Shown: in pieces, positions 1-46,496 of the stretch
How positions within the stretch are numbered: the first letter of the stretch is position 1
How the letters are laid out: the number at the start of each line of letters is the position of its first letter
Sequence record: PQ850625.1
Source of the DNA: Escherichia phage SandraMuster_Bas78
Strand: one strand, 5' to 3'
DNA: 46,496 nucleotides
The notes under the pieces: model-generated
Databases searched by the model: none
What the model was told of the DNA's origin: nothing
Seen by the model: the letters and a program-made list of their open reading frames with translations, nothing else
Made by a program: the position numbers and the translations under genes

Positions 1-489
1 ATGTGCAGACGCGAAATGAAAATGCATGGTGCTACACAAAAAATCATACAAATGGTAGATGAAATGAAGCTAACAAAAAAACAACGCGAAGAGCTACGCA
101 TGAAGTTCGGTGGTCGCTGTGCTTATTGTGGGTGTGAGCTACCCGAGAAAGGTTGGCATGCAGACCATGTTGAACCAGTGCTACGTAAATCTGAGCAGTG
201 CATGAAGGCAGCGGCGAAAGGGATTTTCAAGCTGAAGGCAACCGGTGAGCTATATCGACCAGAAGCCGAGCGACTGGAAAACCTTTACCCTGCGTGCGCC
301 CCCTGCAATCTGATGAAAACTTCCTATTCCCTGGAAATGTTCAGGAAGCAGGTATCTCTTCAGGTTGCTCGTGGGCGCAAAAGCAGCATGAATTTCCGCA
401 CTGCAGAGCGTTTCGGTCTTATCGCCGTGGTGGAGAAACCAGTTGTTTTCTGGTTTGAGAAATACCAGGAAGAGAACGAAAAAAAATAA
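1..489 (+). CDS. HNH homing endonuclease (may be 5' truncated at window edge)
   Basis: Translation has CxxC...HxDH...N...CxxCN arrangement (CAYCGCE, HADHVEP, CAPCNLMK) typical of HNH nucleases; sits directly upstream of terminase genes. Confidence 0.65.
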   Translation: MCRREMKMHGATQKIIQMVDEMKLTKKQREELRMKFGGRCAYCGCELPEKGWHADHVEPVLRKSEQCMKAAAKGIFKLKATGELYRPEAERLENLYPACAPCNLMKTSYSLEMFRKQVSLQVARGRKSSMNFRTAERFGLIAVVEKPVVFWFEKYQEENEKK

Positions 490-669
490 ATGTGTTTATG
501 ATGCTCTGTTGGCAAGCGCGATAATGATGGTGTACAATAAACGCATAACCACCATTGCTTTCACTCATATCATCACCCAACCTTTAACCCGCCTTGTGCG
601 GGTTCTTTTTTATCTACGTCTATGTGTTAAAATTAGCGTATGTGAGTTACTCAAAGAACACAAAAAGAC

Positions 670-1113
670 ATGGCGAATCCAAATCCAAAACACAAGTTTT
701 CCTCTACAAATCAACCGCCTCCGCGCGGTAAGAGTTATCGCACAGTGCTGCTTGAGGCGCTTCGTGCTGCAAATACACCGATGAATGAGATTGAATTCGT
801 CACGTATTACATCAATAGGGCCATGACATGCGAAGACGCTCAGGCAACTGGTATGCTTCGAGAGATATTCCTGCGGCTCAACCCAATTCCTAAGCCTGTA
901 GCTCCTCCTGTGGAGTTTGACTTCCCTGCTGACGGAACTCCGGTTCAGAAAATGGATGCAATCATCAAGGGTGTATCCACTGGCGTTGTGCCTGCTGACA
1001 TAGGCAAGATGATGGCTGACATTATCAAGTCTGGCCTTGATATTCAGGAAATCACCGAACTCGCCGCGCGACTTGAGCGACTGGAGAAATTACTGGAGCA
1101 GCAGAATGCGTGA
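670..1113 (+). CDS. putative terminase small subunit
   Basis: 147 aa ORF immediately upstream of large terminase, C-terminal helical/coiled segment; assignment by synteny only. Confidence 0.45.
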   Translation: MANPNPKHKFSSTNQPPPRGKSYRTVLLEALRAANTPMNEIEFVTYYINRAMTCEDAQATGMLREIFLRLNPIPKPVAPPVEFDFPADGTPVQKMDAIIKGVSTGVVPADIGKMMADIIKSGLDIQEITELAARLERLEKLLEQQNA

Positions 1114-1253
1114 TGTTGTTACGTGGTGCTTTGTGGCATCTATCGCTATGAGCATGATCAGCGTCATTACGCCATCGGGAGATTTTGCTGGAAGCATATT
1201 CGGTTTTATGTTCTGGATATCAGGATTGGTTATCGCTTGGGGGCGGATTCGAT

Positions 1254-2678
1254 ATGGCTCGTAAACGACTCTCCGCGCTGGCAATCGAAAAACTTGAACA
1301 GGTAGTTGGCAACTCAACTGCAAAGCCTGAATCAGCAGTTTTTGGGCTTGTAGATAAGTTACTTCAGGATGGTTCTCCCAATGTCGTAAAGCGACTTAAG
1401 ATGACAGCCACTGGGGTATCTGAAACTGATGAAGAGCCAACAATATTAATTCCTGAGCGGATGGAGCTTATCCTTTACCCACGGCGCTTTAAGGTGTTTT
1501 ATGGTGGTAGGGGCAGTTCCAAGAGCCGAACGTGTATATCCTACCTTATCGAAAAGGCAAGGTTCCGCAACAGTCGCGTTGGTTGTTTTCGTGAGATACA
1601 GAACTCAATCAAAGAATCAAGCTATGCAGAGCTGGTCGATGAGATAAACAGGAAGGGGCACGCTCAGGAATATCGTTGCGTTGATGGTGAGATAACGCAC
1701 CACTCAACGAGATCAAAGTTTGTTTTCCGTGGACTGTGGCGAAATATAACCGCCATCAAGGGTATGGCTGGTCTGACTGATGTATTCTGCGAAGAGTCTG
1801 AAAACATCAGTCAGGTGTCATGGGATACGCTGATTCCAACAGTTCGCGCCGCTGGCTCTGAAATTATTATTGTTTTTAACCCAAATAAAGAGACAGACCC
1901 GACGTGGACTAACTTTGTTGAGCCTTACATCGACAAGATGGTTGATGGCATATATCAGGATGATGACATAGTTGTTGTTAATGTTAACTACGTCCACAAC
2001 CCGTGGTTCACGGAAGAACTTAAACAGCATATGAACCAGATGAAGGCGGTGGATTATGACCGCTATCTGTGGGTGTATGAAGGATTATTCAACAAGCGGT
2101 CTGAGGAAGCTGTGCTTGGCGGGAAATGGCAAACGCTGGACTTCGAGCCATCTCCCGAATGGGGAGGGCCATATTATGGCATTGACTTTGGTTTTTCTCA
2201 GGATGCAACCGCAGCAACAGAATCATATGTAGAAGATTTGGGAGATGGGCGCAGAAATCTATATATCTATCGTGACTTTGCAAAGGTTGGCCTTGAGATA
2301 ACTGACACGCCGGAAGCGATGCGCTCAGCATTCCCAAATTCAGAGAAGTACAGGTGGTATGGGGATTGCGCAAGGCCTGAAACAATAAGCCATATACGAC
2401 GATCTGGATTCGATATTCATCCGTGCGCAAAATGGCCGGGTAGCATTGAGGACGGGATTACGTGGCTGCGTGGGTGTGACAGAATTTACGTACACTCAAG
2501 ATGTAAGCACGTCATTGAAGAGATGACAATGTACAGCTACAAGGTGGATAAATTAACAGGAAACATACTCCCTGACATAGTTGATAAGTACAATCACGCG
2601 ATTGATAGCCTACGCTATGGCCTTGGTGACCACATCGTTCAGCGCGGTAGCGGAATGCTAATCCGGCGCAGGCGATAA
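1254..2678 (+). CDS. terminase large subunit
   Basis: ATG at 1254 inside track ORF 1185..2678 (track start is TTG); Walker A-like FYGGRGSSKSRT near N-terminus followed by long nuclease-length C-terminal region, typical TerL layout. Confidence 0.88.
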   Translation: MARKRLSALAIEKLEQVVGNSTAKPESAVFGLVDKLLQDGSPNVVKRLKMTATGVSETDEEPTILIPERMELILYPRRFKVFYGGRGSSKSRTCISYLIEKARFRNSRVGCFREIQNSIKESSYAELVDEINRKGHAQEYRCVDGEITHHSTRSKFVFRGLWRNITAIKGMAGLTDVFCEESENISQVSWDTLIPTVRAAGSEIIIVFNPNKETDPTWTNFVEPYIDKMVDGIYQDDDIVVVNVNYVHNPWFTEELKQHMNQMKAVDYDRYLWVYEGLFNKRSEEAVLGGKWQTLDFEPSPEWGGPYYGIDFGFSQDATAATESYVEDLGDGRRNLYIYRDFAKVGLEITDTPEAMRSAFPNSEKYRWYGDCARPETISHIRRSGFDIHPCAKWPGSIEDGITWLRGCDRIYVHSRCKHVIEEMTMYSYKVDKLTGNILPDIVDKYNHAIDSLRYGLGDHIVQRGSGMLIRRRR

Positions 2679-2754
2679 ATCCGCATAACCACACTTGACC
2701 AATCTACACCGAGCGCATAGTATAATCTACATCATGCTTACCGGAGATATCACT

Positions 2755-2961
2755 ATGCGCAGCTATGCAGGATTCACACAGGAGGAAAAAGAGCAGGTTT
2801 ATTCACTGGCTCGGGCTGGTGTGCCTGATGATGTGATTTGCCGTCGGTATGACATCGACGAGGATTTCCTGCTGCGCGTTTTGGATGACGTTTTCGTTAA
2901 CCTGCAGGAGAAGCGCGGGTACAAGGGTATCTGCTGCAAGAATGATTTTTTGAGAGGGTGA
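2755..2961 (+). CDS. hypothetical protein
   Basis: Internal ATG of track ORF 2695..2961; preceded by TATAAT-containing intergenic region. Confidence 0.35.
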   Translation: MRSYAGFTQEEKEQVYSLARAGVPDDVICRRYDIDEDFLLRVLDDVFVNLQEKRGYKGICCKNDFLRG

Positions 2962-2963
2962 TT

Positions 2964-3167
2964 ATGAGGGGTTTTGTAAGAGATTTCCTGTTTATTGGCA
3001 TTAAGTACACCATTGCACTGGTGATTGCTGTTCCGCTTATCTGGTTGATTAGATGGGAGGAGCCAAGTATTGATGACATTATAAACTGGCAGGTTTTCAG
3101 ACTTGTTATCGGCTTGTGGATTATTTCAGCTATTGCCGCATGGTGGATTAATCATGTTCAGAAATAA
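2964..3167 (+). CDS. small membrane protein (two predicted TM helices)
   Basis: ATG at 2964 preceded by GAGAGGGTG; two hydrophobic stretches in translation. Confidence 0.4.
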   Translation: MRGFVRDFLFIGIKYTIALVIAVPLIWLIRWEEPSIDDIINWQVFRLVIGLWIISAIAAWWINHVQK

Positions 3168-3561
3168 ATTAAAGAAAATAATCCGCGATGCTGCGGATAA
3201 GAAGTACACCAAAAAGATTGACATATCATTTATCGACGGCACTGGACTGTACAATCACGCATGCCACCTGAATGCAGTGAACCGTGCACGGGATGGTAGT
3301 TCGTGCGCAGTGGTTGAGGTGGTTATGATTAATGATGATGGCGCAACAGCGCATTACATCAATATGCAGTCAGACGGCGCATACATCGACTACACGCTTG
3401 GATGGCACTGGTCTGGTGCTGATTACCGGTTTGTGCGGTTTGTTCCGTTTACTGAGTGGCCCGATATCACAGGATCGTTAAGCAAACTGAAAGCTGAACT
3501 GTGTAAGCCAGTGGCTAAATGGCAGAGGTTATTGATGGTAACTGATGGTGAACTTTGTTGA
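3154..3561 (+). CDS. hypothetical protein
   Basis: ATG at 3154 within track ORF 3103..3561. Confidence 0.45.
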   Translation: MFRNKLKKIIRDAADKKYTKKIDISFIDGTGLYNHACHLNAVNRARDGSSCAVVEVVMINDDGATAHYINMQSDGAYIDYTLGWHWSGADYRFVRFVPFTEWPDITGSLSKLKAELCKPVAKWQRLLMVTDGELC

Positions 3562-3569
3562 GGTGAGTG

Positions 3570-3743
3570 ATGAAAATCGAAGGTGATTACGGGCAGCATA
3601 TTATGGTTGATAAGGATTTCAAGTATGGTAACGACCTATTAGTAGTTAGGCAAACTGGTGATGTAATCGTCGTTGCAATTGAGCAAGCAGAGCAGCTTAT
3701 CGAAGTCCTGCAACGCTGGGTTAATGGTGAGGAGATTGAGTGA
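3570..3743 (+). CDS. hypothetical small protein (57 aa)
   Basis: ATG preceded by GAGGTGAGTG; ORF just below the 60 aa track cutoff; stop overlaps next start (ATGA). Confidence 0.35.
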   Translation: MKIEGDYGQHIMVDKDFKYGNDLLVVRQTGDVIVVAIEQAEQLIEVLQRWVNGEEIE

Positions 3744-3928
3744 TGAGCGTTTATTTTATTCATGCTGAAGTGCTTAATGGTGGTGCTATTGTCGCAAAAA
3801 TATGTGCTGTTTCTACTGCATCTGACCCAGAAAGAGCATTTGATATGTTTTTTAATTGCGACAGGGTGAAAGGCCACGAAAGCAAAGGTCGTGATGTTGT
3901 AATTGATAAACTGGAAAAGGTGGAGTGA
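3740..3928 (+). CDS. hypothetical protein
   Basis: Track ORF; start overlaps previous stop, stop overlaps next start. Confidence 0.4.
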   Translation: MMSVYFIHAEVLNGGAIVAKICAVSTASDPERAFDMFFNCDRVKGHESKGRDVVIDKLEKVE

Positions 3929-4089
3929 TGGCACTATTCTGGTCGTTCTGGATTCCACTTAATTTTATGTTCTGGTGGGCTATGGCTGCCGGAGTGAATG
4001 AACCAAGCAGGATACATTTCATGGTTGGCTCATTTTTCGCTGTGGTAACTGGTATTGTGCCATGCTTGTTGTATCAATATTTCAAATAG
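3928..4089 (+). CDS. small hydrophobic membrane protein (53 aa)
   Basis: ATG at 3928 overlapping previous stop; translation MALFWSFWIPLNFMFWWAMAAG... strongly hydrophobic. Confidence 0.3.
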   Translation: MALFWSFWIPLNFMFWWAMAAGVNEPSRIHFMVGSFFAVVTGIVPCLLYQYFK

Positions 4090-4099
4090 AGGTGGAGTG

Positions 4100-4348
4100 A
4101 TGATAGGGATAATTCTTACTCTTATCGTTACGGCGTTCTTTGTTTATATCCTGATAAGACATCAGCTTGTTTATATTGCCAGAGGAAGATTCATAAACTA
4201 CTTCTATACAGAAGACCATAATGGATATGCAGCCGGCAAGATATTCCATGAGTCGCTACCAAGCTACGATGAGATGCTGTGGAAATTCTGGGTGTGGCCT
4301 CTGTCAAAATTCTATCCGGCGTACAGAAATCGAAATCGCAATAAGTGA
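4100..4348 (+). CDS. small membrane protein
   Basis: ATG at 4100 preceded by GAGGTGGAGTG; N-terminal TM helix IGIILTLIVTAFFVYILI. Confidence 0.4.
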   Translation: MIGIILTLIVTAFFVYILIRHQLVYIARGRFINYFYTEDHNGYAAGKIFHESLPSYDEMLWKFWVWPLSKFYPAYRNRNRNK

Positions 4349-4355
4349 CCATGCT

Positions 4356-4386
4356 ATAATCCCTCCATCGTGAGGGATTTTTTATT
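4356..4386 (+). terminator. hairpin plus T-run immediately upstream of portal gene
   Basis: ATCCCTCCATCGTGAGGGAT followed by TTTTTTATT. Confidence 0.4.
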
Positions 4387-4394
4387 GGTGACAT

Positions 4395-5807
4395 ATGTCC
4401 AAAATTGATGCATTAAACGCTTATATACGCGACCGCGTGGCGAACAATAACCGGGCGATTCAGCAGCAAAGGCTTTGTGCTGGCGGGAAGAATCTGGACC
4501 AGAAACGTGAGTTCATGTGGAAGGAGCTTGGCTACCCGCAGGAAATAACCGCCGAGATGTTCCGCTATGCATACGAGCGACATCCAGCCGCAGCCGCTGG
4601 CATTAACCGTATTATCAATAAATGCTGGCAGAAATATCCTGAAGTGGTCGAAGATGGCGAGGATGATAAGAACTCAACGCCGTGGGAGTTGTCCATCAAC
4701 GATATGATGAAGCGTGCCTATCCGTTCATCAAAGAGGCCGACAAGCGCAACGCCATCAACAGATACTCCGCTGTTATCCTGCAAATCCGCGATGGTCGCC
4801 AGTGGAGTGAGCCGGTAGACATCACCAAAACCCGCCGCATTAAAGATAAATCCATTGTTCGCTTTATCCCAGTATGGGAAGAGCAACTCTGCGTCAGCGC
4901 ATGGAATAACGATGAAACAAGTGAAGACTACGGCATGCCTGAGATGTACGAATATCAGGAAAGCGCCGTAGAGGATTTCGATAGCGACGGCAAGCCTGAG
5001 CGTTCCGTGCAGATTCATCCTGATCGCATTATCATTCTGGCAGAGGGTAGCTTCGATGGCAGTATGTTCAGTGGCATCCCGATGCTACGTGCTGGCTACA
5101 ACAGCCTTATCGACATGGCTAAGGTTTCCGGTAGTTCAGCAGAAGGCTTCCTGAAGAATGCCAGCCGTCAACTGGCTGTTAACTACACGAAGGACAACGT
5201 AACGCCAGCAAGCCTTGCACAGTCAATGGGTGTATCTCAGGATGAGCTTATTGACATCATGAATGACAATATCGAGATGCTGAATTCTGGCATTGACGCT
5301 GCACTATTTAGCATGGGCGCCGAGACTCAGGTGTTATCCGTAACGCCAGCTGACCCGAAACCAACATGGGAAGTGGCTGCCAACCAGTTCGCTGCATCAA
5401 TGGCGCTTCCGTTCACCGTCATTTTCGGGCAGCAAACCGGACGCCTTGCGAGTGATGAAGACAAGATGCAGGAGGCGATGACTGCCAAGCAGCGCCGAGA
5501 AACATGGGTGGATTATGTTATCTCAATGTTCGTTGAGCGCATGATTCAGTTCGGCATCGTCGATAAAGCACCGGCAAATGGCTACAAGGTTAAGTGGGAC
5601 GACCTGCTTGCTCCATCAGAGCTGGATAAGGCGGAGTTGCTGTCTAAGCTCGCCACTGCGAACAAGTCGTTCTTTGATGCTGGTCAATCTGCGTTGCTTA
5701 CCGTCGATGAGGCTCGCGGCATGGTTGGTATGGAGCCGATTGAACTTGATGAAAGTTATCGCGAAGACACGCCACCGGAAGATGAAAATGAAGATACTCC
5801 GGTTTAA
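4395..5807 (+). CDS. portal protein
   Basis: 470 aa ORF between terminase and head morphogenesis genes, acidic C-terminal tail ([14 protein letters not shown]); size and synteny typical of siphovirus portal. Confidence 0.75.
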
Positions 5808-6741
5808 CGCAAGACTTCCGCAGCCGCGCATATCGCAGAGCCTGACCGACCCGTTAGGCGCTGCAACCCGCATGTCGAAGATGGACAAGGTGATAACGCG
5901 CAAATATAAGCAACTCAGGACTCGTGCGCTTGAGTTGTTTCGCACCATTCCGCATAGTCAGACTAACGCAGAATCAAGCGGTCTGTATTTCTATGATTTC
6001 AGTAGTGCGCGCGCCGCTACTTTCATGGATGAGTTGCAGGCGCTGATTGACGAGATTCTGCTGGAAGGTGACGACTTCAGTCACGGCAGGATGTGGGCCA
6101 ATGTGTTCATCGGTGATGCGTATCAGGCAGGAACGCAGAAGGCCAACTCTGAACTATCAAGCCTGTCTCCGGTTTATGCCGAGCAAAGGCCTATTGCCGC
6201 GATACTCTACAGTGAGCCATATCTGAATCGGCTGCGGCTTGCGTATACAGCTGGTTACTCGGACTGGCGAGGATTGAGTGATTACTCACGCCAACAACTG
6301 GCATCCGTCATTATGGAAGGCATTGCCCGTGGTGCCAATCCTCGAGATGTTGAGGCTGATATTGTTAAGCGTGTTGACGTGTCACATAGTTACGCGAAGC
6401 AGATAGCGCAGACTGAAATCACCGGAACGCTGCGGCAGGCTAACAGGAGAGAAGTCATTGAGGCTCGCGAGGAATTAGGTATTGAAACGGTGATGCTGTG
6501 GCAATCGGCATTATTGCCTGGTCGAACGAGATTTACTCACGCGGCACGGCACGGGCGGTTTTACGCGCCAGAGGAGATTGACACGTTCTATAGCGAGAAT
6601 GGCAATAGATATAATTGCCACTGTGCACAAGTACCAACATTGATAATGGATGGCAAGCCAGTCATTCTTGAGTCGTCGCAGGAAAGGCTTGATAAGCAGC
6701 GTGAAGCGTGGCAATCAGCCAATAAAAAGCCCTCTAAGTGA
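5782..6741 (+). CDS. head morphogenesis protein (MuF/SPP1 gp7-like minor head protein)
   Basis: ATG at 5782 inside track ORF 5578..6741, whose upstream part overlaps the portal in another frame; position right after portal; stop codon lies inside the terminator hairpin. Confidence 0.55.
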
Positions 6742-6756
6742 GGGCTTGGTTTTATC
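6726..6756 (+). terminator. rho-independent terminator
   Basis: AGCCCTCTAAGTGAGGGCT hairpin followed by TGGTTTTAT. Confidence 0.55.
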
Positions 6757-6824
6757 TTATCAGCATACACAGAACGAATATTATTATCGCATAGCACAAT
6801 ATCTCTACGACGCTGAATATTGTT

Positions 6825-7433
6825 TTAATCATCAAGTTTCACGCCGGGAATTTTGCCTGCTGCGATGGCTTCATAAATTAGCTTAGCCTCATCCTCGCGC
6901 TTGTAATCTTGCGCTACCATTTCTAATACCGCGCAGATAGATTCAAGTACAGCCTCATGCTTCCTTTCTGCTTCTGTGCGAAATGGGATGAAAACATCCT
7001 TATTGGATGGGGTTATTGCGTAGTAAATCTCACCAGATGGTCTGATAACTATTTTTTCGCCATCAAGACCAATAACCTTGACTTTTCCCCATGACGTTCC
7101 GTTGCTGATATACTCACATTCACACCCAACTGGCGGCAGTCCTTCTCCGTTCCATGCTGAATTTTTCGATGCTGCGAGTGCTGCTTTGTATTGCCAATAG
7201 GTTACTATCGACTCCTTATGGTCGGAAGATAATTGCGTAGCCCATTCTTCTCCATACCAGAAATGCACAAGGCTATTTCCTGTGTGATGTTTCCATGAGA
7301 ACCCCTCATAGTGTGGGTCATTTGTGTCCCATGCGCACAGCGAACCGTCATTATCTTGAGTAATTGACAGCGCGTTTTGAGGCCACCCACCACGCTTAGG
7401 CAATTCTTGAACTAACAGGTCGATAAGTTTCAT
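6825..7433 (-). CDS. hypothetical protein (minus-strand island)
   Basis: 202 aa track ORF on opposite strand to flanking structural genes. Confidence 0.5.
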   Translation of the reverse strand: MKLIDLLVQELPKRGGWPQNALSITQDNDGSLCAWDTNDPHYEGFSWKHHTGNSLVHFWYGEEWATQLSSDHKESIVTYWQYKAALAASKNSAWNGEGLPPVGCECEYISNGTSWGKVKVIGLDGEKIVIRPSGEIYYAITPSNKDVFIPFRTEAERKHEAVLESICAVLEMVAQDYKREDEAKLIYEAIAAGKIPGVKLDD

Positions 7434-7445
7434 TTTTGTTCTCCG

Positions 7446-7661
7446 TTAATAATTTGGCTTTACGTCTTTCATTGTTAGTGGCTTCCATCCACTTGCGATT
7501 GCAATATCAATACAATCCTCAAGCGTTTCAGCTTTTATTGGCTCACCAACTTCACTATCATCAAATTTTCTCTGTATTTGATAGCCATCTACGACATAAA
7601 GAATCTCTACAAAACCATGTAGTGTGTGCATCGACTCAAGCCATTGCAGGTGGTAGCTCAT
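7446..7661 (-). CDS. hypothetical protein
   Basis: Track ORF; start overlaps stop of upstream gene. Confidence 0.4.
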   Translation of the reverse strand: MSYHLQWLESMHTLHGFVEILYVVDGYQIQRKFDDSEVGEPIKAETLEDCIDIAIASGWKPLTMKDVKPNY

Positions 7662-7939
7662 TTTGTTCCCCTTAATGCCTTATTAACCGCAGCACGCGCA
7701 TTATCTAGAGCGCGGCGCTTACTTGATGTTGTCCAGACTTTGCCGGAGTGGTCGTCGTAGATTTCCAGTAGTTGCTGGAGTGCTGATAGCATGGCCTTGT
7801 TATTATCGTGGCAATACCCAACAGAAAAGCCATGCCATAATTCATCCTTTTCTCTATCGGTCATGTCGCCAAACCCAACCGAATCAAACCATTCAATAAA
7901 TAATTGGTACACTTCGCGTTGCGTCATTATCAACCTCAC
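7658..7939 (-). CDS. hypothetical protein
   Basis: Track ORF (GTG at 7939; an internal ATG 12 nt downstream preceded by GAGG). Confidence 0.4.
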   Translation of the reverse strand: MRLIMTQREVYQLFIEWFDSVGFGDMTDREKDELWHGFSVGYCHDNNKAMLSALQQLLEIYDDHSGKVWTTSSKRRALDNARAAVNKALRGTK

Positions 7940-8079
7940 TTAATATATTCAATAATCTCAACTTCACGCATCTGCACCAGACTAAATGGCGCAACCACTT
8001 TGCCGCATGGGCGGATTTTGATTTGCTCAAGGCCGAACATTCCGCAGCGTCCGTTTTCTTTGAATTTGACCATTACCAT
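7936..8079 (-). CDS. hypothetical small protein (47 aa)
   Basis: Minus-strand ATG preceded by GAGGAAG; translation MVMVKFKENGRCGMFGLEQIKIRPCGKVVAPFSLVQMREVEIIEYIK; below track cutoff. Confidence 0.3.
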   Translation of the reverse strand: MVMVKFKENGRCGMFGLEQIKIRPCGKVVAPFSLVQMREVEIIEYIK

Positions 8080-8100
8080 AATTTCTTCCTCACTCATCGT

Positions 8101-8140
8101 TTGATGTAGATACTATGCACCACCACTCAATCTACGTCAA
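8101..8140. promoter_or_regulatory. inverted repeat TTGATGTAGAT ... ATCTACGTCAA in divergent intergenic region
   Basis: Two copies of the recurrent AATCTACRYCA motif in inverted orientation about 18 bp apart, between minus-strand island and lysis cassette. Confidence 0.45.
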
Positions 8141-8184
8141 TAGCCATTGTGATAGAATTAATCATTATTTGAACAGGAGGCAGA

Positions 8185-8463
8185 ATGAAACTATCGCAAC
8201 GCGGCATGGAGGTGTTTGGAATTACCGATGCCGTAGATATATCGCCTTACATCACCACTGAGACAACACAGAATCAGTTTGATGCGCTGACAAGCCTTGC
8301 CACCGACATCGGCATTGACTCGTTCCGCAAATCAACGCTTCTGAAGAAACACAATCTCCGCTGCTTCTCATGTGTCGTCGCGCATTTCATCGTGTGGGGT
8401 GAGAAGACTGGCGACAAAGCAAAACGCAAGGCTGAAAAAGAGGTTTACTGGTATGGCTATTAG
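8185..8463 (+). CDS. lysozyme-like protein lacking the N-terminal catalytic region
   Basis: Strong RBS CAGGAGG; segment TQNQFDALTSLATDIG...FIVWGEKTGDK resembles my recollection of the C-terminal half of T4/P22-type (GH24) lysozymes, but the protein is only 92 aa. Confidence 0.4.
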   Translation: MKLSQRGMEVFGITDAVDISPYITTETTQNQFDALTSLATDIGIDSFRKSTLLKKHNLRCFSCVVAHFIVWGEKTGDKAKRKAEKEVYWYGY

Positions 8464-8917
8464 CAAAAACATGAAGGCGTTTCTGGATATGCTGGCGTAC
8501 AGCGAGGGCACTGATAACGGGCGGCAGAAAACCAATAATCATGGTTATGATGTGATTGTTGGCGGCTCACTGTTTACCGACTATTCCGATCACCCGCGCA
8601 AGCTGATTAGCCTGCCTAAGCTGGGCATCAAATCCACTGCCGCCGGGCGCTATCAGGTGCTGGCTAAATTTTATGATGCGTACAAAAAGCAACTGCGCCT
8701 GCCTGACTTCTCCCCCGCGTCACAGGACGCTATCGCAATGCAACTAATCCGTGAATGCAAAGCCACCGCCGATATTGAGACTGGTCGCATTGCTGATGCT
8801 ATCCATAAATGCCGCTCCCGCTGGGCTTCATTACCGGGCGCTGGCTATGGTCAGCATGAGCAGAAGCTGGATAAGTTGATTCAGGTATACAAAGAGGCTG
8901 GCGGAGCTGTGGCATGA
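8453..8917 (+). CDS. endolysin, lambda R-like lytic transglycosylase
   Basis: Translation from internal ATG 8453 (MAISKNMKAFLDMLAYSEGTDNGRQKTNNHGYDVIVGG...WASLPGAGYGQHE) is near-collinear with phage lambda R endolysin as I recall it. Confidence 0.88.
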   Translation: MAISKNMKAFLDMLAYSEGTDNGRQKTNNHGYDVIVGGSLFTDYSDHPRKLISLPKLGIKSTAAGRYQVLAKFYDAYKKQLRLPDFSPASQDAIAMQLIRECKATADIETGRIADAIHKCRSRWASLPGAGYGQHEQKLDKLIQVYKEAGGAVA

Positions 8918-9153
8918 AAAAGCTAAGCAACTGGCTGCTCGGCGCGTGGATTTCATTCTGCTCACTATTGCAGCTATGGCCTGATGCAATGATGCACGTG
9001 TGGGTAATGATGCCGGACGACCTGAAAGCGGCGCTACCGCCAATCGTGGTCAAAGGTGTAAGCTACTCCATCATGCTGGTTGGTATTCTCGGAAAAATGC
9101 ACGGCATGAGGAAGGAGAACCGGAGGCTGCGCAATGATGTCAATTCTCGCTAA
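8914..9153 (+). CDS. putative holin (two TM segments, charged C-terminus)
   Basis: 79 aa with hydrophobic stretches WLLGAWISFCSLLQLW and VSYSIMLVGILG and basic tail; located between endolysin and spanin genes. Confidence 0.4.
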   Translation: MKKLSNWLLGAWISFCSLLQLWPDAMMHVWVMMPDDLKAALPPIVVKGVSYSIMLVGILGKMHGMRKENRRLRNDVNSR

Positions 9154-9625
9154 ATACTGGCGACCACTGGCAATTATTATAATTGTTGTCTCTGGCGCGT
9201 TGTGGGCGCGTAGCGAAATCATCAGCTACGGCGACCAACGATACGCAGAAGGCAAATCCCAAGCAATCGCCGAACAGAAGGCCGCAGACGAACAAGAGGA
9301 GCAACGACGCAATGCAGAACTGCAAAAGATTCAGGCTGACGCACAGCAAAGGATTGACGCTGCGCGCAATGATGCTGTCAATGCTGCTGCTAAGTCTGGC
9401 AGGTTGCAGCAACAGCTCGCAAATATCCGCAAGCAGCTCGTCGGATATTCCACCGCTGAGTCCATTGGCAATCCAGCCGCAGAAACCGGAGTTTTGCTCT
9501 CCGACGTGCTCAGCAAATCTGTCGAAAGAAATCGACAACTGGCAGATTACGCTGACAGGGCAAGAGAAGCAGGATTAGCGTGTGAGGCGCAGTATAATTC
9601 GCTGCGCAATAAAAAAGCCCCGTAA
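9134..9625 (+). CDS. i-spanin (Rz-like)
   Basis: N-terminal TM helix (LAIIIIVVSGALWA) then long charged coiled-coil region; last gene of lysis cassette; embedded lipoprotein ORF in +1 frame. Confidence 0.6.
   Translation: MMSILAKYWRPLAIIIIVVSGALWARSEIISYGDQRYAEGKSQAIAEQKAADEQEEQRRNAELQKIQADAQQRIDAARNDAVNAAAKSGRLQQQLANIRKQLVGYSTAESIGNPAAETGVLLSDVLSKSVERNRQLADYADRAREAGLACEAQYNSLRNKKAP
9369..9578 (+). CDS. o-spanin (Rz1-like lipoprotein) embedded within the Rz-like gene
   Basis: Alternate frame inside Rz ORF encodes MLSMLLLSLAGCS (signal plus lipobox LAGC) followed by Pro/Ser-rich region. Confidence 0.5.
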   Translation: MMLSMLLLSLAGCSNSSQISASSSSDIPPLSPLAIQPQKPEFCSPTCSANLSKEIDNWQITLTGQEKQD

Positions 9626-9638
9626 TGGGGCTTGTGTT
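9611..9638 (+). terminator. rho-independent terminator after lysis cassette
   Basis: AAAAAAGCCCCGTAATGGGGCTTGTGTTT. Confidence 0.6.
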
Positions 9639-9764
9639 TAATTGGCTTGCTCTGAGCTTTCTCTCTGCTTCCACATCTGCTTCAGCTGAAAATAAGCATA
9701 CGCCTCATCACCATCTTTCGCATTGCGCTCCATTTGCTCACACCATGCCGATGGTTTTGGCGGC

Positions 9765-10070
9765 TCACTCTGCTGGCAATGTTGTTGGCTCATTAACAGA
9801 TTCCTCAACCGCAGATTCAACGATGCGCACCAGTGAGCACTCAAGATTCGGTGCATTGTAATTACCAGCCAGAAACAGAACACTGCCGGTGCTGATTAAT
9901 ACCTGCTTTGCGTTCGCCTGTGACAGATTCTGCACGATGAATTGCGCTGTTTCCGTGCCGATTTTTAGCACTGCGCTGCCGTCGCTGTTCAGTGATACCA
10001 GTTGTGCTGAAGTGTCGGTAATATTGGTGTAGCTCGCGTTTCGTTGCGCGATTGTTATGTCTGTGAACAT
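9765..10070 (-). CDS. hypothetical protein
   Basis: Track ORF in minus-strand island. Confidence 0.35.
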   Translation of the reverse strand: MFTDITIAQRNASYTNITDTSAQLVSLNSDGSAVLKIGTETAQFIVQNLSQANAKQVLISTGSVLFLAGNYNAPNLECSLVRIVESAVEESVNEPTTLPAE

Positions 10071-10071
10071 A

Positions 10072-10293
10072 TTAGCCTCTTACGTTTAATTTGATTTTTC
10101 CATCCACGTCGCGTGATGCACACTCAACAGTGATTGTTAACTTGGTGATCTCTTCGACGTCTGCATCAAGAATCAAGCGGACGCAACCACCAACTATTCT
10201 ACCATCCTGATCAACAACGCGAATTTTATCATCGACTCTTTCAACGTGGAGCCAAACCTTTTCTTCATCACAGCCATTATTGAGAATTGACAT
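10072..10293 (-). CDS. hypothetical protein
   Basis: Track ORF, adjacent to upstream gene stop. Confidence 0.4.
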   Translation of the reverse strand: MSILNNGCDEEKVWLHVERVDDKIRVVDQDGRIVGGCVRLILDADVEEITKLTITVECASRDVDGKIKLNVRG

Positions 10294-10724
10294 TATTTAA
10301 TCTCCAGTTCTTTTGCGCGAATTGCGCTGTCAATGATGTCTTGCAAATCCTGTTCGCGCGATTTATGTCCGCGCTCGCCGGCTTGCAACGCCTTCTTGAT
10401 TAAGTGCTGCAATGCTGGGTTGGTGACATTCCACGCCATGAGTACATCGTACACGTCAATAAAAATACCAGGCTTAATCTCGTGCAGGTATTTGTTATCA
10501 GCCTCAGGAGCGCCAATGCAATCATTGAGGTCTTGTTCGTCGGTAATTGGCTCGCGGTATGCAATAACAACATCCCCGCGACCCTCAATCGCTTCAATGC
10601 GATCAGCATAATATTTGCTTAGATAGAAAATCTCACCAGTCCTTTCTGACTTAACTACAAGATAAGCCGCGTTATGGCCAGCAAAATCATCCTCACAACC
10701 TTTCAGATATTTCCACTTTTTCAT
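10293..10724 (-). CDS. hypothetical protein
   Basis: 143 aa track ORF, start overlaps upstream stop. Confidence 0.5.
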   Translation of the reverse strand: MKKWKYLKGCEDDFAGHNAAYLVVKSERTGEIFYLSKYYADRIEAIEGRGDVVIAYREPITDEQDLNDCIGAPEADNKYLHEIKPGIFIDVYDVLMAWNVTNPALQHLIKKALQAGERGHKSREQDLQDIIDSAIRAKELEIK

Positions 10725-10915
10725 TTCATCGTCACCCGATTATTTTCATCAACATTAAAATTCGCACGAATCAAATCATACATGTCATTTTTAGGCATAT
10801 CAGCCAGCGCCACATAGCAACGGGCAAAGTAGCGAACATCACGGAGTGTCAGCGGCTGCCGCTTCTCCACAATGCTGGTGATAATGTCCATCGGCTCGCG
10901 TCGTGGTCTTGGCAT
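10721..10915 (-). CDS. hypothetical protein
   Basis: First gene of minus-strand island, downstream of divergent regulatory region. Confidence 0.45.
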   Translation of the reverse strand: MPRPRREPMDIITSIVEKRQPLTLRDVRYFARCYVALADMPKNDMYDLIRANFNVDENNRVTMK

Positions 10916-10942
10916 ATTTACTACTCCTTCTCGAAAAACATC

Positions 10943-10987
10943 TTGACGTTTCTACATCACTTAGTCAATACTTATTGACGTAGATTG
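10943..10987. promoter_or_regulatory. divergent control region with two copies of the TTGACGT-TCTAC motif
   Basis: TTGACGTTTCTACATCA and TTGACGTAGATTG between divergently transcribed gene blocks. Confidence 0.45.
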
Positions 10988-11014
10988 TACCACAACGGAA
11001 AAGGTGATGTGGAA

Positions 11015-11212
11015 ATGCGATACAAAGAAATAGCAGCGAGATACCAGAAAGAAGTGCGCGAGGTTATGGAAATCCTTAACGTTCGCGAAGATACCATTAA
11101 GTATGTGGAAACTGCCATGTGTTCACTTGCTCTTGAAGCGGAGGTTGCAGGTCGTGAAAAGGCTGACGAACTTATATCTGCGTTGGTTTATAGTTCAACC
11201 AGTAACGGTTGA
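11015..11212 (+). CDS. hypothetical protein
   Basis: ATG at 11015 preceded by AAAGGTGATG; inside track ORF 10985..11212. Confidence 0.4.
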   Translation: MRYKEIAARYQKEVREVMEILNVREDTIKYVETAMCSLALEAEVAGREKADELISALVYSSTSNG

Positions 11213-11272
11213 ATATGAAGGTTATCTGTGCGTTGAGCACGTTGTTATCAAGTTCTACGGGAGAAATTATAA

Positions 11273-11467
11273 ATGGCGCATGACGAGCTGTACGAAGAAT
11301 CGTTAATCCAACGACTGAATGAAGTTGAGCGTACTCGCGAATGGCTGGAGTGCGAATTGCGAGAAGTGCGTAACCGACTGCAACGCAAGCGCAGTCAGCA
11401 GAAGGACGTTATCGACTGGTCAGGCGACGTGCCTAAATTTAACAATCTTGGGGAGTGGTTGAAATGA
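11273..11467 (+). CDS. hypothetical protein (charged, helical)
   Basis: Track ORF. Confidence 0.45.
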   Translation: MAHDELYEESLIQRLNEVERTREWLECELREVRNRLQRKRSQQKDVIDWSGDVPKFNNLGEWLK

Positions 11468-11706
11468 CAGCGCCACATATGCCAATGATGAATGAGGAAG
11501 GTTTGCTGGAGTGTCCGTTTTGCGGTTCGCTTGAGGCTTGCCTGTTCGATGAATTGGTTTTATCTCATGTGTTTTGCTCGTCATGCGATGTGCGCACGGA
11601 TGATTACCTTGATGCTTCTATGGCGGTGAAGGCATGGAATACCAGGGGTGGGTTTGTTTATAGTAATGCTGACTATGAGGATATCAATAATGAAGTGCGA
11701 TCTTAA
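11455..11706 (+). CDS. small zinc-finger protein, possibly Lar-like restriction alleviation family
   Basis: CPFCG...C...CSSC cysteine arrangement in an 83 aa protein, as in the Lar-type small Zn-binding proteins I recall. Confidence 0.35.
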   Translation: MVEMTAPHMPMMNEEGLLECPFCGSLEACLFDELVLSHVFCSSCDVRTDDYLDASMAVKAWNTRGGFVYSNADYEDINNEVRS

Positions 11707-12205
11707 TCATGAGATTGTTTTGTCGTTAATTGATTACAATCCAGAGTCTGGGCAATTCACCAGAAAGAATGGGAAACAATGCGGCACAAAAACAACGAAG
11801 GGTTATATCCATGTGCGACTGCTTGGTAAAAAGCGCCTTGCGCACCGCCTGGCTTGGTTTTATGTTTACGGCGAATGGCCAGAACATGAGATTGATCATA
11901 TTAATGGAGTAAAAGATGACAACAGGATATGCAATCTAAGGAAGGCAACAAGACAACAAAATGAATGGAATAAGCCGCAACCAGGCACCAATACATCTGG
12001 CGTCAAGGGCGTGTGGTTTGCGTCAAACAGAGGGAAATGGCGTGCTGATTGCATGAGAAAAACACTTGGTTACTTTAACACGAAAAAAGATGCTATTAGC
12101 GCATTAATTAAATACAGGAGCGAAAACCAAGGCGAGTTCAAAAATCACGGACACCTGTACACTGCAGAAGACTTCAATCAGGCAGCCGAGGAGCGTGATT
12201 TATGA
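11693..12205 (+). CDS. HNH endonuclease with AP2-type DNA-binding domain
   Basis: HRLAWFYVYGEWPEHEIDHINGVKDDNRICNLR (HNH) followed by SGVKGVWF...KWRA...LGYF (AP2-like); paralogous to gene at 37197..37823. Confidence 0.7.
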   Translation, partial: KCDLNHEIVLSLIDYNPESGQFTRKNGKQCGTKTTKGYIHVRLLGKKRLAHRLAWFYVYGEWPEHEIDHINGVKDDNRICNLRKATRQQNEWNKPQPGTNTSGVKGVWFASNRGKWRADCMRKTLGYFNTKKDAISALIKYRSENQGEFKNHGHLYTAEDFNQAAEERDL

Positions 12206-12501
12206 GTTTTGCGCAATTCATACTGAAGGAGGCTGAAAAGAAACAGAGGAGGCACAAGGAATATACTCATTCAACAGTTCACTCTTTTGAATTTCAGCAA
12301 TTAATGGATGCGTTTTGTGATGCTGAAGTTAGCGATGAGTTTGCGTGGGAGTGGAGGCATACCAATACATTTGGCAATACAAGATTGCGTGACGCTCAGG
12401 TTAACTATGCTTATAAGGTTGCGCACATTTGCGGGGTAAAGATATCAGTAACACCATTAACAAAATACATGAAGATTGTCTATCTCGGCGAGGTGGATTG
12501 A
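12202..12501 (+). CDS. hypothetical protein
   Basis: Track ORF, start overlaps HNH stop. Confidence 0.45.
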   Translation: MSFAQFILKEAEKKQRRHKEYTHSTVHSFEFQQLMDAFCDAEVSDEFAWEWRHTNTFGNTRLRDAQVNYAYKVAHICGVKISVTPLTKYMKIVYLGEVD

Positions 12502-12502
12502 T

Positions 12503-12679
12503 ATGGGAAAATCAAAACGCAAGAAGCAAGAGTATGAACCGCTGCCACCATGCGAAATGTATGGAATTCCGCAGCATGAGGATGTGATTCTAACCGAGGC
12601 AGAGTGGCGAAAGGTAGCAAGAGTGCAAATCATGTTCCGCAAACTTGCTGAGGATGTACTAAATGAGATGGGCTATTAA
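12503..12679 (+). CDS. hypothetical protein
   Basis: ATG at 12503 with GAGGTGG upstream, inside track ORF 12476..12679 (track start TTG). Confidence 0.4.
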   Translation: MGKSKRKKQEYEPLPPCEMYGIPQHEDVILTEAEWRKVARVQIMFRKLAEDVLNEMGY

Positions 12680-13028
12680 GCATAAATCTGGCAGAACTCT
12701 GTTTGTAACATCAGATGAATTTATTGCCAATAACCGCAGAAAGATGGGCTGGATAGTGGAGGAGGTGAAGATGACGAGTAGAGAGCAGTTTGAGGAGTGG
12801 ATTAAGGAAGAAACAGGTTTTGATTTATGGCGCACGGAATACCCAATGACTGAATGGGATGACCAGCAGTACAAGTGCCATCAAACAAACCTTGCATGGA
12901 TGGCGTGGCAGGCATCACGCTTAGCTATTGAGATTCAAGCATGCCCATACCCAAACGACCACGGACCACATGTTGATGACTATTATCGCGAGCAAATTAA
13001 TAACGCAGGCTTAAAGGTGAAAAAATGA
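12663..13028 (+). CDS. hypothetical protein
   Basis: Track ORF. Confidence 0.45.
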   Translation: MRWAIKHKSGRTLFVTSDEFIANNRRKMGWIVEEVKMTSREQFEEWIKEETGFDLWRTEYPMTEWDDQQYKCHQTNLAWMAWQASRLAIEIQACPYPNDHGPHVDDYYREQINNAGLKVKK

Positions 13029-13351
13029 TTATCCAACTAAACGAAATCATGAAAGCAGACATCATTCAGCTTGAAGATTATGACATGCAACTGGCGTTTG
13101 AAATAGAAACTGTTGAGCGTCAACTGCAATATGCTGATAAGAAGAATGATCGCATCTGGCATGAGAAAGCGCTTAAAGCACGGGACCACATGAAGCGCAC
13201 GCGAGCACTTATTAAAACTCGACTTGATAAATTGTATTTTGGCGAGGAAAGGATGATTCATGGAGCTATTCTTGCGCAAATCCGTAAGGAAATGCCAATT
13301 GGCAAGTTTATGTCATACGTTCACCGCGCAAAGCAGGAGGCCGGGTTATGA
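13025..13351 (+). CDS. hypothetical protein
   Basis: Track ORF, ATGA overlap with upstream gene. Confidence 0.45.
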   Translation: MIIQLNEIMKADIIQLEDYDMQLAFEIETVERQLQYADKKNDRIWHEKALKARDHMKRTRALIKTRLDKLYFGEERMIHGAILAQIRKEMPIGKFMSYVHRAKQEAGL

Positions 13352-13536
13352 GCGAACCAAAATTTCCAGAGCTGCCTGTTGAGGTTCAGGTTGCATTGAT
13401 CAATGCGGCAAGTGCAATGGCGACAAAGAAGATTGAGGCAATAGGCAGTGATTACAACAGGAGCATAGACTGGTTTCAGAGGGAGTATCAAAAAATCTGC
13501 GACGCACTATACAAAGAAAACAGGGGTAGATCATGA
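13348..13536 (+). CDS. hypothetical protein
   Basis: Track ORF. Confidence 0.4.
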   Translation: MSEPKFPELPVEVQVALINAASAMATKKIEAIGSDYNRSIDWFQREYQKICDALYKENRGRS

Positions 13537-13679
13537 TTCCATTACTGTGGATATTATCAGCATACGCATTCGCAAGGGTATTTGAGGCTGACACTCTGTA
13601 CCAGATGATTTGCTATGGCGCTCTGTTCTGCCTATCTGGTGCTGCACTTGCATTTATGGATGATGTGATTTCAGACTAA
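13533..13679 (+). CDS. small membrane protein (48 aa)
   Basis: ATG overlapping upstream stop (ATGA); hydrophobic translation MIPLLWILSAYAFARVF... Confidence 0.3.
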   Translation: MIPLLWILSAYAFARVFEADTLYQMICYGALFCLSGAALAFMDDVISD

Positions 13680-13734
13680 CTCCGTATATCTTTTGTTCAT
13701 CATGGGCTGCTATCATTTAATCAGGAGGTAGCCC

Positions 13735-13857
13735 ATGAATATAATCCCTATCACTTACTTTCTCACGCTGTACGCACTCACCAATTCGCCATTGTTTGCA
13801 CTGGCTACCGCCTCATGGTGCTACATCTCCCTGTGTTATAATTCGACCACAAACTAA
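13735..13857 (+). CDS. small hydrophobic protein (40 aa)
   Basis: ATG preceded by AGGAGG; below track cutoff. Confidence 0.3.
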   Translation: MNIIPITYFLTLYALTNSPLFALATASWCYISLCYNSTTN

Positions 13858-13873
13858 CCGTGGAGAGTTAACC

Positions 13874-15753
<1,880 letters not shown>

Positions 15754-15755
15754 TA

Positions 15756-16826
15756 ATGGAAAAGATTATTTTTACCAAAGACCTGGTAGCCAACTCCGCA
15801 GTGGTGGCTGACCAGTGGAAACATCTGACCATCGACCGCAAGGTGTTCTGCAATGCAGAAGCTGAACTGGCGAAAACATACGGTGTTAACGCCACCGCAC
15901 TGGTAACGAAAGATTACTGGCGCGACGTGGATAACGTCACCACCCGCGTTTTCCGCAACGAAGCTGGTCAGGACATGATGGCTGACCTGATGGGCATCGC
16001 GGCAAACATCAACATCGGAAAGACTGTGGCAATCAGCCGCATTGCTTCCGATGCTGGCAAGGTAGTCCGCACTCTGTCTGGTCAGGAGCCGGAAGATTTG
16101 GATAAAACTCGCTACGATTACACTGGCGATGTGATCCCAATCTTCAAAACTGGCTACAGCCGAGAATGGCGCGAGCTGCTGGGTATGCAGTCTGAAGGCT
16201 TCGACCCACTGCTGGACGATCAGGCCAACGTCACCTTTAACCTGCGTTCCGACATGGCGCAGTATCTGCTGACCGGCGACCAGACTCTGAACGTGAACGG
16301 CGTTTACACTGGCTATGGTATCACCAACCACCCGAACACTGTTCAGGTTAACCTGAATGCTTCCGGCGGCCTTAATATCGACCTGCAAACTGCAACGCCA
16401 GACGAAATCGTGACCTTCTTCAATCAGGATTTCCAGGCTATTCTGGATGCGCAGAACGTATTTGAGCAGGTGACTCTGTGGGTTTCTCCGGCAGTGCGTC
16501 GTAGCTTCATGCGTCCGTATTCTGATGCGGCAGGCTTCAAAGGCGGCACTGTTGAGCAGTACATCACGCAGTTTGGCAATGGTCGCATCGGTAAGATTGG
16601 CACCAACTTCCTGCTGACTGGTAACCATTTCGTTGGCTACGTTCGCAACGACATGTACATCCGTCCGCGTGTTGCTCAGCCAGTTTCCACCTACGCGGCA
16701 GCTCGTGCCAACCCGCACGATAACTTTAACTTCCTCGTGTGGTCTGCTTTTGGTTTGCAGATTCGCAAGGACGCCACTGGCAAGTCCAGAGTGTTCAACG
16801 GCTACGGTACGCAAACTCCGGTGTAA
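15756..16826 (+). CDS. major capsid protein
   Basis: 356 aa ORF at the end of the head operon, followed immediately by strong terminator; typical position and size. Confidence 0.65.
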   Translation: MEKIIFTKDLVANSAVVADQWKHLTIDRKVFCNAEAELAKTYGVNATALVTKDYWRDVDNVTTRVFRNEAGQDMMADLMGIAANINIGKTVAISRIASDAGKVVRTLSGQEPEDLDKTRYDYTGDVIPIFKTGYSREWRELLGMQSEGFDPLLDDQANVTFNLRSDMAQYLLTGDQTLNVNGVYTGYGITNHPNTVQVNLNASGGLNIDLQTATPDEIVTFFNQDFQAILDAQNVFEQVTLWVSPAVRRSFMRPYSDAAGFKGGTVEQYITQFGNGRIGKIGTNFLLTGNHFVGYVRNDMYIRPRVAQPVSTYAAARANPHDNFNFLVWSAFGLQIRKDATGKSRVFNGYGTQTPV

Positions 16827-16829
16827 TAA

Positions 16830-16856
16830 AAAAAGGGGCGAAAGCCCCTTTATGAA
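16830..16856 (+). terminator. rho-independent terminator after capsid gene
   Basis: AAAAAAGGGGCGAAAGCCCCTTTAT. Confidence 0.65.
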
Positions 16857-16869
16857 TTTGAGGTGAATA

Positions 16870-17067
16870 ATGGCTAAATACGAAGTGATCGCTCGCGGAA
16901 TCTTTGTTAAAGAGAAGGGCAAGATTCGTGAATTGCAGCTTGGCGAGGTGATTACCGAGCCAGACGAGCATCTGCTACCAAAACTGCGCGTTATGCCAGA
17001 ACTGGAAAAGACTTTCGAAGTCGCAACCCCGCAAGAAAAGACGACAAAGAAAAAGAAAGCAGAGTAA
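16870..17067 (+). CDS. hypothetical small protein with Lys-rich tail
   Basis: Track ORF with AGGTGAATAATG start context. Confidence 0.4.
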   Translation: MAKYEVIARGIFVKEKGKIRELQLGEVITEPDEHLLPKLRVMPELEKTFEVATPQEKTTKKKKAE

Positions 17068-17071
17068 ACTG

Positions 17072-17097
17072 AACCCGCATAATGCGGGTTTTTTATT
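17072..17097 (+). terminator. rho-independent terminator
   Basis: ACCCGCATAATGCGGGTTTTTTATT. Confidence 0.65.
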
Positions 17098-17124
17098 GGG
17101 GATTCCATGGATGCAAAATAAAAG

Positions 17125-17150
17125 AAAAGCCCCATGACGGGGCTTTTGAT
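17125..17150 (-). terminator. bidirectional hairpin terminator ending the minus-strand MTase/clamp operon
   Basis: AAAAGCCCCATGACGGGGCTTTT, A-run and T-run on both sides. Confidence 0.6.
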
Positions 17151-17152
17151 TG

Positions 17153-17692
17153 CTACAGACGCATCGGCATAACAACAATCTTAGCAGTCTCGCCAGATGG
17201 CGCATTAAGACAGCAAACTGCGGCATTTGTGTTTCCATTAAGTTCAAATTTGATACAACTGAATTTAGGATTAAACAGCTTCGCCACTTTCTCAACGTCA
17301 ACCAGATATCCAGCATTGAAGCCAATTTCCTCTGCTGGCAAGGTCTGCTTCGGAATGACGCGATCAATATCAGGGAATCGCCCGTCAATCTCTTCACAGA
17401 TACCAGCACCAACCATAACGCCAGCTTCATCATGATACGTTGCAATTTTCGACTTTGTATCAATGATGGCGTGGTCATAGCGTTTTGTTGGTGACTTGCC
17501 AATCTTGATAATCACATTTTCTGTAAGATTATTATCATGGTTTCCACCAATAAATGCGCGATGACCGTCAGTTGATGCAATACGACCATCAGGCATAAAG
17601 CAAATGCCATTCAGGTAATACCGCACATCGTTGCGCGCCTGAAATATTAATGCTGATTCAAGTAATAGTTTGCCGATTTTTAGTTTCATCAC
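17153..17692 (-). CDS. truncated beta sliding clamp (DnaN) homolog, domains II-III only
   Basis: Translation contains DVRYYLNG, TDGHR, DGRFPD, EIGFN and C-terminal VVMPMRL in the same order as conserved blocks of bacterial DnaN; only 179 aa; start overlaps upstream ORF stop (TGATG). Confidence 0.7.
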   Translation of the reverse strand: MMKLKIGKLLLESALIFQARNDVRYYLNGICFMPDGRIASTDGHRAFIGGNHDNNLTENVIIKIGKSPTKRYDHAIIDTKSKIATYHDEAGVMVGAGICEEIDGRFPDIDRVIPKQTLPAEEIGFNAGYLVDVEKVAKLFNPKFSCIKFELNGNTNAAVCCLNAPSGETAKIVVMPMRL

Positions 17693-17862
17693 TTCACCTT
17701 AATCATATGCTGTTTTGCAACCTTCAGGCACTCCTCAAAAATGCCACCCTTCTTTGCGCTCTGATTGCGCTTGTAATACTGAACTGCCGCATCAATTGCC
17801 ATCTGGTCGATTTCAGGCAGTTTGGTGCGTAGTTGTTTTTCAATGAATTGTTCTGGTGTCAT
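17689..17862 (-). CDS. hypothetical small protein (57 aa), translationally coupled
   Basis: Minus-strand ATG overlaps MTase stop (TAATG) and its stop overlaps the DnaN-like start; below track cutoff. Confidence 0.4.
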   Translation of the reverse strand: MTPEQFIEKQLRTKLPEIDQMAIDAAVQYYKRNQSAKKGGIFEECLKVAKQHMIKVK

Positions 17863-18662
17863 TAAACGGACCTCATGAATGCTTTAATGAATTCTGCTGC
17901 GACTTGTGGAACTATGGCATTGCCATAACCGCGCAATCGTCCCACTCTTGCGGATACCCCATGAGTTGCCTCGCAAAATCCGCCTGGTATGACTCTAGTT
18001 TCCTTATCTGCTCCATGGTTGGGTTTCCATGAATCCCATAAACATGAAGCCACATCTGGCGATAAAGAGTATCGTTCCTGAATTTTCCGTCCTTTCTGTA
18101 AAATGTCTTGCTGAGATCCCCGTAATCCTTCCATCCTCGCGCCGTTGGTGTCGCCCATCCTCGCGCCAAAGATGATTCTTTTCCTTTCCTGTGGAGAGCC
18201 GACGCTGCAAGCTGGCAATACTGACGCCCCGCAGGCGTAGCCTTTGTCTTCCAGGTTAAGGAATACAAAATCGAGCCAGTGCTTCCCAATTGCTGCTGCA
18301 ACCTGCTCTCCAAACAGCAATTCAGGCTTGCACTCTCTGATGAGCCTGAGAAATGCTGGGGCAAGGTGTCGATCGTCGTCAAATCCGAGAGACTTACCGG
18401 CAACGCTAAACGGCTGGCAAGGTGGTGATCCTGTCCAGAGTCGAGTGCTTTCTGGTATTCCTGCCAGCTGGAGTGCAATGGGCCACCCTCCGATTCCGGC
18501 AAAGAAGTGACACTGTGTAAATCCTTCCAGGTCTGAAGGGGTGACTTCGGTGATTGATCGTTCATCGACATATCCGTAAGGAATTAGTTTATTGTTAATT
18601 AATTCACGCAGCCATGCCGCTGCGCCCTTGTCCCACTCATTGTAATAGTGGACCATCATCAC
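17862..18662 (-). CDS. DNA (cytosine-5) methyltransferase
   Basis: C5-MTase motifs FAGIGG (motif I), PPCQPFS (motif IV, catalytic Cys), GEQV (ENV-like), GNAIVPQVA (motif X). Confidence 0.85.
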   Translation of the reverse strand: MMMVHYYNEWDKGAAAWLRELINNKLIPYGYVDERSITEVTPSDLEGFTQCHFFAGIGGWPIALQLAGIPESTRLWTGSPPCQPFSVAGKSLGFDDDRHLAPAFLRLIRECKPELLFGEQVAAAIGKHWLDFVFLNLEDKGYACGASVLPACSVGSPQERKRIIFGARMGDTNGARMEGLRGSQQDILQKGRKIQERYSLSPDVASCLWDSWKPNHGADKETRVIPGGFCEATHGVSARVGRLRGYGNAIVPQVAAEFIKAFMRSV

Positions 18663-19468
18663 ATCTTCTCCAGAATTGCCATCACCTCGTGAATATCAGC
18701 AACAGGAATCTGGATAAACTCCTCATTCTCTGCCACTACATGACCAGCAGGAAGAATAACGTGGTCAGCTGGCTTCAGTAACTCAATCAGTCGGTCTACT
18801 GGCTTAATCTTTTTCGACTTAAGCACCTTCGCCGTTACCTTATCCTTGCCTTGCGCCTTCGCTTCTTCGACTGCCTCGTCGATAACTTTAACCGCATCAT
18901 CGCCATGTTCGCGAGTTACTGCTACGGCATTTGCATAGCTGATTTGCCCTGCACTGATTCGCGCTTTTACTTCGGCTGGCACATCACCCAGTGACAGGTG
19001 CATCTGCACGTCAGAAACTGAGCGCCCTACCTTCTTGGCGATTTCCTCGTTGGTCCAGCCAAAACCCTTCAGTCGCGTGTAAGCCTTTGCGCGTTCAAAC
19101 GGGTCAAGCTGCTTACCCTGACTGGACGACACCATGAAGGCGATTTTATCTGCTTCGCCTCCTGTGAAATCCTTGCACTCAATACGAACAATTGGTGCGC
19201 CACGCTCAATGGCACGCAACGCTCCGAGATAGCGATGCTGACCATCAAGAATGCGGATTCCCTTCTCGTCTGGAATAACTGTTAATGCTGGCAATGGCTG
19301 ACCTGACTCCCAGCACTGCGCGAAATACTCCACATGCTGCTCATCTGCTTCGCGGATGTTGTATCCTGGTTCCAGATAGATTTGCTCAACTGGCACGAGA
19401 TATGTCTTGTTTACCGCGATTCCGTTGCGCGTTTCTTTGTCTGAATAGATTTTGCTGAGTGTTTTCAT
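18659..19468 (-). CDS. ParB-like nuclease-domain protein with HTH
   Basis: ILDGQHRYLGALRA matches the ParB N-terminal domain signature; central HTH-like segment WTNEEIAKKVGRSVSDVQMHL; ATGA overlap with MTase. Confidence 0.7.
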   Translation of the reverse strand: MKTLSKIYSDKETRNGIAVNKTYLVPVEQIYLEPGYNIREADEQHVEYFAQCWESGQPLPALTVIPDEKGIRILDGQHRYLGALRAIERGAPIVRIECKDFTGGEADKIAFMVSSSQGKQLDPFERAKAYTRLKGFGWTNEEIAKKVGRSVSDVQMHLSLGDVPAEVKARISAGQISYANAVAVTREHGDDAVKVIDEAVEEAKAQGKDKVTAKVLKSKKIKPVDRLIELLKPADHVILPAGHVVAENEEFIQIPVADIHEVMAILEKM

Positions 19469-19827
19469 TGTTTCTTTCCTAATGCTTTCTTGATAGATTC
19501 TTCAGCTAACAGCAATTCTTCTGGGTATTGTTCATTCCAGTTTTGTTTGTATGCTTTGTTAAGCATTTTTTGCAGAGCTTCAAGCAACTCAGGTGCCGCC
19601 GCCATTAAATTAAAATCATGCTCAACACTGCCATCAATCTCCCAATGCATCCCGTTGTATTTGGCACCCTTACTAGAGAAGGCGATGTTTCTGTCATCGT
19701 CATAGTGACAACCCGGCGTGTCATCAGCTCTACAAGACGGGTAAACCGCTGCGCAACCACCGCGAATATCTGCAACCCACGGACCGGGCGTGCCTTTAAA
19801 TTCTTTCATCTCCATCACCTCTAACAT
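19465..19827 (-). CDS. hypothetical protein, first gene of ParB/MTase operon
   Basis: Track ORF; stop overlaps ParB-like start. Confidence 0.5.
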   Translation of the reverse strand: MLEVMEMKEFKGTPGPWVADIRGGCAAVYPSCRADDTPGCHYDDDRNIAFSSKGAKYNGMHWEIDGSVEHDFNLMAAAPELLEALQKMLNKAYKQNWNEQYPEELLLAEESIKKALGKKQ

Positions 19828-19836
19828 TTATTGTTG

Positions 19837-19883
19837 TTTCTACGTCACTAACTATAAACGCCTCATCAATCTACGTCAACAGG
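19837..19883 (+). promoter_or_regulatory. regulatory region with two direct copies of the TCTACGTCA motif
   Basis: TTTCTACGTCA and AATCTACGTCAACAGG upstream of plus-strand operon starting 19927. Confidence 0.4.
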
Positions 19884-19926
19884 AATATGCTAAAATCATG
19901 CTAATCAAACAACAGGAGATTTAAAT

Positions 19927-20046
19927 ATGGGTTCAACCAATTCGCCGTCTCGTTCACGCGCCACTGGCAATACAAAAACTGGCGGCAAAGCTGGCGCAGT
20001 GAAGCCAAACGGTTCCACCCGTTCACCATCGCGCGGTAAAAAATAA
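19927..20046 (+). CDS. small basic Ser/Lys/Arg-rich protein (39 aa)
   Basis: ATG preceded by ACAGGAGA; translation MGSTNSPSRSRATGNTKTGGKAGAVKPNGSTRSPSRGKK; stop overlaps next start (TAATG). Confidence 0.3.
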   Translation: MGSTNSPSRSRATGNTKTGGKAGAVKPNGSTRSPSRGKK

Positions 20047-20486
20047 TGTTCTGCGCAGATATTGCCATCATGATCATGTATGTGCTGGGTTTTGCCTGCA
20101 CGGGCATGGTTGCGTTTCTGGTGTTCATTCCGGCAATGGCGATGTCTGTGTATCTTGGATGGGTGCTTGCTGATTCATTTCCCGCCGAATATCTGTATTA
20201 CCTTGCGCAGTCTATGGTCTGGCTATTCCCGGCTATTGCACTGCGCAAAAGTACAAAAATGGCGCTCTGCGTGCTGACGATGAGCCTTTACGAATGGCTG
20301 GTAGCGATAGAGTCATTCGTATGGGAATTTATCACGCCTGTAGAAACGCCGCTTCATGCGCAGTACGCATTTATTATTATCGGCATCCATCTGTTCATCC
20401 TTTCCATCACTTTTAAATGGGGCGGCGAAATTGGACATTATTCTTGGCGTGGTCGCCATTGTTTTTTCGCTGATTCAAGTCTATAA
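20046..20486 (+). CDS. multi-pass membrane protein
   Basis: Four or more hydrophobic segments in 146 aa. Confidence 0.5.
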   Translation: MFCADIAIMIMYVLGFACTGMVAFLVFIPAMAMSVYLGWVLADSFPAEYLYYLAQSMVWLFPAIALRKSTKMALCVLTMSLYEWLVAIESFVWEFITPVETPLHAQYAFIIIGIHLFILSITFKWGGEIGHYSWRGRHCFFADSSL

Positions 20487-20518
20487 GTGCTGGAAACATA
20501 TCATCAGCGAGACACGCA

Positions 20519-20803
20519 ATGAACGAAACACTAAGGCAGGCAGCAGAGCAAGTTATAAGCGGGACGACAGGACAGGTGATTGACAAGGCTGGATATGCCT
20601 CCATTGGTACTGGTATTGGACTGAAAGTTGCAGAGCAAACGCCTGTCACGCAGTCTTATTTTGAGGCTATGATTCCACACAGTCTGACGGAGTGGGCGGC
20701 AGTAGCGTCAATCCTTGGCGCTCTGTCTCTGGTAATAAAGAACCTGTTTGAAATGTGGTGGAAAGTCCGGGAGTCAAAGAGAAATGACAGCACCAACACC
20801 TGA
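20519..20803 (+). CDS. hypothetical protein with C-terminal TM segment
   Basis: Track ORF; hydrophobic stretch WAAVASILGALSLVI. Confidence 0.45.
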   Translation: MNETLRQAAEQVISGTTGQVIDKAGYASIGTGIGLKVAEQTPVTQSYFEAMIPHSLTEWAAVASILGALSLVIKNLFEMWWKVRESKRNDSTNT

Positions 20804-21176
20804 AGAACTGGTCAGCCAAATGGCGAATCGCGGAATGACCATCACCACAACAGATGCGTCTGGCATTCTGTGTCTTGTGGCGTCAATCAGTGAATGCCTT
20901 GAGCTGAACTACCCCAATGATGAATGCCGGCAAAATGCGATCATGCTGTGGGCTTCAATCCTGATTAGCGCAAATACAGCTGGGCGCTACGTCACCAGTC
21001 AGAGTGCACCATCTGGAGCTTCACAGTCATTTTCGTATGGCAGCAAGCCGTGGGTGGCGCTGTACAATCAGATGAAACTACTGGATATAGCTGGATGCAC
21101 TGGCGATTTGGTGGAAGACCCTGACGGAAGCGGTAAGCCGTGGTTTGCGGTTGTGCGTGGGAGTAAGTGCAAATGA
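20784..21176 (+). CDS. putative head-tail connector/adaptor protein
   Basis: ATG at 20784 inside track ORF 20748..21176; position between capsid block and tail genes; synteny only. Confidence 0.35.
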   Translation: MTAPTPEELVSQMANRGMTITTTDASGILCLVASISECLELNYPNDECRQNAIMLWASILISANTAGRYVTSQSAPSGASQSFSYGSKPWVALYNQMKLLDIAGCTGDLVEDPDGSGKPWFAVVRGSKCK

Positions 21177-21514
21177 CTTCGCTGGCTAACTGGAGCTATA
21201 CGCAACCATGCACAATCTGGCATAAGAGCGGCACTGACAAGTACGGCAAGCCAACTTTTGACGCACCAGTAAGCATCATGTGCGATTATGGCTTTAATGA
21301 TGATGTATCAACTGACGCGAAAGGCAATGAGATTGTGCAGAAAAATACCTTCTGGACAGAATACACTGGCGCTAAGGTTGGTGATTACATCATGATTGGA
21401 ACAGTGACAGAAGTCGACCCGCTGGCGGCTGGCGCAAACCAGATTCTGAATGTGATTAATTATGGCAACACGTTCAATCGTGCTGAGCCGCCTGACTTTG
21501 CACTGGTGACATAA
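21167..21514 (+). CDS. putative head-tail joining protein
   Basis: Track ORF, overlapping neighbours; synteny only. Confidence 0.35.
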   Translation: MQMTSLANWSYTQPCTIWHKSGTDKYGKPTFDAPVSIMCDYGFNDDVSTDAKGNEIVQKNTFWTEYTGAKVGDYIMIGTVTEVDPLAAGANQILNVINYGNTFNRAEPPDFALVT

Positions 21515-21978
21515 TGCCAGCGAAATTAAGAGGCATTCAGGAGGCAATTCGCAAAACTGAGCAGATAGCTGGCACTATCACGGCAGAAAAAGCGGTGAGA
21601 GCAATCAAAAGTGCCAACTATATTATTCGCACAGAAGCGGCAACAATAACGCCAATTGATACATCAAACCTTATCAATAGCCAATATGATACGGTGGAAG
21701 TGTCAGGGACGAGGATAACAGGAAAAATAGGATATTCTGCTGATTATGCTCTATATGTTCACCGCGCACCGGGGACACTAAAAGGAAAGCCACGCGCTCA
21801 TTTTGGCAAGACCAATAACCTTTCAGATTTTGGCCCGAAACAGGTTAAGGAATTTGGTGGCGGCTCGCTGACAGGTAACTACTGGGACCCAAATGCCGAG
21901 CCACAATTCCTGACCAAGGCGGCGCAGCGCACAAAAGACCTGGTTGATAGTGTGATTAAGAAGGAGATGAAACTGTGA
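21514..21978 (+). CDS. putative tail completion protein (HK97 gp10-like)
   Basis: Size, position and N-terminal helical region resemble HK97 gp10-family neck proteins; low-confidence similarity. Confidence 0.4.
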   Translation: MPAKLRGIQEAIRKTEQIAGTITAEKAVRAIKSANYIIRTEAATITPIDTSNLINSQYDTVEVSGTRITGKIGYSADYALYVHRAPGTLKGKPRAHFGKTNNLSDFGPKQVKEFGGGSLTGNYWDPNAEPQFLTKAAQRTKDLVDSVIKKEMKL

Positions 21979-22349
21979 ACATGCTTGAGCTGGTTGATGC
22001 ATATCTTCAGGATGCAGGATTGTATGATGGCTGGACTTCGCAGTTGCAGTTCTGGAACGACACCGGAGATGGCAACGAGCAATTTATTGTTCTGCAATCC
22101 AATGGTGGCACGCAGGTGATGGACGGCCTCGGCGGTGACTTCTATTTCTCGCTGTACGTTGTTGGGAAACAAGGCCAGTACAATGTTGCTGATGTCGACG
22201 CTAAAGCCAATGAGATTATCGAATACATCAAGACACATCCGATTGATTCATGCGTGAACTACATCCAGTTGCAGGCTCCTCTAGGACGACCAATGTTGAC
22301 GGAGGAGAAGCGCCCTGTGCATGAGTTGCTTTTGCGGGTTGTGAAATAA
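21975..22349 (+). CDS. putative tail terminator / neck protein
   Basis: Track ORF, last gene before ORF-poor region; synteny only. Confidence 0.35.
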   Translation: MNMLELVDAYLQDAGLYDGWTSQLQFWNDTGDGNEQFIVLQSNGGTQVMDGLGGDFYFSLYVVGKQGQYNVADVDAKANEIIEYIKTHPIDSCVNYIQLQAPLGRPMLTEEKRPVHELLLRVVK

Positions 22350-22352
22350 ATA

Positions 22353-22380
22353 AAGCCGCACGAAGCGGCCTTATTGCTGG
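22353..22380 (+). terminator. weak hairpin terminator
   Basis: AGCCGCACGAAGCGGCCTT followed by ATTGCTGGTTT. Confidence 0.3.
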
Positions 22381-23025
22381 TTTAAGCATTGCCAGCATGC
22401 TTTCTTAATATCCAGCCCCGTAACCCATACATACCCCTACATATGATTGCGATAATGCTGGATATTAAGTGTTGTGGTGGCCGGTGCTGATATCCGGCAT
22501 AAGGCGCTTATTCGGCGGCGTCGAGCTTGCTTATTCGCTTGAGCCATCCTCGTGAGTCAGCCACGTCCCACTGCGCATCAGCCTGCGCATTCACCACAAC
22601 GGAAATAGCACTGGATAACCAAGCGCGCAGACTCTTCACGATTATCTGCTCAATGCTCTTACCTGTTGTGTGCCACGTTTCGTGTGGCTTACGGCAACGA
22701 CATTACCGGATTATTCGCTGCACCCTTGATGGATTTACTAAGGCGACATGCCCGTTGTTACCCACGAATGAGAGCACTATAAGTTACGCTGCCTCGGACG
22801 TACCTACGCTGCCTGTTCTTAAATACTCTCATTGGTGGGTGCCCGTTATTAATCACAGCGGGCCACTGCGCCGAATTTGTTTACAAGGAGTCGGAAGACC
22901 TTGCTGACTTACAGGCTATTACGCCGCCATCAGAACAACATCATCGTTTGCATTTATCTTTGTGGTCAGTTTCTAAAAAGTCCGCAAAGTCGCTCACGAA
23001 AACTATCTGAAATACAATCTACACC

Positions 23026-23060
23026 ACAAAATAATCACTGTCAACACCTGTGATATAATC
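23026..23060 (+). promoter_or_regulatory. extended -10 promoter upstream of major tail gene
   Basis: AATCTACACCA ... TGTCAACACC ... TGATATAAT (TGnTATAAT); near-identical element at 24535..24586. Confidence 0.5.
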
Positions 23061-23095
23061 ATCGCGTTAGCAGCTAACACAATTCGGAGATCGAA

Positions 23096-23812
23096 ATGGC
23101 TATTTGTGCAAATGATAAGGGCGTTCTGGTTGGTCGCATGACCCGCCTGTTCCTTGCTGAAGGGTGCGGCGACGCAGTTCCGGATGCAGAAGACTGGAAA
23201 TATTTAGGCTCAACCACCAGTAAAGGTGTTGACTACTCGCCGCAGACCACCACGTCGGAAGCTGATACCACTGGCGGCTTTGTTTCCACTCTCGTTACCA
23301 GCTCTGATATGACCATCAGTGCAGAGGTTGAAATCCGCAAGAATGACCCGAGCGATGAGTTTGGCTTCCATCGTCTGGTTGAGATTTACGCCACTGAACT
23401 GAAGGCGCGTCGCCAGCCTTCCTTGTGGGTGCGTCAGGTTACTGGTGCAACTATCGTTACCGCGTACTGCAACATTACCAGCATCAGTTACGAAGGTGGT
23501 ACAAACGACATCGTTACTGGCAGCCTTGAGTTTAAGGTTTACGATTCTGACAGCGTTACCGTAGAGAGCCTTGAGCCTCTGGCATTCACTACAGACCTGC
23601 CATCAACTGGCACGGCTGGCAGCCCGTTAACTGTTGCTGTTGAAGGTGGTGTCGCTCCTTACACTTATGTATGGCGCAAAGATGGCGTGGTTGTCGGCAG
23701 CGAATCAGGCGCGTCTCTGGCAATCCCTACCGCTGGCGTGTATACCGTCACGGTGACTGATTCGTCTACTGACCCTGAAATTATTATCAGCACGGCTTGC
23801 ACTGTGTCCTGA
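23096..23812 (+). CDS. major tail protein with C-terminal Ig-like domain
   Basis: 238 aa ORF upstream of chaperone/tape measure; C-terminal segment (TGTAGSPLTVAVEGGVAPYTYVW...VYTVTVTD) looks like a Big_2-type Ig domain as on lambda gpV. Confidence 0.65.
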   Translation: MAICANDKGVLVGRMTRLFLAEGCGDAVPDAEDWKYLGSTTSKGVDYSPQTTTSEADTTGGFVSTLVTSSDMTISAEVEIRKNDPSDEFGFHRLVEIYATELKARRQPSLWVRQVTGATIVTAYCNITSISYEGGTNDIVTGSLEFKVYDSDSVTVESLEPLAFTTDLPSTGTAGSPLTVAVEGGVAPYTYVWRKDGVVVGSESGASLAIPTAGVYTVTVTDSSTDPEIIISTACTVS

Positions 23813-23815
23813 TAA

Positions 23816-23846
23816 ATAAAAAAGCCCCGGAAGGGGCTTTGTTTTA
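23816..23846. terminator. bidirectional terminator between convergent genes
   Basis: AAAAAAGCCCCGGAAGGGGCTTTGTTTTA. Confidence 0.6.
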
Positions 23847-24053
23847 TTCTTGCGGTGGCTCTGGTAGTGGCATCCAGTGTGTTACGTCATCCAAGATATT
23901 TCCTGATAAATACGTGAAAGCCCTATATTTTTTGTAATCAATTGGATTTACAACCCAGTTCCAATATGCGGCTACGATTTCACCTTGACTAAATACCAAT
24001 AACATTTGGGTTTCATCCGGCATCCTTTCACTGCACTTAATCCACTGTCTCAT
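23844..24053 (-). CDS. hypothetical protein
   Basis: Track ORF in minus-strand island within the tail cluster. Confidence 0.45.
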   Translation of the reverse strand: MRQWIKCSERMPDETQMLLVFSQGEIVAAYWNWVVNPIDYKKYRAFTYLSGNILDDVTHWMPLPEPPQE

Positions 24054-24193
24054 ATCACCTTATCCTCATCAAAAATCACACCAATCACACGAAGCAAGTC
24101 TTTCGCCATGCGTTCAGCTTCTTCATAGTCGTAACCCGCATCAACATACAAATCAGTGTAGAAAATCAGGTCAGCTTTTGTTTGTTCGTTCAT
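24050..24193 (-). CDS. hypothetical small acidic protein (47 aa)
   Basis: Minus-strand ATG; stop overlaps next start (ATGA); below track cutoff. Confidence 0.3.
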   Translation of the reverse strand: MNEQTKADLIFYTDLYVDAGYDYEEAERMAKDLLRVIGVIFDEDKVI

Positions 24194-24202
24194 GGGCAAG
24201 CC

Positions 24203-24496
24203 TTACATCCCTTGCTTTTCACACAAAGAAACAGCCACATCACGCAATTGCTCTTTGGTCATATCCTTGCGTGCATAAACCATTTCTACGATAGCAAGGC
24301 CGATTATTTCTGCTGCCTCGTTGTTTTTTGCCGAGCCTTTTACTACCACCTCTGCAAGGTTTTTACTGACGCCATTATCGCGAACTTCAGCCGTGTTTAA
24401 TGCGATGTCGCCAATATTCTTGCACACCTCTGAAGTTGCTACAGCAGAGAAAGAAGAAACCAATAGTGCAGACGCAATCAACATTTTAATTTTCAT
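24203..24496 (-). CDS. small secreted/periplasmic protein
   Basis: N-terminal signal peptide MKIKMLIASALLVSSFSAVA then 77 aa soluble region; RBS GAGGTGAG. Confidence 0.5.
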   Translation of the reverse strand: MKIKMLIASALLVSSFSAVATSEVCKNIGDIALNTAEVRDNGVSKNLAEVVVKGSAKNNEAAEIIGLAIVEMVYARKDMTKEQLRDVAVSLCEKQGM

Positions 24497-24534
24497 AACT
24501 CACCTCATTCATTCATCACTCGTTTCGATGACTT

Positions 24535-24586
24535 GAATCTACATCACCACCTAACAGGTGTCAACACCACTGAGATGATATAATCA
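24535..24586 (+). promoter_or_regulatory. extended -10 promoter upstream of chaperone / tape measure operon
   Basis: AATCTACATCACC ... TGTCAACACC ... TGATATAAT, same architecture as 23026..23060. Confidence 0.5.
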
Positions 24587-24613
24587 ACATCAGTCAAATT
24601 CAGGATGCAAAAC

Positions 24614-25321
24614 ATGAGCAATCGCACGCCACTAACAGAAATCGGAGAGATGCGCATCTCGCTTTCCGACAGGAGTTTTTTCTTTAAGCCATCATTTCGC
24701 GCCATGAATGAAATCGGCACACCAAAGGAAATCGTCGAGGTGTACGCCAGACTCAATGGCATTGATTATGTTTCGCCGTTGCAGCACGTCGAATACCTGC
24801 CATTTGGCGCGCAGATGCAGGTTATGAAAACCATCAGCAAACCTGTGTATGGTCGCCATGTACTGAGTGCGGCCTATATCGTCATGCAGTCATGCTGTGA
24901 AGATAATATTTCTGTGTTGATTGGAGGATGGAAGCCAACGCCGCGTGGCGTGCGATATGTCCCCGGCATCATGCCAGTGAACGACATTATTATTATTGCG
25001 CGCAACCTGATGCAGCATGGCATCATCGGTAAGTCACCACTCAAAGTTCCTGAACGTCTGGAAGAACAGGGCAAGAAAACCACAAACGAGTTTCATGCGT
25101 CTCAATACATCATCTCAGCACGCACGCATTTCGACATGACGCGCGATGAGGCAGAAAACCTGTCTATGACAGAGTTTCAGATGATGATTAAGAATAAATA
25201 TCCAGAGCCGAAAGGGTTAACGAAAGAAGAGCGCGCGGCAGAGTACGATCAGGCTAAAGCAGACCGTGAGCGCATGAAGGCACTGGCTGAACGCAAAGCG
25301 AAAAAAGCGAGGAATACATAA
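24614..25321 (+). CDS. putative tail assembly chaperone
   Basis: ORF immediately upstream of tape measure; ATG at 24614 has AGGA upstream (track start 24605 also ATG); basic C-terminus. Confidence 0.4.
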   Translation: MSNRTPLTEIGEMRISLSDRSFFFKPSFRAMNEIGTPKEIVEVYARLNGIDYVSPLQHVEYLPFGAQMQVMKTISKPVYGRHVLSAAYIVMQSCCEDNISVLIGGWKPTPRGVRYVPGIMPVNDIIIIARNLMQHGIIGKSPLKVPERLEEQGKKTTNEFHASQYIISARTHFDMTRDEAENLSMTEFQMMIKNKYPEPKGLTKEERAAEYDQAKADRERMKALAERKAKKARNT

Positions 25322-27804
25322 TGGCTGAAGAAGTCGGCGGAATTGTCTATGAAGTCGGGATGGATGTATCCGGGCTGACGACTGGCGGGCAAAAGGTAAA
25401 CAAGGTTCTTCAGGAGATTGAGAAGTCAATTGATGAGTCAATTACCGGGATAAATAAACTTGATACCGGATTAAAAAACACCGCATCGACAGCTGAGAAA
25501 TCTGGCAGGAGTTTCTCCAGTTTAAATAACGCCATGAGACAGGGCGGCTACCAGATTCAGGACTTTGTAGTTCAGGTGCAGAGCGGACAATCGGCACTCG
25601 TTGCTTTAAGTCAACAAGGTAGTCAGTTATTAAGCGTCTTTGGTTCTGGAGGCGCAGTTGCCGGTGCATTGCTAACCATCGGTACGGTAATCGTTGGCTC
25701 ATTAATTGCTGGCATGGATAACGCAGCCGTTTCCACAAAGGCGCTCACCGCAGCACAGCAGCGACTTGCTGACATATTCCAGCTTTCTGCTAATGGAGTT
25801 GTAGTTCTCTCTGACAAATTCGCAACACTGGCTAAACAGTCAGAAAACGCCGCCAGAGCACAGTTAACAATGGCTCTGATTGATGCAAACAATATCATCA
25901 AGGCTTCAGTGCAGGGCGTCAATGAGCTTGGCGACGCACTTGGCTCATGGAAAGCGCCACTATCAGCCGCCATCAGCCAGCTTGACACACTGAAAGCAAG
26001 AGGCATTGATGTAAACACAGCACTCAAGAATCTTGGCGGGACATATGAGGGTAATATCCTCGGACTAAACCAGCTTAATCAGGTGGTAAAAAGTCTGGCA
26101 GATGAGTTTGGCATAAGCGCCGAGGATGCTTTGAAGCTGGTTGAAGCTCTGGCGGCGGTGAGAAAAAACGCCAATCCTGAAACAATAGCAGAATTACGTG
26201 ACCTGACTGTTGACCTTAGTCAGAAATATGGATATGCAAACAAGTCGCTATCTGAACTGACTGGCAAGGTTGGCGAATATTCCATTTCAGCAGATCAGGC
26301 AGCAGAATCTACAAAAATGGCTACCGACATGCTTAACGGTCACAAGGTAGCTTCAGAAGAGGATGCGAGAGCAACTGAAGAAAACACGAAAAGGCTTCAG
26401 GCTTACATCCAGTCGATCAAGGAAGAAGGTGAAACCATCGCCTTTACCGCCAGACAAAAGGCTCTGTACAGAGCAGAGCAGCTTGGAGCAAGTGACGCAG
26501 ATAAGCAAACAATCAACTCGTCGTTCGACAAGATAGAGGCTTACAAAGCTGAACTTGCCGCAAAGAAAGAGCAGGAAAGGCAAGATAAAAAACGCATAAC
26601 TGCATCAACAAAACAGGCCAATCTTGAAGAGTCGGTAGCTCAGAAGCTGGAAAAATTACGCCAGCAAACCATGCTCAATGCCACGTCTACCAGCGAACTA
26701 TCACGCGAGCAAGCAATTCTCAACGCGCAGCAATCGCTTGGCAAGGCCGCCACTCAGGAGCAAATAAAACTGGCTGGTGAGTACGCTGCGAAGATTTGGG
26801 ACCAGAAGAATGCATTGAAGGAGCAAGCAGAAGCGGAAAAAGAAAAGCAACGCGTAGAAAAATCATATCAAGGGTTGCGCGCTATTGCATCGCCAACCAC
26901 TGGCATTGACAGTGAATACCAGCAACGTATGGCTGACCTTGACGCCTACGCCGCAGCATATCCGCAGAAAATCACGGAGATTGAGCAGACTCGCGCAGCA
27001 ATTGAAGCACAATACCGCCAACAGCGAATGGACGCTATGTGGGCTGAATGGCAGCAACAAAGCCTCGGTGCGCAACTGTTCGGTACCGCTCTTGATTCAG
27101 CAATGAGTACGGCATCAAACAGCATCACCGGATTGCTTACCGGAACGATGAGCGTTCAGGATGCCATGCGCAGCCTCGGCTCTACGGTGCTGAACTCTCT
27201 GGTAAACAGCTTCATTGAAATGGGTGTGCAGTGGGTTAAATCTGCTGTTATGGGGCAGACTGCACAGGTTGCGGCTACGGCAACCACAACGGCGGCGCAA
27301 ACGGCAGGATTGGCAACCACAACAGCAGCATCTACGGCGGCGGCAGCAACCACTACGGCGGCATGGACTCCGGCAGCAATCGTCGCATCAATCGGCTCAT
27401 TCGGCGGGGCGGCTGCAATTGGGGTAGGTGCCGTTCTCGGAGCGCTGGCGATGGGCATTGCTGGCAAGCGTAAAAATGGTGGCCCTGTTAGTGCCGGAAG
27501 TATGTACGAAGTTGGCGAAAATGGCTTGCCTGAAATATTCCAGGCGTCCAACGGCCGCCAGTATATGATTCCCGGTAACGATGGATCAGTTATCAGCAAC
27601 AAAGACCTTACAGGAGGTGGTAGTGGCGTTGTGGTTTATAATAACGTGATAAATAACAGCTCAGCGCAGGTTAGCAGCAGCGCCAGAGATAACGGTGACG
27701 GCAGCGTGACAATTGAGACTATCGTTAGTGATATTGAGAACAACGGCGCGATAGGGCAGGCTATTTCAAGAAATTACTCAACAAACCGGAGAGCAACAGA
27801 ATAA
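25321..27804 (+). CDS. tail length tape measure protein
   Basis: 827 aa, largest tail ORF, long Ala/Gln/Glu-rich helical regions and C-terminal hydrophobic Ala/Gly-rich segment. Confidence 0.85.
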   Translation: MAEEVGGIVYEVGMDVSGLTTGGQKVNKVLQEIEKSIDESITGINKLDTGLKNTASTAEKSGRSFSSLNNAMRQGGYQIQDFVVQVQSGQSALVALSQQGSQLLSVFGSGGAVAGALLTIGTVIVGSLIAGMDNAAVSTKALTAAQQRLADIFQLSANGVVVLSDKFATLAKQSENAARAQLTMALIDANNIIKASVQGVNELGDALGSWKAPLSAAISQLDTLKARGIDVNTALKNLGGTYEGNILGLNQLNQVVKSLADEFGISAEDALKLVEALAAVRKNANPETIAELRDLTVDLSQKYGYANKSLSELTGKVGEYSISADQAAESTKMATDMLNGHKVASEEDARATEENTKRLQAYIQSIKEEGETIAFTARQKALYRAEQLGASDADKQTINSSFDKIEAYKAELAAKKEQERQDKKRITASTKQANLEESVAQKLEKLRQQTMLNATSTSELSREQAILNAQQSLGKAATQEQIKLAGEYAAKIWDQKNALKEQAEAEKEKQRVEKSYQGLRAIASPTTGIDSEYQQRMADLDAYAAAYPQKITEIEQTRAAIEAQYRQQRMDAMWAEWQQQSLGAQLFGTALDSAMSTASNSITGLLTGTMSVQDAMRSLGSTVLNSLVNSFIEMGVQWVKSAVMGQTAQVAATATTTAAQTAGLATTTAASTAAAATTTAAWTPAAIVASIGSFGGAAAIGVGAVLGALAMGIAGKRKNGGPVSAGSMYEVGENGLPEIFQASNGRQYMIPGNDGSVISNKDLTGGGSGVVVYNNVINNSSAQVSSSARDNGDGSVTIETIVSDIENNGAIGQAISRNYSTNRRATE

Positions 27805-29177
27805 TGGCTATCATCAAATACCCTGACTGGCTTCCACTTGCACAACGCGCCAGTAAAAACCTGACACAGCAAACTCCGTTCCGCAGTGACCAGCCTGCCG
27901 TCGGCGCGCCAATTTTTCAGAAGCTGACAACTGATATTGCGGCGACATGGAGCCTGACGTGGAAGTTTACGCTGGCAGAGGAGCGCGCTTTTATCCAGTG
28001 GTTGCGTAGCCCGAGTTACCTCAACAAAGCAAACAACTGGTTCACCATGATGATTGACCTCGGCGGCAGCGGATTGCAGGAGCAGACGCTGCATTTTACC
28101 GATTATCCGGTGCAAACCAGCATTGATGGCGGCGTGGTCACGTGGACCGGCAATGTTATTGCCAAAAAACTCAATAACACTATGGATGAGTTTGATGATG
28201 TTCTGGTTGAACTGGATTACAGATGGTATAGCTGGCTGGATGAAGTCGTTAATCGCGAACTCCCGCAAGTCTATATGACACCGATACTGCACATGCCAAT
28301 TAACATGTTGTCACCAACGCTTGATAGCCGCATTGTTTACGAGGGGTCACAGATTTACTATATCAACCGAAACGGCAATCTTGTGCAATCAGCCGCAAAT
28401 GAATGGCCTCTTACGTTTATTGACGGAACTGCAGTTGGGCGTGTGCCGCCGGAAAAGGCTGCTACCAATGTGGTAGAACATTCTAACAACTTACTATCTA
28501 CATCATTTTCACGTACCAGAACAACAACCACGGCGAGTTCTTTGGCGTTATTCCAAGAAACTTATGCTGCTAAATTAACCGCAACGTCGGTATCAGGTAA
28601 CCATTATATAAACAAGGCAGAGGCCCCAGAACAAGAAACAAGATACTCTATTAGTGCTATTATAAAAGCAGATGAGTACCAGTCGGCAGCGGTAGCCATC
28701 GGCAACCGAGCCGCTTTAGATAATTTCCAGTATGCCTATGTTGACTTAGCCTCCGGCTATTTGATATCAGGCGACACCTCAAGGTCGTTCGTAAGCAATC
28801 TTGGTGGTGGGTGGTATCACGTTTCAATGTCAGCGGACACTAACGACTCCGGCGGATTGATTTATTCGCAGATAAACATGTTGTCGCCGTCTAACTCCCT
28901 CACCTTCACAGGGGATGATATCAGTGGGTTCATTATAGCCCTAATCCAGATGGAGCCTTCAGAGTTTGCCTCCTCCCCGATAGTGACCGAGGAGTCACCG
29001 GTAACTCGTCCAACGGCATCAGCAAAAGTGGCAATGAACGGCGCGACAAGCATCGACATTACCTATTCCGACGGCTCTGTGGTAAACGTTCTGGCGGCAG
29101 ATGATTACGCAACCATCCCGCAGGCTGATTCCGCGTGGGGTAGCAAGTACATCACAACAATAAAATTCAACGCCTAA
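27804..29177 (+). CDS. minor tail protein (gpM-like N-terminus with C-terminal extension)
   Basis: First gene after tape measure, ATGA overlap; position equivalent to lambda M. Confidence 0.45.
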   Translation: MAIIKYPDWLPLAQRASKNLTQQTPFRSDQPAVGAPIFQKLTTDIAATWSLTWKFTLAEERAFIQWLRSPSYLNKANNWFTMMIDLGGSGLQEQTLHFTDYPVQTSIDGGVVTWTGNVIAKKLNNTMDEFDDVLVELDYRWYSWLDEVVNRELPQVYMTPILHMPINMLSPTLDSRIVYEGSQIYYINRNGNLVQSAANEWPLTFIDGTAVGRVPPEKAATNVVEHSNNLLSTSFSRTRTTTTASSLALFQETYAAKLTATSVSGNHYINKAEAPEQETRYSISAIIKADEYQSAAVAIGNRAALDNFQYAYVDLASGYLISGDTSRSFVSNLGGGWYHVSMSADTNDSGGLIYSQINMLSPSNSLTFTGDDISGFIIALIQMEPSEFASSPIVTEESPVTRPTASAKVAMNGATSIDITYSDGSVVNVLAADDYATIPQADSAWGSKYITTIKFNA

Positions 29178-32524
<3,347 letters not shown>

Positions 32525-32563
32525 TACAATATACATCAAATTCACAAAGGAGCATTTATTATA

Positions 32564-34471
32564 ATGGCTACCACACCAACTAATAAACCAATTCCGTCAG
32601 AAGATCCTCGCGACCTTAAATTTAATGCAGGGAAAATCGACGAGGTGGTAACATCTAACGCGCATTACTACACCGACCGCTTCGGAGTTCGCCGGTTTAC
32701 TATCGCCGGTTTCCAATATACAGCAGAAGAAGCTATCCGTAATTATGGCTATATCACGATGGACAGTTTTGAGGATGGGGCGACACTGACGTTGCCTAAT
32801 CAGGTTCTGCGCTATGAGGCTACTGGCGAATATTACCGCTGGGACGGTGAATTTCCTAAAACTGTTTCTGCCGGCTCAACACCTGAAGCATCTGGCGGTG
32901 TTGGTATTGGTGCATGGGTTAGTGTTGGTGATGCTTCATTGCGCAGTGATTTGGCCCTAAGCACTGGCGCAGGGTTAGTTGGGACAACATCCGGCAGGAC
33001 CGTACAGGCAGAGTTTGACCATTTCAAAATAGGGTATATGACACCCGATGATTTCGGCGCGGTAGGTGATGGTGCCACCGACGACACCACGCCTTTGCAA
33101 CAGGCTATTGACTATTGTTCAAGCAACGGTATCGCGTTAAGAATCCCCGCAAAATCTTATGTTTGGAATGGCGGTATTATAACTTCACCCATAACAATAA
33201 TCGGTGACAGACGTCCAGATTACAATTTTAGCTCCAATTCTATGTCTAACGGGTCTGTCATAATTGGCAATTTAAGATTTTCCGCAAGCCAGGTGATTAT
33301 TAAGTCACTTGGTGTGCGTAGGCCTACAGGCTCCCCCGGAGATTGTCTGGTGTTATCGACCGATAACTATGCTGGTGGGTCTTGTATTGTTCAAGATGTA
33401 GTTGCCGCGGGCCTTTCCGGTTCGGACACGTACCACAGCGTTCTTGTTGAAGGCTACGATTCCGCGCATGTATCTCAAATAACTGGCGGTTATAATCTTT
33501 TTGGCCTCGCGATTAAGTCAAGAAACGTTGTTGCCAGAGGCGTAATAACCGTAAGCTGTGATACTGGCGTTATCATTAAATCTGATAGTGAGTTCAGCAC
33601 GGCAAAAAATGTGGTGCTGGACGGGCACATTAATGTCGGTAATGGTGTTTCTAGTCAAGGTGTTTGGATTTACAGCACAACCGCACAACTTGAGCGTATT
33701 ACCTGCGCAAACTTACAAAGCATCGATTCCGCTATACATATGCGGATTAAGTCCGAAAACGTAGCTAATGACGTGCAAATTGTTGGGGCAAATTATTCAG
33801 GATCTACTTATGCGGATGTGCTCGTCGAAGGCACTTCGGCTGGCACGTTGTACAATGTTAGTTTAGATAGTATAACCGCAGTAAATAGCCAGAAATTTAT
33901 GGCTGCAGGTTTCTGTGAACAACTGATGGTAACAGGATTCTATGGGTCCCTGAAACCTGGCGCTCCCGCCGATACTGCGTTTGAGGTTAGCGCCGCCGTA
34001 GGGCTTTTTAGCGGGTCAAATATCCAACTAGTCCGTCAATACAGCAGTGACCTAATGACAATAAATCTCGGTAACAGTTATCTTAATAATAGATTATCAT
34101 CTGTTAAGGCGAAAGTAATAGGAAACGGCAAACCTAGGCCGGGGTATAAAGAACAGAATCTTAGCGGCGCTGCGGCTACAATGATTGTTGGCGACAGTTT
34201 GGGGCCCTCTGGGGTTGTGTCTGTCACCGCGATATCCGCCGGCAGTTCATTCAGCAGTATTGCTATTAATGACGACCATGGTCAGCCGGTTAAGCCAGGT
34301 TTTCTTCTAATAATCCGAAACGCATCCGCTATCTCGTTCGTTATGAACCATAATCTAGGGCCTGGTGGAATCGCAAATAACGGGGCGGTTGGTAAGACCA
34401 TTGCGGGCGGAGGCACTATAATGTACGTTTTTGACGGGACGAATTGGCGTCAAACTCCATCTATAGCTTAA
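32564..34471 (+). CDS. tail fiber / tailspike with pectate-lyase-type beta-helix domain
   Basis: DFGAVGDGATDDTTPLQQAIDYC motif characteristic of pectate lyase superfamily (right-handed beta-helix) phage tailspikes; last structural gene. Confidence 0.6.
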   Translation: MATTPTNKPIPSEDPRDLKFNAGKIDEVVTSNAHYYTDRFGVRRFTIAGFQYTAEEAIRNYGYITMDSFEDGATLTLPNQVLRYEATGEYYRWDGEFPKTVSAGSTPEASGGVGIGAWVSVGDASLRSDLALSTGAGLVGTTSGRTVQAEFDHFKIGYMTPDDFGAVGDGATDDTTPLQQAIDYCSSNGIALRIPAKSYVWNGGIITSPITIIGDRRPDYNFSSNSMSNGSVIIGNLRFSASQVIIKSLGVRRPTGSPGDCLVLSTDNYAGGSCIVQDVVAAGLSGSDTYHSVLVEGYDSAHVSQITGGYNLFGLAIKSRNVVARGVITVSCDTGVIIKSDSEFSTAKNVVLDGHINVGNGVSSQGVWIYSTTAQLERITCANLQSIDSAIHMRIKSENVANDVQIVGANYSGSTYADVLVEGTSAGTLYNVSLDSITAVNSQKFMAAGFCEQLMVTGFYGSLKPGAPADTAFEVSAAVGLFSGSNIQLVRQYSSDLMTINLGNSYLNNRLSSVKAKVIGNGKPRPGYKEQNLSGAAATMIVGDSLGPSGVVSVTAISAGSSFSSIAINDDHGQPVKPGFLLIIRNASAISFVMNHNLGPGGIANNGAVGKTIAGGGTIMYVFDGTNWRQTPSIA

Positions 34472-34473
34472 AA

Positions 34474-34500
34474 CTAAGGCCCCGAAAGGGGCCTTTTATC
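34474..34500. terminator. bidirectional terminator between tail fiber and SSB genes
   Basis: AAGGCCCCGAAAGGGGCCTTTTATCTTT. Confidence 0.6.
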
Positions 34501-34512
34501 TTTGGTCACCAT

Positions 34513-34998
34513 TTAGAAGGGTATTGAATCATCGAAGTCTATCGGATGCTCATTGCCTCCTTGTATGCTTTGTTGTTTTTGCTGTTGTTGTTGCTGTTGC
34601 GATTGTTGGCCTGATTGCTGTCGTGGTTGCTGCTGACTGGAATCATCACGTTTACCACCAAGCATCTGCATAACGCCGCCCACCTGTGGAATAACAATCT
34701 CAGTGGTGTATCGGTCTACGCCATTGCTGTCAGTCCACTTACGAGTGCGTAGCTGACCTTCGATATAAACCTGCGATCCTTTGCGAAGGTATTCTCCTGC
34801 AACTTCTGCAAGTTTCCCGAAGATGACAACGCGATGCCATTCAGTTTGCTCTTTCTTTTCTCCTGTTTGCTTGTCCTTCCACTGTTCAGATGTTGCAACA
34901 GAAAGATTGGCAATTGCAGAGCCTGATGCTGAATATTTAACTTCAGGGTCGTTGCCGAGAGTGCCGACAATAATTACTTTATTTACGCCGCGTGCCAT
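34513..34998 (-). CDS. ssb: single-stranded DNA-binding protein
   Basis: OB-fold N-terminal region typical of bacterial/phage SSB, Gln-rich linker, acidic C-terminal tip DFDDSIPF. Confidence 0.93.
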
Positions 34999-35001
34999 TT
35001 A

Positions 35002-36057
35002 TTAAAATCCTTCAATTGGAGTTGGTTTGTGTTCTGTTTTTTCTTCCTGCGGTTCTGGCTGCTGTGGTTGCGGTTTAGCCAGTTTTGCAGGATTGAAATT
35101 ATCCTGCGGAGTTATTACCACAGGAGATAATTGCTCATCATTGATAAAAGACTCAATGCGATCATATTCAGCGGCAGAAGCAGCCAGAGAAGGCCAGATT
35201 GCGCGAATTTTATCTTTCAGGTTATCAGGTATTGATTTTGCTTCTTCCTTCAGGCCTTCCATGCCTTTTGCTGCAGAAAGCTGAAGTCTTGAGCGCCATG
35301 ACTCAAACTCTTCGTCAACTTTAACTCCAGAGTCCACCCATTTGATGAGTCCGCGACCATGCGCCTCGCCAATGTATCCATGACGAACACTTTCACGACC
35401 AGACTCAAAGAAGATTGGGCGTAGTTCTTCTGGTAATTTGGTGAACTCCTGGATTTTTCCTCCATCGTGCATCATCATGCTCACGGTCATCTCGAACATG
35501 AAATCTTTCTCGCACACTGGCTGCAAACCAAGAGACACAGGTTCCTTCGGGTTTGCGAAATCAGTTTTCTGACGGGCGCGAAGGCATACAATGATATGCA
35601 TATTGCTTTGCAGCATGGCGTTCATGAACTTCTTGTGTTCAGCTTTGGCGCGCTTCCAGTCAGCCATCTTTTTACCGTTAAGCAGCGGCTTTTCAGCAAT
35701 CTCCGTGCAACTGCCTTCACCTTCCCATTCATGCGAACCTGAATCAATAACAAGAACCTTAACGCCGGCAGCCTGAAACTCTTCAATGGCCTGACGGTAA
35801 CGGGCCGGGCTGAATGGAGCATACATATCAGCGTGCAGGAATTTGCCATCAAGGATGTTTGAGTACAGGCGACCGCGACCGTTTTCAGTATCAAGGAATC
35901 CGATTTCTTCTGGTGAATCAACCATCCCGCGAGCCAGCTTAAGTGCGCTATATGTTTTGCCGCTACCTGACTGGCCTGAAATGCCGATGACCACGCGAGA
36001 ACCTGAACGCTCTGCTGGTTTAATATTGAGAATACCCATTTGCATTACCTCACTCAA
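35002..36057 (-). CDS. RecA-fold ATPase, Sak4-like (AAA_24) recombination protein
   Basis: Walker A GISGQSGSGKT near N-terminus; adjacent to SSB and exonuclease; long Pro/Glu/Gln-rich C-terminal extension. Confidence 0.55.
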   Translation of the reverse strand: MSEVMQMGILNIKPAERSGSRVVIGISGQSGSGKTYSALKLARGMVDSPEEIGFLDTENGRGRLYSNILDGKFLHADMYAPFSPARYRQAIEEFQAAGVKVLVIDSGSHEWEGEGSCTEIAEKPLLNGKKMADWKRAKAEHKKFMNAMLQSNMHIIVCLRARQKTDFANPKEPVSLGLQPVCEKDFMFEMTVSMMMHDGGKIQEFTKLPEELRPIFFESGRESVRHGYIGEAHGRGLIKWVDSGVKVDEEFESWRSRLQLSAAKGMEGLKEEAKSIPDNLKDKIRAIWPSLAASAAEYDRIESFINDEQLSPVVITPQDNFNPAKLAKPQPQQPEPQEEKTEHKPTPIEGF

Positions 36058-36247
36058 ATTCTACAAAATCACCACCAACCATTTCGACGATAATGAATCC
36101 AGATTCATCATCATATGTTGCCTGCCATATAGCTCCAGTTTCGTCGCTTATGTTAAAGGTACCACCAAAAAAGTCAGCGCTATACCACTCATCTTCTTTA
36201 AATCTTTTGCTTGTTGAGCTTGCACAAAATAATTTCATTTGCATCAC
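36050..36247 (-). CDS. hypothetical protein
   Basis: Track ORF between exonuclease and ATPase genes. Confidence 0.4.
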   Translation of the reverse strand: MMQMKLFCASSTSKRFKEDEWYSADFFGGTFNISDETGAIWQATYDDESGFIIVEMVGGDFVEFE

Positions 36248-36255
36248 CTCACTAA

Positions 36256-37200
36256 TTATAAATTAAACTGTTTTTTGAACCATTCAGGCGTTTCCATTTC
36301 TATGACAGGATTACCCATTGAATAACCGGGCCACGAATTGGCTTTTTTGCACGCCTTGTAAATTTCCATAGCGCCATGCAACTGAATTCGACCGATGCGT
36401 AATTGCTCTTCAGTCAAGCGAATTAACGCAGGAATAAATGGTGCTTTCTTTTCCTGAACGAGAAGATTAACAGAGCGTGGCGCATGACCATATGCCGCAA
36501 CAAACATGTCGTGCTGCATCGCCATTTTCATAAAGTACCCAAGTCTCGCAGCATGACGGAAAAACTCTTCTGGCTTGGCGCTCACCGCTGTTTTGTAGTC
36601 GATGATGTCGCCACCTTTGGTAAGGCAGTCAAAGCGAACTTTTGCCTTCTCTCCGTTAAGTTCACCTAGAATTGACACTTCAGCATAAGCACCAGCGAGA
36701 AGACTGCTGTAATAGCTGTTTGCGTGGATTACAGCACGCATTTGCTGAATAGCGTCATAATCACCACCTTCCAGCATTTGCTTTCCTACAGCAGCTTTTT
36801 CAGCCTCTTCACGGATGACATCGTAAATTTTCACTGGCTCGCCAGTCGCCTGGATGATTTTGATCACCTCAGCTTTCGACTTTCCTGAAAGTCCTTTGAT
36901 GCCTCGTTCTTTTGCCCATGAGTTCATATCACTTACAGTAACAAGCAGGTCATCACCAAAATCTTCTTTGGTTGGCATTCGTGCATATTCAGCATCAAAA
37001 CGCTCTGGTTCAAGCAACGCAGTATGGCTACCTGTACCGAATATAAGAGCTTTTGATTGCTCATCCTCTTCGTCTTTGTATCGCCATGCTGCTGGGCATC
37101 TGTCAAGTATATTCCATAATCCAGAACCATTAATGTGCTCTGTGTCAGCATGATAATCCTGATTGCTTAATTCATTGTTGAAATAAACTCTCATCATCAC
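36256..37200 (-). CDS. PD-(D/E)XK family exonuclease (RecB/Cas4/YqaJ-like)
   Basis: C-terminal GGDIIDYKT (D...D/ExK core) and recombination-module context. Confidence 0.55.
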   Translation of the reverse strand: MMMRVYFNNELSNQDYHADTEHINGSGLWNILDRCPAAWRYKDEEDEQSKALIFGTGSHTALLEPERFDAEYARMPTKEDFGDDLLVTVSDMNSWAKERGIKGLSGKSKAEVIKIIQATGEPVKIYDVIREEAEKAAVGKQMLEGGDYDAIQQMRAVIHANSYYSSLLAGAYAEVSILGELNGEKAKVRFDCLTKGGDIIDYKTAVSAKPEEFFRHAARLGYFMKMAMQHDMFVAAYGHAPRSVNLLVQEKKAPFIPALIRLTEEQLRIGRIQLHGAMEIYKACKKANSWPGYSMGNPVIEMETPEWFKKQFNL

Positions 37201-37823
37201 TCTCCGTGGTTACAGAATTCTTTATGCATCTTTTCTCTGAATTTCATCACAGACAACCTCGCTCTCTCAATATCATTGAATAACCCAAGATGGTATCTTT
37301 TCCCGTTAACATCACAGTAAGCCTGCCACTTTTTAACCTGTTTTTGCCAATATACACCTTTAACTCCTGATGTGTTATTTTTTGGTTTTTTAGCGTTATA
37401 CTGGTTCTGCATATTTGTTGCGATTCTTAAGTTGCAAATCCTGTTATCGTCACGCACGCAGTTAATGTGATCAATTTGACCTTCAGGCCAGAAACCATAA
37501 TAAATCAACCATGCCAAGCGATGCGCGTAGTATCTTTTATTATTTATGCTTATCTCTATGTATCCGTTATGTTTTTTCCTGCCAGCGACACTACCCTTTC
37601 TTATACCTCCACCCGTCTTATTTCTAATGAAAACCCCCGTTTCAGGGTTGTAATTTAAGCTATCCAAAACAACATCACGTGGTATTCTTTTTCTTCCTCC
37701 TATGGTGTTTGACTCTGCACTTCCCTGAGCAAAATCTTGCTTTTGCAGTTCCGATAAACTCATTTCCACAAACCTCGCACTTCTTAACGGTGATAGCCAT
37801 TTCTTATCCTCTATTGTAATCAT
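37197..37823 (-). CDS. HNH endonuclease with AP2 domain
   Basis: HRLAWLIYYGFWPEGQIDHINCVRDDNRICNLR and SGVKGVYW...KWQA; paralog of 11693..12205; 5' end lies in 131 bp repeat shared with gene at 40224..40997. Confidence 0.7.
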   Translation of the reverse strand: MITIEDKKWLSPLRSARFVEMSLSELQKQDFAQGSAESNTIGGRKRIPRDVVLDSLNYNPETGVFIRNKTGGGIRKGSVAGRKKHNGYIEISINNKRYYAHRLAWLIYYGFWPEGQIDHINCVRDDNRICNLRIATNMQNQYNAKKPKNNTSGVKGVYWQKQVKKWQAYCDVNGKRYHLGLFNDIERARLSVMKFREKMHKEFCNHGE

Positions 37824-37868
37824 TTACCGTTACATTGCAAGTAACTTTTATTTGTTACTAACGATACA

Positions 37869-38309
37869 TTAATCTACGTCATCCAGCAAGCCAAAATAGA
37901 AAAGTGTGGCTTTTTTTAGTTCATCAAGACCGTAAGCGATGGCTGCATAATGACCAAGCCTGCACATCTCTGTTAGAACTGCTGATTGATCCTTGCTCAC
38001 TCTGCTCTTACTTTTGTCACGGCGCTTTGCCTCAATCATTCCGCAGCAGTGGTTCGCACCCGGAGTCATTATTACGTTATCGCCTATTCCAGGCTTAACC
38101 CCCATCTTCTGGCGCTTCAGTACGAACTGGACGCGGCTGGATGTTCCTGTTTCATTCGGGACGTGAAACCATAGCACATCAGGGAAACAGTGTTGCATCC
38201 ATGTTCCATAACCCATCTGGTCAGTCTCCTCTTTTGGGCATTCGCCGCGATAACCGCTATCAAATACCCATATACCGCTATCAAGCTGCTTCACTTTGTT
38301 CTCCTGCAA
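37869..38309 (-). CDS. VRR-NUC-like nuclease
   Basis: GDNVIMTPG...GMIEAKRRDKSKSRVSKDQ consistent with a D...E.K...Q VRR-NUC core; immediately downstream of helicase, a common pairing. Confidence 0.5.
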   Translation of the reverse strand: MQENKVKQLDSGIWVFDSGYRGECPKEETDQMGYGTWMQHCFPDVLWFHVPNETGTSSRVQFVLKRQKMGVKPGIGDNVIMTPGANHCCGMIEAKRRDKSKSRVSKDQSAVLTEMCRLGHYAAIAYGLDELKKATLFYFGLLDDVD

Positions 38310-40215
38310 AATCTTTTCTATGGATTATGTCGCGACCTTTATCATTAATGCGATGAGTGATGCGTTTTGGCGCTTTAATCAATCCAGCATACATCATGAA
38401 CTGCTTAGCATTCTGGCATTTCAGGATTTTCCCCGCCATTGACTTATCATCAAGGTGAGGAAAAATAGCCTTTGCCTTGAACATGTTTTTCATGTGAGTC
38501 GCACCGCCATATGGGTAGAAAACTTCGTTAGCCCAGCCTTCTTTGCCATCACAACGATTAATCCAGTAGCGATACAAAATACCTTCTCCATCCTTTGTTA
38601 GCTGGACTTTGAAATCAATAACATCAGCCCACTCATTATCGGTATACGCACGCTCATTCAGCGCCGCATTCGGGTCGCGCAACACGTGATCGCAATGCCG
38701 GCAATAACGCGCGGTAGGGTCATTTTTAGTCCCGCAGCCATCATCAAAAATACGGATTCCGTGCTTATCAAAACCGCAACGGATGTAACTGAAAAACTCT
38801 TCGCAACGACCATCTGGAGATAGTGGGTCTTTTCCTATGCAACGGCGCGCATATGGGCTGTTCATTGTTCCGCACTTAGGACACGGAACCTGTTCACCAC
38901 TGCGTTTTGAACGTTGTGCTTCAGCCTCTTCCAGAATCGGGTCTTCATACAGTTGACCAAGCTCAAACATCGTTCCTGAGAAATCAAGGACCAGATGGTC
39001 TTCTTTATGATACCCGGCGTCAATTTGCTCTTTCTTCAGCAGGCGCATACCGCGACCAAGCAACTGAACAAGAAGGGTGAGTGACATTATTTTTCGTAAT
39101 ATCACGCTTGTATCCCAAAGCGGGATATTGACGCCAGTCGTCAAACAACCAATCTGGAAAACATATTTAATCTTGCCAGTGTATGCGTCTTTTAACGCCT
39201 TGCGTCTGGCTTTCTGTCCCATATCCTCGGTGACGATAGCGTAACTTCCTTCGGGTAAATATTTAGATGCCTCCTGACAGTGTTTTTTACCTGCGCATGT
39301 AATTAGTACGCCATTTCTGTTTTTTGTCAGCTCCATAACCTTGAGCATGATTTTCTGCGTGAGTGTCCCTTGCTCAAGTATTTCTTTCTGCATCTGCTTG
39401 AGTTGCTCGGCAGTAAAGTCTTGTGTACCGTCAACATCTGAACCATGGAAGTTATGCAGGTCATATTTCAAATCATCAACATCATGAAGACCAAAGATTG
39501 TTGGCACAACAAAACCGCGATCTACCATGTACTTTGTATCAATGTTTATTATTTCATTTTTCCAGTACGCACCTTTCATTGATTCAGTACCACGGAATGG
39601 GCTGCCGGTGAATCCAATTGTTATCATTTCATGCCCATATCTTGCCTTGCAGCGCCTATTAAGTTCAGTAAGTATTGCGCCATATTGTGTTGTTGGATTA
39701 TCACTAATAATATCCTGCCATGGAGCTTGATGGGACTCATCGATCAGGCAAAATCTTGGGGTAAAATCACTCAATCCACCTTTCTTAACGTCACCGTTTG
39801 ATTCATCTTTTTTATCAAAAAGTGCGTTCGCGATTGTTCCTTCAGTACCGCATATAATAGGGTATGCTGTACTTTTCCTGCCAAGAGATGCGCTATAAAG
39901 AGAATTTTTTACACCGCACTCCCACATCATCTCAGCATTCTGCTCAGCTATCTCCCCCTGTCTTGAAATTACAAGCCCATCCCATCCCATATCCTGAAAT
40001 CTACTGCAAAGCATTGAAATCATCACTGTCTTTCCTGATGAAACCGACGCTGTAACATAGCTTGGCTCAGGTTTCTTTCCAAAATTACGAATAACCTCAG
40101 CGCACTTTGCGTAAACAAGCCATTGGTAATCATATGGCTCTATGGAGCCTAGTTTTATTGATTTCTTTAAGTTACCTATATCAATTTCTGAAATCATCTT
40201 GTCTATTTTGTGCAT
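38281..40215 (-). CDS. DExH-box superfamily 2 DNA helicase with C-terminal zinc ribbons
   Basis: Motif I SSGKT, motif II CLIDESH, and C-terminal CPKCG...CRHCD cysteine pairs. Confidence 0.85.
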   Translation of the reverse strand: MHKIDKMISEIDIGNLKKSIKLGSIEPYDYQWLVYAKCAEVIRNFGKKPEPSYVTASVSSGKTVMISMLCSRFQDMGWDGLVISRQGEIAEQNAEMMWECGVKNSLYSASLGRKSTAYPIICGTEGTIANALFDKKDESNGDVKKGGLSDFTPRFCLIDESHQAPWQDIISDNPTTQYGAILTELNRRCKARYGHEMITIGFTGSPFRGTESMKGAYWKNEIINIDTKYMVDRGFVVPTIFGLHDVDDLKYDLHNFHGSDVDGTQDFTAEQLKQMQKEILEQGTLTQKIMLKVMELTKNRNGVLITCAGKKHCQEASKYLPEGSYAIVTEDMGQKARRKALKDAYTGKIKYVFQIGCLTTGVNIPLWDTSVILRKIMSLTLLVQLLGRGMRLLKKEQIDAGYHKEDHLVLDFSGTMFELGQLYEDPILEEAEAQRSKRSGEQVPCPKCGTMNSPYARRCIGKDPLSPDGRCEEFFSYIRCGFDKHGIRIFDDGCGTKNDPTARYCRHCDHVLRDPNAALNERAYTDNEWADVIDFKVQLTKDGEGILYRYWINRCDGKEGWANEVFYPYGGATHMKNMFKAKAIFPHLDDKSMAGKILKCQNAKQFMMYAGLIKAPKRITHRINDKGRDIIHRKDFAGEQSEAA

Positions 40216-40223
40216 TTCATCAC

Positions 40224-40997
40224 CTATGGCATGTCAGGCCAATAAGAGTTGCTTTTAGATCTGTTTTCACTTGGTGCAAGTAATTGTAAGTTATGCCAGC
40301 AGTGAAGGCCGCAAACCAATTTACTATTTATTGGCACTATGTGATCAACTTGCATACCAAGAACGCCAGCCATCTCATAAACCTTTTCAATTAAAACCCT
40401 TTCATGTTCAAACCATGATGGTATCGCCCGTCTTTTAAGATACTTATATTTACGCTGATGATATCTAACAACACCATTGTTTTTCTGTCTCCACTGTTTT
40501 GACTTCTCGTTGTGCTTTTCCTTGTTTTCATTGTAATACTTCTTTGATTTTGCGTTTATCTTGTTCTTATTTGCTGCGTAATTACCTTTCTTGAACTCTG
40601 ATTGGCACTTCTTACATTCAGGCCTAAGACCATCAAGTGATGATTTGTTTTTATTGAAGTTTTCTTCATTTGCATCAAGAACTGAGTTGCATTTAGAGCA
40701 TACTTTCCTTCCATCAACAAGATATCTCAGCCTTTTACCTTTGTTTCCATCGCATGATTTACAATGAGATTTTAAACCAAGCCTCATCTTCTTATCTGAG
40801 TAGAAGTAATCACTTGTTGCAGGAAGCATTAAATTGCATCTTGAGCATTTCTTTTTTGTCCCTGTGCTTGCGCAACCTGCACTTTCCTGAGCAACATTTT
40901 GCTTTTGCAGTTCCGATAAACTCATTTCCGCAAACCTCGCACTTCTTAACGGTGATAGCCATTTCTTGTCCTCTATTGTAACGATTAATTGTTTCAT
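40224..40997 (-). CDS. HNH endonuclease with N-terminal zinc-ribbon repeats
   Basis: C-terminal QVDHIVPI...CGLHCWHNLQLLAPSEN (HNH) and multiple CxxC pairs upstream; N-terminus shares repeat with 37197..37823. Confidence 0.65.
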   Translation of the reverse strand: MKQLIVTIEDKKWLSPLRSARFAEMSLSELQKQNVAQESAGCASTGTKKKCSRCNLMLPATSDYFYSDKKMRLGLKSHCKSCDGNKGKRLRYLVDGRKVCSKCNSVLDANEENFNKNKSSLDGLRPECKKCQSEFKKGNYAANKNKINAKSKKYYNENKEKHNEKSKQWRQKNNGVVRYHQRKYKYLKRRAIPSWFEHERVLIEKVYEMAGVLGMQVDHIVPINSKLVCGLHCWHNLQLLAPSENRSKSNSYWPDMP

Positions 40998-41069
40998 TGC
41001 AAGTAACGATTGATTGTTTCATGTGAGTAAATTACAATGATTCTACATCATCGTCAACAGGAAGATTTT

Positions 41070-42023
41070 ATGAGATACGACTGGAAAGATATTGAGCCAA
41101 AAATGCTTGGCAATTGGCAAGCTGCCATCATGTCTATCGTCAATGTGGATAGCAGAGTTTTCAATGGCAAGCACCAGCCATGCCCTCATTGCATGGGGGT
41201 TGACCGGTTCCGTTGGGATAATCACTTCGAAACAAAAGGCGATGGCGGCGCAATCTGCAATCAGTGCGGTTCCGGCAGCGGCATGAATTGGCTGATGAAA
41301 CTCTCCGGAATGAGCTTTCCTGAAGCGCTGGAGGCACTTGGTGGATTCCTGAATATGCACCCGCGTGAAAAGCTGGAGGCAATCAGGAAAGAGCTACCGA
41401 AGATAAATCACAGCGATGACTTCATCACCGAGCAGGAAGTCGCAGCAATCATGGCTAAAACGACTCGTGTCGCGATGAATGAGTGGACTTTGATAAATGG
41501 TATTGGTTGCGACGTTAACGTCACCAGAGGCAAATCTGGAGAACTTATTGCGGTTGAGATGATGCGAGCTGACACAATGAAACTGTGCAACGTGGCATTC
41601 ATTGGCATGGATGGTGATTCAATCAGAACGTTTTTCCGCGCAGGATACAACAAGGACTCAGCCATCAACGGCAAACTCACGCGCGGCGCGATAAGCCCAA
41701 TCGGAGAAGACAACGGGAAGTTCATTTACCTGGTATCTGATTATGCCGATGCGTGGAAGTGCCATTACTTCACTGGCGCGCATGTCTGGTGCTGCTGGTC
41801 GCCGGAAAACATGTGGGAAGTGGTGCGCTCTGTTAGCAATGAGATGAAGTCACGGTTACGCTGCATAGTTAATTATAAATTTGACGAACTTTGCGCTGCG
41901 GAAAACGCAGGGATTCCGGTGATGCTTCCTGATGATGCCGACACTATCAGGATGGCAAAGAGAATCAGGAGAAAGATTTATGACGCTGGCGAGTTGATAG
42001 AGAAAATGTCAGTTAGAAGATAA
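41070..42023 (+). CDS. putative DNA primase (zinc-ribbon plus Toprim-like region)
   Basis: ATG at 41070 with CAGGAAG RBS inside track ORF 41037..42023; CPHCMGVDRFRWD...CNQCGSGSGM resembles the zinc-binding domain of P4/T7-type primases. Confidence 0.5.
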   Translation: MRYDWKDIEPKMLGNWQAAIMSIVNVDSRVFNGKHQPCPHCMGVDRFRWDNHFETKGDGGAICNQCGSGSGMNWLMKLSGMSFPEALEALGGFLNMHPREKLEAIRKELPKINHSDDFITEQEVAAIMAKTTRVAMNEWTLINGIGCDVNVTRGKSGELIAVEMMRADTMKLCNVAFIGMDGDSIRTFFRAGYNKDSAINGKLTRGAISPIGEDNGKFIYLVSDYADAWKCHYFTGAHVWCCWSPENMWEVVRSVSNEMKSRLRCIVNYKFDELCAAENAGIPVMLPDDADTIRMAKRIRRKIYDAGELIEKMSVRR

Positions 42024-42025
42024 AA

Positions 42026-42052
42026 GAAACCCTCCGACTGGAGGGTTTTTGT
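42026..42052. terminator. bidirectional terminator
   Basis: AAACCCTCCGACTGGAGGGTTTTTGTT. Confidence 0.6.
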
Positions 42053-42357
42053 TATGCTTTGATGTTAACTTTTATTGCGAACACTTCCACCGGGTCAGGA
42101 CCGAAATGTGGGTGGGTGATGGTCTTAACCGTCCATCCATCGTATGGGATATCAATACGCCTGGATTTATCGTCCTTCTTTGGATATCCTTTTGTGATAA
42201 TTAACCTTTCGTACTTCCTTCCAATCTGTCCGCTATCTTTAAAGTTAATAAGGCGCTTCTTCCAGTAGTCATTAAAAAGGCGATACTCTTCCGTTTTATC
42301 TCCGCGAATCATGGCATCGAAGTATTCACCTTTGACGGCAAGTTGCAGGTTAGCCAT
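42052..42357 (-). CDS. possible ASCH/PUA-like domain protein
   Basis: Internal ATG (MANLQLAVKGEYFDAMIRGDKTEEYRL) of track ORF 42052..42390; pattern resembles ASCH domain N-terminus; low confidence. Confidence 0.35.
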   Translation of the reverse strand: MANLQLAVKGEYFDAMIRGDKTEEYRLFNDYWKKRLINFKDSGQIGRKYERLIITKGYPKKDDKSRRIDIPYDGWTVKTITHPHFGPDPVEVFAIKVNIKA

Positions 42358-42613
42358 TATTTCCCTCCAGAATCCAAACTGAATTACCAATACGACTGTT
42401 ATTTAAATCCTTTGACACGCGGCCATCCTTACAAAGAGAAATCAGAACCTTCCGTAACTTCGCTGCTGTCCATTCATCATCAGGAAATTCATTCACCATT
42501 GATAGACGCAAACTCCACGTAGCCACTGAGAACTTACGAAAAATTCCAAGTTTCTCCTCCTCAATGGATTTTCTCTTTCTCATCACATATAAAACCTTAT
42601 CCTTCACATCCAT
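42350..42613 (-). CDS. hypothetical protein
   Basis: Track ORF. Confidence 0.4.
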   Translation of the reverse strand: MDVKDKVLYVMRKRKSIEEEKLGIFRKFSVATWSLRLSMVNEFPDDEWTAAKLRKVLISLCKDGRVSKDLNNSRIGNSVWILEGNNG

Positions 42614-42623
42614 TTCCTTACCC

Positions 42624-42815
42624 TCACTTAATCATCATCTTTGAAATATCAACGTGACCAACACAAAATCTGTGCCAGTAATCATCAAGCATGTGGTAAT
42701 TAGAGCGAATCCATACTTTGTTAATCCGGCTCCAGAAAAACCACGTCGAATAACCATGCGGCCTGAAATGCCATAAACCTTCTGAGCGACAAATTTCGCC
42801 TGATATTGTTCTCAT
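42624..42815 (-). CDS. hypothetical protein
   Basis: Track ORF, start overlaps upstream stop. Confidence 0.35.
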   Translation of the reverse strand: MRTISGEICRSEGLWHFRPHGYSTWFFWSRINKVWIRSNYHMLDDYWHRFCVGHVDISKMMIK

Positions 42816-44368
42816 TTCAACCTCGGATTTATGTGAACAGTATTCCCGATAAATACGCAGTAACCATCCTCTTCCAGAGATGGCAATACACTTGACCTGA
42901 GTCGGTCATAAATTTTAGGTATCCCTTTGAATGGTCGTACGTTTTTAAGTGAATCATAAAGCCACTTCACCGTTACGTTTGTTTTTCCTTTCTGAGCGGC
43001 AGAGCGTAGCTTTTCGGCAACAACATCAAATTCAGAACGCTCACCAGCATATCCATTTGATTCCACGGCGTCGGTGAATGTTTTTGTTAGTGCGTCATAA
43101 ACACTGATGGCGCGACTAATTTCATTTTCACCGATAATCTTTGATTGCTTTCCTCCATCACACCAGTTTTCAGCAGCGTGAAATATTGCTGCCAGACGGA
43201 TTATTTGCTTATCAGCTTTACCCATCGCGCCACGAAGAAGGACGTGATCCCACTTACCGCCGGGAAGGAAGTTTTTCTCCCACTGATTTCGTAACAGGCC
43301 AATCATTCTTGCTGAGTCATTGTGAAGCGTCAGTTTTGTTTTTTCTGCTGACACAACATTATGTATAAATCTTGCATATTCCGACCTCAAGCTATCTGGC
43401 ATTGGCTTGCTTACAGGGCAATCATTAACCATGTCCCAGTGTTCGCGATAGCCAAGCATTGATTGCTCTCGCAACATCAGGAAACGTTCAGAAAGACCGT
43501 TCCCCCTGTCGCCAGCGGCAAGAATGGCATCAATACTTTCATCCTGCGCAATCACACTTATGTTTCCAAGCACGTAACCAGATGAAACGCCACGACCAAC
43601 ACGAGCAGAACCAATGAATCCGCCATCCCAGCCCTTCAGGATGACTTCGGCGTTTGCCTTTCCACCTTCTTTTCCGTAAGAGAGGCCAAGACATGTGTTA
43701 AGGACGCTTGCCTCGTCACTTATCAGATTAAAAAAACCACCTTCATGAATGGCCTGATGCTGGACAGCCTCCGGAGTTGCGTCCGTCAGTGGATATGTGA
43801 TCGTATAAAGCTCCTCCAGCTTCTCCTTTTCGCGAGCAATATCATCGCCGATTAGTGCCTTTGCATTCTGATTACTGGCCTCTTTGTATGCCTTCATCAA
43901 CTCTTCAATGCGAAGATTTATTTTTATGATCTGCTTTTCCATCTTTTTGGAAAGGTTGTCATATTCAATCTTCACCGGATTCATGTGCATTGAGTTGATG
44001 GCAGTTTTCCCTGCTGATGGAGGCTGAGAAGTAACCACGTAAAGAGAAACTGGAAGCTCTGAATGGTAATACTCAACGCTAAAGTTTCTCGTCATTGCGC
44101 TGGCAACGCACCCAAGTAAATGCATGAACGATGTATTTATTGGGAACTGAACAGCACGAGCTGCAGCGATTGCATAACGAGACAGCAAATCTGTTCTGTG
44201 CTCACTGGTCAGTTCTGTTTCTGAGTACGTTACATCACGCTCCTTACCTTCCTTGATATCCAGCCACATATTTGAGCTTGGTGTCATGCCATGATGGAAG
44301 GCGACGCGAGCAGGAGATACTTTCAATTCCCTTGCTTCGTTGAAGATATCTTGAGCTGTGATCATCAT
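42812..44368 (-). CDS. P-loop NTPase replication protein (possible replicative helicase / primase-associated)
   Basis: Walker A-like TSQPPSAGKT in a 518 aa protein next to primase candidate and origin-like region. Confidence 0.5.
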   Translation of the reverse strand: MMITAQDIFNEARELKVSPARVAFHHGMTPSSNMWLDIKEGKERDVTYSETELTSEHRTDLLSRYAIAAARAVQFPINTSFMHLLGCVASAMTRNFSVEYYHSELPVSLYVVTSQPPSAGKTAINSMHMNPVKIEYDNLSKKMEKQIIKINLRIEELMKAYKEASNQNAKALIGDDIAREKEKLEELYTITYPLTDATPEAVQHQAIHEGGFFNLISDEASVLNTCLGLSYGKEGGKANAEVILKGWDGGFIGSARVGRGVSSGYVLGNISVIAQDESIDAILAAGDRGNGLSERFLMLREQSMLGYREHWDMVNDCPVSKPMPDSLRSEYARFIHNVVSAEKTKLTLHNDSARMIGLLRNQWEKNFLPGGKWDHVLLRGAMGKADKQIIRLAAIFHAAENWCDGGKQSKIIGENEISRAISVYDALTKTFTDAVESNGYAGERSEFDVVAEKLRSAAQKGKTNVTVKWLYDSLKNVRPFKGIPKIYDRLRSSVLPSLEEDGYCVFIGNTVHINPRLK

Positions 44369-44604
44369 GAAATCCTTTTTACGTAAACCATATCTTTGTC
44401 AGGGTATCCAACCTTTGTTGAGAATTTCATGCCTTCATTCCTGCGCATGAAATAGTTTAATGCGTTCCTCAGGCTTGCAATACCTCCAAACCTCTTCGAG
44501 TCAATCATCACAGTCTCCCCTACTGAAACCGCCGACAACCCAGAAAGAGCTGCATTCTTTTTGCCATACTTATCAAGTTTCACAAAATCCTCCAACAGCA
44601 ACAA
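44365..44604 (-). CDS. hypothetical protein, first gene of replication operon
   Basis: Track ORF; stop overlaps start of P-loop protein gene. Confidence 0.45.
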   Translation of the reverse strand: MLLLEDFVKLDKYGKKNAALSGLSAVSVGETVMIDSKRFGGIASLRNALNYFMRRNEGMKFSTKVGYPDKDMVYVKRIS

Positions 44605-45048
44605 ATTATGATTGAATCATATCATAAGTATTGAATCATGCAACATCAAATACGACTCACGTGGGTAACGTGGGGCAGCCGTGGGGAACATCACCTTCCC
44701 CACGAACTTTTACTCTAAGTATATGTAATATAATATAATTATTATTATTTGGGTTAATGGGTAATATTATTATTCATATTATAGATAGTAATTAACATAA
44801 TATTAACAAATGGATTATTTGAATATATTTATAAGGGGATGGGTATGAAATCTGCCCCTTTTTACCCACGAAAAATAAAAACATTCAAATCAATAATTTA
44901 CGATGAAAAACGTGGGGCAACCAACCTTCCCCACGACCTGCCCCACGAGCAAAAATTTACCCCACGGGCACGTTTTTAACGCATCCCTGTTGACGTAGAA
45001 TCATCGTTGATGTAGATTGAACTCATCGAAACAAACGAGGGTGAAGAG
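44605..45048. repeat. origin-like non-coding region: CGTGGGG/CCCCACG iterons flanking an AT-rich core
   Basis: About nine copies of the CGTGGG(G) core in both orientations around an approx. 130 bp strongly AT-rich stretch (44710..44845); ATTGAATCAT direct repeat; two TTGAYGTAGA motif copies at 3' edge. Confidence 0.5.
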
Positions 45049-45234
45049 ATGAACAAAGAAAGCACGTACAGCATCGACCAGATGAAGTTGTTCAGCGATA
45101 TATGCATGGCATTGTCACAACAGGTTCCAAGTCTACCTGCTGATATGCGCTCAAATGCCATCATTGATGCGGCAAACATGATTTGTGAGGCATATGCTAT
45201 GACTGAAGATGAATATAAGGCATCGAAGAAATGA
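45049..45234 (+). CDS. hypothetical protein
   Basis: Track ORF with GAGGGTGAAGAG upstream. Confidence 0.45.
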   Translation: MNKESTYSIDQMKLFSDICMALSQQVPSLPADMRSNAIIDAANMICEAYAMTEDEYKASKK

Positions 45235-45326
45235 CAGGAGCAGCATTCGAGCTTATCTCCAGTCTGGTTATCGTGGCATTCATCATTATCGCAGTGGCGG
45301 TTTCTAAATCAGGGTATAAGGAGTAA
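45231..45326 (+). CDS. small membrane peptide (31 aa)
   Basis: ATG overlapping upstream stop; hydrophobic LISSLVIVAFIIIAVAV. Confidence 0.25.
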   Translation: MTGAAFELISSLVIVAFIIIAVAVSKSGYKE

Positions 45327-45329
45327 CAA

Positions 45330-45512
45330 ATGGCAAAGACTATCTATCGTCGCGAGAAACTGGAGCCTGAACTCGGTCACGTTGGCGCGCAAAACTTTAT
45401 GAGCAAGCAGGCACGCAATGCAATGGAATCTATACGCGTGAATCGCGTTGTGCGCGTGTTTAACGGTGAAGGTAAGCGAAGAGTAATGGATGAACTGATT
45501 ATCGTATTTTGA
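45330..45512 (+). CDS. hypothetical protein
   Basis: Track ORF with AAGGAG RBS. Confidence 0.45.
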   Translation: MAKTIYRREKLEPELGHVGAQNFMSKQARNAMESIRVNRVVRVFNGEGKRRVMDELIIVF

Positions 45513-45548
45513 CATCGATTCAGCAGGCTTATTTCTAATGGTGATGAT

Positions 45549-45776
45549 ATGGAAAAAGTAAAAACATACGAGTTCTGGTTTGTGCAGAACAAAATGTATG
45601 CAAGCAGGACAATCAAGAGAGTCAGCTGGTGGAATAAGTGGTTAATCCTCTCCTGCTGCATCGTGCTGGCAAAGTGCAAATTCAAAGCGATTGACATCAC
45701 TGATGAAAACGCACTCAAAATCGCAAAGATTGTGTTTGAAGAGGATGGCTATTACGAAGAAATTATGGGGGGTTAG
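45549..45776 (+). CDS. hypothetical protein
   Basis: Track ORF. Confidence 0.45.
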   Translation: MEKVKTYEFWFVQNKMYASRTIKRVSWWNKWLILSCCIVLAKCKFKAIDITDENALKIAKIVFEEDGYYEEIMGG

Positions 45777-45779
45777 GGT

Positions 45780-46061
45780 ATGAGTGAAGCTAAAACGTAT
45801 GCAGTAAACTGCAACGACGCGTGGCTTAATACAGATGGTGATGACATCTCTGGCTCATATGTTAAGTATGCTGATTACGCAGCTCTTCAAGCTAAATGCG
45901 ATGAGCTACTTAAAGAAATTAAAAACATGCAGGACCAAGCCCTTGATGATGTATGCCGAATTACAGAGCTTGAAGAAGCCTTGCAAGATAAGCAGGCACT
46001 AATTCCTGATGAGCACGACACCACCGCTCTGCAATTCGAAAGCCTGGCTAAAAGTGAATAG
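45780..46061 (+). CDS. hypothetical acidic coiled-coil protein
   Basis: Track ORF. Confidence 0.45.
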   Translation: MSEAKTYAVNCNDAWLNTDGDDISGSYVKYADYAALQAKCDELLKEIKNMQDQALDDVCRITELEEALQDKQALIPDEHDTTALQFESLAKSE

Positions 46062-46124
46062 CCACCCATTCATATTAATTATCAGTGCGCTCTATGTGGC
46101 GCACGCTTTAGTGGAGGAATACAT

Positions 46125-46232
46125 ATGACCAGACACCAACGACGAAAGCACACCACTGGCGCTAAAATATTTCTTGCTGTTTATGTGCTGGCATTGGTAG
46201 CAGCTATCGCAGGAGTAGTGCATTATGTTTAA
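46125..46232 (+). CDS. small membrane peptide (35 aa)
   Basis: ATG preceded by GGAGGA; basic N-terminus then hydrophobic helix. Confidence 0.3.
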   Translation: MTRHQRRKHTTGAKIFLAVYVLALVAAIAGVVHYV

Positions 46233-46404
46233 CGATATCAGTGACGCAATGCAAAACATGTGGGAACGATACTGGAACAGCATGAAGACGTGTCACTACA
46301 TGATGGTACAGATAGGTAATTACATTGAGGTTGTGCCTGATACTGGTGTTCACAACATTAAGTGCATGTGTTCTACGAGGGCTTTTGCGAATGCAAACAA
46401 CTAA
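46225..46404 (+). CDS. hypothetical protein (59 aa)
   Basis: ATG overlapping upstream stop; below track cutoff. Confidence 0.3.
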   Translation: MFNDISDAMQNMWERYWNSMKTCHYMMVQIGNYIEVVPDTGVHNIKCMCSTRAFANANN

Positions 46405-46496
46405 GCATAAAGTCTGGCAACTCGCCAAACAACACGAATTAGACGATTTCATCGCGAAGGTTGCAAAGACATTCCCTGACGCGCTTGAAGTCGTTC
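46391..46496 (+). CDS. hypothetical protein, 3' truncated at window end
   Basis: ATG at 46391, open to the end of the window. Confidence 0.25.
   Translation, partial: MQTTKHKVWQLAKQHELDDFIAKVAKTFPDALEVV

What the first reader, a model, noticed from the sequence alone, without database searches (positions are those of the whole stretch)
23844..24496. Opposite-strand moron island inside the tail gene cluster encoding a secreted small protein
Three minus-strand genes are inserted between the major tail gene and the chaperone/tape-measure genes, bracketed by a bidirectional terminator and a divergent promoter region. The first (24203..24496) has a clear signal peptide and no lipobox, so is a periplasmic or secreted protein. 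Such morons in tail clusters often encode superinfection exclusion or receptor-masking factors, or virulence/fitness factors.
Basis: partly seen in the sequence, partly recalled or inferred. Interest (0 to 1): 0.5.

Follow-up and report, generated by a model that had tools for sequence, protein, structure and literature searches.

The report
Secreted-protein mini-operon inside phage tail genes
A virulent E. coli phage carries a small, self-contained three-gene unit inserted backwards in its tail genes; its first gene encodes a small exported four-helix protein of an uncharacterised phage family that most likely protects the infected cell from further phage attack, though this has not been tested.

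Summary
Three tightly packed minus-strand genes lie between the major tail gene and the DUF6246/tape-measure genes of an O16-specific Skatevirus. They are 24203-24496, 24050-24193 and 23844-24053. A sigma-70 promoter (TTGACA-17-TAGATT) and a bidirectional terminator flank them, and both are conserved in every relative examined.

Distant relatives have the two tail genes adjacent, so the unit is a genuine insertion. In 33 Skatevirus islands the promoter-proximal slot holds this gene, a true T4 Imm homologue, or both, and never neither. That fits a role in superinfection immunity.

Its alleles do not follow tailspike, endolysin or holin types. This argues against receptor masking and against a specific lysis partner.

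Function is inferred, not shown. Interest is moderate.

Outside the finding, an apparently undescribed tmRNA-like RNA gene lies about 800 nt upstream of the island.

The parts
23821..23840 (.). Bidirectional intrinsic terminator shared by the major tail gene (+) and the island operon (-)
   Evidence: The scan scores the hairpin on both strands. Fold energies are -17.5 and -18.0 kcal/mol, and the hairpin plus T-run is conserved in 22 of 22 related loci.
23844..24053 (-). Gene 3: a 69-aa DUF551 protein. It is cytoplasmic-type, with constant ends and a middle that is swapped between relatives.
   Evidence: PF04448 at E 2e-22 and 80 bits. Alleles are 30-46% identical between phages whose flanks are 95-98% identical. 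The ends MSQWIKCSERMPE and THWMPLPEPPQE are conserved.
24050..24193 (-). Gene 2: a 47-aa acidic protein (p47). It is the most conserved gene of the island and the only one shared with the Klebsiella-phage branch.
   Evidence: phrog_17424 at E 2e-36 over its full length. Identity is 91-100% in Skatevirus loci and dN/dS is 0.043. A 44-aa homologue is the first gene of the DP01 tail island.
24206..24436 (-). Gene 1, mature part (T21-M97). It is a four-helix bundle with an invariant Cys25-Cys92 pair and the invariant or near-invariant residues R39, D40, G42 and Y74.
24437..24496 (-). Gene 1, Sec-type signal peptide (residues 1-20). The predicted cleavage is AVA|TS, and there is no lipobox.
   Evidence: The sequence shows an n-h-c layout. 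pLDDT is below 50 for residues 1-19. Relatives alternate SAVA|T and AVSA|T, both of which obey the -3/-1 rule.
24501..24506 (-). Ribosome-binding site GAGGTG for gene 1
   Evidence: Read directly from the sequence. It is invariant in 21 loci.
24536..24564 (-). Sigma-70-type promoter TTGACA-N17-TAGATT driving the island operon
   Evidence: Scores 10 of 12 in the scan. The hexamers are invariant while the spacer varies in 21 loci. It is one of three copies of this promoter type in the window, where 0.32 are expected by chance.
24576..24584 (+). Divergent plus-strand extended -10 element (TGATATAAT), which probably restarts tail-gene transcription (DUF6246, tape measure) after the terminator
   Evidence: Read directly from the sequence. 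Invariant in 21 loci. No transcript data are available.

Best explanation
The island is a moron-type insertion: a three-gene operon placed backwards between the major tail gene and the tail chaperone/tape-measure genes in the common ancestor of the Skatevirus/Roufvirus-like siphoviruses.

Proposed mechanism:
1. Host RNA polymerase transcribes the operon from a strong sigma-70 promoter and stops at the terminator it shares with the major tail gene. Expression should therefore be independent of the late tail operon, and probably early.
2. The first product is exported through Sec and cleaved after Ala20.
3. It is oxidised to a single N-to-C disulfide and folds into a 77-residue four-helix, saposin-like bundle in the periplasm.
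4. There it most likely acts on the cell envelope to make the infected cell refractory to secondary phage attack, at a step after adsorption (cell-wall penetration or DNA entry). It would do the same job as, or work alongside, the T4-Imm-type inner-membrane protein that occupies the next position in most relatives. That gene is absent from this window.
5. The other two genes (a 47-aa acidic protein and a DUF551 protein) are cytoplasmic accessory genes of unknown role.

Shown: the genes, their selection, the conservation of promoter and terminator, the insertion status, the fold model, and the SP/Imm occupancy pattern (SP = the secreted gene-1 protein).

Inferred: export, cleavage, the disulfide, timing of expression, and the exclusion function.
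For: - Anatomy and conservation.
- Purifying selection.
- Insertion status: MTP (major tail protein gene) and DUF6246 are adjacent in 11 distant relatives, L094-L104.
- Lower GC than the flanks.
- Export features and an invariant Cys pair across a family that is only 23-36% identical.
- Confident four-helix model.
- The neighbour gene in relatives is a true T4 Imm homologue.
- Of 33 Skatevirus islands, 13 have SP+Imm, 8 have SP only, 12 have Imm only and none has neither. In every case these genes are promoter-proximal (22-locus subset).
- SP evolves faster than its flanks. In Skatevirus it is 78-96% identical against 95-98% for the flanks, with dN/dS 0.11 against 0.03-0.05. A third allele class of 37-38% identity exists in L075 and L078. 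In the Klebsiella branch there are two allele classes (>=90% and 55-59%) in flanks that are mostly about 95-100% identical.
- There are tandem paralogues (L029) and fused duplicates (P0127, P0133). These are patterns typical of conflict genes.
- Distant family members sit among early/replication genes of unrelated phages, including a temperate one.
Against: - There is no experimental evidence for export or for exclusion.
- There is no homology to any characterised exclusion protein. T4 Spackle gives hhalign probability 11%, over the signal peptide only. PADLOC gives no hit.
- The absence of the 'neither' class is only borderline given shared ancestry; about 3 such islands would be expected if the two genes were independent.
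- In the relative seszw the island survived in all 71 lineage records, including 69 genome-reduced mutants. A comparable opposite-strand island next to the lysis genes was deleted in the same mutants (PMC9825161). This hints at a benefit in ordinary single-host propagation that a pure exclusion factor need not give. It could equally reflect selection during high-density passaging, or simply poor CRISPR targeting of these short genes.
Confidence: 0.45

Rival explanations
1. The secreted protein helps the phage's own productive infection. Possible roles are remodelling or stabilising the envelope, protecting the cell from premature lysis or envelope stress, or assisting the phage's own genome entry or release. 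On this reading it is a quasi-essential infection factor, not an exclusion factor.
For: - The island was never lost in the 71 seszw-lineage records, which include 69 CRISPR genome-reduced mutants down to 36.6 kb.
- In the smallest mutant the block WT 11253-29736, which contains the island, is intact. The opposite-strand island next to the lysis genes is mostly deleted in that mutant.
- The authors targeted all genes except structural genes, known essential genes and likely regulatory elements, and 53 of 81 genes proved removable (PMC9825161).
Against: - 12 of 33 natural Skatevirus islands lack the gene entirely and carry only Imm. It is therefore not needed by the lineage.
- I could not see the paper's Table S1. 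The genes may have been poorly targeted because they are short, or protected by their position between essential tail genes and their regulatory signals.
- Retention could be due to the 47-aa gene, which is nearly universal.
Confidence: 0.2
2. The secreted protein is a lysis-timing regulator. It would act in the periplasm on the holin, endolysin or spanin, analogous to the T4 RI antiholin (also a 97-aa exported protein).
For: In the Klebsiella/Roufvirus branch the homologue is always the first gene of an operon divergent from the endolysin-holin-spanin cassette. This holds in DP01, pYD38-A and 18 of 18 IMG/VR loci.
Against: - In Skatevirus the gene sits about 15 kb from the lysis genes.
- In the Klebsiella branch its two allele classes do not track endolysin type (T4-type or lambda-R-type) or holin allele.
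- Distant homologues lie in replication or early regions, not next to lysis genes.
- The holin here is a 79-aa protein with little periplasmic mass.
- RI has an uncleaved signal-anchor-release domain, whereas this protein has an AXA cleavage site.
Confidence: 0.12
3. The secreted protein masks or removes the phage's own receptor (O-antigen), for example by interfering with O-antigen assembly at the periplasmic face of the inner membrane. This would stop progeny from adsorbing to infected cells and debris.
For: - The phage depends on O16 O-antigen through a tailspike that is 98.7% identical to those of Bas77/79 and 98.0% to that of Bas80 (PMC11990801).
- The authors of that paper note that these phages have no recognisable receptor-inactivating strategy.
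- A saposin-like fold would fit lipid or lipid-linked glycan binding.
Against: - Alleles do not follow receptor specificity. The protein is 86.6% identical to that of Bas77, which has the same tailspike. It is 94.8% and 92.8% identical to those of a Salmonella phage and a Shigella phage with different tailspikes.
- The family also occurs in capsule-targeting Klebsiella phages, in Vibrio and Aeromonas phages, and in unrelated phages.
- The fold match is weak.
Confidence: 0.05

Closest known systems
T4 Spackle (Sp, gp61.3; PF25676)
   Same: - The precursor is 97 aa with a cleavable Sec signal peptide.
- The mature periplasmic protein is small and mostly helical, with two cysteines.
- It is encoded by a virulent phage that also uses an Imm protein. 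In most Skatevirus relatives a T4 Imm homologue is the adjacent gene.
   Different: - There is no sequence relationship. hhalign gives 11% probability over the signal peptide only. PF25676 scores 151 bits on T4 Sp, while the best E-value among the 25 family members is 0.24.
- Spackle's target, a gp5-type tail lysozyme, has no counterpart here. The only tail-associated wall-hydrolase candidate is a gpK-like NlpC/P60 domain at 29560-30126.
T4 Imm / Imm_superinfect (PF14373, phrog_1039)
   Same: It occupies the next position in the same operon in 25 of 33 relatives. It is also an early envelope protein of a virulent phage. Imm, SP or both are always present.
   Different: Imm is a two-helix inner-membrane protein unrelated to the secreted protein, and it is absent from this window (9 nt separate gene 1 and gene 2). 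Its function in Skatevirus is untested.
Saposin-like proteins (SAPLIP: saposins, NK-lysin/granulysin, caenopores)
   Same: - About 80 residues, forming a four- to five-helix bundle.
- A disulfide ties the start of helix 1 to the end of the last helix.
   Different: - It has one disulfide where saposins have three, and sequence identity is 5-13%.
- The mature protein is slightly acidic, not cationic.
- Lipid binding is untested.
- This is a resemblance in fold topology only.
Morons of lambdoid and other siphoviruses (the Juhala/Hendrix concept; for example HK97 gp15, T1/phi80 Cor, T5 Llp), named from my own knowledge
   Same: It is an extra transcription unit with its own promoter and terminator, inserted between two late genes that are adjacent in relatives. 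Its base composition differs from the flanks, and it encodes an envelope-directed protein.
   Different: - The host phage is virulent.
- The slot is ancient and fixed across a whole clade.
- It holds a modular multi-gene set (SP, Imm, p47, a NinX-like gene, DUF551), not a single gene.
- The product is a soluble periplasmic protein, not a lipoprotein or membrane protein.
- It was not lost under experimental genome reduction.
T4 RI antiholin
   Same: Also 97 aa and exported to the periplasm. In one branch of the family the gene lies next to the lysis cassette.
   Different: RI has a signal-anchor-release domain, not a cleavable signal peptide. There is no co-variation with holin or endolysin, and the gene is not lysis-linked in this window.

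Membership tests
Moron (autonomous insertion in a late operon) | Own promoter upstream | tested here: met
   TTGACA-N17-TAGATT at 24564..24536. The hexamers are invariant and the spacer variable in 21 loci. This is sequence evidence only; no transcript data exist.
Moron (autonomous insertion in a late operon) | Own terminator downstream | tested here: met
   Bidirectional hairpin at 23821-23840.
Moron (autonomous insertion in a late operon) | Lies between two genes that are adjacent in related phages | tested here: met
   In L094-L104 (DUF6246 38-46% identical) the major tail gene match ends roughly 60-330 nt before the DUF6246 gene, with no island between them.
Moron (autonomous insertion in a late operon) | Base composition differs from the flanks | tested here: met
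   GC is 0.41-0.44 across 23800-24800 against 0.47-0.53 in the flanks.
Moron (autonomous insertion in a late operon) | Dispensable for lytic growth | tested here: inconclusive
   Never deleted in 69 genome-reduced seszw mutants. Natural relatives nevertheless lack gene 1 in 12 of 33 islands. The paper's Table S1 was not available.
Sec/signal peptidase I secreted protein | n-region with positive charge, hydrophobic h-region, small residues at -3 and -1 | tested here: met
   MKIK / MLIASALLVSSFS / A18-V19-A20|T21. The layout is conserved across the family. Judged by rule, not by SignalP.
Sec/signal peptidase I secreted protein | No lipobox | tested here: met
   The first Cys (C25) is preceded by S-E-V. 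Some distant members do have lipobox-like LLGC or LVSC sequences (LPAM_1 hits in 2 members).
Sec/signal peptidase I secreted protein | Actual export and cleavage | not testable with these tools
   Needs PhoA or Bla fusions, or N-terminal sequencing.
PHROG 2315 (function unknown) | Significant match to the family profile | tested here: met
   E 1.4e-18 for the window protein. The Klebsiella homologue and four distant members also match.
T4 Spackle (PF25676) | Sequence match to the family | tested here: not met
   0 Pfam families for the window protein. hhalign probability is 10.7%, over the signal peptide only.
T4 Spackle (PF25676) | Same fold | tested here: not met
Imm_superinfect (PF14373) | Presence of the domain in this island | tested here: not met
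   The window has no such ORF between genes 1 and 2. It is present in 25 of 33 relatives, and the relatives' protein matches T4 Imm.
Saposin-like proteins | Saposin fold topology | tested here: inconclusive
Saposin-like proteins | Six-cysteine, three-disulfide pattern | tested here: not met
   Only two cysteines, C25 and C92.
DUF551 (PF04448), gene 3 | Match above the Pfam gathering score | tested here: met
   80.1 bits against a cut-off of 22.

The most novel reading that the evidence does not exclude
PHROG 2315 is a new class of phage periplasmic effectors. On this reading they are saposin-fold, single-disulfide proteins that bind a lipid or lipid-linked envelope component at the periplasmic face of the membrane. 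By doing so they would close the route by which incoming phage genomes cross the envelope. They would be functionally interchangeable with T4-Imm-type membrane proteins, which would explain why every Skatevirus island carries one or the other.
Probability: 0.12. Interest if true: 0.65.

Novelty: new variant of a known kind. Interest (0 to 1): 0.4.

Why it matters
Virulent siphoviruses that use O-antigen as their receptor are reported to have no recognisable way of protecting infected cells or progeny (PMC11990801). This island is a concrete candidate for that role.

It pairs, or alternates, a true T4 Imm homologue with an uncharacterised exported protein family that is spread over many phage groups. 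If the exported protein blocks secondary infection, three things would follow:
- A structurally new type of exclusion factor would be added to the known set.
- A function would be assigned to PHROG 2315.
- A simple testable system would exist in the BASEL collection, which contains natural SP-only and SP+Imm phages; Imm-only relatives exist elsewhere.

If it does not, the finding remains an ordinary accessory operon of unknown function.

Tried and rejected
- **Known families for gene 1.** Pfam, NCBIfam and PADLOC gave nothing beyond signal-peptide noise.
- **Solved structures by sequence.** A profile search found no hit better than E 0.5.
- **Fold searches.** Three were run. The full-length model gave only generic helical matches. 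The mature-only model gave weak saposin-like matches. The afdb50 library was unavailable.
- **T4 Spackle homology.** Rejected.
- **Second word-indexed protein search with the family profile.** Its listing was filled with the close relatives already known, apart from one distant protein (P0129, already found), and was poor value.
- **Profile-based locus search.** It failed because the family has no stretch conserved enough.
- **Specific lysis partner.** Rejected for lack of co-variation with endolysin or holin.
- **Receptor masking.** Rejected as the main reading for lack of co-variation with the tailspike.
- **Paralogue next to the window's own lysis genes.** None was found; the ORFs in 6825-8097 are unrelated.
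- **Literature.** No paper was found on DUF551 function beyond domain listings. No paper was found on this protein family or on saposin-like phage periplasmic proteins.
- **Genome-reduction paper.** Its supplementary gene table was not held.

Full report
**What the window is.** The region 23000-25400 is 94% identical to Escherichia phages Bas77 and Bas79 and 92-93% identical to Salmonella phages of the Skatevirus/Saltrevirus group. The BASEL paper describes these as virulent small siphoviruses of 46-48 kb. They depend on O-antigen through a single tailspike (PMC11990801). The window's tailspike (32564-34471) is 98.7% and 98.6% identical to those of Bas77 and Bas79, and 98.0% to that of Bas80. 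This is therefore an O16-specific E. coli Skatevirus. The closest annotated genome has no integrase or repressor.

**Check of the observation.** Three minus-strand ORFs lie between the major tail gene and the DUF6246 gene. The major tail gene is at 23096-23812 (phrog_853). The DUF6246 gene is at 24605-25321, with a probable true start at 24614, and is followed by the tape-measure gene at 25321-27804.
- Gene 1 is 24203-24496 (97 aa).
- Gene 2 is 24050-24193 (47 aa from the ATG; the tool's TTG start adds two codons).
- Gene 3 is 23844-24053 (69 aa).
- The genes are tightly packed. Nine nt separate genes 1 and 2, and genes 2 and 3 share an ATGA overlap. Genes 1 and 3 have good ribosome-binding sites (GAGGTG and GAGGATAAGGTG).
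- The convergent stop codons of gene 3 and the major tail gene flank a GC-rich hairpin at 23821-23840, with T-runs on both strands.
- Upstream of gene 1 lies TTGACA-N17-TAGATT (24564..24536).
- In 21 related loci both hexamers are invariant while the spacer varies. The terminator hairpin is kept in 22 of 22 loci.
- A divergent plus-strand extended -10 (TGATATAAT, 24576-24584) is equally conserved. It probably restarts tail-gene transcription after the terminator.
- The same promoter type occurs at two other places in the window, where 0.32 copies are expected by chance.
- Pairwise dN/dS over 21-22 loci is 0.11 for gene 1 and 0.043 for gene 2. The two flanking tail genes give 0.048 and 0.030. 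The two island genes tested are real genes under purifying selection.

**The secreted protein.** I refer to the gene-1 product as SP.
- Its N-terminus is a textbook Sec signal: MKIK, then a 13-residue hydrophobic core, then A-V-A|T.
- Relatives alternate SAVA|T and AVSA|T, and both obey the -3/-1 rule.
- There is no lipobox before Cys25.
- A profile search of 1.84 billion representative proteins found only 24 family members at E below 0.001. They are 82-260 aa long and nearly all have the same signal-peptide layout.
- Across the family C25, R39 and C92 are invariant. D40, G42 and Y74 are nearly so.
- All tested members fall into PHROG 2315, function unknown. None has a Pfam family.
- The full-length AlphaFold model leaves residues 1-19 disordered.
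- The mature part, modelled with a 25-sequence alignment, gives pLDDT 96.3 and pTM 0.84, with four helices.
- In an up-down four-helix bundle the two cysteines (start of helix 1, end of helix 4) lie at the same pole. The conserved RDxG loop and the Tyr at the end of helix 3 lie at the opposite pole. This last point is inferred from topology, because I could not inspect coordinates.
- T4 Spackle has the same length and layout but is unrelated in sequence. It does not appear among the fold matches.

**The island in relatives.** In 33 complete Skatevirus-type loci the gene order runs as follows:
1. the promoter;
2. SP and/or a 64-aa two-helix membrane protein;
3. p47;
4. an optional NinX-like gene (phrog_444);
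5. DUF551;
6. the terminator.

The membrane protein is a genuine homologue of T4 Imm. It scores 64 bits on PF14373, T4 Imm itself scores 58 bits, and the two are 36% identical (E 2e-11).

Occupancy of the promoter-proximal slot is 13 SP+Imm, 8 SP only, 12 Imm only and 0 neither. The window has the minimal SP-only form.

p47 is nearly universal and 91-100% identical. The DUF551 gene keeps constant ends while its middle is exchanged. Alleles are 30-46% identical in flanks that are 95-98% identical.

In eleven more distant relatives (L094-L104) the major tail and DUF6246 genes are adjacent, with no island. The unit is therefore a true insertion.

In the Klebsiella/Roufvirus branch the tail island exists and starts with a p47 homologue. 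The SP homologue, however, is the first gene of a different opposite-strand operon, divergent from the endolysin. The gene has therefore moved between two promoter-proximal slots.

**Tests that discriminate between functions.**
- SP diverges faster than its neighbours in both branches. In the Klebsiella branch two allele classes (>=90% and 55-59% identity) sit in flanks that are mostly about 95-100% identical (the 290-aa gene further downstream is itself variable). Those classes do not follow endolysin type or holin allele. That weakens the idea of a specific lysis partner.
- In Skatevirus the window's SP is closer to those of a Salmonella phage and a Shigella phage (94.8% and 92.8%) than to that of Bas77 (86.6%), which has the same tailspike. 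That weakens type-specific receptor masking.
- Distant family members lie among early or replication genes of unrelated phages. One sits next to DNA polymerase as a tandem pair of paralogues. One is in a temperate phage. One is beside DpdA. One is in a bacterial chromosome.

**Experimental data from the literature.** Yuan et al. applied iterative CRISPR genome reduction to seszw, a Skatevirus with the same SP-p47-DUF551 island (PMC9825161). They targeted all genes except structural genes, known essential genes and likely regulatory elements. Fifty-three of 81 genes proved removable.

In the public phage collection, 71 seszw-lineage records carry the major tail gene. All 71 carry the SP gene at full length, and 70 carry p47+DUF551 at >=99% identity.

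The smallest mutant (36,655 bp) keeps the block WT 11253-29736, which contains the island. It has lost most of the comparable opposite-strand island next to the lysis genes.

This suggests the island is not freely dispensable in that setting. I could not see the gene-by-gene table, and retention could be due to p47 or to poor targeting of short genes.

**Interpretation.** The anatomy is solid. It is a moron-type, promoter-to-terminator accessory operon fixed in one slot of a phage clade.

The best-supported function for SP is a periplasmic role in superinfection immunity at a post-adsorption step. The main evidence is its constant association or alternation with a true Imm homologue at the promoter-proximal position. 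Supporting evidence comes from its export signals, its faster and allele-like evolution, its duplications, and its presence among early genes elsewhere. I put this at about 0.45.

The rivals, with my estimates:
- a factor that aids the phage's own infection (0.2);
- a lysis-timing regulator (0.12);
- receptor masking (0.05).

The remainder is unknown.

**Novelty.** The kind of system is known: small exported phage proteins encoded in accessory units, such as Spackle, Imm, Cor and Llp. This protein is unrelated to all of them. It has a different fold, belongs to an uncharacterised family, and shows an unusual either/or pattern with Imm. I rate it a new variant of a known kind, of moderate interest.

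**Side finding outside the given coordinates.** The roughly 750-nt gap upstream of the major tail gene contains no convincing ORF, no tRNA and no Rfam family. Directly downstream of the second copy of the TTGACA-N17-TAGATT promoter (23044..23016, minus strand) lies a conserved RNA-like element.
- It matches 571 phage records of unrelated families. It is present in 664 of 5,426 E. coli genomes and in 603 plasmid records, most of them non-mobilizable and, among the records listed, about 80-120 kb in size.
- It carries a tmRNA-type tag frame preceded by AUAAAU: GCA AAC GAT GAT GTT GTT CTG ATG GCG GCG TAA, which encodes ANDDVVLMAA.
- Seven divergent copies all keep a 10-codon frame ending in MAA or AVA followed by TAA. 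The variants are ANDDLMLMAA, ANEEMYLAVA, ANDNVFLAVA and ANDAQFLAVA.
- The element sits inside tRNA clusters, or in the late-leader region between Q and the holin gene of lambdoid phages.
- Sub-threshold Rfam matches to tmRNA models align the tag region.
- RNAalifold finds 26 pairs, 10 of them with compensatory changes. One of these helices encloses the stop codon.
- No tRNA-like domain was seen, and ARAGORN is negative.
- A 2014 survey lists phage ssrA only in mycobacteriophages and Bacillus phage G (PMC4131195).
- My literature searches found no description of this element.

Noticed in passing
window 22811-23019, minus strand (the element may extend to about 22650): A tmRNA-like RNA gene lies directly downstream of a TTGACA-N17-TAGATT promoter (23044..23016). 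It has a conserved 10-codon tag frame, AUAAAU|GCA AAC GAT GAT GTT GTT CTG ATG GCG GCG TAA (ANDDVVLMAA), followed by covarying hairpins. No recognisable tRNA-like domain was found: ARAGORN is negative and the Rfam tmRNA hits are sub-threshold. It occurs in 571 phage records of unrelated families, in 664 of 5,426 E. coli genomes, and in about 600 plasmid records, most of them non-mobilizable. It often sits inside tRNA clusters or in the Q-holin late leader. I found no description of it in the papers searched.
   Followed up: partly
window 8185-8463 (+): A 92-aa ORF is a fragment of a T4-type lysozyme (PF00959, profile positions 55-114 of 125). It sits just upstream of the lambda-R-like endolysin (8453-8917). 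Klebsiella-branch relatives have either an intact T4-type endolysin or this same fragment plus the R-type gene. The fragment therefore looks like a remnant of an endolysin replacement. It is nevertheless retained in the minimal seszw genome.
   Followed up: partly
window 23016-23044 (-), 24536-24564 (-), 44990-45018 (+): Three copies of one promoter type, TTGAC(A/G)-N17-TAGATT, each with a shared GTG(A)TG just before the -10 hexamer. Only 0.32 copies are expected by chance. This is probably a class of host-RNA-polymerase promoters used by the phage.
   Followed up: partly
window 23844-24053 (-) and the same gene in L010-L028 and L060-L093: The DUF551 gene behaves as an exchangeable cassette. 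The ends MSQWIKCSERMPE and THWMPLPEPPQE are constant, while the middles are unrelated (30-46% identity) in genomes that are otherwise 95-98% identical.
   Followed up: partly
window 24605-24616 (+): The DUF6246 gene more likely starts at ATG 24614 than at 24605. AGGA lies 8 nt upstream of 24614, and the Bas77 and seszw annotations give 235 aa.
   Followed up: yes
L029 6001-6599; proteins P0127 and P0133: The secreted-protein family occurs as a tandem pair of paralogues next to a DNA polymerase gene in an unrelated phage contig. It also occurs as two-domain fused proteins.
   Followed up: no
L075 and L078 (IMG/VR Skatevirus-type loci), positions about 2180-2487: A third, strongly divergent allele class of the secreted protein (37-38% identity to the window's) occupies the same island position, in flanks that are 90-97% identical.
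   Followed up: no
window 6825-8097 (-): A second opposite-strand accessory operon (53, 93, 71 and 202 aa) lies divergent from the lysis cassette. None of its products matches a Pfam family. In Klebsiella-branch relatives this slot begins with the secreted-protein homologue. In the minimal seszw mutant most of it is deleted.
   Followed up: partly

Follow-up and report, generated by a model that had tools for sequence, protein, structure and literature searches.

A shared promoter-like region and zinc-ribbon gene as the putative regulatory head of two HNH nuclease cassettes in Escherichia phage SandraMuster_Bas78

Two HNH endonuclease genes of Escherichia phage SandraMuster_Bas78 begin in the same repeated DNA, which raises the question of what this repeat encodes and how one genome came to carry it twice. 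Throughout this work, the window is the whole stretch analyzed (46,496 nucleotides, record PQ850625.1). The original prediction described a direct repeat of about 131 bp and roughly 90% identity, and a blastn search of copy A against the whole window recovered it at the same coordinates (37715-37845 and 40877-41007; 131 nt, 91.6% identity, E = 6e-46), the second copy being the only other match. A repeat search of the whole window returned a single direct-repeat family of 142 nt and 89% identity (Table 1). In ungapped register, the copies are 90 to 100% identical from -20 to +70 around the start codon of a small zinc-ribbon gene, here termed Z; past about -60 and +90, identity is at background (30 to 50%). 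We judge it probable that the repeat is the portable promoter-operator-regulator head of mobile cassettes, with Z a probable autorepressor that limits expression of the cargo.

Table 1. Features of the two cassettes and their shared head (window coordinates)
Feature	Position	Strand	Remarks
Repeat copy A	37715..37856	-	Head of cassette A: operators, promoter-like boxes, SD, Z codons 1-28
Repeat copy B	40877..41018	-	Head of cassette B
Cassette A insertion	37195..37850	-	Versus empty sites of KE08 and Bas80; 5' boundary uncertain by about +/-10 nt
Cassette B insertion, 780 nt	40214..40993	-	Directly after ancestral helicase start codon
Resident genes between cassettes	37869..40215	-	VRR-NUC-like ORF 37869-38309; DExH helicase 38281-40215
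Z-A, 41-codon zinc-ribbon ORF (MAITVKKCEVCGNEFIGTAKARFCSGKCRVKHHRRKKKNTT)	37675..37800	-	SD AGAGGA at 37807-37812
Z-B, 50-codon zinc-ribbon ORF (MAITVKKCEVCGNEFIGTAKAKCCSGKCRLRKHRDKKEMLKMQFNASCNK)	40810..40962	-	Conserved ATG at 40962; SD AGAGGA at 40969-40974
HNH-A (HNH_3 + AP2-like), 188 aa	37197..37763	-	Probable start ATG 37763 (MSLSELQ); longest ORF to 37823
HNH-B (CxxC ribbons + C-terminal HNH motif), 233 aa	40224..40925	-	Probable start ATG 40925
Promoter-like TTGCAA-N16-TACAAT, cassette A	37813..37840	-	O1-A in spacer
O1-A, GTAAC-ggtaaatg-ATTAC	37816-37833	-	Overlaps -10 box
O2-A, GTAAC-aaataaaa-GTTAC	37841..37858	-	Perfect palindrome; abuts -35 box
Promoter-like TTGCAA-N16-TACAAT, cassette B	40975..41002	-	O1-B in spacer
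O1-B, GAAAC-aattaatc-GTTAC	40978-40995	-	Spacer of cassette B promoter-like site
O2-B, GAAAC-aatcaatc-GTTAC	41003..41020	-	Also overlaps -35 box of divergent promoter-like site for primase

Two insertions of one cassette family

As predicted, the window contains two long HNH reading frames on the minus strand (37197-37823, 208 aa; 40224-40997, 257 aa), which bracket the VRR-NUC-like and helicase genes, and a zinc-ribbon ORF runs through both repeat copies in a second frame. Comparison with close relatives, proposed along with the prediction, identified both HNH genes as insertions: neither is present in KE08, A is missing from Bas80, and B is missing from Bas77. Cassette A sits between the VRR-NUC-like gene and exoVIII, where it takes the place of about 33 nt. 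At their 3' ends, the cassettes provide the gene that follows, exoVIII or the helicase, with a new SD and ATG; for the helicase, cassette B supplies AGGTGA and an ATG. The HNH gene at 1-489, previously counted among the homing-type endonucleases, adjoins the terminase genes and resembles a packaging-type rather than a homing-type HNH.

Of the two origins that had been suggested for the repeat, recent duplication was not supported. Copy A is 100% identical to its counterpart in Bas77 and copy B 99.4% identical to that in Bas80 (over -60 to +100), compared to 83 to 89% between A and B in every genome compared, and none of the approximately 80 other genomes carrying the module contained two copies. 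Because each copy is matched in a different phage and no other two-copy genome was found, the window is a mosaic that carries two cassettes of one family, with unrelated HNH bodies, at two intergenic sites. Shuffling fared better, in that an exchange of nuclease bodies behind a constant head is supported: the module is 92 to 98% identical between cassettes whose following 300 nt are unrelated. Since the head is near-identical between cassettes, it could act as a recombination platform for such exchange.

Reading frames within the repeat

The repeat had been interpreted as encoding a shared N-terminal module of both HNH endonucleases (…IEDKKWLSPLRSARF.EMSLSELQKQ…), derived from recent duplication or shuffling in this genome. 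Both long ORFs are open in the window, and some depositors annotated the long forms (627 nt in Bas77 and 774 nt in Bas80), but the pattern of substitution makes this interpretation very unlikely. Substitutions fall on third positions of Z: variable columns at the three codon positions of the Z frame number 12/13/28 across 29 unique modules and 1/0/10 across three Vibrio phage copies. Values of pN/pS are 0.16 to 0.47 in the Z frame versus 0.95 to 4.7 in the nuclease frame, with 5 to 10 synonymous differences in the former versus only 1 to 1.5 in the latter. Purifying selection acts on the Z frame and is absent from the nuclease frame. In addition, the longest ORFs would give the nucleases the N termini MITIEDKK… and MKQLIVTIEDKK…, and the extension IEDKKWLSPL upstream of MSLSELQ is broken by stop codons in four relatives (L028, L009, L005, and L039), by substitutions that are silent for Z. 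Neither upstream ATG was retained as a nuclease start: that at 37823 sits in the promoter spacer, with the -35 box on one side and the -10 box on the other, and that at 40997 is the original helicase start codon, which now lies ahead of the inserted cassette B. HNH_3/AP2 relatives typically measure about 160 aa and lack such a leader, and the near-identical counterparts of A and B in different phages also weigh against an origin in this genome.

Most likely, nuclease translation begins at an ATG located 37 nt inside Z, in its +1 frame, giving overlaps of 89 nt for HNH-A and 116 nt for HNH-B. In the enterobacterial (+37) and Vibrio (+46) versions, this ATG is preceded at a distance of 9 nt by an SD-like GAGG or GGAG (GAGG in HNH-A), and MSLSELQ was chosen as the protein start by gene callers and several annotators. 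One locus (L012) has ATA in place of the internal ATG, with the nuclease frame still open. With the nucleases starting inside Z, the DNA common to both cassettes therefore codes for Z and not for a conserved nuclease N terminus. An out-of-frame overlap of 89 to 116 nt in which the nuclease contributes an unconstrained leader of 23 to 30 residues is unusual.

Such an overlap could also reflect programmed +1 frameshifting, or slippage on the run of A residues in the Lys codons ending the Z core, to yield a zinc-ribbon-nuclease fusion (…CRVKHHRRKK/RIPRDVV…, junction at the slash) beside free Z; as a minor alternative, Z would then be the N-terminal DNA-binding domain of the nuclease. In every lineage, the ORF that follows is read in the +1 frame relative to Z (overlaps of 8, 14, 17, 35/41, 89, and 116 nt), but in each it also has its own start codon and SD-like sequence, such as GAGAGG-N5-TTG in L053 and AAGGAA-N8-ATG in L048. 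Runs of 5 to 6 A residues are located where selection on the Z frame gives way to selection on that of the nuclease; the +1 frame opens right at the run in L048 and L053, AGGAGG precedes AAAAA by 3 nt in copy A, and the nuclease-less L040 lacks the run. However, the Lys-rich tail makes such runs expected anyway, the candidate sites lack a slow or stop codon, and no stimulatory RNA structure was found (z-scores of about 0.3). In-frame combinations of a Z-like ribbon with a nuclease do occur elsewhere (P0071 and P0143, with T5orf172/GIY-YIG-type domains; the Z-like arrays L035 and L036, with an HNH domain; and PHROG 1271, likewise a fusion), and frameshifting would suit both the unconstrained leader and the loss of the internal ATG in L012. 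Yet Z is in frame in 0 of 567 HNH_3/AP2 relatives, and distant lineages have a NinB/Orf or Ant-like gene as the +1 ORF, for which fusion with Z is hardly sensible. Surveys of overlapping genes have also found a length of 3n+2 to be the commoner phase among longer overlaps, which counts against frameshifting. Taken together, we regard a frameshift product as improbable.

Z, the promoter-like boxes, and the palindromes

Conservation of Z extends to >40 phage loci, among them loci of Vibrio phages and of metagenomic lineages. With its strong SD, it heads at least 7 different bodies (A, B, ViII-E1, swi2, SB28, L039, and Vibrio phrog_953 types) and is retained where the nuclease is broken (Bas81) or missing (L040); in distant lineages, the same head stands before NinB/Orf, an Ant-like gene, or a glycosyltransferase. 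The AlphaFold model (pLDDT of 88.6) comprises a beta-hairpin and a helix with C8, C11, C24, and C28; Z is modeled as a zinc ribbon of the treble-clef type with a basic helix behind it. Weak matches were obtained to DUF2116 (19.9 bits, below the Pfam curated threshold of 26.8) and to zinc-ribbon segments of HNH PHROGs (1271 and 15471). A profile search returned 622 related clusters, some free-standing and others arranged in in-frame arrays, with many called as free-standing proteins of 40 to 60 aa. Z itself is almost never annotated (4 proteins recorded among 5.8 billion), because gene callers drop short ORFs that overlap a longer one. We infer that Z is expressed.

That scarcity would also be expected if the conserved segment worked as DNA alone, as a recombination hotspot, homing-site mimic, or promoter, with the Z ORF an unexpressed by-product. 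The head shows very high nucleotide identity, many synonymous positions included (A and B are 100% identical from 0 to +50), and the breakpoints at which bodies are exchanged coincide with it. However, enterobacterial, Vibrio, and metagenomic heads that are only 56 to 72% identical in DNA retain the Z peptide, the four Cys residues, the ATG, and the SD, with changes at third positions; together with the free-standing relatives and the confidently predicted fold, this leaves a DNA-only role highly improbable.

Upstream of Z, sigma-70-like hexamers with a spacing of 16 to 17 nt are present in 11 of the 11 lineages tabulated, and a palindrome, G(T/A)AAC-N8-GTTAC, was found in the spacer in every lineage. 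O1 is an 18-bp palindrome overlapping the -10 box, while O2 lies 25 bp farther upstream, beside the -35 box. At a tolerance of one mismatch, the window contains 4 such palindromes versus 0.71 expected (0 of 100 shuffles reached 4), an enrichment that is partly circular, as the motif was derived from these same sequences, and whose independent part consists of the O2 sites and the distant lineages. All four fall within the two repeat copies. Of the 54 fetched loci, 17 have the perfect palindrome, in each case as a single site located 23 to 58 nt before the Z ATG. Its arms are conserved and its central 8 nt variable; in L053, the outer pair is changed symmetrically. The distance from the end of the -10 box to the Z ATG is only 12 nt in Skatevirus-type heads, compared to 17 to 19 nt in other lineages, such that a canonical transcription start in the former would put the conserved SD outside the mRNA. 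The head promoter is presumably active, and the co-occurrence of Z with the palindromes suggests Z as the protein that binds them, a host factor or other phage factor being the alternatives.

In the explanation that we favor, the head consists of a sigma-70-like promoter with O1 and O2, a strong ribosome-binding site, and the zinc-binding core of Z (41 to 50 codons). A Z dimer would bind the palindromes and repress its own promoter, and ribosomes translating Z from the strong site would traverse the weaker internal nuclease start; repression and ribosome traffic would together hold a potentially harmful nuclease low. Alternatively, Z may be real without repressing its own promoter, the palindromes being bound by another factor. 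It could then be an RNA-binding translational regulator, as Com is for mom in phage Mu, a targeting or accessory subunit of the nuclease, or a YacG-like inhibitor of a host protein. Z does resemble Com in being a small Cys4 zinc finger with a basic tail, encoded across the start of a gene for a potentially toxic DNA enzyme, and the Mu com and mom genes overlap as well. However, no conserved RNA hairpin was found around the nuclease start, and the only other constant companion of Z is the DNA palindrome, which lies ahead of the site where transcription probably begins. Z-like ribbons serve as nuclease modules elsewhere, but here Z is unchanged across differing nuclease bodies and insertion sites and is kept without any nuclease; it is therefore unlikely to be a target-specific subunit. 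As for YacG, it and the FCS finger are the nearest structural neighbors of Z (TM of 0.69 to 0.73 and probability of 0.96, although with E >= 0.4, not significant), and YacG Pfam matches occur among Z-array proteins. YacG ends in a DLGxW-type motif, and inspection of the sequence showed that Z lacks this tail. On this evidence, we consider a nonrepressor role rather unlikely, autorepression being the reading that we carry forward.

Comparison with known systems

The mob and seg homing genes of T4-like phages often overlap an upstream ORF (by 20 bp for segC, 23 bp for mobA, and 24 bp for mobC), which has been read as limiting nuclease translation, and these insertions bring expression signals for the downstream host gene (PMC2988022). 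Likewise, the nuclease genes described here lie between conserved genes, are missing from close relatives, and supply a downstream SD and ATG at their 3' ends. In contrast, the overlapped upstream ORF is not resident but a travelling small gene with its own promoter and palindromes, common to unrelated nuclease bodies; the overlap is far longer, and homing is putative. An operator-like site overlapping the promoter is also known from I-TevI of T4, where the operator limits expression of the homing endonuclease gene, resembles the homing site, and is bound by the nuclease itself (PMC2988022). Here, the candidate binder is instead a separate zinc-ribbon protein of 41 to 50 aa, and the putative operator is a symmetric palindrome common to cassettes with different nucleases.

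Zinc-ribbon HNH endonucleases carry CxxC...C(S)xxC ribbons beside their HNH domains (PMC3592412), and 30 of 117 Z-array proteins match the N-terminal region of lambda NinG. In those enzymes and in NinG, the ribbon lies within the nuclease polypeptide, whereas the Z ribbon has an ORF of its own in a different frame. Mu Com, a 62-aa CCCC finger, activates mom translation by binding an mRNA hairpin, and com, like Z, is a small Cys4 zinc-finger gene directly upstream of a tightly controlled DNA-modifying gene (PMC6483171). The likeness is one of features, and the conserved partner of Z is a promoter DNA palindrome rather than a hairpin.

Phage morons, known from HK97 and lambda, are autonomous promoter-gene units inserted between resident genes. 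The cassettes are similarly self-contained, with their own promoter and variable cargo between conserved genes, and a terminator hairpin precedes the head in Vibrio phages L031 and L032. Unlike morons, the head includes a dedicated small putative regulator gene with operator-like palindromes, and in this phage the nuclease cargo probably starts inside that gene. A second gene beginning inside another in the +1 frame, such that the DNA is read in two frames, recalls the embedded genes of small phages (phiX174 E within D, and MS2 L overlapping coat), but in the present overlap constraint falls on the Z frame only.

Two HNH cassettes between conserved genes

SandraMuster_Bas78, a small siphovirus, belongs to the Skatevirus cluster (cluster name taken from PMC11990801); its relatives include Bas80 (98.5%), Bas77, the Salmonella phages Vi II-E1, LPSTLL, and Skate, and Klebsiella phages. 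The genome carries two mobile HNH cassettes that share a control head, and this head includes an overlooked small gene; free-standing nuclease cassettes as such are already known. Both long minus-strand HNH open reading frames (ORFs) of the original prediction are present, and the comparison with relatives missing HNH genes, which it had proposed, yielded phage KE08 without either gene, Bas80 without HNH-A, and Bas77 without HNH-B. The two genes are insertions between conserved genes, their presence or absence is polymorphic among close relatives, and their boundaries could be mapped (see table).

Coordinates of the features discussed, in nucleotides of PQ850625.1
Feature	Position	Strand	Remark
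HNH gene	1-489	plus	Pfam HNH, phrog_2118
Probable small terminase and large terminase genes	670-1113, 1185-2678		Directly downstream of the HNH gene
Lar-like zinc-ribbon ORF	11455-11706	plus	83 aa
Third HNH_3 gene	11693-12205	plus	Start overlapped by the Lar-like ORF (14 nt)
exoVIII-like gene	36256-37200	minus	First in minus-strand gene order, followed by HNH-A
Cassette A	about 37195-37850
Long HNH ORF, A	37197-37823	minus	ORF call
Repeat copy A	37715-37856	minus	Head of cassette A
VRR-NUC-like gene	37869-38309	minus	After HNH-A in the listed order
Helicase gene	38281-40215	minus	Between VRR-NUC-like gene and HNH-B
Cassette B	40214-40993		780 nt
Long HNH ORF, B	40224-40997	minus	ORF call
HNH-B	40224-40925
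Repeat copy B	40877-41018	minus	Head of cassette B
Primase gene	41037-42023	plus	Diverges from the minus-strand block

Cassette A replaced approximately 33 nt between the exoVIII-like and VRR-NUC-like genes and rewrote the start of the former (MMMRVYF versus MKVYF). Cassette B lies directly behind the ancestral start codon of the helicase: this site is ...gttagttgctATGa|cgcataaaatagac in KE08, and in the window it is ...gttacttgcaATGa, the cassette, and then gcacaaaatagac. Given this position, nucleotide 40997, predicted as the start of HNH-B, is instead the former helicase ATG. The 3′ end of cassette B supplies the helicase with a new Shine-Dalgarno (SD) sequence (AGGTGA) and ATG. As both exoVIII and the helicase now initiate from cassette sequence, retention of the cassettes would be favored. 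At both insertions, the ribosome-binding site and first codons of the downstream resident gene have been rewritten (37190-37200 and 40205-40225), and the helicase now begins with MHKID versus MTHKID (region 40205-40225).

The heads of the cassettes are formed by a direct repeat, which had been predicted and was recovered as a single family of two copies, 142 nt in length and 89% identical over this core (83% over -60 to +100 relative to the ATG of Z, the small zinc-ribbon ORF within each head). The pairwise alignment called for was run: a blastn search with copy A against the whole window returned copy B alone (131 nt, 91.6%, E = 6e-46), at the position originally proposed. Ungapped comparison of the copies gave 90 to 100% identity from -20 to +70 relative to the Z ATG, falling to background outside about -60 to +90. 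Neither a six-frame motif scan nor blastn-short found further copies of the head in the window, and Z is absent from its other two HNH genes.

A recent duplication within the genome, one of the two explanations first offered for the repeat (the other being domain shuffling), did not hold, as each copy is closer to its counterpart in Bas77 or Bas80 than to the other copy: copy A is 100% identical to that of Bas77, copy B is 99.4% identical to that of Bas80, and the divergence between A and B is equal in all genomes compared. As judged from these identities, the window is a mosaic combining two old cassette lineages. Among approximately 80 other module carriers, no two-copy genome was found. Recombination between the repeats would delete the VRR-NUC-like gene, the helicase gene, and HNH-B, a loss of 3,162 bp that would be expected to be nonviable.

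Several minor features concern the insertion sites. In KE08, the empty site B (nucleotides 3843-3880 of the fetched locus, L002) retains an element, GAAAC-N10-GTTAG, similar to the O2 palindrome of the heads (see below), plus the ATG(A) that precedes the cassette elsewhere; these sequences may be left over from a lost cassette or may be native control DNA resembling the cassette 5′ end. At each site, the sequence GATGA(T/C)GTAGA(A/T)T precedes Z by about 50 to 60 nt (37857-37900 and 41019-41060); one occurrence is the terminal part of the VRR-NUC-like gene, and the other is the complement of the primase start. The likeness of the window flanks is not above chance (84/1,000 shuffles), and a shared target motif upstream of both cassettes (GATGTAGAWT) was rejected as fortuitous, the best local alignment between the two empty sites of KE08 being equaled or exceeded in 77 of 1,000 shuffles.

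The zinc-ribbon ORF within the repeat

The original prediction read the repeat as the N terminus shared by both nucleases, with a zinc-ribbon peptide in a second frame. The second-frame ORF, Z, is present in both copies, with its ATG at 37800 in copy A and at 40962 in copy B (41 to 50 codons in the family, with the SD sequence AGAGG 7 nt upstream of its ATG), and it was intact in every module-bearing record of our sample, which comprised 54 phage records (one copy per record) and 29 IMG/VR contigs. The family ranges over Skatevirus-type coliphages, Salmonella, Klebsiella, and Vibrio phages, and several metagenomic lineages, and its proteins follow the pattern MAIT.KKCE.CG..F.GTAKA..CS..CR and then a basic tail. 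Substitutions identify the frame under selection. Variable columns at the three Z codon positions numbered 12/13/28 among 29 unique modules and 1/0/10 among three Vibrio copies, and pairwise pN/pS values were 0.16 to 0.47 in the Z frame versus 0.95 to 4.7 in the putative HNH N-terminus frame. In the Vibrio phages, where the head is 72% identical at the DNA level and precedes another nuclease type (phrog_953), Z is kept (MAITNKKCEICGELFYGTAKAKVCSNKCRVKKHRQKK...) and the other frame is not. Moreover, the IEDKKWLSPL extension is interrupted by stop codons in four relatives (L028, L009, L005, and L039), arising from changes that are synonymous in Z. Selection on the Z frame together with these stops implies that the repeat codes for Z, and the supposed shared N terminus, which is without constraint, is, on this pattern of substitution, an incidental product of a different frame through the same DNA. 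Annotation pipelines have missed Z almost entirely: among 5.8 billion recorded proteins, 4 belong to this family, one of them named ("hypothetical protein").

The AlphaFold model of Z (pLDDT 88.6) consists of a beta-hairpin and a helix (strands at residues 4-7 and 14-17; helix at 26-40). C8, C11, C24, and C28 are invariant and form a CxxC knuckle and a second cysteine pair at the helix N terminus, so placed in the model as to predict a treble-clef zinc ribbon. Searches for a named family gave nothing significant: Z scored 19.9 bits against Pfam DUF2116 (cutoff, 26.8), its best match among PDB profiles had an E value of 0.013, and Foldseek with the model found YacG (E = 0.42) and the FCS finger as the nearest folds. 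Z does match zinc-ribbon segments within HNH endonuclease PHROGs (E of about 1e-5). A profile search retrieved 622 clusters at E ≤ 1e-3, some of which are free-standing proteins of 40 to 60 aa, while others are in-frame arrays inside longer proteins that often match the NinG N terminus, DUF2116, or HNH. In two loci (L035, 1746-2723; L036, 897-1664), four to six Z-like ribbons precede an HNH domain resembling the HNH-B C terminus.

Nuclease frame, start, and cargo

HNH-A and HNH-B are both predicted to encode an HNH-family nuclease domain. HNH-A matches Pfam HNH_3 (58.1 bits; cutoff, 24.8) and PHROG 99 (E = 8.9e-72), with an AP2 match of 26.1 bits, below the cutoff of 33.3. HNH-B has no Pfam match; it hits PHROG 1035 and 99 (E = 4.7e-21 and 1.5e-10), and a DH...N...N motif is visible (VDHIVP...NLQLLAPSENRSKSN). 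Sequence searches found no relative of solved structure for either protein.

The nuclease frame is constantly +1 to Z and open across the overlap (89 nt in A, 116 nt in B), which encodes a leader of 23 to 30 residues without constraint; ordinary HNH_3/AP2 relatives are approximately 160 aa long and start about 10 residues ahead of YNPETG. The sole consistent nuclease start in Skatevirus heads is the ATG at +37 of Z (37763 in copy A, 40925 in copy B; protein start MSLSELQ), which GAGG precedes by 9 nt; the corresponding ATG of the Vibrio and L039 heads lies at +46, with GGAG at the same distance. The codon at the internal start is ATA in L012 and GTG in L029 and L030. The internal start has already been adopted by many depositors and gene callers, and in many records the HNH gene start codons are probably misannotated.

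A constant +1 frame and an unconstrained leader would also be explained if Z and the nuclease were one enzyme, joined in a fraction of translations by +1 slippage on a run of A in Lys codons where the zinc-ribbon core ends. The +1 relation holds across overlaps of 8 to 116 nt, such A-runs lie where selection changes frame, the A-run of L048 and L053 coincides exactly with the opening of the +1 frame, and the nuclease-less L040 is without one. In-frame ribbon-nuclease fusions do exist elsewhere, with other nuclease types only: P0071 and P0143 each carry a very Z-like single N-terminal ribbon fused to a T5orf172/GIY-YIG-type domain. However, every lineage has an SD sequence and a start codon of its own in the +1 frame, this frame in some cases encodes a NinB-like or Ant-like protein, and with a hypothetical fusion as the query, 0 of 567 HNH_3/AP2 relatives had Z in frame. 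No hungry or stop codon is present at the candidate shift site, and AGGAGG lies upstream of the A-run in copy A only. RNA structure at the Z and nuclease starts was likewise of no help: RNAalifold on 10 diverse heads gave a weak hairpin of 5+5 bp with one covarying pair, and single-sequence folds of three copies had z-scores of about 0.3, which provides no evidence for a frameshift stimulator or for sequestration of the ribosome-binding site. We consider a slippage-joined enzyme very unlikely. Equally hard to credit is its fuller form, in which one start codon yields both a free zinc-ribbon repressor and a ribbon-tethered nuclease, the frameshift rate setting the nuclease dose; if true, it would put recoding to a new use in mobile nuclease genes. 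A translational activator of the Mu Com type is disfavored by the folding results. There, a zinc finger binds an RNA hairpin that sequesters the target start, whereas the Z heads are predicted to form only the weak 5+5 bp structure.

At site B, the heads of different phages share 92 to 98% identity, and the 300 nt behind them are unrelated (61 to 63%, equal to the alignment background). The predicted shuffling was supported at the family level by these near-identical heads before unrelated sequence and by domain joining in Vi II-E1, and the head is the likely place where phages swap nuclease bodies. The nuclease of Vi II-E1 (L003, 3852-4856) and LPSTLL (L004, 4051-5055) is a protein of 334 aa in which an HNH_3-like domain is followed by the whole HNH-B body and which thus has two HNH-type modules; HNH-B of the window looks like this protein minus its first module. 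Two lineages of other phage groups repeat the two insertion sites of the window, with the gene orders helicase, VRR-NUC, Z, HNH_3, DUF3799 (L053/54) and primase, Z, HNH-B-like gene, helicase (L044/L051). Elsewhere, Z is overlapped at its end by a NinB/Orf-like ORF (L050) or an Ant-like ORF (L048). In Bas81 (L009, 1557-2163), the HNH_3/AP2 gene is divided between two ORFs and lacks its HNH motif through deletion, and Z is intact; the region carries no annotation in its record. In L040 to L043, the promoter, palindrome, and Z stand alone beside a gene for a TET-associated glycosyltransferase. As Z occurs without a nuclease and with other cargo, the constant unit is the promoter, the palindrome, and Z, with the cargo variable. 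The solo unit of L040 (2458-3850), a metagenomic phage contig, is located between genes for a PIF1-type helicase and the glycosyltransferase, and this phage may have hypermodified DNA.

The remaining HNH genes of the window differ from these cassettes. The HNH gene at the left end had been counted among four homing nucleases, but it adjoins the terminase genes and resembles packaging-associated HNH genes more than a homing endonuclease. The Lar-like ORF and third HNH_3 gene constitute a second pairing of a small zinc ribbon with HNH, unrelated to Z in sequence and without the palindrome.

Promoter-like boxes, palindromes, and a proposed model of control

The anatomy of the head is solid. Both copies contain TTGCAA-N16-TACAAT, and equivalent -35 and -10 boxes with 16- to 17-nt spacing were observed upstream of Z in 11 of 11 lineages tabulated, constituting a putative sigma-70 promoter. 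Promoter-like matches in the window region are not above chance in number (8 found versus 10.6 expected), and the call therefore rests on conservation across lineages. A terminator hairpin immediately precedes the head in two Vibrio phage loci. Only 12 nt separate the end of the -10 box from the Z ATG in Skatevirus heads, so that transcription may begin on either side of the SD sequence.

In every lineage examined, an inverted repeat, G(T/A)AAC-N8-GTTAC (O1), occupies the promoter spacer and overlaps the -10 box. Its arms are conserved and its central 8 nt variable, with a symmetric change of the outer pair in L053; in Skatevirus heads, a second palindrome (O2) is located 25 bp farther upstream and adjoins the -35 box. 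Allowing at most one mismatch, the 46.5-kb window holds 4 palindromes, all inside the two repeat copies, versus 0.71 expected (0 of 100 shuffles reached 4). The perfect palindrome was found exactly once each in 17 of the 54 fetched loci; it always precedes the Z ATG by 23 to 58 nt and is absent from the rest of these loci. The palindrome thus appears specific to the head and overlaps the predicted core promoter.

Homing endonuclease genes need enough expression to spread and too little to harm their carrier, and the mechanisms known to control them come mostly from T4. Of the original prediction, mobile HNH cassettes, body shuffling, and a zinc-ribbon peptide stood, and the shared nuclease N terminus and recent duplication did not. 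In the best-supported model, the repeat is an expression head that is portable and probably self-repressing. We infer the function of Z from three features: it is the sole protein always found with the palindrome, it combines a small zinc ribbon and a basic helix, for which dimeric DNA binding is plausible, and the site overlaps the predicted core promoter. As a candidate repressor, Z would bind the palindrome and repress its own promoter, and passage of Z-translating ribosomes over the internal nuclease start would lower nuclease output still more. If so, Z would be a dedicated regulator that travels with selfish nuclease genes and, elsewhere, with Ant-like, NinB-like, and glycosyltransferase cargo, and the head would be a compact promoter-operator-repressor unit. 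The model is in line with the negative control of phage homing endonucleases known from the autorepression of I-TevI and from the overlap of seg and mob genes with upstream ORFs, which has been read as limiting nuclease translation (PMC2988022). No description of this head was found in the literature searched.

A plus-strand promoter-like sequence, TTGATT-N17-TACAAT (41010-41070), overlaps the O2 palindrome of copy B and the first primase ATG (41037). The true primase start is probably the ATG at 41070 (MRYDWK, SD sequence AGGAAG), in which case a protein bound at this palindrome could also influence primase transcription.

Follow-up and report, generated by a model that had tools for sequence, protein, structure and literature searches.

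A putative iteron origin exchanged together with a DUF3987 helicase gene in Escherichia phage SandraMuster_Bas78 and its relatives

The gap of about 440 bp between two divergent operons of Escherichia phage SandraMuster_Bas78 (positions 44605-45048 of the 46,496 nucleotides of record PQ850625.1, hereafter the window) contains nine short repeats, in both orientations, around a strongly AT-rich core next to the gene of an MCM-like helicase. With a probability of roughly three in four we consider this region to be the replication origin of the phage, of the type in which the helicase acts as initiator and loads itself. Such a function, akin to that of the iteron origins of Staphylococcus aureus pathogenicity islands (SaPIs), we infer from the architecture of the element, the modelled protein fold and the co-variation of repeats and helicase among related phages; replication would accordingly start at this region. 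An earlier note on the same letters had likewise read iterons plus an unwinding element beside replication genes as an origin, a reading that appears well supported and fits all the comparative evidence. Relative to what is known of the DUF3987 helicase family, the new element is the proposed origin; for the large group of enterobacterial siphoviruses concerned, Skatevirus and relatives, including the Vi-typing phage E1 and several BASEL phages, we found no origin described. In the literature on Vi II-E1, Skatevirus or this phage, the Vi II-E1 genome paper excepted, we found no replication origin. Phage DUF3987/MCM-like helicases have been designated replicative helicases, and the portions of the literature covered here do not link them to cognate DNA sites.

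Region and flanks are 99.8% identical to those of SusanneMuster_Bas79 (PQ850629), a siphovirus of the BASEL collection that belongs to the Skatevirus group. The gap adjoins replication genes, as the earlier note had remarked, with a DUF3987 helicase and a DnaG-type primase nearby; no phage polymerase gene was seen. The leftward operon comprises a 72-aa ORF (44365-44583), a 518-aa DUF3987 protein annotated as 'DNA helicase' (42812-44368) and three small ORFs. Past it lie a convergent DnaG-type primase, an SF2 helicase and a phage-encoded recombination module consisting of an exonuclease VIII-like protein, a Sak4-like protein and SSB. The rightward operon of small genes starts at 45049 and continues to the terminase genes. 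The following genes are needed below:

41037-42023, plus strand: DnaG-type primase with Zn ribbon, common to all cassette types
42812-44368, minus strand: DUF3987 protein of 518 aa, predicted MCM-like AAA+ helicase with a C-terminal winged helix
44365-44583, minus strand: 72-aa ORF with GTG start and GGAGG ribosome-binding site, leading the leftward operon; no family match
670-1113: putative TerS, just upstream of TerL

The repeats were previously estimated at about nine copies of CGTGGG(G)/CCCCACG, and nine were indeed counted within 44660-44966; the two strings given as examples were located with starts at 44694 and 44925. These 307 bp hold nine of the 20 CGTGGG copies of the window, at 44660, 44669 and 44680 (plus), 44699 and 44865 (minus), 44911 (plus) and 44930, 44942 and 44961 (minus), as well as seven of its eight copies of CGTGGGG. 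The cluster lies far beyond chance: the binomial probability of at least nine of 20 copies in 307 bp is 3.8e-15, and 5000 dinucleotide shuffles of 44605-45048 contained 0.18 copies on average and three at most. No other 6-mer of the whole window forms a stronger cluster. An extended 9-bp consensus, CGTGGG(G/T)NA (CGTGGGKNA), fits all nine copies, its final A being invariant, and matches the window 12 times against 1.7 expected, a number reached in none of 100 shuffles. The array is also symmetric. On the left the orientations run plus, plus, plus, minus; on the right, beyond the AT-rich core, a solitary minus copy is followed by plus, minus, minus, minus, so that each side of the central AT-rich region carries at least two iterons that point in opposite directions. 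The elements of the array and its core are:

44660-44668, plus strand: iteron 1, CGTGGGTAA
44669-44677, plus strand: iteron 2, CGTGGGGCA
44680-44704: left 25-bp palindrome CGTGGGG-N11-CCCCACG, formed by iteron 3 (plus, 44680-44688) and iteron 4 (minus, 44696-44704), kept in relatives
44705-44840: AT-rich core, proposed DNA-unwinding element, least stable duplex of the window
44715-44727, plus strand: 13-mer CTAAGTATATGTA at the left edge of the core
44748-44764, plus strand: two degenerate iteron-like copies (TTTGGGTTA, AATGGGTAA) within the core, as read from the sequence
44862-44870, minus strand: iteron 5, CGTGGGTAA, solitary
44911-44935: right 25-bp palindrome CGTGGGG-N11-CCCCACG, formed by iteron 6 (plus, 44911-44919) and iteron 7 (minus, 44927-44935)
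44939-44947, minus strand: iteron 8, CGTGGGGCA
44958-44966, minus strand: iteron 9, CGTGGGGTA

Iteron 5 is missing in phages HC6, C1 and STGO-35-1, where the segment is replaced, and degenerate TGGGT copies are found at 44748-44764 and 44838-44846, the counterpart of those in the core being GGGGTGGTGGGGTAA in the metagenomic relative L015. The Vi II-E1 record annotates the equivalent of the right palindrome as 'repeat of sequence GTGGGGCAACCAACCTGCCCCACGA'. In the window the palindrome centres are 231 bp apart; among relatives the spacing falls into two classes, of 231 and 222 bp (about 22 or 21 helical turns). A scan flagged the palindromes as terminators, an assignment that we rejected, as they are situated upstream of both promoters and have no proper T-runs.

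Between the two sets of repeats the earlier note had described a very AT-rich segment of 130 bp, which maps to 44705-44834; its GC content is 14.6%, the genome mean being 46.4%. Within it fall the 100 bp of lowest duplex stability in the window (44720-44819, 14% GC, dG -97.8 kcal/mol), 5.7 sd under the window mean of -138.2 (sd 7.1), the next lowest value being -117.2. An easily melted AT-rich segment (DUE) is therefore directly adjacent to the iterons, and melting would start in this core. The 13-mer CTAAGTATATGTA at its left edge is common to the type-A and the Skate/seszw cassettes (see below) despite their different repeats.

The gap had been described as free of any convincing ORF, and this description stands. 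Two small CDS that the Bas79 record places at window positions 44631-44738 and 44839-44979 have no PHROG family, and at least one of the frames is broken in close relatives: the second ends after 10 codons in phage HC6, and a 1-bp indel falls within the first in phage STGO-35-1; judging from these sequences, the two annotated 'hypothetical proteins' are probably non-genes. No Rfam family matched 44300-45300 at E<=1. Three sites of a different kind were found:

44621-44649, minus strand: candidate sigma-70 promoter P_L of the helicase operon, TTGATG-17-TATGAT, a consensus match
44888-44900, plus strand: IHF-consensus match AATCAATAATTTA, one of only two in the window
44990-45018, plus strand: candidate sigma-70 promoter P_R of the rightward operon, TTGACG-17-TAGATT, outside the swapped cassette

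P_L is 11 bp away from iteron 1, and its -10 element is kept in relatives; the -35 element of P_R is 24 bp away from the right repeat cluster, and P_R is 88-100% conserved in more than 100 phage records. In the GC-skew check suggested earlier the minimum does fall at 44-45 kb, but this is the same point as the switch in gene strand, and because the skew follows gene orientation throughout, it is uninformative on the origin.

The protein that we propose as initiator is the product of 42812-44368, which Pfam assigns to DUF3987 (E 1e-34). Its AF2 model (pLDDT 89.7, 44 homologues) has an AAA+ core followed by a winged helix with the order H-E-H-H-E-E (aa 443-513, approximately nt 42830-43042), a fold that we take as established at the level of a model and that would place the protein with the SF3/SF6 helicase initiators carrying a C-terminal winged-helix domain. 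A sequence search against the PDB gave no match, so that a search by fold was required, and the protein is without sequence homology to the SaPI Reps. Kazlauskas et al. (2016, PMC4889955) placed the DUF3987 proteins in SF6, as replicative helicases related to MCM, associated with primases and ending in a wHTH, and one member has been proven to unwind DNA (PMC11724360). Like this family, the window protein has a predicted wHTH and a primase gene nearby; the sections of PMC4889955 covered here assign the replicative-helicase role and contain neither cognate origins nor an initiator role. We propose that the DUF3987 protein reads the iterons, with the winged helix as the presumable binder, although the co-variation set out below pins specificity on the cassette and not on the winged helix itself.

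The strongest comparative point is provided by natural cassette swaps, which involve one segment of the window:

42056-44987: exchangeable helicase-plus-origin cassette of about 2.9 kb, without similarity to Bas80 or Skate

On its flanks identity amounts to 98% (Bas80) and 86-90% (Skate), with break points at 42055 and 44988, which puts one junction at the primase terminator and the other 2 bp ahead of the -35 element of P_R. Bas80 (ChristineMuster) matches the window at 98% identity on both sides of the cassette, up to 42055 and from 44988 on, and has the same rightward promoter; in between, where similarity is absent, it carries an unrelated 526-aa protein and ten GGTAAA copies (TTTACCGG/CCGGTAAA) about an AT-rich centre. 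Skate and seszw share backbone and P_R and possess a third protein, of about 495 aa, together with ten GGATAA copies (GGGATAA/TTATCC). Comparison of the helicase-type proteins of Bas80 and Skate with DUF3987 revealed no relation (BLASTP E>1, hhalign probability <2%), and both replacement proteins have PHROG matches only to the C-terminal (helicase) halves of primase-helicase families. Three cassette types that share a backbone thus come with three different repeats in the same layout, and the repeats are linked to, and co-vary with, the presumed initiator gene, the cassette being swapped as a unit; this co-variation is firmly established. Since P_R is conserved outside the cassette while Bas80 and Skate have swapped what lies within, the repeats and the AT core are to be counted with the helicase cassette and neither with P_R nor with the backbone.

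These swaps also bear on the question of which protein reads the repeats. A host factor or a phage protein encoded outside the cassette might do so, the region then being a nucleoid-protein or IHF site, a partition-like site or a priming hotspot, and one could cite for this the 13-mer CTAAGTATATGTA, common to cassettes with unrelated helicases, and the IHF-consensus match at 44888-44900. However, E. coli K-12 is a host of Bas79 as well as of Bas80, and the flanks of the two phages are 98-100% identical, yet their repeats differ; a host or shared-phage factor predicts identical repeats in the two and is therefore contradicted. Moreover, no DnaA box (TTATCCACA) with at most one mismatch occurs in 44605-45048, and HC6, C1 and STGO-35-1 lack the IHF-like site. 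We consider such a reader very improbable.

The same genomes speak to the pac site that the earlier note had offered as an alternative, or to a physical genome terminus, either of them read by the small terminase. The terminase genes are located about 2.5 kb downstream of the region, and at least seven assemblies (Akira, ZC2, ZCKP8, ZCKp20p, KpV2811, L044 and Ymer, among database records and IMG/VR contigs) are linearised within the AT-rich core. Nevertheless the putative TerS is 100% identical in Bas80 although the repeats differ, so that specificity does not track the small terminase; conversely, the annotated TerS of Akira is unrelated, yet Akira combines the same repeats with a helicase that is 99.6% identical, and a pac site is therefore contradicted. 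This independence of the terminase is likewise established, and the alternative is hardly credible. KlebP_265 (helicase 86.7% identical) has no PhageTerm termini, its genome being reported as permuted and terminally redundant (PMC11769527), and other unrotated records open at many other positions. We attribute the linearisation within the core to assembly breaks, 14% GC marking a likely spot for a drop in coverage, with a physical discontinuity as a possible cause.

As to the other products of the cassette, the 72-aa ORF was considered as iteron binder and rejected: it has no family, unrelated ORFs replace it in IME207 and Vi II-E1, two phages of cassette type A that have replaced small ORF and P_L and kept the repeats from the palindrome on, and its positional equivalent is deleted in the viable seszw_290L. 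It is probably not the protein that binds the iterons. The genome-reduced seszw mutant, a Skatevirus reduced by 20% to 36.5 kb (PMC9825161), lost the small ORF between helicase and repeats, two genes downstream of the helicase and seven genes of the right operon, and retains the helicase, the repeat/AT region and P_R. That the equivalent region persists in this minimised relative is certain, and it is weak evidence because the genome-reduction study (PMC9825161) targeted genes. From the swaps, from IME207 and Vi II-E1 and from seszw it follows that the helicase is the only cassette-specific protein always found with the repeats.

Wherever the helicase is at least 98.5% identical, all sampled phages, from the five genera Macdonaldcampvirus, Akiravirus, Deseoctovirus, Caminolopintovirus and Shuimuvirus, have the same repeats and core, and in the Klebsiella group (helicase 87% identical) the positions and orientations of the repeats are kept, sequence conservation being confined to TGGGGNA. 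An unbiased scan of IMG/VR loci placed the GC minimum of the entire locus some 350-550 bp upstream of the helicase in every locus of both groups (9/9 at >=98% helicase identity, 15/15 at 87%), and this minimum was enclosed by the top 6-mer cluster in 9/9 and 10/15 of them, respectively. More distant DUF3987 lineages, with the identity of their helicases in brackets, have the following repeats:

L015, metagenomic (61%): 13 TGGGG/CCCCA copies around an AT core
Pectobacterium phage Ymer (49%): CCCCAC(G)
L016 (42%): ACCCCA repeats and an AT core, gene order rearranged
L058 (41%): ACCCGT
L083 (38%): GGGTAG/CTACCC
L086 (34%): TGTACG/CGTACA
Vibrio phage, L013 (26%): nine CGTGTCA(T) copies (CGTGTCAT), gene order as in the window

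Repeats of the TGGGG/CCCCA type around an AT core are kept in L015, Ymer and L016, and in L016 the element follows immediately downstream of the helicase gene, a SaPI-like position. The more distant L058, L083, L086 and the Vibrio phage conserve the layout and differ in the repeat itself. In T1-like Drexlerviridae (helicases 35-39% identical) no repeat cluster occurs within 2.5 kb of the gene; AT-rich regions that may be candidates, and whose repeats are different, are found at a distance of 1.6-3.6 kb, and for this reason the adjacency of helicase and repeats is not universal.

The remaining alternative, a regulatory hub in the wording of the earlier note, is right in that the repeats sit upstream of two promoters, but leaves the AT-rich core and the conserved symmetric layout without explanation. 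Under purely transcriptional control a cassette-encoded protein (the helicase, via its winged helix, or the product of a small ORF) would regulate P_L and P_R, for example by looping, and replication would start elsewhere or by recombination. The clusters do precede the -35 hexamers of consensus promoters, by 11 bp on the left and 24 bp on the right, the repeats are arranged symmetrically about both promoters, and the Sak4-like protein, the exonuclease VIII-like protein and SSB could support recombination-driven replication. We regard this alternative as unlikely all the same. P_R lies outside the cassette and is conserved in more than 100 phages with other or no such repeats, and, as it is conserved next to entirely different ones, it needs none of these sites. 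The 130-bp core of 14.6% GC, the stability minimum of the genome and kept in every lineage, is left without explanation by such a scheme, the L016 element is downstream of the helicase and not between divergent promoters, and the small ORFs are replaceable or dispensable. Finally, autoregulation by an initiator fits with origin function and does not replace it: P_L is likely to be autoregulated by initiator bound at the left cluster, which is compatible with an origin.

Replication from an origin at this site could proceed as follows. The C-terminal winged helix of the DUF3987 protein would recognise the 9-bp CGTGGG(G/T)NA, i.e. the CGTGGGGNA arrays, whose iterons on both sides point toward each other, each side having one palindrome and two copies of the same orientation and the right side also the solitary fifth iteron. 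Two opposed helicase rings might then assemble on either side of the core, facing it; the core of 14.6% GC would melt and the rings would encircle single strands, whereupon the DnaG-type phage primase would prime and a host polymerase presumably extend. Binding beside the -35 element of P_L, and at a distance of 24 bp from the corresponding element of P_R, would probably feed back on early transcription. A more general formulation, which we put forward tentatively and at slightly short of even odds, is that a virulent E. coli siphovirus manages without separate initiator or loader, its MCM-like helicase self-loading as two opposed rings at a dyad-symmetric origin, and that helicase-plus-origin cassettes are freely exchanged.

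If true, this would constitute a counterpart of MCM double-hexamer loading in a bacterial virus, and Bas79 and Bas80 would be a natural near-isogenic pair with orthogonal origins in E. coli K-12. The origin reading itself, if correct, would provide a system in E. coli K-12 in which origin recognition and opening by an MCM-like ring can be studied, the swap between Bas79 and Bas80 serving as a natural control. It would further explain a hotspot of recombination at which replication modules are shuffled between phages, and would be of practical use, for instance for origin-decoy plasmids, for orthogonal phage replicons and for the choice of deletion boundaries that are safe in phage engineering.

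Among known systems, the origin of phage lambda shares with the region the combination of iterons with an adjacent AT-rich stretch, the joint exchange of initiator and origin as a specificity cassette among related phages, and possibly a role of nearby transcription. The lambda ori, however, lies inside the O gene, its four 19-bp iterons being to one side of the AT-rich stretch, and O is not a helicase but recruits the host DnaB via P, whereas the iterons in the window are outside the gene and to either side of the core, the helicase being the presumed initiator. In the ori/crr of satellite phage P4 with alpha, and in the origins read by SV40 large T antigen and papillomavirus E1, a helicase-initiator reads direct and inverted short repeats, and at the SV40 and papillomavirus origins two hexamers are loaded at inverted sites that lie next to, or on both sides of, an AT-rich tract. 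P4 alpha, large T antigen and E1 are, however, SF3 and not MCM-like, repeat sequences and domain orders differ, and P4 requires a second, distant site (crr).

Of the helicases of such a build that double as initiators, the SaPI Reps have been studied best. A winged helix at their C-terminus contacts 6-12 iterons of five or six nucleotides, their ori has a central AT-rich region with at least two iterons per side in opposite directions, and the helicase loads itself, two hexamers being thought to be involved (PMC9371898). Here, nine copies of 7-9 bp, against 6-12 of 5-6 bp in SaPIs, similarly flank an AT-rich centre. In both systems the initiator, a presumed one in the window, is itself a replicative helicase (SF6/MCM-like in the Reps of SaPIbov1 and SaPI2, as predicted for the window protein), a separate primase gene is nearby, and types of initiator unrelated in sequence each have a cognate ori. 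In contrast to the SaPI ori, which is directly downstream of rep, the element of the window lies upstream of the helicase, past the 72-aa ORF and P_L and between divergent promoters, and its carrier is a virulent enterobacterial siphovirus and not a satellite island. Except for this position relative to the gene, the layout matches the SaPI ori completely, and by analogy with it the binding of the iterons by the DUF3987 helicase is predicted.

The AT-rich core of the proposed replication origin (window 44705-44840) is also the place where at least seven independent assemblies were opened, those of Akira, ZC2, ZCKP8, ZCKp20p, KpV2811 (L034), Ymer (L014) and the IMG/VR contig L044 being linearised inside it. 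These ends probably reflect a loss of coverage at 14% GC; less probably, they mark a physical nick or end. The features that concern us in and beside the core are the following.

44631-44738: Bas79_0081, hypothetical protein of the Bas79 record, inside the repeat/AT-rich region
44715-44727: 13-mer CTAAGTATATGTA, at the core's left edge
44839-44979: Bas79_0082, hypothetical protein of the Bas79 record, inside the repeat/AT-rich region
44988-45050 (+): P_R, candidate promoter of the rightward operon, with its 5'UTR, TTGACG-17-TAGATT ... GAGGGTGAAGAGATG

The 13-mer occurs as a single copy per locus at the core edge, both in type-A cassettes (MCM-like helicase with CGTGGGG repeats) and in those of Skate and seszw, where the repeats differ and the helicase is unrelated. 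Any factor that reads this 13-mer would be common to both kinds of cassette.

Within the repeats themselves, relatives vary. In HC6, C1 and STGO-35-1 (L004, L006 and L007, at about 3055-3102), window 44858-44910 is swapped for an unrelated stretch of ~45 bp, whereby the solitary iteron is lost together with the IHF-like site, and the distance between palindrome centres falls from 231 to 222 bp. The genome-reduced seszw mutant, after 290 transfers, carries point changes within its GGGATAA repeats (L020 3029-3709 vs L021 3030-3709), namely one TTATCC to TTACCC and one GGGATAAG to GGGGTAAG, together with one additional copy; these may represent tuning of the origin in a reduced genome, or drift. 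Since no PHROG family was found for either Bas79_0081 or Bas79_0082, and since the frame at 44839-44979 stops after 10 codons in HC6, the two are probably not genes.

P_R and its 5'UTR are present at 88-100% identity in more than 100 records of Salmonella and E. coli phages without the CGTGGGG region, and twice in some genomes (Skate, seszw). The unit has the look of a conserved cassette for early transcription, and its position also marks a recombination junction.

The replication and recombination genes (window 34513-44368) encode an SSB, a Sak4-like protein, an exonuclease VIII-like protein, an SF2 helicase with zinc ribbons, a DnaG-type primase and the MCM-like helicase. The set includes no recognisable DNA polymerase gene, and the phage presumably uses the host polymerase. 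Three HNH or endonuclease VII-type genes are present (1-489, 37197-37823 and 40224-40997), the third of which (257 aa) has a Lar-like part at its N-terminus, joined to an endonuclease VII/HNH part.

Related helicases also occur in records labelled Acinetobacter, Vibrio or Aeromonas phage (OR544125, JF974312, JF974294). 'Acinetobacter phage vB_AbaM_AB4P2' has 99.6% helicase identity to the window and a 94% identical origin region. 'Vibrio phage pYD38-A' and 'Aeromonas phage pIS4-A' (~86% helicase identity to the window) cluster with Klebsiella phages; all three host labels look doubtful. In T1-like phages (Webervirus, Veterinaerplatzvirus), whose helicases are 35-39% identical, an (ATA)n-rich stretch lies between other repeats (e.g. 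CCACAAAG) upstream of the helicase gene, at a distance of 1.6-3.6 kb (L073 330-520, L011 690-900), and such stretches may be equivalent origins.
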